A DNA stretch of 32,000 nt, taken from Nitrospira sp. GTDB taxonomy: Bacteria; Nitrospirota; Nitrospiria; Nitrospirales; Nitrospiraceae. Positions within the stretch are counted from its first letter, which is position 1. Each line of letters starts with the position of its first letter. The notes beneath the pieces were generated by a model. The model was not told the DNA's origin, searched no databases, and saw nothing but the letters and a program-made list of their open reading frames with translations. Positions 1-32,000 of this stretch are shown here, piece by piece. Made by a program: the position numbers and the translations under genes. The stretch spans positions 281,938-313,937 of the forward strand of contig JARFXP010000004.1 of assembly GCA_029194675.1 (NCBI GenBank), in the 5' to 3' direction.

Positions 1-627
1 CGTGGCCACCACTGAGTAGGTGGGACTGAAGGTTACCTTGTTCTTGGTAGGCGTGGTGTCGTAGCTCGTTCCTGTGATCGTCACGGCTGTGCCGGCAGTC
101 CCGACCGACGGTGAAAAATTGGAGATGGTTGGGACAGGACTTGCCCCGACGGTAAAAGACGTGGAACTGGTGACGGTGGTCGCTCCGACTGTGACGCTGA
201 TCGGACCGGACGTCGCGCCGCCGGGGACATTGGCGGTCAAGACGGTCGTGGACGCCGTCAGGACGGTCGCGGTCGTGCCGTTGAACTTGACGGTGTTTGA
301 GGCTGGTGTGGCGCTGAACCCGGTGCCGTAGATGGTCACTGTCATCCCGACCTGACCAGAGGAAGGTGTGAACTGGATAATGGCCAGGGTCGAAGAGGAT
401 TGCCGCGTGATGCCAGTCAGATTGCCGACGCTATCGTAGGCATACATCGCCGTGTCGCTGGCTGGATCGATGACCGCCATGAGGCGGCCCGCATCGTCAT
501 ACACGTAGCTGATGTCGGCGGCGACTCCGGACAGAATGACGAGGCAGGTCAGGGCAAATGCCGTAGCGGCGACCAGCCCTCGACGCTTCAGTGACCGCCA
601 CAGACACCACAGGGTCGCGTGCATCAT
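1..627 (-). CDS. N-terminal part of a large secreted YD-repeat / IPT-TIG domain protein (gene continues past window start)
   Basis: Absent from the ORF track because there is no stop in the window. My minus-strand translation from ATG 627/624 reads MMHATLWCLWRSLKRRGLVAATAFALTCLVILSGVAADISYVYDDAGRLMAVIDPASDTAMYAYDSVGNLTGITRQ...IIQFTPSSGQVGMTVTIYGTGFSATPASNTVKFNGTTATVLTAS... It shows a signal-peptide-like N-terminus, YD-repeat motifs, then IPT/TIG-like modules. The frame is open to position 1 and GGAG lies just upstream. Confidence 0.6.
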   Translation of the reverse strand, partial: MMHATLWCLWRSLKRRGLVAATAFALTCLVILSGVAADISYVYDDAGRLMAVIDPASDTAMYAYDSVGNLTGITRQSSSTLAIIQFTPSSGQVGMTVTIYGTGFSATPASNTVKFNGTTATVLTASTTVLTANVPGGATSGPISVTVGATTVTSSTSFTVGASPVPTISNFSPSVGTAGTAVTITGTSYDTTPTKNKVTFSPTYSVVAT

Positions 628-843
628 CACTCCGGTCTCACGTTTGTGATTTAGGAACCGAGTGCTCTCTCAAACTACGCGGGTAAGACAGTCGCGGTAA
701 CCATATACGGGTGAGACTCTACGGAATTCCTGAAAATACGCAAGTCAGAAGATGGCCTTATACCATACCAGGCCATTTGGTCCCATGAGGAGGGTTCGCC
801 TCCGATCGAGTGCCGCGATGCAATTTTGAGAAGGGTTTTCGAC

Positions 844-2556
844 TCAAGAAGCTAGCTGCGACAGGTTCACATCGAAGGCGACGACCGGCATGGCGATCTG
901 CCAACGTTCGAGGACTTCAGGATGGACTTCGCCGATGACGCCGACGGGCTTGCCTGAGACGAGAATCCGGCCGGCTCGGCCTTCTAGGAAGGACGGATGC
1001 TGCATTGGCTCCAGACTGTACTCCTTACCGAGGTAGTAAAACAGGACATCGAGACTGGAATGGATTTCTGAGAAATGGGTGGTGGCGTGAGCGATCAAGG
1101 CGCCCAAGACGGTTTCCGTTCGAGACCCCAACTCATGGGTTCCGTCGGGAATCGCCACATCGCCCGCTTCGAAGAGCCGATGGGGATAGAACGCCCGGCT
1201 CGAGGCCGCTTCGATGCGCAGCAAAGAGGGCAACATCCATTGTCGGAGGCAAGAGAAGCTCAAGGACATGACATTGTCGACCTCAACCATACGTCCCCAT
1301 TCCGTTCCCTCCAGACGCATAAGACGGGAATAATGATCCGGTGAGCCGAGAATGTTCGAAATGATTTCTTGAAACCCGAGCCCCACCATCAATTCTCGGG
1401 ATCGATCGGACAGCTGCTCAATGGCGGACAATCCGCCCACCGTAAATTGCACCGGCATGACAGGGGTAAACTCGGCATAGCCACGGCTCATCGCAACGTC
1501 TTCGACCACATCCATCGTATGCATCAAATCGTGCCGGTACGGCGGGAGTTTTGCCTTAACCGATCCCTTTTCTGCCGACACGCCGTACCCATACGCCTCA
1601 AGCGCTTGCTTCACAACCGTCTCGCCGAGTTCCTGGCCCAGCGCCTGTTCAATCGCTTTGATTCGAATCGTTTTTGGCTTCCCGAAATCTTGAGGTGTTT
1701 TCACCCGTTTACCCAGGATCGTGCTCGTCGGATACTGTATTTCCACCGGCTCAATGGTTGCGCCACGGTCGGCCAAATTCGCCGCGAAGATGTTCAGCAC
1801 AAGCATCACCATGCGCAGATCTGTCCCGGTCACCTCGACGAAGAGTTCATCATCACCTACCCGTACTTCTCCGATTTCCCGGCTGTTAATGATCGGCGGG
1901 AACGATAACGGCTGATTCTTCGCATCGCGGAGAACAGGCAGCAGGCTTTTTACGGCCAGGATGTGGCCATACTCCAATCCCTTGGGGTGAACCATGAGAA
2001 TTTCCGAGAGGGTCATCGTCGTTTCCATACCCAATGGGGTAAACCGCACCTCATCCGGGTTCACAAGCTCATAGGTAATGGGAAACGTGACCCTGGGCAA
2101 TTGATAGATCCCTATGGAGACGGTCCTGCGCTTGCGCCCAAAGATGTCGGCCAACTTCTCCTGCGTTTGAATCAGCTGAGCCAAGCCTTTCTCAGTCACT
2201 CGATACCCCTTGGCCGTACAGGCTGCCACATATGGACGTACTTGCTCCATACCGGGTTTCACGATCAGATAATGCAGCGACCTCGGTTTTTGAACGAAGA
2301 AAGCATAGGGCGTCAGCCCGCCTTGTTGCTTAATGCGAATTTGTCTGGCAATTCCCTCGCAACACCAGAGGTCCGGCCGATTGCTATCTTGTAGTTCGAT
2401 GCGCAGCTCTCCGGTTTCAGGGTTGTGCCCCTTCAACTCGCCTTTCACGAGCATGAGCCACTCCTCCAACTGAGCCATCGTGATGCCACGGCCGGCACCG
2501 CGATCACTCGTGAGAAGCGATTCCAAATCGTCTTTAAAAATAGTGATCGTGGGCAT
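844..2556 (-). CDS. pheT: phenylalanine--tRNA ligase beta subunit, short (archaeal/eukaryal-type) form
   Basis: 570-aa ORF starting MPTITIFKDDLESLL. The length and N-terminus are typical of the short PheRS beta chain. It starts 9 nt after the pheS stop on the same strand. Confidence 0.85.
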   Translation of the reverse strand: MPTITIFKDDLESLLTSDRGAGRGITMAQLEEWLMLVKGELKGHNPETGELRIELQDSNRPDLWCCEGIARQIRIKQQGGLTPYAFFVQKPRSLHYLIVKPGMEQVRPYVAACTAKGYRVTEKGLAQLIQTQEKLADIFGRKRRTVSIGIYQLPRVTFPITYELVNPDEVRFTPLGMETTMTLSEILMVHPKGLEYGHILAVKSLLPVLRDAKNQPLSFPPIINSREIGEVRVGDDELFVEVTGTDLRMVMLVLNIFAANLADRGATIEPVEIQYPTSTILGKRVKTPQDFGKPKTIRIKAIEQALGQELGETVVKQALEAYGYGVSAEKGSVKAKLPPYRHDLMHTMDVVEDVAMSRGYAEFTPVMPVQFTVGGLSAIEQLSDRSRELMVGLGFQEIISNILGSPDHYSRLMRLEGTEWGRMVEVDNVMSLSFSCLRQWMLPSLLRIEAASSRAFYPHRLFEAGDVAIPDGTHELGSRTETVLGALIAHATTHFSEIHSSLDVLFYYLGKEYSLEPMQHPSFLEGRAGRILVSGKPVGVIGEVHPEVLERWQIAMPVVAFDVNLSQLAS

Positions 2557-2564
2557 GAGCGCAG

Positions 2565-4136
2565 TTAGAACAGTCCTCTGGTCGTGCGGATCAATTCCAG
2601 GTTGTCGGTGAAGAGTTCACGTATGTCGTGGATGCCCAACGCCACCATCGCCATGCGATCAAGCCCCAACCCCCAAGCAATGACCGGCACCGTAACACCG
2701 AGCGGCAGGGTCACTTCTGAACGAAAGAGACCGGCACCGCCGAGTTCGATCCATCCCAAGCGTGGATGCCGCACATGCAACTCGACCGACGGTTCGGTGA
2801 AGGGGAAATACGCCGGCACGAACTTCAGTTCCTTGGCCTGGGCAACTTCGTGGGCAAACAAATTCAGGAGCCCCAACAGCGTCCTGAAATTGATGTCTTC
2901 TCCCAGCACGATCCCCTCCACCTGGAAAAAATCCGTTGCGTGGGTGGCATCAACCTGGTCATATCGAAAACACCGGGCAATCGAGAAATACTTCCCGGGA
3001 ATGTTGGGAGAGGCGGCAAGCGTTCGAGCCGAAACCGCCGTGCCCTGACTCCGCAACACCAAACGTCTGGCCCGGTCAACATCGAAGGAATAACCCCACC
3101 CCGTGGAACCAGTTTCTGCGCCGTTCTCATGCACCTTGGCAACACGCGACAAGAACGGCTCGTCCACGGCGGTAGTATGACTGGGCTCCTTGACGAAATA
3201 GACGTCATGAATGTCCCGGGCAGGATGGAATTGCGGCATGAACAGGGCATCCATGTCCCAGAACTCCGTTTCGACCAGCGCTCCCCGCATCTCTTGAAAC
3301 CCCATGCTCACGAGTTTAGTTTTTACGGTATCGAGAAATTCGCGATAGGGGTGCTTCTTCCCGGTTCCGATGCGAGGCGGGCGCAGACTGATCGTGTACT
3401 TTCTAAATCGCTTCTGACGCCAACTCCCATCCTTCAACAGGTCGGGAGTCAACTGCGATACCTCCTCAGCCACGCCTTGCTTCAGCAGTTGTTCCGCCGC
3501 GCTTGCGCCATCCGTAGATAATATGAATGAGCGGGCCGCTCGCTCGTCTATCCGAAACGGCTCTTTGGCATTGCCACGTTTCACGGCAAAGTCTTCAATG
3601 ACCTGTCGATGGGCTTCCGTGAAACTCTTCAGCTCCTTCGGCGAGTGATGTATTTCTCCCAGGAGCGTTCGGAGTGCCTCAGCCGTAGGACTCTGGCGTC
3701 CGGTCGTTTCGACACAACCTCCTTGAATGATCAGGAGCGCCCCTTCCTTCTTGAGTCGTCCAACGGCTTTGCTGACATCGGAAGGATCTAGTCCTCCTTG
3801 GGCCTGAAGATCGGGAATGGTCAGTCGCGTCCCTGTGCCGGTTGCTTCACGCGCGGCAGCCAGAACTCGCTCGAGAGGCGAAGCAGTCAGGTAATACTCC
3901 TCCCCAATCTTCGTCAGCGACACCATGGGAGTCACAGTCTCTGTCTGGATTGCGATCAGCGATTTGGCAAGCAGCCATTCCACGGCCATGCTGAGTTGGG
4001 AAGGCTCTAATTCAGCGGCTGCGGCCAACTGCTCGCTGTCCAAAGCGGTTCCAGGCGGCCCTGCACCCAACGTCGTGAGGACTTTGATTTCGAGGGGATG
4101 AAGGCTGTCGATGACTGTGGAGATGTCCACCCTCAA
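2565..4136 (-). CDS. pheS: phenylalanine--tRNA ligase alpha subunit, long form with N-terminal extension
   Basis: 523-aa ORF. The C-terminal class II core is recognisable (FMPQFHPARD, CFRYDQVDATHATDFFQVEG, AWGLGLDRMAMV). A ~230-aa N-terminal extension precedes it, which bacterial PheS of roughly 330-350 aa lacks. Confidence 0.88.
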   Translation of the reverse strand: MRVDISTVIDSLHPLEIKVLTTLGAGPPGTALDSEQLAAAAELEPSQLSMAVEWLLAKSLIAIQTETVTPMVSLTKIGEEYYLTASPLERVLAAAREATGTGTRLTIPDLQAQGGLDPSDVSKAVGRLKKEGALLIIQGGCVETTGRQSPTAEALRTLLGEIHHSPKELKSFTEAHRQVIEDFAVKRGNAKEPFRIDERAARSFILSTDGASAAEQLLKQGVAEEVSQLTPDLLKDGSWRQKRFRKYTISLRPPRIGTGKKHPYREFLDTVKTKLVSMGFQEMRGALVETEFWDMDALFMPQFHPARDIHDVYFVKEPSHTTAVDEPFLSRVAKVHENGAETGSTGWGYSFDVDRARRLVLRSQGTAVSARTLAASPNIPGKYFSIARCFRYDQVDATHATDFFQVEGIVLGEDINFRTLLGLLNLFAHEVAQAKELKFVPAYFPFTEPSVELHVRHPRLGWIELGGAGLFRSEVTLPLGVTVPVIAWGLGLDRMAMVALGIHDIRELFTDNLELIRTTRGLF

Positions 4137-4140
4137 TGGC

Positions 4141-4845
4141 CTATCGATTGACCGCTGCGCGGGGCGCCGGTTGAACGACCGTCTCTGCGACTGCTCGCAT
4201 GGCGGCGATCGTCGCCGTATAGTCGTGGTGAGAAAAAATAGCTGAGCCTGCTACAAGAGCCGTGGCGCCGGCAGCCACGATTTCCCGTGCATTGTCCACC
4301 TTCACGCCGCCATCTACTTCAAGCAGGGCCCGGCTGTTGATCCTGTCCAATAGCGTCCGGGCTTCGGCGATTTTCTTGAGTACCGATGGGATAAATGTCT
4401 GCCCACCGAATCCTGGATTCACCGACATGATCAACACCAGATCGACATCCCCCAAGATCTCCTGAAGCAACGAGAGGGGAGTGGCAGGATTTAACGTCAC
4501 TCCGGCCTTGACTCCCCGTTCCTTAATCGATTGAACCGTCCGGTGAAGATGTGGACAGGCTTCAACGTGAACGGTCAGATAATCAGCGCCTGCCTCAGCA
4601 AACTCAGGGATGAAGGCATCGGCGTTGGTGATCATCAAATGAACGTCGAGCGGCAGCTTGGTGACCTTTTTCAGACTCTCAACAATGGGCGGCCCCACCG
4701 TCAGGTTGGGAACGAAATGACCGTCCATCACATCGACATGCAGCAGGTCGGCACCCGCTCGCTCCACTGCGGAAACCTCGTCGGCCAAGCGCGCGAAATC
4801 CGCAGAAAGAATCGAGGGCGCGATGTAAATCGGATGACCCATCAC
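4141..4845 (-). CDS. rpe: ribulose-phosphate 3-epimerase
   Basis: 234 aa with IAPSILSADFARL, HVDVMDGHFVPN, MSVNPGFGGQ and EVDGG motifs. Its start overlaps the rsmB stop. Confidence 0.93.
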   Translation of the reverse strand: MMGHPIYIAPSILSADFARLADEVSAVERAGADLLHVDVMDGHFVPNLTVGPPIVESLKKVTKLPLDVHLMITNADAFIPEFAEAGADYLTVHVEACPHLHRTVQSIKERGVKAGVTLNPATPLSLLQEILGDVDLVLIMSVNPGFGGQTFIPSVLKKIAEARTLLDRINSRALLEVDGGVKVDNAREIVAAGATALVAGSAIFSHHDYTATIAAMRAVAETVVQPAPRAAVNR

Positions 4846-6263
4846 TCGTTCCTCCGCAAGCGGACGGCATAAAAACCGTCCATCCCGAAGCTATTACCCA
4901 TAGTGGAGAGCGCCCCTCGGTCTGTCACAAAAGGAAGCGCGATGGTGGGAAGCCACGGAGCCACGGATTCACGCATCCATCCAGGATAGGCCTGGCAAAA
5001 ACGGCTCACGACCTCTTCGGTTTCTTCCGTTTCGGTTGAACAGGTACTATAGACCAGCACTCCACCGGGTCGCAAGCAAGTAGCCACCGAGGCAAGGATT
5101 TCGGCTTGAAGCTTCTGGTGCCTGGCGAACGCCAAACTGTCCTTCCGCCATTTCGCTTCAGGATGTCGACGCAACACGCCCACGCCGCTGCAAGGGGCAT
5201 CCACGAGGATGCGATCGAACAACGGTCCATCACGAAGGTTCGATCCCTGCGCAATCACTCCAGACCATTCGGACGGGTTTCTCACATCGCCGACGATCGG
5301 CACGACGCTCTGAACGTACAATCTTCCACAATTTTGTCGCAGCAGGTCTATCCGGGAAGTCTTTCGATCCACCGCGTAGATCGTTCCGCGATCGCCCATG
5401 AGTTCGGCAAGGTGCGTCGTCTTGCCGCCCGGAGCGGCGCAGGCATCCAGCACGATTTCGCCCGGTTGGGGATCAAGGATCGGAGGAATGAGTTGAGCCG
5501 CCTCATCTTCCACGTAGAAATCGCCCGCCTGGAACCCCGGCAGCGACGTGACATCCTGGCCTTCTTCCAGCACGACTCCTACCGGGCTGAAAATGGTAGG
5601 GCGGGCAGTCACTCCTCCTTGTCCCAAACGCTCCAGGAACTCTTCCCTGGTTAGTCGATTGGAGTTCACCCGAAGCGTGACGCTCGGAACCCTGTTGCTT
5701 GCTCGACAAGCCGATTCTGCTTGCTCAAGTCCCATACGATCAAGCCACCGTTCCGTCAGCCGTTCAGGGATTCCATAGCGGATGGACAGAGATCGAGCCG
5801 GGTCTACGGCTGGATCTGGAAAAGGCGGCGCCGGTACACGAATGAGGGTGCGCAGGACTCCGTTCACCAACCCACTCCAATCGCGTCCCAGTTGTTTGGC
5901 GTAGGATTTGGCCAGCCGGACGGATTCATTCACCGCTGCTGAAGCAGGGATGCGATCTAGAAACAACAGCTGATAGGCGCCAAGCCGCAACAGCATTTGA
6001 ACGACGGTAGGCAATCTGTGGAGAGGCTTGGAGAGTACTGCGTCGAGTCTCCAATCGATCGTCTCTTGCCGCCGTAAAACCCCATACACCAGTTCCATAA
6101 TCAACGAACGATCACGTGGCTGCGACACCGATGCGGCTTGTTGTTCGATCAACTCATCAAGTGCGTGGTCAGACCGCCGACTCGAGAGAAGGATAGAGAG
6201 GGCGACCGCTCGCGATGACGGTCCCGGCGCATTACTGTCCACATTTCGTTCGTGGGCTTTCAT
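4842..6263 (-). CDS. rsmB: 16S rRNA (cytosine-C5)-methyltransferase RsmB/Sun
   Basis: 473 aa. It has a NusB-like N-terminal domain and then SAM-methyltransferase motifs DACAAPGGKT, VDAPCSGVGVLRRHPE and YSTCS. Confidence 0.88.
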   Translation of the reverse strand: MKAHERNVDSNAPGPSSRAVALSILLSSRRSDHALDELIEQQAASVSQPRDRSLIMELVYGVLRRQETIDWRLDAVLSKPLHRLPTVVQMLLRLGAYQLLFLDRIPASAAVNESVRLAKSYAKQLGRDWSGLVNGVLRTLIRVPAPPFPDPAVDPARSLSIRYGIPERLTERWLDRMGLEQAESACRASNRVPSVTLRVNSNRLTREEFLERLGQGGVTARPTIFSPVGVVLEEGQDVTSLPGFQAGDFYVEDEAAQLIPPILDPQPGEIVLDACAAPGGKTTHLAELMGDRGTIYAVDRKTSRIDLLRQNCGRLYVQSVVPIVGDVRNPSEWSGVIAQGSNLRDGPLFDRILVDAPCSGVGVLRRHPEAKWRKDSLAFARHQKLQAEILASVATCLRPGGVLVYSTCSTETEETEEVVSRFCQAYPGWMRESVAPWLPTIALPFVTDRGALSTMGNSFGMDGFYAVRLRRNE

Positions 6264-6300
6264 CTGATCTAAGAAGTGAAAACGGTTGTGAGGAAAAGGA

Positions 6301-7242
6301 TTATGCGACCGATGAGCCCAGTCGCATACCGACCGTGACCTTATGTCCAGTCAGGAATTGTCCGACCAACATGCGTTTCGAGTTGGCAGTCTGAATTTCA
6401 CGTATCTCGAGAACACCTTCGCCCGTCGCTACTAGAATTGACTGTTTATCGACAGTAACGATCGTTCCAGGCTTGTCGGTGGTCGTGCTGGTGCTTGGAA
6501 CAGCCTTCCACACATTCCACCGTTCTTCGCCGAAAAATGTATAGGCTCCAGGCCATGGAGAAAGCCCTCGCACTCGATTGGCGAGCGCCGTTGCTGTCAT
6601 CGTCCAATCGATCAGGCCGTCCTCTTTATTCAAGAGCGGCGCCAAGGTCGCATGCCCATCATCTTGCTTCATCGGTATCAACGTTCCGGCTTTCAGTTGT
6701 GCGATCGTGTCGACAAGCAGTCGCCCACCCAACTCCGCCAGACGAGGCGCCAATGTTCCTGCCGTGTCGTCAGGCGAGATTTCCAACTTCTCCTGAAGCA
6801 GCATCGGCCCCGTATCCATTCCTTCATCCATTAACATCGTGGTAATACCGGTTTCGGTCTCACCATTGATGACGGCCCATTGCACAGGAGCTGCGCCACG
6901 ATATTTCGGCAGCAGCGAGCCATGTACATTCACACAACCCATCGGCGGAAGGCGAAGAATCGGTGTATGCAGAATACGTCCGTAGGCTGCGACGGCAATC
7001 AGATCCGGCCGCCAGGTAGAAAGGGCTTGCAAAAATTCCGGTGTGCGGATCTTCAGCGGCTGCAAAACAGGAATTCCGGCACGCTCTGCCACCAGTCTCA
7101 CGGGCGGAGCGACGAGCTGATGCCCTCGCCCTTTCGGCCGATCGGGCTGTGAAATCACTCCAACTACCTGGTCATCAGATCGGAGGAGTGCTTCGAGCGA
7201 CGGCACGGCGAATTCCGGTGTACCCATAAAGACAATACGCAT
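6301..7242 (-). CDS. fmt: methionyl-tRNA formyltransferase
   Basis: 313 aa with MRIVFMGTPEFAVPSL and HGSLLPKYRGAAPVQWA motifs. It is the first gene of the minus-strand operon. Confidence 0.93.
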   Translation of the reverse strand: MRIVFMGTPEFAVPSLEALLRSDDQVVGVISQPDRPKGRGHQLVAPPVRLVAERAGIPVLQPLKIRTPEFLQALSTWRPDLIAVAAYGRILHTPILRLPPMGCVNVHGSLLPKYRGAAPVQWAVINGETETGITTMLMDEGMDTGPMLLQEKLEISPDDTAGTLAPRLAELGGRLLVDTIAQLKAGTLIPMKQDDGHATLAPLLNKEDGLIDWTMTATALANRVRGLSPWPGAYTFFGEERWNVWKAVPSTSTTTDKPGTIVTVDKQSILVATGEGVLEIREIQTANSKRMLVGQFLTGHKVTVGMRLGSSVA

Positions 7243-7294
7243 GCCATCGCTTTAACATCGCAGTGGAGAGAATGCAATCGTGCAACACCTCAAC

Positions 7295-7324
7295 TTGACT
7301 TGCCGTTCAGCCCTTTGTTAGCAT
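7295..7324 (+). promoter_or_regulatory. candidate sigma70-like promoter for tRNA-fMet
   Basis: TTGACT (7295-7300), an 18-nt spacer, then TAGCAT (7319-7324). This ends 6 nt before the tRNA 5' end. Pattern match only. Confidence 0.3.
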
Positions 7325-7329
7325 TCCAC

Positions 7330-7406
<77 letters not shown>

Positions 7407-7771
7407 AATCTTACTCTTCTCGTCTTTCTCTTCAGCCTGATTCAATACCACTGCAACGGAACCAGCGGACTTGTCCGTTCGAAACCCATTACATAAAAAC
7501 GAAGGGGGCTGGCTCGGATCGGAAGGCTATGGGGTGCGTCCTCTCAAACGCCTCTCTAGAAGATTAGGAGCCGCGGACCGGGAGAGAGTGCCCGGCGGTC
7601 GGTCATCAGCCTAGCGGCTCCAGACGGAAACTTTACCCTGTCCATGGAGAATGAGAAAAGGGGTTGGTGTTGATATGGATACTGGGTGTCGAATGCGGAT
7701 GTTATTTGAATCCATACCCAGGTTGCGCTACTGTTTTCAATAGCTTAGTACACATATCGGAGCCTACACAC

Positions 7772-8770
7772 ATGACCACTATCAACCTGGGGCGGCTTCA
7801 AAGCGTAGACCTGCGTGAGGCTTGGACATCCGAGACCAGTGACTTCACACCGTGGTTGGCTCAAGAAGAAAATCTGAAACTACTTGGTGAAACGATCGGG
7901 ATTGAATTGGAACTGGATTCACAGGAAACCGAAGTTGGGCCGTTTCGTGCCGATATTCTGTGCAAGGATACCGCCACCGATAATTGGGTCTTGATCGAAA
8001 ACCAGCTTGAGCGCACCGATCATTCACATCTCGGACAGTTACTCACCTATGCCGCAGGGCTGAATGCCGTTACCATTGTGTGGATTTCGGAACGCTTTAC
8101 CGAGGAACACCGCGCAGCCTTAGATTGGCTGAATGAACGCACCGACGAAAAAATAAATCTCTTCGGGCTCGAAATTGAGTTGTGGCGGATCGGCACTTCT
8201 CCAATTGCTCCAAAATTTAACATTATCAGTCAGCCAAACGATTGGTCGCGCACGGTCAAACAAGCCGCCGTTGGAGGGGGCGAGGTTTCAGAGCACAAAC
8301 AGCTTCAACTTCGTTTCTGGACGGAGTTTAGGAACTACATGGAGTCTAAAAAGAGCTTCGTGCGTTGTCAGAAGCCATTGCCTCAACATTGGACCAACCA
8401 TGCGATTGGCCGATCAGGCGTACATCTCGCTTCGATTCTCTCGATTTGGAATTCTGAAACAAATGCGAAAGGGGCAGAGATTCGCGCTGAGCTGTACCTG
8501 GACGGGCCGAATGCGAAGCAGGAATTTGCGTTGCTAGCAAAGCAGAAGGATTCCATCGAAACATCGCTAGGCTTTTCGCTCACATGGTACAACCCTGAAG
8601 GCCAAGCAAGCTGCCGCTTGTACACGAGACAGAATGCCGACTTTCTGGATGAAAATTTATGGCTGCAACAGTTTGAATGGCTACGACAACGACTCGAAAT
8701 CATGCATAAGGTGTTTGCACCTCTTGTTAAGAATTTGAAACAAGAGCCGGAAGACCATAGAATGGCCTGA
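7772..8770 (+). CDS. PD-(D/E)XK nuclease-like / DUF4268-like protein
   Basis: The ORF track starts at 7664. I prefer ATG 7772 (MTTINLGRL) because GGAG lies 9 nt upstream. FRADILCKD...WVLIENQLERTDHSHLGQLLTYAAG matches the restriction-endonuclease-like N-terminal module I remember fused to DUF4268. Family assignment is from memory. Confidence 0.7.
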   Translation: MTTINLGRLQSVDLREAWTSETSDFTPWLAQEENLKLLGETIGIELELDSQETEVGPFRADILCKDTATDNWVLIENQLERTDHSHLGQLLTYAAGLNAVTIVWISERFTEEHRAALDWLNERTDEKINLFGLEIELWRIGTSPIAPKFNIISQPNDWSRTVKQAAVGGGEVSEHKQLQLRFWTEFRNYMESKKSFVRCQKPLPQHWTNHAIGRSGVHLASILSIWNSETNAKGAEIRAELYLDGPNAKQEFALLAKQKDSIETSLGFSLTWYNPEGQASCRLYTRQNADFLDENLWLQQFEWLRQRLEIMHKVFAPLVKNLKQEPEDHRMA

Positions 8771-8869
8771 GCACCGTTTATGCCTCAGATAGCTGATTGA
8801 CCGCTCGCTACCAATCCTCGTGGGGCAATTCACATCATCACAACCATGGTCACCGATGGGGGGATAATG

Positions 8870-8891
8870 CTCTTGTCTTCGACAACAAGAG
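8870..8891 (+). terminator. possible hairpin downstream of the DUF4268-like gene
   Basis: CTCTTGT-cttcgaca-ACAAGAG forms a 7-bp stem, followed by ATTGTTCC. The T-tract is weak. Confidence 0.25.
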
Positions 8892-8955
8892 ATTGTTCCT
8901 GAAATGCACTCCCCATTTCTTATCCGGCTAATTGTGCGCAATAGGAGAATCCGCG

Positions 8956-10164
8956 ATGACGAGGAAAACAGTGAAGCCCGAATCTCAGGCCGCCAGAACG
9001 CTAGTGACTGAGCCTTATGACGAAGACCTACAGTGGGATGACGAAATCCATCAGGATATTTCACCTGGCGGGGAATCTGAAGTTGTTGTTTATTCGCGCG
9101 ACTGGACCATTGCAACAATCATTCACCAGATTGAGCAGAAGAACATTGATTTAAACCCAAAATTTCAACGCCGTAACGCATGGAATGACGATAAACGAAG
9201 CATGTTAATTGAATCACTTATCGCGGGGCTTCCTGTGCCCGAAATAGTATTAGCCGAAGATCCCAATAAGCGGAAGGCATTTATTGTCATTGATGGGAAA
9301 CAGCGGCTTCTAACAATCGCAGGGTATGTGGACCCAACAGTTGAATATTGGGGAAAAGCCGAACTAAAGAAGCTACAGCTTCGCAAGGAGTTGAATACAA
9401 AGACCTACGAGCAGCTTAAATCTGAAAACGCTTTAGCGGATGAATACAGAGAATTTATGAACGCCGATGTTCGTTGCACGATCATTTCTAATTTCAAATC
9501 AGACGACACCCTCTACGACATATTCTACCGCCTAAACACCGGTTCGGTACCTCTTAGCACGCAAGAACTAAGGCAGGTCCTGCACAAAGGACCTTTCGCC
9601 GACTACCTGATTCAGATAACGAATACGACTGAACCTTTGCATCGTATCATGAGGCTGAATGGCCCTGACACCCGGTTAAGGGATGTCGAAATAGTGCTGC
9701 GCTTCATAGCAATTGTTTTGTTTGGCCCTGAATACGAAGGCAACCTAAAAAAGTTTCTTGATGAGGCGATGAAGAGAGTGACTACCGATTGGACAAGATT
9801 AGAGCCAATTGTGGCAAAAATTTACAGCGACATGAATTGCGCAATTACTAATCTCGTTAAAGTCCTTGGCGAGAAAGCTGTGGGAAGGAAGTTTGTAGAT
9901 GGTGATTGGGAAGGGCGATTCAATCGGGCTCTTTTTGAGGTAGAGGCATTCTATTTTCGGCTAATTCCTGATGCCAAGATCGCTGGTGGAAAGCGGAAGT
10001 TTGTTGCGGGTCTACAAAAGCTGTTTGATAACCCAGAGTTCAGGGCTTCAGTCGAAGCTACTACTAAAACAAAAGATCGCTACGAACTGCGTTTTCGTCG
10101 TTTCCAAGAACTTGTGAACGCATCATTTGGTACCAACATTAACGAACTCCCCATCGTAGCCTAA
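8956..10164 (+). CDS. DUF262 (ParB/Srx-like, GmrSD N-terminal type) domain protein without recognisable DUF1524/HNH domain
   Basis: The ORF track starts at 8932. ATG 8956 is preceded by AGGAGA. The motif run is DLNPKFQRRNAWNDDKRSMLIESLIAGLPVPEIVL...FIVIDGKQRLLTI, a DGQQR-type motif. The C-terminal half is helical and I could not find a His-Me finger. Confidence 0.75.
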   Translation: MTRKTVKPESQAARTLVTEPYDEDLQWDDEIHQDISPGGESEVVVYSRDWTIATIIHQIEQKNIDLNPKFQRRNAWNDDKRSMLIESLIAGLPVPEIVLAEDPNKRKAFIVIDGKQRLLTIAGYVDPTVEYWGKAELKKLQLRKELNTKTYEQLKSENALADEYREFMNADVRCTIISNFKSDDTLYDIFYRLNTGSVPLSTQELRQVLHKGPFADYLIQITNTTEPLHRIMRLNGPDTRLRDVEIVLRFIAIVLFGPEYEGNLKKFLDEAMKRVTTDWTRLEPIVAKIYSDMNCAITNLVKVLGEKAVGRKFVDGDWEGRFNRALFEVEAFYFRLIPDAKIAGGKRKFVAGLQKLFDNPEFRASVEATTKTKDRYELRFRRFQELVNASFGTNINELPIVA

Positions 10165-10187
10165 TTACTCGCTCTATCGGAGTTGCT

Positions 10188-10814
10188 ATGGTTGACGTGA
10201 ATGCGCTTCACGGGGAGCTGACGAGGTATGTTGGTGAATTAGCTGCAAAGTTTGTCAATCAGTACATACCTGCCAATCCAGAGACTTCTCCTGACACCTA
10301 TGCCCATGATGTCAAGGCGTACTGCATACTCGCGCATGCGGCGTTTGAAGACTTTATTGAAGAAGTTGCTCTGAGTCTGACAGATTACGCCGCAGAACAG
10401 TATCGTTCCCAGCGAAAAATAAGTGATGTAACCCTCGCTCTCCTTTGTCGGTATGGCGCTAAGCTGAAAATCGACGATGATGAGACTTCTATTGAGATAA
10501 AACCTTTCGATTATTTAAGGAACCTTGTCGAAGAAGCAAAGACATCCTTTTCTAAGGAAATACATAAGAATCATGGCGTATCTATCCTCTATCTTAGGAG
10601 TCTGTTAATACCGGTTGCTATTGAAATTACGCAGGACGCGAATCAACTGAACTCTCTAAGGAAGCTCTCAGAAGGACGAGGCGCGTACGCTCACAAAGCC
10701 CGAGTGAGGAGTGTCCTAGCTCCCGAAGATGCAAAGCGATATGTTGAGGATGTTCTGGCTCTTTGCGATGATGTGCGGGCAAAGGCTGTGTCAGAAATCG
10801 CACGACTTCAATAA
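10188..10814 (+). CDS. HEPN-domain protein (MAE_28990/MAE_18760-like), putative RNase partner of DUF262
   Basis: 208 aa, with GGAG upstream and 23 nt after the DUF262 stop. Near the C-terminus R164-GAYA-H169 gives an Rx4H HEPN motif. The family name is recalled, not tested. Confidence 0.6.
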   Translation: MVDVNALHGELTRYVGELAAKFVNQYIPANPETSPDTYAHDVKAYCILAHAAFEDFIEEVALSLTDYAAEQYRSQRKISDVTLALLCRYGAKLKIDDDETSIEIKPFDYLRNLVEEAKTSFSKEIHKNHGVSILYLRSLLIPVAIEITQDANQLNSLRKLSEGRGAYAHKARVRSVLAPEDAKRYVEDVLALCDDVRAKAVSEIARLQ

Positions 10815-10859
10815 ACGCTTGAGATGGGTTTACATCCATCCCGCACATCCCCGATCTAG

Positions 10860-10932
10860 CGCGGAGATTTACGCAGTCAACGCGATGGTCACCGAGGGGT
10901 TAAATCGTGACCGAATTGACCCCCAGCAACAA
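10860..10932 (+). repeat. tRNA-fMet-like degenerate repeat, copy 1
   Basis: cgcggagatttacgcagtcaacgcgatggtcaccgaggggttaaatcgtgaccgaattgacccccagcaacaa aligns by eye along its whole length with 11519-11591. Its 3' part resembles the T-arm/acceptor end of the tRNA at 7330-7406. Confidence 0.5.
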
Positions 10933-10989
10933 GGGGGATGAAGGAGGTTTCCGTACTACGAGATGCTTGATAATCTTCAGACAGTAAAT

Positions 10990-11145
10990 CTATTCGCATC
11001 GCGGGATACTGCGATCGCATTCGGGATGGCCGAAGCCGAAGGTCAGAATGTGCGTATCCACCTGGACAGTGCGACCCAACAGTGTTAGACAAAGCACCCC
11101 GATAGCCAGAGAAGACCATCCCACCATAGACCAGAAGCGTCTCAT
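10990..11145 (-). CDS. speculative small secreted peptide (51 aa)
   Basis: Below the ORF-track size cutoff. My translation is MRRFWSMVGWSSLAIGVLCLTLLGRTVQVDTHILTFGFGHPECDRSIPRCE. GGGAG lies 5 nt upstream and the N-terminus looks like a signal peptide. No homology is recognised. Confidence 0.2.
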   Translation of the reverse strand: MRRFWSMVGWSSLAIGVLCLTLLGRTVQVDTHILTFGFGHPECDRSIPRCE

Positions 11146-11518
11146 GTGTCTCCCTAAATTGTCGTGAATTAACCAGTCCTCACCATCAGTTTAGGAATTT
11201 GAATGAAGTTGTCAAGAATTCCATGGAAATGCTTCGATCTACTCTATTGCGGTGTGCGCCTCGATTGCTCTCTGCAACTCAGATATGGGTTCGTCATATT
11301 CGTGTCCCAATCGTGCGTTGAGTGGAAGAAATCTGTATGCACGGGGGCGGTCCCATGGGAAGCGAGTGGACTCCAGTGCAGAGGGAAACCGTTCGGGAAG
11401 GAAGGCCGTGGGGGGATCTCCGGGGCGGCGGATATGTTCCTGACTTAAAACGAGAGGACAATCGGTCGATCAAGAGCTTGTCTCATATCGCAAATCAAGC
11501 TACCTTCGCCACTCCTCG

Positions 11519-11591
11519 CGCGGGAATTCATGCCGTCAATGGGATCGTCAGCGAGGGGTAAAATCGTGACCGAATCGCCTCCCCGCAACCA
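11519..11591 (+). repeat. tRNA-fMet-like degenerate repeat, copy 2 (pseudo-tRNA / old att remnant)
   Basis: 73 nt: CGCGGGA...GTCAGCGAGGGGTAAAATC[gtgaccgaatcg]CCTCCCCGCAACCA. The 5' 7 nt and the 3' ~40 nt match the tRNA-fMet acceptor/T-arm, with a ~12-nt insertion. The middle is not foldable as a canonical cloverleaf. Confidence 0.5.
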
Positions 11592-11674
11592 ACTCTTTCC
11601 ACGGATTTTCCCAATCCCCCGACGCAATTGGGTTACGGCGCAGGCGCTTCAGTTCACACCAATGAGGTGTGCGC

Positions 11675-11716
11675 ACAAAAAACGGCCCGGAACCCCTTGA
11701 TTGGAGTTCCGGGCCG
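11675..11716 (-). terminator. rho-independent terminator belonging to the amoC 3' fragment
   Basis: 11-bp perfect stem CGGCCCGGAAC / GTTCCGGGCCG (11683-11693 and 11706-11716). On the minus strand it is followed by a TTTTTT run (A-run 11677-11682). Confidence 0.6.
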
Positions 11717-11750
11717 AATGCTCACCCCTCTAACAGGACCGTTTAGTACC

Positions 11751-11903
11751 TTAGTACCCGGTCTTGGCTCCCGTGCCCACCTGGCTGGGGAACGGATCCA
11801 GGATGCTCTTTGGCGCGTTGTTCCAGATCACGTCCGCCAGATTCGACATCCGGCTCACGATCTGCGCCGCCATGCCCCAGCGGCCCCGAACAACCCGCAC
11901 TAA
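11751..11903 (-). pseudogene. amoC: truncated amoC 3' end (last ~40 codons plus stop)
   Basis: The minus-strand translation ...[39 protein letters not shown] matches the C-terminus of the intact AmoC at 13292-14101 (...[39 protein letters not shown]). Nucleotide homology stops near 11903, and an indel breaks the frame at its 5' edge. Confidence 0.8.
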
Positions 11904-12088
11904 GAGACGTCGGTGCCGACACAATGCCAACAGGCTATGACACGAATGAGGATAGGTCAGGTAAGTTGCCGACGGAATTCCTAATCAGGGGGACACTGTA
12001 TTCGAAGGTATCACCCACTCACACAGGAGCTTAGAGCGAAGAGAGCAGTTGAGACGGTGATCATTGCAGCAACTCTCTGGGAGCGTTA

Positions 12089-12409
12089 TCAAGCAGTCAC
12101 GAGTGCTTCTCTCCGTTGCTCGATATGCTTCCTGACTTTCACCGACAAAGCTTGTTCGGCAAGCTGCAGCTCATAGGTCTTCTGCAGATTCATCCAGAAT
12201 TCCGCCGTGGTGTTGAAGAACGTGGCCAGACGCACTGCGGTATCTCCGGTGATGCCACGCTGCCCTTTAATAATTGCCGTAATTCGATTCGCCGGCACGT
12301 CGAGGGCCTTGGCTAGTGTGTTGGCATTAATCGGCGGATCTGATGGCTTCATGAACTCTTCCAGCAACATTTCACCTGGATGAATTGGTCGCATGCCGTT
12401 TTTTGTCAT
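12089..12409 (-). CDS. higA: HigA-family antitoxin (XRE HTH)
   Basis: The ORF track starts at 12493. The in-frame ATG at 12409 gives MTKNGMRPIHPGEMLLEEFMKP...LAKALDVPANRITAIIKGQRGITGDTAVRLATFF, a typical HigA. It begins 13 nt after the higB stop. Confidence 0.85.
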   Translation of the reverse strand: MTKNGMRPIHPGEMLLEEFMKPSDPPINANTLAKALDVPANRITAIIKGQRGITGDTAVRLATFFNTTAEFWMNLQKTYELQLAEQALSVKVRKHIEQRREALVTA

Positions 12410-12422
12410 GATGTGCTCTCCC

Positions 12423-12701
12423 TCAGTGGTAGTCGGTGATCTCCACGTCGTGGGGACCATCAGCCATCCACACAAAACAAATCCTCCACTCATCGTTAAT
12501 TCGAATACTGTGTTGTCCGATCCGATCCCCTTTTAATTTTTCAAGTCGATTTCCTGCCGGTGAGAGGAGATCTTTCAGATCAGCCGCGTTGTCGAGCATC
12601 GTGAGTTTCCTCTCGGCCACCTTTCTAAAACTGGAAAACTCCTTCACAGTCTTTCCGGCGAAGAACTGTTCCGTCGTCTTGTCGCGAAAACCACGAATCA
12701 C
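12423..12701 (-). CDS. higB: HigB-like toxin (RelE/ParE superfamily, plasmid maintenance system killer)
   Basis: 92 aa: MIRGFRDKTTEQFFAGK...LKGDRIGQHSIRINDEWRICFVW. The toxin-first order is typical of higBA. Confidence 0.85.
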   Translation of the reverse strand: MIRGFRDKTTEQFFAGKTVKEFSSFRKVAERKLTMLDNAADLKDLLSPAGNRLEKLKGDRIGQHSIRINDEWRICFVWMADGPHDVEITDYH

Positions 12702-12890
12702 CAGACCCAGCCTATCATACTTTTATGCTTTACGTACAGCGTATGCGCTCAAATCGCGCCAAAGAGCGTCGCAAAGGATAGAATTCATAGAAGTCATTGC
12801 ACCAGATAGAAAGCTGCACGGTCATCGATTAACTTGTAAAAACGAACACCCGGACGAAAGATCAGGTATTCAGAAACTTTTTCTGACAGT

Positions 12891-12940
12891 CTCATAACCC
12901 AACGGTCAGAGGTCCAAATCCTCTCCCCGCGACCAAATCT
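12891..12940 (+). repeat. direct repeat of the 3' 50 nt of tRNA-fMet (att-type remnant)
   Basis: ctcataacccaaCggtcagaggtCcaaatcctctccccgcGaccaaatct compared with tRNA positions 7362-7411 shows three mismatches by eye. Confidence 0.85.
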
Positions 12941-12965
12941 CATCTTCTTACCTCTTCTCGACCAC

Positions 12966-13136
12966 CAGTAGTGTCCCAACGTTTGTATCATCAATGGACG
13001 AAACATGTTAATTGGCTTGATGTTCACAGATTCACAACCTGTTGCCGACTTCAATCGAGCGCCGAAATGCGTACCTAGCCGAATCAATCACTTGCGATAT
13101 GCAAATTGGCATTTTTTTAACATTGGGACACTACTG
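12966..13136. mobile_element. 171-bp MITE-like element with 18-bp terminal inverted repeats and 9-bp target site duplication
   Basis: The left TIR is CAGTAGTGTCCCAACGTT (12966-12983). The right TIR (13119-13136), reverse-complemented, is CAGTAGTGTCCCAATGTT, a 17/18 match. Identical CTCGACCAC flanks it at 12957-12965 and 13137-13145. The element is absent from the paralogous flank at 7431-7450. Confidence 0.75.
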
Positions 13137-13206
13137 CTCGACCACTTCAATTAAACATCAACCCCTGCAAGTGAACCAACGGACTCGTCCATTCGAAACC
13201 CATTAC

Positions 13207-13252
13207 ATCAAAAAAGTAGAGGGCTGGCTCGGATATCCGAACCAGCCCTCTA
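13207..13252 (-). terminator. rho-independent terminator of intact amoC
   Basis: Long hairpin TAGAGGGCTGG-c-TCGGA-ta-TCCGA-a-CCAGCCCTCTA (13217-13252). On the minus strand it is followed by CTTTTTTGA. Confidence 0.8.
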
Positions 13253-13291
13253 ACTGCGTCCCCTGGGAGAGGGCTACAGATTTATGGTCTT

Positions 13292-14101
13292 TTAGTACCC
13301 TGCCTTGGCGTTGGGGTTCACCTGGCTGGGGAACGGATCCAGGATGCTCTTCGGCGCGTTGTTCCAGATCACGTCCGCCAGATTCGACATCCGGCTCACG
13401 ATCTGCGCCGCCACGCCCCCGGCCGCCCCGAACAAGCCGCACCAGCCCAACGTCACGAAGCCCCAGTGTAACGGCGCCGAGAACAGCTCATCCACGAACC
13501 AGAACGCATGGCCCCACTCATTGAGTCCCACGTTCGGCAGAATGAACATCGGCCCCACCACCGCCGCCACCAGCGCAAAGGAGGTCGCCTGGTTATAGAG
13601 CGGCAGCCGCGTCTGCGCATACAGATAACTGGATACGCCGCACGTGATGTACAACGGGAACGTCCCGTAGAACGCCACAATGTGGCTCGCCGTGAAGCTC
13701 GTGTCCCGGATGATCACTTGGTGCCACGCCGCATCCTGCTCCAACGTGTAGCTGCCTGCGTAGTACACGCCCCAGATGTAACAGGCCAGCCAGCCCATCC
13801 AATAGAAATACCGCTTCAACTCCAGTTTGGGGTCGAGATTGGCCAGGTTGCGGTCTCGGGTGGTCCAGATCCACCCCACCGACACCGCAAAGAACAGGGC
13901 GTTCGCCACAATGTTAAATCGCCACAGCCCCATCCACACGGAATCGAATTCCGGCGTCATCGAATCCAACCCGTGCGAGTACCCAAACGCCCGTTGATAC
14001 AGAACCCAAAAGATGCCCATCATCAACATCGCCGCCCACCCGATCTTCCACGGCTTCGAATCGTACCACTGCGAAATGTCATACCCTTTATCGCTTGCCA
14101 T
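13292..14101 (-). CDS. amoC: ammonia monooxygenase subunit C (intact copy)
   Basis: 269 aa and polytopic. Strong resemblance to AmoC/PmoC as I remember them ([54 protein letters not shown]). AAGGGAGG lies 7 nt upstream. Confidence 0.92.
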
Positions 14102-14148
14102 AGTGTGACCTCCCTTGTGTTATATGAACCTCCGTATCGACTGGATCT

Positions 14149-14778
14149 TCACGAATGGCTGGAGATCCGCCAGTTCCTCCATCGCTTTGATTTCGACAGC
14201 TCATAGCCAATCAATGCGAGGAGAAGGATGACGGTCAGCGGCCCGATCGCTTTTCGGGCGATCATCGCGTAGTCGATCTGCTGTACCCGCAACAGATAGG
14301 ACGAAGGGCTGAATCCTTCCGGCGTGATAATGACCTTATAGATACCCTTGGCCAGCTGAGCTTCGCCTCTCACCACTCCATCCGGATGGGTCGCCGGAGG
14401 CCAGTAGGCCACCGTCTCATCTTCTGCGGTCTCGCTTAGGCCTCTCACGACCCGTACTCCCACGGGCATGTTGCGCAGACCAAAATCGACGAGATCAACC
14501 ACAAGGAAGGTGTCTCCCTCACCAGGAATGTCTGTGCAGTACTGGGCTCTCGCCTCATGTTGCGGCTGATAAGCGTTGAAATGGACGAGGTTTCCTCCGA
14601 CCCGTCGGACACAGCTATCCTCCTCAATCGTCACATTGCCATGAGCGCCTGCTAAGCTCGGTAGGAGGATGGTAAGAAACAGGACGAGAACACCGATGAC
14701 TGGATGGGAAAGAGCCTTTCGTTTGGCTCTCAGCGTACTGAAACTCAATACGATCACTGCAACAAACAACGTCGTCAT
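14149..14778 (-). CDS. unknown periplasmic protein with cleavable signal peptide, mature N-terminal His and C-terminal TM anchor
   Basis: The ORF track starts at 14826. ATG 14778 has GGTGAGGG upstream. The signal peptide reads ...VLVLFLTILLPSLAGA|HGNVTIEEDSC. A ~150-aa domain follows, which I guess is beta-rich from sequence. The C-terminal helix is GPLTVILLLALIGYEL followed by a KSKRWR tail. The stop is 47 nt upstream of the amoC start. Confidence 0.65.
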   Translation of the reverse strand: MTTLFVAVIVLSFSTLRAKRKALSHPVIGVLVLFLTILLPSLAGAHGNVTIEEDSCVRRVGGNLVHFNAYQPQHEARAQYCTDIPGEGDTFLVVDLVDFGLRNMPVGVRVVRGLSETAEDETVAYWPPATHPDGVVRGEAQLAKGIYKVIITPEGFSPSSYLLRVQQIDYAMIARKAIGPLTVILLLALIGYELSKSKRWRNWRISSHS

Positions 14779-14835
14779 AACCCTCACCTTCCACGAAGAG
14801 CATACTCCTCGATATATGAAGGGCACATTAGAAAT

Positions 14836-14855
14836 TCATGAAGAATTCTTCATGA
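14836..14855. promoter_or_regulatory. 20-bp perfect palindrome between ftsH and the unknown gene
   Basis: TCATGAAGAATTCTTCATGA is its own reverse complement. It lies 98 nt after the ftsH stop and 57 nt before the 14778 start. It could be an operator or a weak AT-rich terminator hairpin. Confidence 0.4.
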
Positions 14856-14953
14856 TCCCGCATATCTGAGCGTGTATCTAATTTAACTCATTCACTGTCA
14901 GGCATTCCCATGACACCGGCTCACATTGCAAGAGTCGGCATGTCCCTCACCTG

Positions 14954-16759
<1,806 letters not shown>

Positions 16760-16843
16760 TGGCAGCCTCTCGCGATGATCCGTCGCATCAGATAACTTAT
16801 CTATGGGAAGCTCTTTCCCGGAGTTTGAAGATCTGTGTGACGT

Positions 16844-17695
16844 TCATGCTTTCCCCCCGATTTTTGCCTTATCGCCGTGAGCCAACGTGGTGTATGCAAA
16901 TACGTCGTACACCTTCGTGGTCCGCTGTCTGTCATCCGTGAGGTAGAAGTACGAGGTACAGAAGAACTTCCCGAACTGCCACCAGAGAATGTACATCAAC
17001 GACGAGGCGAACGCGGCGAAGAAGGAGGAGATCATCGTGCTGTGCCCGCCGAAGGTCCGCAGCGAGCCCACCTCGATCATCCGAATATACTCCGGCGTCC
17101 CGGTCCGGACATACGCGAAGCCCATGTAGTCCGCCCAGGAGAGCAAGGTGCCATCGACGACGAGCGGCGTATGGCTATAGGCAAAGATGGCCCAGTTGGT
17201 CGGATAGAACAATGCCGCAAACATCCAGGCCCCGATCACCGCCGTCAATGTCCAGTTTCTGGTCAACAACAGCACGATGTCCAGGACGATGGCACTCGGC
17301 AGCAGCGTGGACGGCATGACGAAGTTGTAGGGGTAGTTCGACCACCACCACCAGGCAGCCACGATGGTGACCCACTTCCCCGCGAGCAACGCCAGGATGG
17401 TGATCGTGGCCCCAAACGGCTGGCGGTAGTTCACCCAATTGTAGTACTGCAGGGCGGCGCAAAAGGTAATGGCCGTGATCGGCGTCACGATCGGCCACCA
17501 CTGCCGATCCTTCCAGTCCAACCAGAAGTCCCAGTCGCCCGCCAGCAGGTCGAAGTGCATGTGGAACGTGCCCACGATGGTGACGAACAAGATCGGAATG
17601 AAATAAATGTAGTCGATGTGCCGGGACATCGCGACGCCTTCCGGCGGCAACTTCGAGGCCTTAATAATCTCGTCGGTTCTAAACATAAGTGACAT
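16844..17695 (-). CDS. amoA: ammonia monooxygenase subunit A
   Basis: 283 aa, collinear with Nitrosomonas AmoA as I recall it. Matching stretches include [53 protein letters not shown] and [29 protein letters not shown] lies upstream, so the start may be ATG 17695 or 17686. Confidence 0.93.
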
Positions 17696-17804
17696 CCTCC
17701 GTCAGTTCAGCCGGCTGAGGCCAGGCCGGCGCTCCGTGCCTCGGAGCACCGGACCCCTCCCTCAACGCCGACTGCTCGTTATGTGGACTGCTCGCGATTC
17801 CTGC

Positions 17805-18620
17805 TTAGTACCCTGCCTTGGCGTTGGGGTTCACCTGGCTGGGGAACGGATCCAGGATGCTCTTCGGCGCGTTGTTCCAGATCACGTCCGCCAGATTCGA
17901 CATCCGGCTCACGATCTGCGCCGCCACGCCCCGGCCGCCCCGAACAAGCCGCACCAGCCCAACGTCACGAAGCCCCAGTGTAAGGGTGCTGAGAACAGCT
18001 CATCCACGAACCAGAACGCATGGCCCCACTCATTGAGTCCCACGTTCGGCAGAATGAACATCGGCCCCACCACCGCCGCCACCAGCGCAAAGGAGGTCGC
18101 CTGGTTATAGAGCGGCAGCCGCGTCTGCGCATACAGATAACTGGATACGCCGCACGTGATGTACAACGGGAACGTCCCGTAGAACGCCACAATGTGGCTC
18201 GCCGTGAAGCTCGTGTCCCGGATGATCACTTGGTGCCACGCCGCATCCTGCTCCAACGTGTAGCTGCCCGCGTAGTACACGCCCCAGATGTAGCAGGCCA
18301 GCCAGCCCATCCAATAGAAGTACCGCTTCAACTCCAGTTTGGGGTCGAGATTGGCCAGATTCCGGTCCCGGGTGGTCCAGATCCACCCCACCGACACCGC
18401 AAAGAACAGGGCGTTGGCCACGATGTTAAATCGCCACAGCCCCATCCACACGGAGTCGAATCTCCGGCGTCATCGAATCCAACCCGTGCGAGTACCCAAA
18501 CGCCCGTTGATACAGGACCCAAAAGATGCCCATCATCAGCATCGCCGCCCACCCGATCTTCCACGGCTTCGAATCGTACCACTGCGAAATGTCATACCCT
18601 TTCTCGCTTGATGCCGCCAT
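17805..18620 (-). pseudogene. amoC: second amoC copy interrupted by two frameshifts (+1 near 18462, -1 in a C-run near 17929-17932)
   Basis: The ORF track splits it into 18426-18620 ([24 protein letters not shown]...) and 17909-18451. Nucleotide alignment to 13292-14101 shows aatCtccgg versus aattccgg, and CCCC versus CCCCC. The stop TAA at 17805-17807 is in the original frame. Confidence 0.8.
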
Positions 18621-18786
18621 TGTGAAACCTCCTTGTTGTTAAGACGAATGTGCGAGCCCGCGCCTTAAGAGGCGCATACCGATCACTGTCCCAGGTCTTC
18701 TCCATAAGCCGACATAAACTTAAACTATGCCTCTTTCATTAAAAGCGCGGCTGATTCGCCTACTACTTAACAAAAGTCGATTTCGT

Positions 18787-18813
18787 GTGCCATAAGGCAC
18801 TTTCCTAAAGTGC
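18787..18813. promoter_or_regulatory. overlapping inverted repeats upstream of amoC(psi)-amoA (candidate operator)
   Basis: GTGCC-ataa-GGCAC (18787-18800) overlaps GCACTTT-cct-AAAGTGC (18797-18813, a 7-3-7 perfect repeat). It lies in the 243-nt gap between the response-regulator stop and the amoC start. Confidence 0.35.
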
Positions 18814-18863
18814 AAAAGGAAATTCCATAGGAGGGATCCGAAGAGAATGAAAAGGCTTCGAAG

Positions 18864-19514
18864 CTATTCAGATGATGAGGGGGTGAGGCCGTGGGCCAGC
18901 GCGTACTTTGTGAGTTCAGCCGTCGTATGGAGGCCCAGCTGCTCCATCAGCTTCGACTTATGATACTCGACCGTCTTCGGAGAGAGCCCCAGCGTTGACG
19001 CGATTTCTTTGAGAGTCAGCCCTTCGGCCACCAATTGGAGGATCTCTCGCTGGCGCACCGGCAAGTGATTCTGGCGACCGATGTTCGGCTCTGTTTCAGA
19101 GATCGCGGATTGAACAAGATCCTTTGCAATCAAAGAAGTGACGTAATAATTGCCGTTCTTCACCGCCTCGATGGCCAATGACAGTTCGGATCCGGCCGAC
19201 CGTTTCAGCAGGTAGGCCGATGCGCCGGCCTTGAAGGCCTGATTGACATAGTCCGGATCGGCATGCACTGTTACAAAAATCAATCGAGCCTGCGGGACGA
19301 TCTTTCGCAAACGGCGCGCCGCATCAAGGCCGTTCAGTTGGGGCATTGAAATATCCAGGACCACGATGTCCGGACGTAATCGTTTCGCCACATCCAGCAA
19401 AGACCGACCGTCCTCCACGCACCCCACCACCTGACAATGCTCTTCCAGCAACTTTTTGAAACCTTCCAGCACCAGTGCATGGTCATCCGCCAAGAGCACG
19501 CGAGGCTTGCTCAT
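18864..19514 (-). CDS. NarL/FixJ-family response regulator (REC + LuxR-type HTH)
   Basis: 216 aa. The receiver domain shows LLADDH and VVLDISMPQLNG. The C-terminal HTH reads REILQLVAEGLTLKEIASTLGLSPKTVEYHKSKLMEQLG. Its start overlaps the kinase stop (ATGA). Confidence 0.9.
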   Translation of the reverse strand: MSKPRVLLADDHALVLEGFKKLLEEHCQVVGCVEDGRSLLDVAKRLRPDIVVLDISMPQLNGLDAARRLRKIVPQARLIFVTVHADPDYVNQAFKAGASAYLLKRSAGSELSLAIEAVKNGNYYVTSLIAKDLVQSAISETEPNIGRQNHLPVRQREILQLVAEGLTLKEIASTLGLSPKTVEYHKSKLMEQLGLHTTAELTKYALAHGLTPSSSE

Positions 19515-20611
19515 GCACGCTCCTGTTTGAACGGCACCCAGGCGCAGACACGTGTCCCCTCGCCCGGTGTCGATTGTAGATCCAGGGTTCCGGCGACCAG
19601 GAAAACCCGTTCCTTCATGCTCAACAAACCGAGGCTTCCTCGCCGACCGTCGTACTGATTCACGTCAAATCCCACTCCATCATCGCTGATCATAAGTTGG
19701 AGACCGTCTCGCAATCGCCGAAGTTCGACGCGAATATTTTTTGCCCTGGCATGGCGGGAAATGTTTGCTAAGCCTTCTTGTGCCACGCGGTACAAGCAGG
19801 TCACGATGTCTTGCGCCACGTGTTCAGGTATATCGTGACATCTAAACCGGGCACCGATACCGGTGCGGGCTTGAAAGTCATCGACGAGGCGTCGGAGCGC
19901 AATAGCTAAGCCCAGGTCGTCAAGGATGGATGGGTGGAACTGATAGGCCAAGCGGCGAACATTTTCGGAAAGTTCGACGATACGGTTATGAATCGTGTGC
20001 ACCATGCTGACCGTACGGGCAGGGGCGTCGGAAAGCTGTTGTTCCAACATTTCGATGTCGATCGACAAGAGCGCCAGGCGTTGATTGATGTCGTCATGCA
20101 GATCGCGCGAAATCCGCCGTCTCTCCTCCTCCTGAAGGCGAAGGAGCTGCGAGGCAAGCAGGCGGAGGTCCCGACGGTTGGCTTCGAGCGATTGTTCAGT
20201 ATCGATTCGTTTTGACACTTCGCTGACGAGCGCGTTATTGACAACTAGAAGCTCTTCGCTGCGTGCATGTAAGCGCGCCGCCCAACCTTCATCGAGCCGC
20301 TGGATCTCCTCTTCACGTTCACGACGTTGTAGAAGGTACCAGATGGGCAGCCCGATTAAGGCCATGCTCACGACGCGAATAACTAAAGGCTTCCACGAAG
20401 ATTCGTCGTAAGCCTGAGGTGAGAGGGCGGTGACATCTTCCCTTGCCACAGATATGAGGTTTTCCATCTCGAACGGCGTCGATATTTGTTGGGGAAACAG
20501 CGACAGGAAAGATTTCGCAACTTCCGTGGGGAGATGGAGAATCAGCAATCCGACCATCAATACGACGATACTGCCGGCAAAAACCCCGGTTCTAGCTCGT
20601 GATACAAGCAT
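19511..20611 (-). CDS. membrane sensor histidine kinase (HisKA_3 / NarX-DegS type)
   Basis: 366 aa. Two TM segments bracket a ~55-aa loop. Then come a coiled coil, the H-box ISRDLHDDINQRL, and HATPase motifs EGLANISRHA, ISDDGVGF and GSLGLLSMKER. Confidence 0.88.
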   Translation of the reverse strand: MLVSRARTGVFAGSIVVLMVGLLILHLPTEVAKSFLSLFPQQISTPFEMENLISVAREDVTALSPQAYDESSWKPLVIRVVSMALIGLPIWYLLQRREREEEIQRLDEGWAARLHARSEELLVVNNALVSEVSKRIDTEQSLEANRRDLRLLASQLLRLQEEERRRISRDLHDDINQRLALLSIDIEMLEQQLSDAPARTVSMVHTIHNRIVELSENVRRLAYQFHPSILDDLGLAIALRRLVDDFQARTGIGARFRCHDIPEHVAQDIVTCLYRVAQEGLANISRHARAKNIRVELRRLRDGLQLMISDDGVGFDVNQYDGRRGSLGLLSMKERVFLVAGTLDLQSTPGEGTRVCAWVPFKQERA

Positions 20612-20657
20612 GGGCGGACCTCACTCAGTCGAATTATCCTCCTTCAGAGCCGCTCAA

Positions 20658-21542
20658 TCAAGAAGGACGATCATCACTTCGGTTCGACGGTTCTTCATCT
20701 AACCAGACATCACCCTCGGCCTGATTTTTCGCTGTCGCCGCCAACGACTTGAAATCAAAGAGACGAGGATCCATCAAGAGAGACGGCGCGACATTGGTCA
20801 ATGCCGCGGCAACGCTGTCCGTACAACCAGGTGACTCCCGTTCCCACTGCTGAAGCAACGTCTTCATTTGTTTTCGTTTCAAATCTTCTTGAGAGCCGCA
20901 GAGGTCGCAAGGAATGATCGGAAATCCTCGCAGCTCCGCATATCGCGCGAGGTCGGCTTCTTTGACCAATGCCAACGGTCGGATGACAATGTGTCGTCCG
21001 TCCTTGGAACGAAGCTTGGGAGGCATCGCCTTCAGCTTGCCCGTATAGAAGAGATTCAAGAACAAGGTCTCGGTGATATCATCGCGGTGATGGCCCAGCG
21101 CAATCTTGGTGGCGCCAAGCTCAGTCGCAATGCGATAGAGGTGTCCTCGTCGTAACCGCGAGCACAACGAACAGGTCGTCTGCCCCTCCGGGATGAGTCG
21201 CTTCACGATCGAGTAGGTATCGCGGGATTCAATGTGAAACGGAATGCCGCGGTTAGTCAGATATTGAGGGAGCACATGTTCCGGAAAGCCCGGTTGCCGT
21301 TGATCGAGGTTGACCGCAATCAGATCAAAACAAATGGGTGCTCGGCGTTGCAATACAAGCAGGATATCCAGTAAACCATAACTGTCCTTACCGCCCGACA
21401 GGCACACCATCACCTTATCACCGTCTTCAATGAGCCGGTAGTCGGCGATGGCCTGGCCCACCAGCCGGCAAAGGCGCGTCTGTATCTTCTCCGTGGCGTC
21501 GTCTAATTTCGGCGTTGATGTTGGAGGAGGCGGGACGATCAT
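20658..21542 (-). CDS. ttcA: tRNA 2-thiocytidine biosynthesis protein TtcA
   Basis: The ORF track extends to 21623. ATG 21542 ([15 protein letters not shown]) aligns better with the E. coli TtcA N-terminus. It has the PP-loop VCLSGGKDS plus [10 protein letters not shown] and CDLCGSQ. Confidence 0.88.
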
Positions 21543-21614
21543 GGCAAGATTGTACCGGCTCCATTGTGATCCTGTCGACAGGACCACGCTCAGGAAAAGG
21601 TGTACGAATCGTCT

Positions 21615-22112
21615 ATGGTGCAATCAATTCTCTTTGTATGTACCGGCAACGTTTTCCGTAGTATGGCGGCCGAGTATTCGTTACGGGCACAGATCTGCTC
21701 ACAATCCTCCTATCGAGTGGAATCGGCTGGGATCAAAGCCAAGCCTCAACCCATCCACCCAATCATCTCGAATCGGTTGATCGAAAAGGGCACTGATCCA
21801 TCTCCACATATCCCTCGAATGTTGACCAGAGAGCTGATCGACCGAGCTGATCTCGTGATTGCCATGGGGCGGGACCACCGCGAATTCATCCAGAAACAGT
21901 TCGGGTTGAAAGTTCCGCTCTTCAATGAGGTGTCGTTCGGTAAGGACACGCCGATCCTCGACCTGCATGAGGCTCTCCCTGATTGGGAGCGTGATATCGA
22001 CGAAGCGCGGGCTTATGTGGAGTCGGTCATCGACCACATCTGGGAATCAATACCGTCGCTGATGGCACGACTCCCACAGTTTCAGAGAAGTCGACACTCA
22101 CTGAAGGCGTAG
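21615..22112 (+). CDS. low-molecular-weight phosphotyrosine phosphatase / ArsC-like family protein
   Basis: N-terminal P-loop [12 protein letters not shown], of CX5R(S/T) type. The ORF track starts at 21600 and ATG 21615 is in frame. It is divergent from ttcA. Confidence 0.8.
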
Positions 22113-22252
22113 CGTCAGTTCACATCGGAACCATTTGCGCAATCTTCTGCTCGCCTACCTCACTATCATCTCAGGGAAGAGTCTTCGTCAGACGGAATAG
22201 ACACTGCATGCTATATTTTCCATGAACGGCACAATATACGCATTTCAGAGGT

Positions 22253-23323
22253 TTGCCTGTCATGGACCGTACGGTTTCCGATGTACTGAAGGCTCCTGCC
22301 ATCGGCCAGGAAGCGCCCAACTGGGCCTCCTGGCCGGATGATACGCTGTTGGACCTCCCGATGTGCGACCTGCACCTCGGGCTCAAGGGGGGATTCCTCG
22401 AGCAGCCCATCGCCGAGTTAACTCGGGAACTGGAAGGCCGTGGATTGTTGTTTCGTCCGCACTTCTGGCTCTCCAACGAGTGGTTTACTCCCGATGGGGT
22501 TCCCGGCATCGCCGTCCCCTTCTACCTGGCCCATCCTCGCCTGGCAAAACTGGAACAAGCCCAAATGCTGGAAGTGGAAGGCGGCACCACGGAATGGTGT
22601 TTGCGCATTCTTCGTCACGAAGCTGGCCACGCGATCGAAAATGCCTACAAAATCCGCCGGCGAAAAACCCGTCGGCACATTTTCGGCAAGTCTTCTCAAC
22701 GGTACCCGCTGTACTACTCCCCCCGCCCCTATAGCCGGAGTTTCGTGCGCCACTTGGACTTGTGGTACGCGCAAAGCCATCCGGACGAAGACTTCGCCGA
22801 GACCTTTGCCGTGTGGCTGACGCCGGACTCTTTATGGGAGGAACGGTACCGGGGGTGGCCGGTGCTCAAGAAGCTCAAGTATGTCGACGGGCTCATGAAG
22901 GAACTCAGAGGAGCCTCACCCTCCGTAACCACTCGCGAAGAGATCGATCCGCTCCCTAGTTTGAAAACAACCCTTCGCGAACACTATGAGCGCAAGCGGA
23001 GACATTATGGAATCGAAAGACAGTCACAATACGACCCGGACTTAAAGCGACTCTTTTCCACCATGCCGAGCCATGCGAGCAAGCTGAGCGCCGCAACCTT
23101 CCTGAACCGTTTTCGTCGAGAAGTGCGACGGAAGGTCGCCGGTTGGACCGGCGAATACCAATACACGATCGACCAAGTGCTGGAGGATATGATTCAGCGG
23201 TGCCGCGAACTGAACCTTCGGGTTCCAGTAGCGGAAGAACAAGCCAAGCTCGATTTCACCATCCTGCTGACCGTTCACACCATGAACTTTTTGCGAAGTG
23301 GACGGCATCGAGTGGCGCTATGA
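22253..23323 (+). CDS. putative zinc metallopeptidase (HExxH), ATP-grasp-associated type
   Basis: 356 aa. It has ILRHEAGHAIENAY (HExxH) and a downstream HPDEDFAETFA. An alternative ATG lies at 22262. Its stop overlaps the ATP-grasp start (ATGA). Confidence 0.7.
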   Translation: MPVMDRTVSDVLKAPAIGQEAPNWASWPDDTLLDLPMCDLHLGLKGGFLEQPIAELTRELEGRGLLFRPHFWLSNEWFTPDGVPGIAVPFYLAHPRLAKLEQAQMLEVEGGTTEWCLRILRHEAGHAIENAYKIRRRKTRRHIFGKSSQRYPLYYSPRPYSRSFVRHLDLWYAQSHPDEDFAETFAVWLTPDSLWEERYRGWPVLKKLKYVDGLMKELRGASPSVTTREEIDPLPSLKTTLREHYERKRRHYGIERQSQYDPDLKRLFSTMPSHASKLSAATFLNRFRREVRRKVAGWTGEYQYTIDQVLEDMIQRCRELNLRVPVAEEQAKLDFTILLTVHTMNFLRSGRHRVAL

Positions 23324-24342
23324 AGCGACTGCGGGTACTGGTCCTGATGCATGAAGACCTTGTGCCTCCCGACGAGGTCAACGGCTGCGACTTGAAAACC
23401 GTGGAGTGGCGAACGGAATACGACGTCATCTCGACATTGAAGAAACTGGGGCACGAGGTGTATCCCCTCGGGGTCAAGAGCGATCTCGGCATAATCCACT
23501 CTGCCATAGAGAATTGGAAGCCGGACATCGCCTTTAACCTCTTGGAAGAGTTTGATGGCGTGGCCGTCTATGACCAGCATGTGGTGTCGTACCTCGAACT
23601 CTTGCGCCTGCCCTACACCGGCTGTAATCCGCGCGGACTGATGTTGGCGCGCGACAAAGCCTTGACCAAGAAAGTGTTGTCTTTCCACCGCATTCCCTAC
23701 CCTGAATTCATCGAGGCCCCTCAAGGACGCGCGGTAAAGCGGCCCAAACAGCTATCTTTTCCGTTGATCGTCAAATCGGTCAACGAAGAAGCCTCGTTGG
23801 GCATCTCCCAAGCCTCGATCGTGGAGGACGACGACAAACTGAGCGAACGGGTAGCATTCATCCACGATAGCGTGGGCAGTGGCGCGCTGATCGAACGGTA
23901 TGTCGAGGGCCGCGAGTTCTATGTGGGAATCATCGGGAACGGGCACCTTCAAGTATTGCCGGTGTGGGAACTCATCATGGACAAGCTGCCGGAGGATGCC
24001 AAACGCATCGCAACCGAGCGGGTGAAATGGAGCCGGAAGTATCAGCAGAAGTACGGCATCACCTCACGCGAAGCCGATAGCTTGCCGGAGGGCAAGCGCG
24101 AAGAGATTCAGAGCCTGGCTAAGCGGGTGTATCGGGCACTCGGACTCAGCGGCTATGCGCGAATCGACATGCGAATGGCTGGCGACGGACAACTCTACGT
24201 CCTGGAGGCCAATCCCAACCCCCAGATCGCGGAAGACGAGGACTTCGCCGATTCTGCGAAGAAGGCCGACTACCATTACACAGAGTTACTCCAAGAAATC
24301 TTGAACGTCGGCCTTCGTTGGCGCCCTGCAAAAGCGGCGTGA
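23320..24342 (+). CDS. D-alanine--D-alanine ligase-like ATP-grasp enzyme
   Basis: The ORF track starts at 23143, inside the upstream gene. ATG 23320 gives MKRLRVLVLMHEDLVPP. ATP-grasp features include FPLIVKSVNEEASLGIS, EGREFYVGIIGN and YARIDMRM...LYVLEANPNP. Confidence 0.82.
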   Translation: MKRLRVLVLMHEDLVPPDEVNGCDLKTVEWRTEYDVISTLKKLGHEVYPLGVKSDLGIIHSAIENWKPDIAFNLLEEFDGVAVYDQHVVSYLELLRLPYTGCNPRGLMLARDKALTKKVLSFHRIPYPEFIEAPQGRAVKRPKQLSFPLIVKSVNEEASLGISQASIVEDDDKLSERVAFIHDSVGSGALIERYVEGREFYVGIIGNGHLQVLPVWELIMDKLPEDAKRIATERVKWSRKYQQKYGITSREADSLPEGKREEIQSLAKRVYRALGLSGYARIDMRMAGDGQLYVLEANPNPQIAEDEDFADSAKKADYHYTELLQEILNVGLRWRPAKAA

Positions 24343-24699
24343 CGTTTCGTGACGTTTAAGGATCAAGCTGTGCACAGCTCAGAAACGATCGGCCCATTTT
24401 GTAAGCTCCCCAGTCAAGGAGACAGTTTCAAAGGAGAATTTCTGGTCTCTTGACGTTAGTCCACACGATGAGACACTTGTCCGGCTCAGCCTCGGAGCCG
24501 ACACTGCACACACCACCTCGCTAACTGCATGACAGGGGAAACGATGCCTGTTGCCTCTCAATCAGAGCCTTCGAGATGGGTGTATGTTTTCTCCCTAATA
24601 CTCTATGCGGCGTGGTTAAAGAAAACGCGACACGACCTAAGCGGAGCAGCACAACGCTCTTGGACCTCCACAGCACGGTCCCGCTTAAAACTCTACTGC

Positions 24700-26013
24700 C
24701 TACTCTTGCTTTTTTCCTGACACAATACCAGATGCTTCTACTTCAACCTCAGGAATCCTATACTTTAACCAGCAGCGGTTAGCCGTTGAGGAAAAGCTAA
24801 AGGCCTTACAATTTTTATCAAGCGCACATTCGTTAAGGCATACATCTTCACTTCCTTGGCCTTTAACTGGAAAGTCTCTGTAGTCATCACCATATAAGTC
24901 CCATCCGCTTTTGGGCTCCTCCATCTTGCCAGGTTCGGAAAAAGGCAAATAATAGACAGTGTTTAAGGTATGATAAAGTGCTATATTATTTGGTGCCTCA
25001 ATAATGCATCTGCTACCGTCCTCTCTGATTCCCGCAAAAGCTTTCGTGTGGTAAGGACACTTGCCATTCTCCTTGCTATAAAACAATTGCCCTTCCGTAC
25101 GATGGAACTTCGGAGGCCGGGTTGAGGGATCAATATCCATAACTTCACATTCCTCCATTTTGTGTTCCCTCATTTTGTGCGTGCCCCCAAATGGGCAGGG
25201 CTCCTTACCTGTAAATTCTACAAACTTTTTGGCTGGTGTTGGCTTTGTCCTAATAGTTCCCGGAGTGTAATGAGCAAAGTAGTAACCTAGTATCGCAACA
25301 GATAAAATGAGAATTACCAACGCTATTTGTGTTATTTGGAATTTAAGGTTCTTTGGTCTCTTACTGTTGCCAGCTTTTTCAAGCTCAGTTAGAGCAGTAC
25401 CTTTAAGAAATGGTATCCATACATTTTGAACATGAAGGCTATAAAAGTAGTCGGAGTGCTTAAACCCATCGCGGTGGATGTCTGCTACGATTCCATCAAC
25501 CTTGTCACTGAAGCCCTCTACTCCGGAGGGTCCAGCATCTTTCACAATCCAGGCCACCAACTTAACCCAAACATCTTTTGACCCGGATTCATTAAGGACT
25601 CCACGCACCTGACCACGTTCGACTATTTTCGCCCAAGGATAATTCTTTTCCAGAATTGATCCACATAGTATGAGCCTGTCCAGCTTCAATTCCTCATATT
25701 TGAGAAGAGCCTTTGCGACTATATATGTTCCAAAGCTGTGTGCGATGACAGAAGGTGGTTGATGCTCAGTACTAATATAGTTGGTCACCCAATCTCTAAA
25801 CTTGTCGATTTCTCTATCCCGCCTCCTAGGGTTAAGGAACATTGCTAGTTTAAGGTAACCATAATCAAAAGGACTGTGCAGTAGATGATGTTCTTCTAAC
25901 GTATCATTCAGCTCTTTCTGCCAGGCCCCAGTTGTACGAATACCGTGAAGACTAATAACGCGACGAGCGAAAGTCGATGTTTGAGATGCTGTCGTGAAAC
26001 TTAGTTCACCCAT
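24700..26013 (-). CDS. membrane protein: N-terminal alpha/beta-hydrolase (AHSFG nucleophile elbow), one TM helix, Cys-rich region and C-terminal PAN/Apple-like domain
   Basis: 437 aa. It has ISLHGIRTTGAWQ and VIAHSFGTYIV (GxSxG-like). The TM helix is ITQIALVILILSVAILGYYFA. The C-terminal CLNECALDKNCKAFSFSSTANRCWLKY fits the PAN/Apple cysteine pattern. GGGGAAGAG lies upstream, and the sequence is AT-rich. Confidence 0.7.
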   Translation of the reverse strand: MGELSFTTASQTSTFARRVISLHGIRTTGAWQKELNDTLEEHHLLHSPFDYGYLKLAMFLNPRRRDREIDKFRDWVTNYISTEHQPPSVIAHSFGTYIVAKALLKYEELKLDRLILCGSILEKNYPWAKIVERGQVRGVLNESGSKDVWVKLVAWIVKDAGPSGVEGFSDKVDGIVADIHRDGFKHSDYFYSLHVQNVWIPFLKGTALTELEKAGNSKRPKNLKFQITQIALVILILSVAILGYYFAHYTPGTIRTKPTPAKKFVEFTGKEPCPFGGTHKMREHKMEECEVMDIDPSTRPPKFHRTEGQLFYSKENGKCPYHTKAFAGIREDGSRCIIEAPNNIALYHTLNTVYYLPFSEPGKMEEPKSGWDLYGDDYRDFPVKGQGSEDVCLNECALDKNCKAFSFSSTANRCWLKYRIPEVEVEASGIVSGKKQE

Positions 26014-26154
26014 GTCTCTTCCCCCATAGGAAATCAGGTTGCAAACAGTTGTGCTTACCGTCTAACCATATTTCACTTTAAGAAACAGGATCACGCTTGA
26101 AAGCATTAGCGTTATAGCATTGGCAATAATGATGGGGAGTCAATCCCATTCTTA

Positions 26155-27255
26155 TTGATCTTTGCATAAATAATGGAACGAGCGATGCTCTTGGACTATA
26201 CTCAGAGACATGAGACCTCCAGGAACCGCCCAGCAATTGGAACGGCGACGCCGACAGGCCATCCGATTGCTCAAGGCGGGCACTGCTCTGTCGGCGATCG
26301 CCCGGGCCGTGGGGGCTTCCGTGAGTTCCGTATTCCGGTGGGCCGCGGCCTACCGCAAACAGGGCCTCCCTGGCTTGCGGCCACGACCGACCCCAGGTCG
26401 TTCCCCCAGTCTCTCCGTGGCGCAGAAGAAGCGGCTGGCGGCGCTGCTCCTGAAGGGGCCCCTGGCCAGGGGCTATCGCACCGATTTATGGACCTTGAAA
26501 CGGGTGGCACAGCTGATCCACCAGCAGTTCGGGGTGCGCTACCATCCCTGCCATGTCTGGAAACTGCTGACCAGTTTGGGATGGAGTTGTCAGAAGCCCG
26601 AACGCCGAGCGCTGCAGCGGAACGAGGCCGCGATCGCACGATGGAAACGGTCCCGCTGGCCCCATATAAAAAAACGCCACGCGACGTGGGGCCCGCCTCG
26701 TCTTTCTTGATGAATCGGGCTTCCTCCTCATCCCGAACGTGGCCCGGACCTGGGCGCCGAAAGGCCGCCCGCCGGTCGTGCGCTATCTGTACAAACAGGA
26801 TCGGATCTCCGCGATCAGTGCGCTGGCCGTGTCGCCCAAGCGCCGGCGAGTGGTGCTCTATCTCAGGCTGCGCCGCCGCAACCTCACGGGGTTGGATGTC
26901 CGAGCCTTCTTGCATCACCTGCTTCGGCATCTGCGGGGTCCCGTTGTTCTGCTGTGGGATCGGGGAACCATTCATCGCCGCAAAGCTGTCAACCAATGGA
27001 TCACTGCCCATCCCAGGCTCCGCGTGGAAGAGTTCCCAGCTTACGCCCCGGAGCTCAATCCAGCGGAATATGTCTGGGCCCAGGCCGACCGCGCCTTGGC
27101 CAACAGTGCGCCCATGGACTTGGGACAGCTGAATGGAATGCTCCGATCCACTGTGCGCCGCCTGCGCCATTCGCCACGTCTGCTCTGGTCCTGCATCGAC
27201 GCCTCTGATCTCCCATGGGCACGGTGAAGGGTTCCATTATTTATGCAAAGATCAA
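26155..27255 (+). mobile_element. IS630-family insertion sequence (1101 bp) with 25-bp perfect TIRs and TA target duplication
   Basis: The left end is TTGATCTTTGCATAAATAATGGAAC (26155-) and the right end is its exact reverse complement (-27255). TA flanks it at 26153-26154 and 27256-27257. Confidence 0.88.
26210..27227 (+). CDS. IS630-family DDE transposase, split into two ORFs at an A7 tract
   Basis: OrfA (26210-26710) is an HTH region (RRRRQAIRLLKAGTALSAIARAVGASVSSVFRW). The downstream frame reads ...NATRRGARLVFLDESGFLLIPNVARTWAPKG...LLWDRGTIHR...PAYAPELNPAEYVW (DDE). The frames meet at AAAAAAA 26668-26674, and the second is +1 relative to the first. Confidence 0.82.
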
Positions 27256-27257
27256 TA

Positions 27258-28787
27258 GTTGAAATTGCGAAGCGGTCTCCCCTGTGGGCTGCACGTCATG
27301 TCCGGTGACAGAGGCTTCTTCTGACCTTGGGTCTGAAAAACGACCTCCGCATTGGCTCCAGGATCAACGATCGTCACGCGGTCCATAGTAGTCCTTGGGC
27401 TCCTCGGGTCAGGCGATGCGGGTTTCGGTCACGACCTCGCGCTGGATGTCCCGCCGCAGTGCCTCTTGGAGGTGGGTGAGATGTCGATAGCCTTTGATGC
27501 GCCGCAAGCCGGGTTCGATCGCCAGCACGGCACTGGCCACCCAGCGGTGTTTCTGCTCCGACGTGCGCCAGCGATCGACCTTGTCCGTCAGGTGTCCGAG
27601 TTGTGCATTGAGCGACTCCAGGCAGTTGGTCGTCTTGAGACTGAGGCCCAAGCTCCCGAAGACACCGAGCCGATGCAGCGTCAGGGTTTCCTCCAGTCCT
27701 TCGTCCAGGCTGGTCACAGCGGAGAGATTGATGGGCTGCAGCTCCTGCCGGAGACGGAGCCACGCGGCCCGGGCTTCGGCGTAGGGCGGCCGCTCATACG
27801 CTTGCTGCAACCGCGGCCGCCACGAGGCCTGGTGTCCCTTGGGCAGATACCGCACCACATTCTCCCGTTTATGCCACTGACAGCGGTGCACCACCGCCTG
27901 TCGGCCGAACACCGTCTGAATCGCTTTGCGCAAGCCTTTCGCCCCATCGATCACGCAGAGCAGGCTCTGGTCCGTGCGCAGCCCCCGTGCGACCAAGCCC
28001 CGCAAGAACGCTGCGCAGACCGCTTCATTCTCCGTGGCCGTCTGGACGAAGCCCAGGATCTTCTTTTCCCCTTGGCGCGTGATCCCCAAAGCGATCACGA
28101 TCATGTCGGCGGCGAAGGTCTTCCCGTCGAGGAAGAGGACGACGAAGTTCTCCCTCGCCAGCCGACGCTCACTCAACTCCTGCAAAGCCCCCGCACTAGC
28201 GCGGATGAACCGCCGCGAGACACTGGAGGCACTCAGGCCGAAGGCTTCGGGCACTGCTTCGGCACACGCTTCATACTGGCGGCAACTCAGCCCATGCAGC
28301 ACCTTGCGGAACAACCCCGCGTCCGCCGCCCGTGGTTCGCCCAGGGCCTGATAGGTGGGCAACGACACCTCCACGTTCCGGAGCCGGTCCCGAACGCGCG
28401 TCTAGGTCACCGGCAATTTCTGATCGAGCAGATAGACCGAGCCACGCTGCCGGCACCAGCGCACGTATCCCGGCTGGCCGCCAGTCCGGCTATACCGTGC
28501 GCCCGCCAGCTCGGTGACCTCCTTGTTCAAAACATCTGCGACCGCTTGCAGCCCCAGCGGGATGACCGCCTGGATCAGGGCGACCAGGCTCGCTTGGTCG
28601 TCCACCGTCGGGATGGTGGACTCCGCCCGCCGGCGGAGCGGTCGCACCTTGCCTTCTTTGGTGATTCGGATGACGTTCCTCATGAAGCGGCTCCTTTCGT
28701 TGGTGTGAAGTGGTGGTTGTCTAGTCCACGATCACCGCACAGCACCACAAAGGCAGTCGCTTCGTCCATTTTCAACTAAGGATGGCA
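27258..28787 (-). mobile_element. IS256-family element (its left terminus is split off by the IS630 insertion; left tip ~26144-26154)
   Basis: Imperfect terminal inverted repeats. After removing IS630 the left end reads tcccattcTTAGTTGAAATTGCGAAGCGG. The reverse complement of the right end reads tgccatcCTTAGTTGAAAATGGACGAAGCGA. A Mutator-type transposase lies inside. Confidence 0.65.
27409..28683 (-). pseudogene. IS256-family (Mutator-type) transposase with an in-frame TAG
   Basis: ORFs 28402-28683 and 27409-28374 are in the same frame, separated by TAG at 28402-28404 (...YLLDQKLPVT*TRVRDRLRNVEVSLPTY...). Motifs are FLDGKTF, CVIDGAKGLRKAI and CQWHKRENV. Confidence 0.8.
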
Positions 28788-28809
28788 CACGCTCATGATG
28801 GGGAGAGAG

Positions 28810-29070
28810 TTAATTAGCAGCCCATATATAAGCCAGAGCAAAACTCCACTGCAGAAAATGATAAACATTGCAATGGAGACATCCTTTGCTGACTTCGTTT
28901 TTAATGCCTTGGTTAATTACGGTACGAAGACAATGGTCGTCAGTGTCCCTGCTAGTAATCCAATCATGGTAGTAAGATCCATCACAGTTACCGATCATGG
29001 CCCTTCCAGAAAAACGACGACAGCTTAAAATAGAACCTGCCTTGAAATCATTAATAGGTTCCGCATCCAT
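28810..29070 (-). CDS. hypothetical small Cys-rich protein (start uncertain; could be non-coding)
   Basis: This is part of ORF 28810-29253. ATG 29070 avoids overlap with the upstream gene and gives MDAEPINDFKAGSILSCRRFSGRAMIGNCDGSYYHDWITSRDTDDHCL...GCLHCN. The SD is weak. A competing plus-strand ORF lies at 28795-29028. Confidence 0.25.
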   Translation of the reverse strand: MDAEPINDFKAGSILSCRRFSGRAMIGNCDGSYYHDWITSRDTDDHCLRTVINQGIKNEVSKGCLHCNVYHFLQWSFALAYIWAAN

Positions 29071-29131
29071 TGGAAGCCTTTTGGCTTCGATATTTACACC
29101 TTGATATTCCTCAGTCCTTAAATCCAAAATT

Positions 29132-30496
29132 TCAGGGATTGCTCCTGTCCGGCATGGCTCCAAGAGCTCCATTCGGTACTGTGCGCACAGCCTCTTCGGC
29201 AAAACCCAGTTCGCGAAATTGTTCAGGAGTGGAAATCCAATATTTAGTACCATTCCGGATCAAATAGATTTTTTGATCGGTCAGTTCTTTGATCAACGTG
29301 CCGTCGCGTGGCACCAGCGGCACCTGGGTCAACGCACCATGCGGCACAGTCACAGCAAGTCTGTCTCCAAACAAGAGCCGATACGTCGGCGGATCAGGAA
29401 TATAGAATTTCGCACCCCCATAGACGATATGAATGCGATCGTCCAACTCTTTAATCAAGGTACCGTCTCGCGGTATCAACGGTACCTGGGTCAATGCACC
29501 ATGTGGCACAGTCATAACAGGGCGGTCTCCACACAAACGCTGAAACGTCGGCGGATCGGGAATATAGAACTTCGCCCCGCCATAGACGATATGAATGCGA
29601 TCGTCCAACTCTTTGATTAACGTGCCGTCACGCGGTATCAGCGGTACTTGGGTCAACGCCCCGTCGGGCACAGTCACAATTGAAGGATTCTCTCCAAACA
29701 GCTTCTTAAGGGTGGGCGGATCGGGGATGTAAAACTTTGCGTCCCCATAGGTTACGTGAATCCGGCCGTCGTCCAACTCTTTGATCAACGTGCCGTCTCG
29801 CGGCACCAGGGGCACCTGAGCCAATGCGCCATGCGGCACAGTGACAACAGGGCGGTCTCCAAATAAGCGCTGAAACGTCGGTGGATCAGGAATATAGAAC
29901 TTCGCGCCGCCATAGACGACATGAATGCGGTCGTCCAGTTCCTTGATCAACGTGCCATCGCGTGGCACCAACGGCACTTGCGTCAAGGCGCCGTCGGGCA
30001 CGGTCACGATCGTGGGATTACTGCCGAACAACCGGTGTAGAGTCGGCGGATCCGGAATGTAGAACTTCGCCCCGCCATAGATGACATAGATTTCGTCTCT
30101 CGACTTTTCCTTTATTGGCACACCTCCAATAGCTACTCCGATGGTCGGTAGTGCCGTCGAAACTATCTGTTGAGCAATCCCCTCATGGCCGGCAGGGTTG
30201 GGATGGAGAGAGCCGAGTGAAAACTGAAACCCTGGTGGGAGGCTGTCACGAAAGGAAAAACCTACTTCATATGGACCCTGAATGTTCCGAGCGTCCTCTT
30301 CTGTCCGAAACCAACGTGCATTTCCAGCGCAGTATCCGTGAGCTCGTGACCAGGCCTGCACCGGAACTCGGACCCATCCATGTCGTTCTGCTGCTGCGCC
30401 TATCGCCGCATTGAGCGGGATAACCACTTCACGTTCTGCCCATTTCGCTGTTAAAGGATGCAAAAAAGGATTCGAGAATTTCCGTTCTCCCCACAA
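29132..30496 (-). CDS. C-terminal part of secreted SGNH hydrolase: catalytic His block plus six ~48-aa tandem repeats
   Basis: SLHPNPAGHEGIA corresponds to SGNH block V. Repeats of the form ..YGGAKFYIPDPPT..LFG..P.VTVP.GAL.QVPL.PRDGTLIKELDD follow. The ORF overlaps the upstream ORF by 46 nt in another frame. Confidence 0.7.
   Translation of the reverse strand: MWGERKFSNPFLHPLTAKWAEREVVIPLNAAIGAAAERHGWVRVPVQAWSRAHGYCAGNARWFRTEEDARNIQGPYEVGFSFRDSLPPGFQFSLGSLHPNPAGHEGIAQQIVSTALPTIGVAIGGVPIKEKSRDEIYVIYGGAKFYIPDPPTLHRLFGSNPTIVTVPDGALTQVPLVPRDGTLIKELDDRIHVVYGGAKFYIPDPPTFQRLFGDRPVVTVPHGALAQVPLVPRDGTLIKELDDGRIHVTYGDAKFYIPDPPTLKKLFGENPSIVTVPDGALTQVPLIPRDGTLIKELDDRIHIVYGGAKFYIPDPPTFQRLCGDRPVMTVPHGALTQVPLIPRDGTLIKELDDRIHIVYGGAKFYIPDPPTYRLLFGDRLAVTVPHGALTQVPLVPRDGTLIKELTDQKIYLIRNGTKYWISTPEQFRELGFAEEAVRTVPNGALGAMPDRSNP
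29282..30094 (-). repeat. coding tandem repeat, ~144-147 nt unit, five highly similar copies (a sixth divergent copy reaches ~29147)
   Basis: The periodicity is visible in the DNA (recurrent ggaatatagaacttcgc / atgaatgcgatcgtccaactctttgat) and in the protein (residues ~135-405 of the 454-aa ORF). Confidence 0.85.
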
Positions 30497-31167
30497 TATG
30501 ATCCATTTGACCCTTTTGTAGGATCAAGATACTCGGTGATTATCACCTGCCGTATCTGCATGGTCTTGAGCTGATCCGCCAGCCTATCGTATTTCTGAGG
30601 TAATGCTGCCAATTCATTCTTAATGGCGGCAAGAACACCAGGATCGCGACTACACAGTTCGTCGTTTCTTCGAGCGAGTGCAAGCGAGTCCATCTTTATG
30701 CATCTTTTGATAACGTCAGCGAAGCCTACATCATTTCCACCCGCCGAGATCAAAAGAATATCTATTGGCCGATCTCCCATCGTGCTTCGTAACGCATCAA
30801 TTTGAGGCGGCAGAGGATTGTGTGTATCGTCAGCATCAGGATCGTACGGCTCAAGGATTCCATGATCAAGGCGAGCTCCTGTGCAAGCCAGACCGATAAA
30901 CTCAAGCGGCTGCTCCAGAAAATTTGCAATTGCGATTGCTGCTTTTTCGGGTGCTGCGATATGCGATCTATGGCATTGTCGGTCGGCCCAGACAGGCCCT
31001 TTTTTGACAAACCCCAGCGAGTCGAAGCGTTGCGGCTCGTCTGGATTTCCTTCGCCGGATGCAAAGGAATCACCGATGGACGCTATGGTGAATGCCTGGG
31101 TCTGTGTTGCCCAAGCTACCCAAAAGATGACTGCCGCAAGAAATGTAGAAACAATCTTTGATTTCAT
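30451..31167 (-). CDS. N-terminal part of secreted SGNH/GDSL hydrolase (signal peptide, blocks I-III)
   Basis: The ORF track starts at 31182. ATG 31167 has GGAGAG 7 nt upstream. The signal peptide is MKSKIVSTFLAAVIFWVAWATQTQA. Block I is IASIGDSFASGEGNP, then GLACTGA, and block III is ISAGGNDVGF. The ORF ends in the overlap with the next ORF. Confidence 0.72.
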   Translation of the reverse strand: MKSKIVSTFLAAVIFWVAWATQTQAFTIASIGDSFASGEGNPDEPQRFDSLGFVKKGPVWADRQCHRSHIAAPEKAAIAIANFLEQPLEFIGLACTGARLDHGILEPYDPDADDTHNPLPPQIDALRSTMGDRPIDILLISAGGNDVGFADVIKRCIKMDSLALARRNDELCSRDPGVLAAIKNELAALPQKYDRLADQLKTMQIRQVIITEYLDPTKGSNGSYCGENGNSRILFCIL

Positions 31168-31249
31168 AACACGTCTCTCCATAACTCGGCTGACCTTAAT
31201 GTACTGGTTTCAACGCTGCATCGTGGCACCAATGATGGATCCCTATCTA

Positions 31250-32000
31250 TCATCGAGTATCTGACTCTGAAACTGAACTGGAACCATTCGGCGTTGAACC
31301 CGTTGCCTGCACAAGGCATTGTTGTTTCCATTTAAGAGGCTTCTGTGAAAGCTCCGAAATGATCGCGTTCACTAGCGGTTTGCCACCAGGAAACGGCAAG
31401 TACAGACCTACGACCCGTGGAGATACCACCGTCTCATTGTATGTGTGAAGCTGAGCCTTAATGGAGCTGACTGCGACGATGGCATTCTGAGCTGTCGTCT
31501 GATTCAGTTCGCTCTGGATGGGTAAGGCAGCCGCGACAGACTTTCCATTGATGCCAAGCGTCTGGACTATCAGAGATCCTTTGACCCTATTGGCTTCTGC
31601 CTCTGCCCCAATGACACTAATGCCTGAAATATTGGCGTTCCAACCTATAACGGTGATGTTTGCGGCCACCCGTAATCCTACCCCTACATAAATTGGGATA
31701 TTGAACTCGTGGTAATCTAATTTGCTTCCCTCTTCAGGGGCCTCCCCCCGAATCTCAAATTCTTCTGTACCGTCTACATAAGAAAATCCCGGTTTAGACA
31801 ACAACCGAACGTATTGGCGCTCACCTTTGGGATCTTGAAAACTTCTTCTTATCCACACCTGCTTATTGATCGTATCAGCGTTAATGTAATCGACGGTGAC
31901 TCTGTACGACTGCCCCCTCCCTCCTACCTTTGAAGGTCCGTATGTAACTCCTCCGTCAGCCTCGAATCGTTCTACAAGCATCCTCACGGCGTTGTCAGGG
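31250..32000 (-). CDS. hypothetical protein, possibly beta-rich (guessed from sequence; 5' end may lie beyond the window)
   Basis: 245-aa ORF from GTG 31987, but the frame stays open to the window edge. I recognised no motif and no signal peptide in the visible part. Confidence 0.5.
   Translation of the reverse strand, partial: PDNAVRMLVERFEADGGVTYGPSKVGGRGQSYRVTVDYINADTINKQVWIRRSFQDPKGERQYVRLLSKPGFSYVDGTEEFEIRGEAPEEGSKLDYHEFNIPIYVGVGLRVAANITVIGWNANISGISVIGAEAEANRVKGSLIVQTLGINGKSVAAALPIQSELNQTTAQNAIVAVSSIKAQLHTYNETVVSPRVVGLYLPFPGGKPLVNAIISELSQKPLKWKQQCLVQATGSTPNGSSSVSESDTR

Follow-up and report, generated by a model that had tools for sequence, protein, structure and literature searches.

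A candidate PD-T4-2-class DUF262-HEPN defence cassette on a tRNA-linked island of Nitrospira sp.

Results

A tRNA-Met-anchored island carries a DUF262-HEPN gene pair

The window analyzed here, a stretch of 32,000 nucleotides from a Nitrospira sp. genome (assembly GCA_029194675.1, contig JARFXP010000004.1), contains an island of ~5.5 kb bounded by a tRNA-Met gene and a partial copy of that tRNA (Table 1). The copy repeats the 3′ 50 nt of the tRNA, whose 16-nt 3′ core is found again at two positions, 11577 and 12921 (0.37 occurrences expected by chance). Between these boundaries lie a DUF4268 gene, a DUF262 gene (hereafter gene A), a HEPN gene (hereafter gene B) and, on the opposite strand, a HigBA pair, while the interval 10815-12088 held no ORF of ≥120 aa. 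The GC content of the DUF262 gene (0.451) and of the HEPN gene (0.461) was lower than that of the fmt/rsmB flank (0.565) and of the window as a whole (0.541). An original prediction made from the DNA letters had described the two genes as AT-richer than their surroundings and had placed them in a tRNA-linked island with HigBA, and we found both to be the case. The host of the window is not genetically tractable, and the locus gives no special experimental handle on the mechanism of its class.

Table 1. Features of the island and the basis on which each was assigned
Feature	Coordinates	Strand	Basis
tRNA-Met (CAT), integration site anchoring the island	7330..7406	+	ARAGORN; Rfam tRNA, 64 bits
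DUF4268 protein, 332 aa, neighbour outside the cassette	7772..8770	+	PF14088, PDC-S11
DUF4268-gene A spacer, 185 nt	8771..8955	+	16-bp hairpin and AGGAGA of gene A
Gene A, ParB-like DUF262 (GmrSD_N) protein, 402 aa	8956..10164	+	PF03235, motifs, AF2 model
A-B intergenic spacer, 23 nt	10165..10187	+	GGAG 5 nt 5′ of the HEPN ATG
Gene B, RiboL-PSP-family HEPN protein, all-helical, 208 aa	10188..10814	+	PF18735, Rx4H R164-H169
HigB (PF05015) and HTH antitoxin	12089-12701	-	Pfam
tRNA-Met 3′-half partial copy, distal att-like boundary	12891..12940	+	Repeat search, 94% identity

Gene A encodes a ParB-like DUF262 protein

The ORF of gene A opens at a TTG (8932), and its start is likely the ATG at 8956, which is preceded by an AGGAGA ribosome-binding site; the stop lies at 10164. 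In a Pfam profile search the protein matched PF03235 (GmrSD_N) at E = 3.7e-25, exceeding the Pfam gathering score, and, because this was its sole Pfam match at E ≤ 1, we take gene A to be devoid of DUF1524, a domain that was likewise absent from the gene B protein at the same threshold. The motifs QRRNAW (residues 71-76), DGKQR (113-117) and FYRLN (190-194), which follow the generic pattern QRxxxW, DGKQR, FxxxN, were all invariant among 24 homologues. An AF2 model of the protein (pLDDT 79.5) gave BrxU, CTP-bound ParB and SspE as its best structural matches, and the C-terminal half was helical and of NsnA type. Among PADLOC profiles, the Menshen protein NsnA matched gene A over nearly the whole profile (6.9e-69, residues 25-390 against positions 28-381 of 385) and outscored PD-T4-2_A (PDLC04027; E = 2.6e-40, 136.6 bits, residues 41-278 against positions 28-262 of 363). 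We propose that gene A supplies the sensor/NTPase subunit of the pair.

Gene B encodes a HEPN protein of the RiboL-PSP family

Gene B (ATG 10188, stop 10814) matched PF18735, HEPN_RiboL-PSP, at E = 5.7e-15, with 56.2 bits against a gathering cutoff of 28.4 (Pfam). Its RGAYAH motif spans R164 to H169; R164, G165, A168 and H169 were invariant in 26 homologues, as were E54, E58, N128, G130 and S132, and in a wider set of 56 diverse representatives R164 remained invariant and H169 was conserved in ≥90%. The AF2 model was all-alpha (pLDDT 88.5) and found no match in the PDB at E ≤ 0.001 by Foldseek; we therefore assign the HEPN fold from the Pfam profile and the motif taken together. A search for sequence relatives of gene B in the PDB found none. 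The lineage to which gene B belongs comprises ~1200 representative HEPN clusters, and we propose that its product is an RNase effector. The predicted Rx4H motif at R164-H169 was thus recovered along with the HEPN assignment, as was the expected DUF262 protein lacking DUF1524; the proposed likeness to the MAE_28990 family was not, since gene B matched PF18735 only and had no match to HEPN_MAE_28990 (PF18737) at E ≤ 1.

The two genes are closely spaced and the upstream hairpin lacks a U-tract

Exactly 23 nt separate the stop of gene A at 10164 from the ATG of gene B at 10188, as had been predicted, and this short spacer with its GGAG implies co-transcription of the two genes. The longer spacer upstream of gene A contains a 16-bp hairpin at 8860-8900 with a dG of -17.9 kcal/mol (z = -4.76; 0 of 200 shuffles folded equally well). 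A hairpin at 8870-8891 had been suggested to separate the transcripts of the DUF4268 gene and the pair; a hairpin is indeed present, of greater length than had been stated, and it carries no U-tract. Terminator-like sites around the locus were no commoner than in shuffled sequence. A promoter-like TTGAAA-17-TAGAAT lies just before this spacer at 8735-8763, within the 3′-terminal part of the DUF4268 gene, and agrees at 10 of 12 positions; promoter-like sites as a whole were not enriched over shuffles. Similarity to the 185-nt spacer was sought in related loci and found in none of them.

The adjoining DUF4268 gene is an independent defence candidate

The gene upstream of the pair (ATG 7772, stop 8770, with a GGAG 7 nt 5′ of the start) encodes a protein that matched PF14088 across residues 178-317 (E = 2e-25, Pfam) and the PADLOC profile PDC-S11 (PDLC04911) over its full length (4.5e-122, residues 1-321 against positions 1-314 of 318). 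It has >8000 homologues, ~80% identical across phyla. Elsewhere the gene occurs by itself or is embedded in a type I R-M operon, flanked by hsdS and hsdR. The DUF4268 gene had been presented as PD-(D/E)XK/DUF4268-like. Its DUF4268 half was recovered, while the nuclease half was not: residues 1-178 had no Pfam match even at E ≤ 10 and no PDB sequence match, and the sole nuclease-like feature visible there was a D61...E76-x-Q78 pattern. Like PDC-S11, MdgA and MdgB (PMC12366544), the protein is a single-gene product of ~330 aa whose C-terminal part is the DUF4268 domain, and its acidic E76 lies one position from the catalytic E77 of MdgA (PMC12366544); no profile detected a nuclease domain in the N-terminal half. 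The DUF4268 protein may be an MdgA-like modification-dependent nuclease, which we offer as a lead.

No DUF4268 gene was found in ~110 related DUF262-HEPN loci that we examined. This settles a doubt raised in the original prediction as to whether the gene belongs to the same system: on the sequence comparisons it is an independent single-gene defence candidate (PDC-S11) that shares the island and is not a subunit of the cassette. That the cassette nonetheless works with its MdgA-like neighbour against phages with modified DNA is speculative.

DUF262 and HEPN genes are paired across phyla and prophages

Conservation of the pair was assayed from both sides. Starting from the HEPN gene, a DUF262 homologue lay directly upstream in 27 of 27 testable GTDB species loci, covering Myxococcota, Acidobacteriota, Verrucomicrobiota, Poribacteria, Proteobacteria, Desulfobacterota and Bacteroidota, and the same pairing was present in Bacillota. 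Starting from the DUF262 gene, a HEPN ORF lay directly downstream in nearly every testable metagenomic or viral contig (68/69). The gap between the two genes in homologous loci was mostly -4 to +35 nt, and neither other neighbour genes nor flanking DNA around the pair were common to related loci. The DUF262-HEPN pair is therefore near-obligate across many phyla and prophages, which bears out by co-occurrence the prediction of a conserved two-gene cassette of defence type.

Homologues elsewhere adjoin integrases and tRNAs. They were also found between the tail genes of a Klebsiella P2-like prophage and on IMG/VR contigs carrying tail genes, and DUF262-HEPN pairs of E. coli reside in a lambdoid prophage and on IncX plasmids.

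The cassette shares its gene families and their order with the distant PD-T4-2

An association of Ribo L-PSP-HEPN in an 'operon with ParB' was recorded computationally in 2013 (PMC3710099), and PD-T4-2 of E. coli ECOR65 is annotated as 'DUF262, HEPN' (Vassallo et al., 2022, Nat Microbiol, PMC9519451). PD-T4-2 protects against T4 when cloned, and its deletion sensitizes the native strain (Vassallo et al., 2022, PMC9519451). By HHpred, PD-T4-2A is PF03235 at 99.7% and the top match of PD-T4-2B is PF18735 at 97.8% (Vassallo supplementary tables, PMC9519451); the gene families and their order are also given in a review table (PMC10952713). The original prediction held that the DUF262-HEPN association had been noted computationally without experimental characterization, which is true of the mechanism only (PMC12065111), as PD-T4-2 has been validated against T4 (PMC9519451).

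The Nitrospira pair shares with PD-T4-2 a two-gene operon in which a DUF262 (PF03235) gene comes first and a small PF18735 RiboL-PSP HEPN gene second, the lack of DUF1524, ATPase and methylase, and carriage on mobile DNA. It differs in that its proteins are longer (402 and 208 aa, compared with profiles of 363 and 168 and a PD-T4-2 ORF span of 1540 bp), in that its gene A aligns with PD-T4-2_A over the N-terminal two thirds only, and in that its host is a nitrifier-type bacterium and not an enterobacterium.

The profile searches proposed for the locus matched DUF262, HEPN and DUF4268 and found no DUF1524; running PADLOC on it, as had also been suggested, gave a divided answer. PD-T4-2_A matched gene A, but PD-T4-2_B (PDLC04028) matched neither the window HEPN nor its homologues P0019 and P0058 at E ≤ 10, so that the locus would not pass a strict PADLOC system call. 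The HEPN partner from an E. coli prophage itself matched PD-T4-2_B weakly (2e-4). Gene A is ~31% identical to the DUF262 proteins of E. coli DUF262-HEPN pairs (other than ECOR65 PD-T4-2), while gene B showed no BLASTP similarity to three E. coli HEPN partners (that of ECOR65 not among them) and no hhalign similarity to the two of them compared, so that joint membership of PF18735 is the sole link of gene B to these partners. Judged by gene families and order, the window cassette is a distant relative of PD-T4-2.

Discussion

We interpret the interval 8956-10814 as a horizontally mobile, self-contained anti-phage defence cassette of the PD-T4-2 class, made up of a DUF262 NTPase of ParB/Srx fold with a helical, NsnA-type C-terminal domain for DNA binding (gene A) and a HEPN protein of the RiboL-PSP family (gene B), a reading to which, on the profiles, motifs and pairing described above, we would give a probability of roughly 0.7.

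The domain content of the cassette sets it apart from better-described systems with which it shares a first gene. GmrSD, BrxU and SspE, which are type IV restriction and PT-sensing nucleases, have the same ParB-like DUF262 NTPase domain with a DGxQR pocket, and two of them, BrxU and SspE, were top structural matches of the gene A model; those proteins, however, are single polypeptides ending in a DUF1524 His-Me DNase, whereas the pair described here has a separate, RNase-type HEPN protein and no DUF1524. The suggestion that gene B is a split or substituted GmrSD effector holds as an analogy only, and gene A fits the NsnA-type profile better than any GmrSD or SspE model. Menshen NsnA (Millman, 2022; Li et al., 2025, PMC12065111) resembles gene A, with a ParB-DUF262 domain joined to a helical C-terminal ParBDB-type domain, the QRxxxW, DGxQR and FxxxN motifs, and a full-length profile match. 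In place of the NsnB ABC ATPase and the NsnC inPIN-nuclease effector, however, gene A has a HEPN partner, so that any signal would have to reach the effector straight from the DUF262 protein, with no ATPase transducer in between.

Such a cassette could act as follows. The gene A protein would bind nucleotide through a pocket formed by QRxxxW, DGKQR and FxxxN and survey DNA, changing state on meeting invading, possibly modified, phage DNA. This change would release or activate the HEPN partner, a dimer of which would cut RNA using R164 and H169, and translation and phage growth would stop, perhaps with sacrifice of the infected cell. The sensing step, the A-B complex, the RNA target and the choice between abortive and direct defence are carried over by analogy from what is known of GmrSD, BrxU, SspE and Menshen and of other HEPN systems, and we put this chain, in which a DUF262 NTPase controls a HEPN RNase, forward tentatively, at somewhat under even odds. 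A more specific version, in which two components suffice and the ParB-like NTPase, acting as a clamp, would read a feature of invader DNA and directly switch on the RNase with no ATPase transducer, seems to us possible but rather doubtful.

The same conserved pairing would also be seen in a type II-like toxin-antitoxin or addiction module. The HEPN RNase would then be a toxin restrained by the DUF262 protein, and the main role of the pair would be to stabilize its carrier (island, prophage or plasmid) and not to sense phage. Tight two-gene operons with strict pairing are typical of such modules too, HEPN toxins with an antitoxin partner are established (e.g. HEPN-MNT), a DUF262-HEPN pair directly follows the replication initiator gene of an E. 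coli/Salmonella IncX plasmid, and a HigBA pair shares the island. Yet the upstream partner is an NTPase of 400 aa whose DNA-binding-type domain and invariant nucleotide-pocket motifs go far beyond what neutralizing a toxin needs, and protection against T4 has been shown for the only member of the class put to the test, with native deletion sensitizing its strain; we therefore think addiction unlikely as the explanation. The two roles are not mutually exclusive, since many toxin-antitoxin modules are abortive-infection systems. Two-piece type IV restriction, in which the DUF262 protein would read modified DNA as GmrSD, BrxU or SspE do and the downstream protein would cleave it as a substitute for DUF1524, draws on the intact DGxQR pocket, the structural matches to BrxU and SspE, the selection of PD-T4-2 on T4 (a phage with glucosyl-hmC DNA) and the DUF4268 gene next door. 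We consider it very unlikely: the HEPN Rx4H motif is a signature of RNases and not of DNases (Anantharaman, 2013, PMC3710099), both proteins lack DNase domains, whether His-Me, PD-(D/E)XK or of another type, gene A aligns over its C-terminal half with NsnA and not with the GmrSD linker and DUF1524, and DUF4268 never co-occurs with the pair in the other loci examined.

The strength of the full-length NsnA match, the best that gene A has in PADLOC, might suggest a reduced or degenerate Menshen (NsnABC) locus, in which gene A would be NsnA and both the ATPase (NsnB) and the effector (NsnC) would have been lost or replaced. The NsnA model is simply broad, because E. coli DUF262-HEPN proteins also match it best. 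An ABC ATPase, a DUF3696 gene and an inPIN effector were looked for and found nowhere in the island, the downstream gene in ~100 related loci was always HEPN and never an ATPase, and a survey of Menshen sets PD-T4-2 apart as a separate DUF262-centred system (PMC12065111), which together make a Menshen remnant scarcely credible.

A PD-T4-2-class assignment for this locus has consequences for how the family is counted and understood. Current detection profiles miss this lineage because divergence has put its HEPN half out of reach of the PD-T4-2_B model, and improved HMMs built from alignments of the lineage would raise the counted prevalence of the system. On this assignment the PD-T4-2 architecture is no E. 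coli curiosity but a broad, strictly paired family found in many bacterial phyla and in prophages, including environmental genomes of nitrifier type. If true, the coupling of a clamp to an RNase would join DNA sensing in the style of type IV restriction to an RNA-targeting, possibly abortive, output.

A co-inherited DUF262-HEPN gene pair

ORF reading recovered the three genes of the original prediction, all on the forward strand and where it had placed them (see table), with exactly 23 nt between the gene A stop and the gene B ATG. The only Pfam match of gene A was PF03235 (GmrSD_N/DUF262; E=3.7e-25), and the protein therefore lacks DUF1524, as had been proposed. Its QRRNAW (71-76), DGKQR (113-117) and FYRLN (190-194) motifs are of the three types (QRxxxW, DGxQR and FxxxN) that define the DUF262 nucleotide pocket (PMC12065111). 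Gene B matched PF18735 HEPN_RiboL-PSP (E=5.7e-15; 56 bits versus a Pfam cutoff of 28) and carries the predicted Rx4H as RGAYAH at R164-H169. The earlier MAE_28990-like label named a slightly wrong family: the defining profile match fails (no MAE_28990 match in Pfam at E≤1), and we rejected that membership. With GC contents of 0.451 (A) and 0.461 (B), the cassette genes are AT-richer than the window (0.541), again as predicted; the DUF4268 gene stands at 0.493 and the fmt/rsmB flank at 0.565.

Coordinates of features in the window
Feature	Position	Strand	Details
tRNA-Met	7330-7406	+	island anchor
int-alpA-like RNA	7553-7621	-	sub-threshold Rfam match
DUF4268 gene	7772-8770	+	332 aa; ATG start; GGAG 7 bases upstream
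Promoter-like site	8735-8763		statistically undistinctive
Hairpin before gene A	8860-8900	+	16-bp stem; dG -17.9 kcal/mol; z=-4.76
Gene A (DUF262)	8956-10164	+	402 aa; ORF opens at TTG 8932; likely start ATG 8956, preceded by AGGAGA
Gene B (HEPN)	10188-10814	+	208 aa; ATG start
Terminator-like hairpin	11683-11716	-	14-bp stem, 11 G-C pairs
HigBA	12089-12701	-	in the last island segment
amoC	13292-14101	-	PF04896, 2e-105
amoA	16844-17695	-	PF02461, 3e-99
PAN-domain ORF	24700-26013	-	437 aa; PAN domain C-terminal

A word-indexed protein search returned 62 relatives of the gene B protein, and in all five lineages whose contigs were inspected a PF03235 gene lay directly upstream of the HEPN gene, in otherwise unrelated neighbourhoods. 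Scanning one genome per GTDB species from the HEPN side gave 28 loci, 27 of them with upstream sequence, and tblastn found a gene A homologue just before the HEPN homologue in every testable locus (27/27; identities of 45-75% for gene A and 29-67% for the HEPN homologues). From the DUF262 side, we collected 80 metagenomic and 2 viral contigs bearing gene A homologues (47-79% identity); 68 of the 69 with at least 650 nt downstream had a downstream ORF matching a HEPN HMM built from homologue alignment A1, and the gap between the two genes in these contigs was mostly -4 to +35 nt. The co-occurrence of the pair, for which a check had been suggested, was thus borne out from both directions. The pair occurs in Myxococcota, Acidobacteriota, Verrucomicrobiota, Poribacteria, Alpha-, Beta- and Gammaproteobacteria, Desulfobacterota and Bacteroidota, and is present also in Parageobacillus (Bacillota).

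No other conserved gene was found beside the pair in the related loci, and the window's non-coding DNA around the cassette (5' hairpin, post-HEPN and tRNA-proximal regions) had no similarity in any of ~130 loci. In a Klebsiella P2-like prophage the pair sits between tail genes; tail genes are likewise present on IMG/VR viral contigs with the pair, and another locus adjoins a CI-like repressor. Both IMG/VR contigs with the cassette, L044 (2815-4125) and L045 (1852-2643), have a DNA methyltransferase gene shortly upstream of DUF262, with tail genes nearby. Across the bacterial loci no methylase was conserved near the pair.

Conservation and predicted structure

Among 26 HEPN homologues, R164, G165, A168, H169, E54, E58, N128, G130 and S132 were invariant; in 56 representatives reaching down to ~25% identity, R164, E54 and G130 were still invariant and H169 was at least 90% conserved. 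The HEPN profile matched 1199 clusters at E≤1e-3 (139 at E≤1e-30) among 1.84 billion representative proteins, and nearly all of the 150 matches listed were stand-alone proteins of 200-250 aa. The AF2 model of gene B is all-helical and confident (pLDDT 88.5). Since Foldseek returned no significant PDB neighbour for this model and the protein has no PDB sequence relative, its predicted HEPN identity rests on the Pfam profile together with the motif.

Across 24 homologues of gene A, the three pocket motifs were invariant. For the predicted structure of gene A (pLDDT 79.5; N-terminal 41 residues disordered), the best matches were BrxU, CTP-/CDP-bound ParB and SspE. PADLOC's NsnA profile spans residues 25-390, and profile comparison indicates that the C-terminal half is an NsnA-type helical domain, named ParBDB by Li et al. 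and predicted to bind DNA (PMC12065111).

The cassette is a distant relative of PD-T4-2

An operon of Ribo L-PSP-HEPN with ParB was already recorded by Anantharaman et al. 2013 (PMC3710099). The E. coli ECOR65 system PD-T4-2, isolated by Vassallo et al. 2022, is labelled 'DUF262, HEPN' in their tables; by HHpred its gene A is PF03235 (99.7%), and its gene B has PF18735 as top match (97.8%) and MAE_28990 as second (96.9%), within an ORF span of 1540 bp. Its coordinates are QOYX01000002:338334-339873, where RCO39066.1 is annotated and the second ORF is not. The system was validated on a plasmid, and its deletion in ECOR65 greatly increased T4 plaquing (PMC9519451). Reviews list PD-T4-2 as a DUF262 system without DUF1524 and with an uncharacterised mechanism (PMC10952713, PMC12065111). 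Because the window cassette shares its two Pfam families and their order, the original statement that the DUF262-HEPN association had not been characterised experimentally is out of date: PD-T4-2 has been validated against T4 (PMC9519451).

PADLOC's profile for PD-T4-2 gene A (PD-T4-2_A) matched gene A at 2.6e-40 over the N-terminal two thirds only, and its counterpart for gene B (PD-T4-2_B) did not match the window HEPN. DNA and tblastn searches yielded three enterobacterial pairs of DUF262 and a downstream gene: L012 from an IncX plasmid, L013 from a lambdoid prophage and L127 from a P2-like phage. Their DUF262 proteins are about as distant from PD-T4-2_A as the window protein (118-142 bits, PADLOC). 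The HEPN partners of L012 and L013 are PF18735 members, and the L127 partner has an Rx4H motif. While the window DUF262 protein aligned with that of L013 at 31% identity over 287 residues (E=5e-33), the window HEPN showed nothing significant against the E. coli HEPNs by BLASTP, by hhalign with the 26- and 56-sequence profiles or by HMMs from alignments A1 and A4, leaving the common Pfam family as their sole link. From this difference we conclude that divergence is faster in the HEPN half than in its DUF262 counterpart and that, judged by such comparisons, the DUF262-HEPN class is broad and fast-evolving.

No plasmid match to the window HEPN was found by tblastn. Pairs on Rhodococcus and Rhizobium plasmids are intermediate, their HEPN partners matching the A4 HMM at ~1e-19; these are Rx4H ORFs following DUF262 (L010 5174-5860 in Rhodococcus; L011 5089-5841 in Rhizobium), where the PLSDB gene tables annotate no gene, and the 3' end of the Rhizobium copy is apparently disrupted by an IS4 element. 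In Salmonella Typhi IncX plasmids the L012 pair (2107-3747) sits directly after the gene for the replication initiator, and 12 complete E. coli plasmids carry it at 95% identity or more; the L013 pair, distinct from it, lies in a lambdoid prophage of ~31 E. coli chromosomes. The window cassette belongs to a large environmental lineage, for which current PADLOC models would not call the full system.

The DUF4268 gene is a separate neighbour

Whether DUF4268 belongs to the system had been left open. The protein had no tblastn match in 41 related loci and the gene no DNA match in any of ~130; because it is absent from the related pair loci and has independent contexts elsewhere, we ruled out a third subunit and regard DUF4268 as a neighbour, a separate defence-type gene. 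PF14088 DUF4268 covers the C-terminal half of the protein (E=2e-25, Pfam), and no profile backs the PD-(D/E)XK label given to its N-terminal half. The family has >8000 matches, many ~80% identical across phyla, and the window protein matched the single-gene candidate PDC-S11 of PADLOC over its full length (4.5e-122). Homologues elsewhere stand alone amid housekeeping genes or are set into type I R-M operons, with hsdS on one side and hsdR on the other. Two of the latter (L129 5001-5987 and L130 5001-5987; ~80% identity) have the pattern of an embedded defence gene, and a Mrr-type gene adjoins the L130 operon.

An association of DUF4268 with GmrSD-type proteins was noted by Machnicka et al. (2015). 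MdgA and MdgB, single-gene nucleases with DUF4268 domains from a 2025 functional metagenomics study, restrict T4 and not T4-GT7, and MdgA E77A is inactive (PMC12366544). At the position equivalent to MdgA E77, D61...E76-N-Q78 is present in the window protein, which may, as a lead, be an MdgA-type modification-dependent nuclease.

In the 185-nt spacer before gene A, the hairpin predicted at 8870-8891 does exist; it is longer than the 7-bp stem originally seen and has no U-tract after it. The DUF4268 gene and the cassette may plausibly be transcribed separately.

The cassette lies in a tRNA-Met island beside amoC

The tRNA-linked island with a HigBA pair described earlier was confirmed, along with copies of the tRNA 3' end. 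The 3' 50 nt of tRNA-Met recur at 12891-12940 (94% identity), and its 16-nt 3' core, CTCTCCCCGCAACCAA at 7392, recurs at 11577 (2 mismatches) and 12921 (1 mismatch), where 0.37 matches are expected by chance. A degenerate core copy lies near 10917, within a 75-nt repeat (10856-10930, matching 11515-11589); DNA just 3' of the tRNA (7447-7519) is repeated at 13161-13234, and the amoC 3' end (13292-13442) is duplicated at 11751-11900. This pattern across 7330-13442 is consistent with the tandem accretion of several elements at a single tRNA site; the segment from 7407 to ~10930 holds both the DUF4268 gene and the cassette.

No integrase gene is left in the island. Just downstream of the tRNA, the int-alpA RNA match (25.5 bits, below the Rfam gathering score of 35.8; E=0.046) may mark what is left of an integration module, since this motif normally accompanies the integrase and alpA genes of integrated elements. 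The duplicated amoC fragment is closely followed on the minus strand by a strong terminator-like hairpin with TTTTTTGT after it. The defence island directly adjoins amoC, whose 3' end was duplicated by insertion, and an unknown ORF and ftsH lie between amoC and amoA. Given these ammonia monooxygenase genes and a closest named relative of the gene B protein from Nitrospira, the host is probably a nitrifier. A second AT-rich patch (24500-26000; GC ~0.44) holds the PAN-domain ORF, which may be another horizontally acquired gene.

Classification and possible mechanism

We assign the cassette (8956-10814) to the PD-T4-2 class of defence cassettes with a probability of about 0.7. What we observed is a co-oriented gene pair with operon spacing, near-obligate co-inheritance, invariant pocket and Rx4H motifs, and carriage in islands and prophages. 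The DUF262 domain of GmrSD, BrxU and SspE is an NTPase that, through its nucleotide cycle, links the recognition of modified DNA with effector activation (PMC10952713), and HEPN domains with Rx4-6H motifs are metal-independent RNases active as dimers (PMC3710099). In the most likely model, drawn by analogy with these families, the gene A protein would sense invader DNA in an NTP-dependent manner and license RNA cleavage by the HEPN dimer, and this would halt phage development. This specific chain from DNA sensing to RNase is a tentative proposal, to which we give somewhat less than even odds.

Three other readings were weighed against a PD-T4-2-class cassette. The resemblance of gene A to BrxU and SspE might suggest a DNA-cutting type IV enzyme split over two genes; GmrSD membership itself is ruled out because DUF1524 is absent, and the partner carries an RNase-type motif. 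A degenerate Menshen system would agree with the NsnA profile match; membership of Menshen, which comprises NsnA, the ABC ATPase NsnB and the effector NsnC, is excluded since NsnB and NsnC are missing. Tight co-inheritance of two genes would also suit a toxin-antitoxin or addiction module in place of phage sensing, set against the validated anti-phage activity of the PD-T4-2 pair.

The cassette is, on the PD-T4-2-class reading, a distant relative of an experimentally validated kind of system; the locus adds breadth to the PD-T4-2 class, not a new principle.

Follow-up and report, generated by a model that had tools for sequence, protein, structure and literature searches.

A conserved accessory amo locus with an amoB remnant and an FtsH paralog in clade-A comammox Nitrospira

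Why would a nitrifier carry two copies of amoC and one of amoA around an ftsH gene, at a locus without amoB? The question is raised by the window, a 32,000-nucleotide stretch of Nitrospira sp. DNA that was analyzed at its full length. The preliminary description placed amoC, amoA, ftsH, an unknown gene and a second amoC on its minus strand, and all five genes were confirmed in this order and position, as was the 84-nt distance from the amoA stop to the start of ftsH. The five genes, of which the fourth is here named amoE2, share one orientation. In canonical amoCAB operons the amoB start overlaps the amoA stop, an arrangement that does not occur in the window; amoB directly follows amoA in 58 of 66 Nitrospira AmoA loci in our genome scan (L007–L072). 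The reported lack of amoB also held: tblastn with three comammox AmoB proteins against the 32-kb window gave a best E-value of 0.75, and Pfam scans detected no Monooxygenase_B domain in the window's other large ORFs. The locus is likewise devoid of hao, cyc, ccm and copCD genes. Its features are as follows:

19511..20611, minus strand: sensor histidine kinase (Pfam HisKA_3 and HATPase_c) with N-terminal membrane segments; first gene of the block
18864..19514, minus strand: NarL/LuxR-type response regulator with receiver and GerE HTH domains (Pfam, NCBIfam)
18787..18826, minus strand: conserved non-coding element (spacer conservation in seven genomes)
17805..18620, minus strand: upstream amoC with two indels (Pfam AmoC on both ORFs)
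16844..17695, minus strand: amoA, intact (Pfam AMO, 3e-99)
16815..16847, minus strand: 5′ fossil of amoB (alignment of ftsH-type and amoB-type loci)
14954..16759, minus strand: ftsH (ftsH2), with M41, AAA and FtsH_ext domains (TIGR01241, 851 bits)
14149..14778/14826, minus strand: amoE2, 209 aa (AmoE/AmoD/PmoD-family homology)
13292..14101, minus strand: downstream amoC, intact, 269 aa (Pfam AmoC, 2e-105)
13217..13252, minus strand: intrinsic-terminator-like hairpin (16-bp stem with 10 G-C pairs, T-run)
11675..11900, minus strand: third amoC remnant (repeat family D3 and alignment)

The third amoC fragment, the amoB remnant, the AmoE/PmoD identity of the fourth gene, and the regulator pair with its upstream element were absent from the earlier account.

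The window AmoA is an intact bacterial AmoA, with full-length matches above the curated cutoffs of PF02461 (332 bits; cutoff 27.5), TIGR03080 (357.5; 318) and NF041557 (350; 290). Homologs support the ATG at 17686 (MFRT) as its start, and 90+ columns are invariant in an alignment of comammox and beta-AOB AmoA. The protein is 99% identical to AmoA of Nitrospira WA-bin32 and 86–88% identical to those of the clade A MAGs CG24B and RCA; judged from sequence, the window derives from a clade-A comammox Nitrospira.

At least 10 further Nitrospira assemblies, spanning 80–94% amoA nucleotide identity to the window, share the amoA–ftsH junction; it was found at L007, L011, L067, L037, L047, L070, L167, L170, and L173. 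Three carriers are chromosome-scale (CP126121.1, 4.69 Mb; OZ245008.1, 4.14 Mb; JARYII010000004.1, 4.41 Mb). The complete five-gene block occurs in L007, L011, L167, and L170, and the window is collinear with L007 over 11 kb, up to exactly the stop codon of the downstream amoC. The region 3′ of ftsH is variable: L067 and L070 are without amoE2–amoC, L037 and L047 have amoE2 upstream, and L171 has lost amoA while retaining amoC–ftsH, so that only amoC–(amoA)–amoB fossil–ftsH forms a constant core. Four relatives hold both this locus and a canonical amoCAB, namely MFD08447 (L011 and L010), MFD08497 (L067 and L009), CBDCWN (L037 and L034) and OZ245008.1 (L047 and L048). What emerges is a conserved accessory amo locus composed of a histidine kinase, a response regulator, amoC, amoA, an amoB remnant, ftsH2, amoE2 and amoC. 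Of the two interpretations offered in the preliminary description, the coexistence of both loci and the ~30 nt of amoB at the junction bear out an extra amoCA set detached from amoB, whereas the alternative, that the amo genes of this organism are organized differently, found no support. It had also been anticipated that the arrangement might prove standard and already described in close relatives. This is true in part, since the locus is standard in the public genomes of close relatives, but our literature search found no paper describing the amoA–ftsH locus.

How the locus arose can be read at the junction itself. The first ~30 nt of amoB are retained at every amoA–ftsH junction. In the window, the fossil starts with an ATG that overlaps the amoA stop (ATGA), continues through ~10 amoB-like codons and has become a mini-ORF of 16 codons with its end at 16797. 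When the sequences following amoA were aligned, seven ftsH-type and seven amoB-type loci had ATGAACGCCAAACACGTCTTTAAACTCTGGG in common and diverged thereafter. The fossil is kept in L173 and L171 and partly in L172, which begins within it. The unit common to the accessory and canonical loci of one genome measures ~1.78 kb; it begins at the start of amoC and extends 7–33 nt past the amoA stop. Because ~30 nt of amoB persist at every junction, the locus descends from one old amoCAB duplication that was cut inside amoB, and this truncated duplicate came to be linked to a duplicated Nitrospira ftsH.

In all four genomes carrying both loci, the twin AmoA proteins differ by 0–1 amino acids. The twin genes are 99.8–99.9% identical at the nucleotide level in three of these genomes and 91.6% identical in the fourth; between L037 and L034, 71 nucleotide differences amount to a single amino-acid difference. 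Between twin loci, identity of the amoC–amoA spacer falls to 61–67% in three of the four pairs. Near-identical amoA genes next to a diverged spacer imply gene conversion confined to the coding sequence. Conversion keeps the accessory amoA identical or nearly so to its canonical twin and the amoC copies close to each other, with the spacer and upstream region remaining locus-specific. The near-identity of amoA and its product, combined with the diverged spacer, argues for a locus that is maintained and not decaying.

The intact downstream amoC matches PF04896 (352 bits) and the bacterial AmoC model NF041641 (AmoC_BACT; 341 bits, cutoff 319), as expected of a bacterial AmoC. The upstream copy is split into two ORFs of 64 and 180 aa, each matching Pfam AmoC, by two indels called against the window's intact amoC and eight copies from relatives: an insertion of one G at ~18462 and the loss of one G in the run at 17929–17932. 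Neither frameshift is present in the intact copy or in those eight copies, and the upstream gene in the window may be a true pseudogene or owe its frameshifts to errors in the consensus sequence. If it is broken, AmoC would come from the downstream copy alone, and the frameshift may reflect relaxed selection on part of the locus. As described earlier, the two amoC copies are direct repeats whose homology is essentially confined to the coding sequence (97.7% identity, from ~20 nt before the ATG to the stop codon). The suggestion that these repeats serve as recombination substrates agrees with three findings: amoC copies are 97.7–99.6% identical within a genome versus at most 94% between genomes, a 1.4-kb insert is bracketed by a duplicated amoC 3′ end, and the variant architectures in relatives fit such exchange. 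The predicted deletion or amplification of the amoA–ftsH segment itself was not observed. The third amoC remnant, a rearrangement scar, comprises the last ~150 nt of amoC and ~75 nt of 3′ flank, the latter matching the 3′ flank of the downstream amoC in L011 and L167 at 81%.

Upstream of the amo genes, the reading frame of the response regulator overlaps the kinase gene by 4 nt. Kinase orthologs with 73–93% identity occupy the same position in L007, L011, L067, L046, L167, and L170; in NCBIfam the kinase has only sub-threshold matches, of the MctS/UhpB/LiaS/NarQ type. The response regulator is conserved directly upstream of amoC in seven loci, and is conserved at 76–77% identity in L037/L047. 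The spacer between regulator and amoC contains a single strongly conserved block in seven genomes, the 40-nt element GGAATTTCC-N16-AGTGCCTTATGGCAC, which includes two small palindromes. In a pattern search, the element occurred once per locus in those seven loci, always at the same place, and never before a canonical amoC; it is a candidate operator or promoter of the locus. At the other end, the terminator-like hairpin starts 40 nt after the downstream amoC, and no comparable hairpin was found between the upstream amoC and 13217–13252. The hairpin is likely to mark the 3′ end of a transcription unit, and the genes before it may well be co-transcribed. The conserved kinase/regulator pair, the element restricted to this locus, the co-oriented genes and the single strong terminator together argue for separate regulation.

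The ftsH gene encodes a complete FtsH, with transmembrane segments and periplasmic domain, AAA+ module and M41 protease (FtsH_ext, AAA, AAA_lid_3 and Peptidase_M41 domains; TIGR01241, 851 bits, cutoff 600) and the HEAGH motif. Walker A/B, SRH, pore loop and HEXXH are intact in 105–106 of 106 FtsH sequences, most of which were called amo-linked by sequence signature and not by genomic context. It is not the housekeeping ortholog: CP126121.1 carries both an amo-linked ftsH (L167) and a housekeeping ftsH in a tilS–hpt–ftsH–folP–glmM context (L168), and the PP-loop gene upstream of the window ftsH encodes TtcA, not TilS. The housekeeping FtsH of Nitrospira is ~84% identical to FtsH2 at the protein level and agrees with it in domain set and in all catalytic motifs. 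FtsH2 differs from it in genomic context, in being one residue shorter after TM2 and in 19 paralog-specific positions, of which seven fall within the first 125 residues (TM1-periplasmic-TM2). It is also the faster-evolving protein, down to 72% nucleotide and 78% protein identity across lineages, whereas the housekeeping protein is nearly invariant between species. The main amo-linked group forms a separate clade in a neighbor-joining tree; FtsH of L037/L047 branches outside it, so that monophyly of the amo-linked paralog is not firmly established. No ftsH was found within 10 kb of canonical amoCAB, either in Nitrospira or in 14 Nitrosomonadaceae-type (betaproteobacterial AOB) loci. Given the housekeeping copy elsewhere, the separate clade, the intact motifs and the lack of ftsH near canonical amoCAB, we infer from gene linkage that FtsH2 is dedicated to the amo locus.

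The gene previously labeled unknown is a paralog of the AmoE/PmoD family. AmoE2 is 52–71% identical to the first gene product of the amoE–amoD–amoD2 trio beside canonical comammox amo loci and 26–39% identical to the other two, and PmoD (6CPD) was its sole match in a PDB search (E 1e-6 with a single sequence, 6e-8 with a profile). N-terminal hydrophobic segments are followed, in its predicted layout, by a beta-rich domain in the periplasm and a membrane helix at the C-terminus; cleavage is predicted at AGA|HGNV, which would leave an invariant histidine as the mature N-terminus. Among 18 homologs, 90 or more columns are invariant, including Cys56 and His66, which in the sequence alignment correspond to a PmoD Cys and His. 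The axial Met of the PmoD CuA site (in M-I-H) is replaced by Leu, which accords with a review that reports no conservation of this Met in AmoD/AmoE. The AF2 model (eight strands and a C-terminal helix at residues 170–206) is unreliable, with a mean pLDDT of 57, and Foldseek searches of this low-confidence model against the PDB gave no match below E 0.08. In five loci, amoE2 is located between ftsH and amoC.

Since the accessory locus recurs beside a normal amoCAB in relatives, its role may be to supply and clear the membrane subunits of AMO under a control of its own, and this reading as a proteostasis module is the one towards which we lean. The two-component system would turn on a single transcript, initiated at a promoter close to the 40-nt element and ending with the terminator at 13217–13252. 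From it the cell would make fresh AmoC and AmoA, which are the two polytopic membrane subunits of AMO, as well as AmoE2 and a membrane-anchored FtsH. FtsH2 would then clear damaged or unassembled AmoA and AmoC, and the new subunits would take their place while existing AmoB is re-used. Both light and mechanism-based inhibitors inactivate AMO, which recovers through de novo synthesis of protein. Polytopic membrane proteins that are damaged or remain unassembled, among them D1 of photosystem II (PSII) and SecY, are degraded by FtsH. By analogy, a more specific version can be proposed, which we advance only tentatively: a comammox AMO repair cycle, in which a membrane-stress two-component system would induce AmoC, AmoA, AmoE2 and a specialized FtsH that degrades damaged AmoA and AmoC, with AmoB being re-used.

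A simpler account is gene dosage, by which the second amoCA merely tunes or raises the amounts of AmoC and AmoA and the FtsH paralog serves general membrane quality control unrelated to AMO. The identity of AmoA from both loci, which means that no new form of the enzyme is made, and the differences between genomes in the genes 3′ of ftsH agree with it. Betaproteobacterial ammonia oxidizers carry two to three amo operons. Multiple amo copies are normal in these beta-AOB, with two amoCAB loci per genome in L073–L078, as also noted by Palomo et al. Yet dosage alone leaves the consistent absence of amoB from the copy unexplained. The junction between amoB fossil and ftsH is also kept across lineages despite the divergence of ftsH2, L171 preserves amoC–ftsH without amoA, and ftsH is missing from the neighborhood of canonical amo loci; we therefore regard this account as unlikely.

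Decay offers another explanation, namely that a truncated operon duplicate landed beside an ftsH duplicate by chance, is functionless and is being lost. The reduction of amoB to ~30 nt, the two frameshifts in the window's upstream amoC, the deletion of amoA in L171 and the amoC fragments and scars close by would all be expected of such a by-product. They are outweighed by the persistence of the locus in at least 10 assemblies down to 80% amoA identity, the single amino-acid change among 71 nucleotide changes between L037 and L034, the intact FtsH2 motifs, the 90 or more invariant AmoE2 columns, the conserved locus-specific element and the confinement of the frameshifts to the window, all of which make decay improbable. 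Still harder to sustain is an AmoB-less enzyme in which AmoE2 replaces AmoB in assembly with AmoC and AmoA of the locus. The signal-type segment of AmoE2, its invariant His, Cys56, His66 and C-terminal helix, and the position of amoE2 between ftsH and amoC would suit it, but locus-bearing genomes also have a complete amoCAB with identical AmoA, L067, L070 and L171 are without amoE2, canonical loci already pair amoB with their own amoE–amoD–amoD2, and the AmoE2 model is unreliable. Finally, misassembly, with collapsed or chimeric amoC/amoA repeats hiding an amoB after amoA, might be suspected because short-read MAG contigs often break at amoC/amoA (many loci begin within amoC or shortly ahead of amoA), ftsH2 contigs are in many cases no longer than ~3 kb, and the upstream amoC indels could be polishing errors in a repeat, but we reject it for the arrangement, though not for the two frameshifts, as the comparative synteny called for earlier revealed the same junction and fossil in independent assemblies, the three chromosome-scale contigs included, and 11-kb collinearity with L007.

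AMO starts nitrification, resists purification and is easily inactivated; to our knowledge, little is known about its assembly, maintenance and replacement in cells. By combining identical amoA/amoC with an FtsH, a PmoD-family protein and a sensor–regulator pair, the accessory locus makes the turnover of AMO in comammox bacteria concretely testable. Where a lineage has two identical amoA genes, cell numbers are overestimated by qPCR and metagenomic counts based on amoA. Because short-read MAGs break at these repeats, they often lack the accessory locus, and even the canonical operon, or place them in the wrong bin. The conversion tracts, with homogenized coding sequence and diverged spacer, also represent a clean case of concerted evolution in which selection favors identical proteins.

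Compared with the canonical comammox amo region, in which amoCAB lies beside amoE–amoD–amoD2, copCD, haoAB–cycAB and ccm, the accessory locus shares the amoC–amoA order, an AmoA (near-)identical within the genome and a nearby amoE-type gene. It differs in having ~30 nt of amoB followed by ftsH, and in its own two-component system, upstream element and diverged spacer. ‘Ca. Nitrospira nitrosa’ is reported to have a second amoA paralog and extra amoC copies (van Kessel et al, 2015, via PMC5596200 and PMC6365651); the papers that we read give copy number only, with no mention of ftsH, an amoB remnant, a regulator pair or conservation across species. The likeness consists of two amoA and several amoC in one comammox genome. 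The L037/L047 loci, whose AmoA is 88–89% identical to that of the window and similar to that of the nitrosa-like UW-LDO-01, show the form of such a second copy.

The orphan amoC of Nitrosomonas europaea (amoC3) has reportedly been proposed as a stress-response/recovery subunit. Like amoC3, to which separate regulation and a role in AMO stability or recovery are attributed, the window contains additional amoC outside a main operon, but neither of its copies is a divergent singleton of the orphan stress type: they are 97.7% identical and accompanied by amoA, an FtsH paralog and amoE2.

PSII repair employs multiple psbA genes for (near-)identical D1 together with an FtsH protease. The proteins are unrelated, and AmoA and AmoC as FtsH substrates would be an analogy only; as far as we know, cyanobacterial psbA and ftsH are not adjacent. 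The two systems nevertheless have in common several copies of one damage-prone polytopic catalytic subunit with homogenized coding sequence and different regulatory regions, as well as a membrane FtsH, and the AmoA twins of four genomes, with their 0–1 amino-acid differences, are such same-subunit copies under different regulation. If it exists, an AMO repair cycle would be the copper-monooxygenase counterpart of D1 turnover in photosystem II.

The amo locus of the window lies on the minus strand, where open reading frames together with Pfam and NCBIfam matches confirmed the five-gene order placed in a preliminary description, amoC-amoA-ftsH-unknown-amoC. The locus and its associated elements comprise the following features:

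18787-18826, minus strand: conserved non-coding element of 40 nt, GGAATTTCC-N16-AGTGCCTTATGGCAC, with two small palindromes
17805-18620, minus strand: upstream amoC, broken into two ORFs (64 aa and 180 aa), each a Pfam AmoC match
16844-17695, minus strand: amoA (Pfam AMO, 3e-99)
16847 down to ~16815, minus strand: amoB fossil, a remnant of the amoB 5' end
14954-16759, minus strand: ftsH (FtsH_ext, AAA, and M41 domains; TIGR01241 at 851 bits, cutoff 600)
14149-14778 or 14149-14826, minus strand: amoE2, the 'unknown' gene (209 or 225 aa), with no match or model in Pfam or NCBIfam
13292-14101, minus strand: downstream amoC, intact
13252-13217, minus strand: strong terminator-like hairpin 3' of the downstream amoC
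11675-11900: third amoC 3' fragment (last ~150 nt of amoC plus ~75 nt of flank)

The gap between amoA and ftsH is indeed 84 nt, and the reported lack of amoB was borne out: tblastn with three comammox AmoB proteins gave no match (E no better than 0.75) in the 32 kb, and Pfam found no Monooxygenase_B domain in the other large ORFs of the window. The encoded AmoA shares 99% identity with its counterpart in Nitrospira sp. WA-bin32, 86-88% with AmoA of the clade A-labelled MAGs CG24B and Rifle RCA, and ~60% with Nitrosomonadaceae AmoA. The FtsH is 100% identical to P0121 of an NCBI Nitrospira MAG. Judged by these AmoA and FtsH identities, the source of the window is a clade-A comammox Nitrospira.

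With an AmoA alignment as query, we searched a genome set with one representative for each GTDB species and mapped the genes by tblastn. In 58 Nitrospira loci amoA is followed by amoB, which overlaps the amoA stop codon; six loci (L007, L011, L067, L037, L047, and L070) carry ftsH in its place. Both kinds, ftsH-type (accessory) and amoB-type (canonical amoCAB), are found in four genomes: MFD08447 (accessory L011, canonical L010), MFD08497 (L067 and L009), CBDCWN (L037 and L034), and the chromosome OZ245008.1 (L047 at 0.47 Mb, L048 at 0.89 Mb). The earlier proposal of an extra amoCA set detached from amoB is thus supported by these four relatives. Further loci were obtained from the genomic context of FtsH relatives. 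The exact gene order of the window recurs in CP126121.1 (4.69 Mb, L167) and JARYII010000004.1 (4.41 Mb, L170), which share the upstream neighbours (ATP-grasp, Peptidase_Mx, LMWPc, TtcA, kinase, and regulator); downstream, L170 continues as in the window with tRNA-Met, fmt, rsmB, and rpe. Two contigs start inside the locus, L173 within the amoA 3' end and L172 within the junction, and look like short-read contigs that broke at repeats. Collinearity between the window and L007 extends over 11 kb (89% identity) and ends exactly at the downstream amoC stop codon. Because of this collinearity and the recurrence of the same order in relatives, misassembly is excluded for the arrangement. The suggested comparison of synteny among comammox genomes recovered the same locus in public genomes of relatives; a published description was not found.

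Directly past the amoA stop codon, an alignment revealed ATGAACGCCAAACACGTCTTTAAACTCTGGG or a close variant in every ftsH-type locus. This stretch corresponds to the first ~ten amoB codons of canonical loci, beyond which ftsH-type and amoB-type loci diverge. The fossil is also present in L173 and L171, and part of it in L172. Within one genome, accessory and canonical loci share a unit of ~1.78 kb that begins with amoC and ends 7-33 nt beyond the stop codon of amoA. Given the fossil and this shared unit, the accessory locus is an amoCAB duplicate that was cut within the amoB signal-peptide region, and the break point common to the loci argues for a single origin.

In three genomes, the two amoA genes differ from each other at 1-2 of 849 nt; those of the fourth differ at 71 nt but at only one amino acid; amoA genes of other genomes are 80-94% identical to that of the window. 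The amoC-amoA spacer is 61-67% identical between accessory and canonical loci in three of the four pairs. As the coding sequences are homogenised and the spacer has diverged, the pattern points to gene conversion limited to genes, combined with selection for identical proteins, and shows the accessory amoA to be maintained, not decaying.

The two amoC copies of the window are 97.7% identical, and their homology is, as previously noted, essentially confined to the coding sequence, running from ~20 nt before the ATG through the stop codon between unrelated flanks. Copies within one genome are 97.7-99.6% identical, those of different genomes at most 94%. The upstream copy carries one surplus G at ~18462 and is one G short in the run 17929-17932; neither indel occurs in the other amoC of the window or in eight copies of relatives. 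Since these indels are the sole frame disruptions noticed among ~25 larger window ORFs examined, and lie inside a repeat, both a recent pseudogene and a consensus error are possible. The flank of the third amoC fragment (11675-11900) corresponds to the sequence 3' of the downstream amoC in L011 and L167, so that two copies of the amoC 3' end enclose a 1.4-kb insert that contains HigBA and a tRNA-Met remnant and reaches up to the intact downstream amoC; the fragment is a recombination scar at amoC. This scar and the variants of the locus are consistent with the suggestion that the amoC repeats serve as recombination substrates; no case of the deletion or amplification of amoA-ftsH envisaged at the same time was seen.

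Across loci, the constant core consists only of amoC-(amoA)-amoB fossil-ftsH. The amoE2-amoC pair lies 3' of ftsH in the window, L007, L011, L167, and L170, is absent from L067 and L070, and in L037 and L047 amoE2 is located 5' of amoC (regulator-amoE2-amoC-amoA-ftsH). Speculatively, the window-type locus could have arisen from an L047-type unit by tandem duplication and trimming. The L171 locus (SWDS01000002.1, 5920-8785) consists of MarR, amoC, 253 nt, and ftsH; it has lost amoA, its 253-nt stretch retains the amoA end and the amoB fossil, and the amoC-ftsH linkage is kept.

The genome CP126121.1 holds both the amo-linked ftsH (ftsH2, in L167) and a housekeeping ftsH in its usual tilS-hpt-ftsH-folP-glmM setting (L168). 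We considered whether the window ftsH is the housekeeping gene, with amoCA inserted between tilS and ftsH, and rejected this reading, since TtcA is what the PP-loop gene upstream encodes and the housekeeping copy of CP126121.1 is separate. Housekeeping FtsH is nearly invariant across species, whereas amo-linked FtsH is more variable. In a neighbour-joining tree, the main amo-linked group forms a clade adjacent to Nitrospira housekeeping FtsH, and the L037 and L047 proteins fall outside this clade on a longer branch. The amo-linked signature is present in 106 of the 120 best database matches, many of them on ~3-kb contigs, a length equal to the spacing between the repeats in amoA and amoC. Of these 106 proteins, 105-106 retain the Walker A/B, SRH, pore loop, and HEXXH motifs. 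Among 19 positions that separate the paralogs, seven lie within the first 125 residues (TM1-periplasmic-TM2), and three more, together with a one-residue deletion, in the linker right after TM2. No ftsH was found within 10 kb of any canonical amoCAB, either in Nitrospira or in 14 betaproteobacterial Nitrosomonadaceae-type loci. Metagenomes searched with FtsH yielded generic FtsH almost exclusively (56-64% identity) and nothing on amo linkage; the closest matches, L087 (75%) and L088 (70%), have no amo genes nearby.

The gene initially listed as unknown could be identified as an AmoE/PmoD-family paralog. Its product, AmoE2, is 52-71% identical to the first gene product of the amoE-amoD-amoD2 trio that accompanies canonical amo loci of comammox, versus 26-39% to the other two. 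Its sole PDB match is PmoD (6CPD), with E 1e-6 for the single sequence and 6e-8 for a profile. In the alignment, invariant AmoE2 residues correspond to the copper-site Cys and His of PmoD, and the Met position is occupied by Leu; according to a review, this Met is not conserved in AmoD/AmoE. The assignment rests on these sequence and profile matches, as structure prediction from 18 close homologs was poor (pLDDT 57) and a Foldseek PDB search with the model meaningless. Homologs number in the hundreds, all annotated as hypothetical, including one in Ca. N. nitrificans. The window AmoE2 (14149-14826) lacks ~13-15 residues present in 17/17 aligned homologs, between two N-terminal hydrophobic segments.

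Directly upstream of the locus, a HisKA_3 histidine kinase and a NarL/LuxR-type response regulator are encoded in seven loci. The 40-nt element is the only strongly conserved block between regulator and amoC; it occurs once per locus in 7/7 kinase/regulator-linked loci, exclusively in this spacer, and was not found before any canonical amoC. The five genes are co-oriented with short gaps and end in a single strong terminator-like hairpin; apart from this terminator, consensus scans for promoters and terminators stayed at chance level. The simplest reading is that the locus would be expressed as a single, separately regulated transcript.

The tRNA is the only Rfam match in the window, and tRNA-Met (7330-7406, plus strand) adjoins fmt. 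A second copy of its 3' ~45 nt (within 7330-7411) lies at 12891-12940 (94%), and a 53-nt stretch immediately past the tRNA gene (7447-7499) recurs at 13161-13213 (87%). These repeats resemble att-type boundaries that would enclose a ~5.5-kb insertion separating the amo locus from tRNA-Met. In L170, tRNA-Met and fmt occupy the equivalent place, but are accompanied by DUF1989 and TupA genes instead. The stretch 7664-12701 is a low-GC (45-50%) island of defence-type genes, in which no integrase was seen:

7664-8770: DUF4268
8932-10164: GmrSD N-terminal domain
10188-10814: HEPN RiboL-PSP
12089-12701: HigB/HigA toxin-antitoxin pair

A 75-nt direct repeat (10856-10930 and 11515-11589, 80% identity, 659 nt apart) lies in the island 3' of the HEPN gene. 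Elsewhere, three copies of a ~300-nt repeat (29277-30068, 72-81% identity) fall within a 454-aa ORF (29132-30496), whose internally repetitive product has no Pfam match, and a 437-aa ORF (24700-26013), whose product carries a PAN domain at its C-terminus, occupies a local low-GC stretch (44% in 25001-26000 versus ~55% elsewhere).

We regard the structural and evolutionary account of the locus as very probably correct; for its function, we propose an interpretation. The separately controlled module would supply the two polytopic membrane subunits of AMO along with a PmoD-family protein, and the dedicated FtsH would clear damaged or unassembled AmoA and AmoC. We advance this proteostasis function tentatively, with a confidence that stops just short of even. 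That the locus serves dosage only is rather unlikely: amoB is absent from every copy, AmoA is identical to the canonical protein, and ftsH2 is linked exclusively to this copy, so that subunit replacement would fit better than simple dosage. A decaying by-product is improbable, as the accessory amoA is maintained. An AmoB-less enzyme that uses AmoE2 is a distant prospect, and an assembly artefact scarcely credible.

Comammox genomes generally have single amo copies (Palomo et al.), and two amoA paralogs are described for Ca. N. nitrosa (PMC5596200 and PMC6365651). Our literature search yielded no paper linking comammox amoA with ftsH, and nothing relevant joining ammonia monooxygenase, FtsH, and Nitrospira; as far as this search reached, the locus is present in public genomes but undescribed as a unit. 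Accessory or orphan amo gene copies are a known class, of which the window locus is a variant. AMO undergoes inactivation and resynthesis. In photosystem II, psbA copies and FtsH act in repair, and the accessory amo locus may follow a similar logic.
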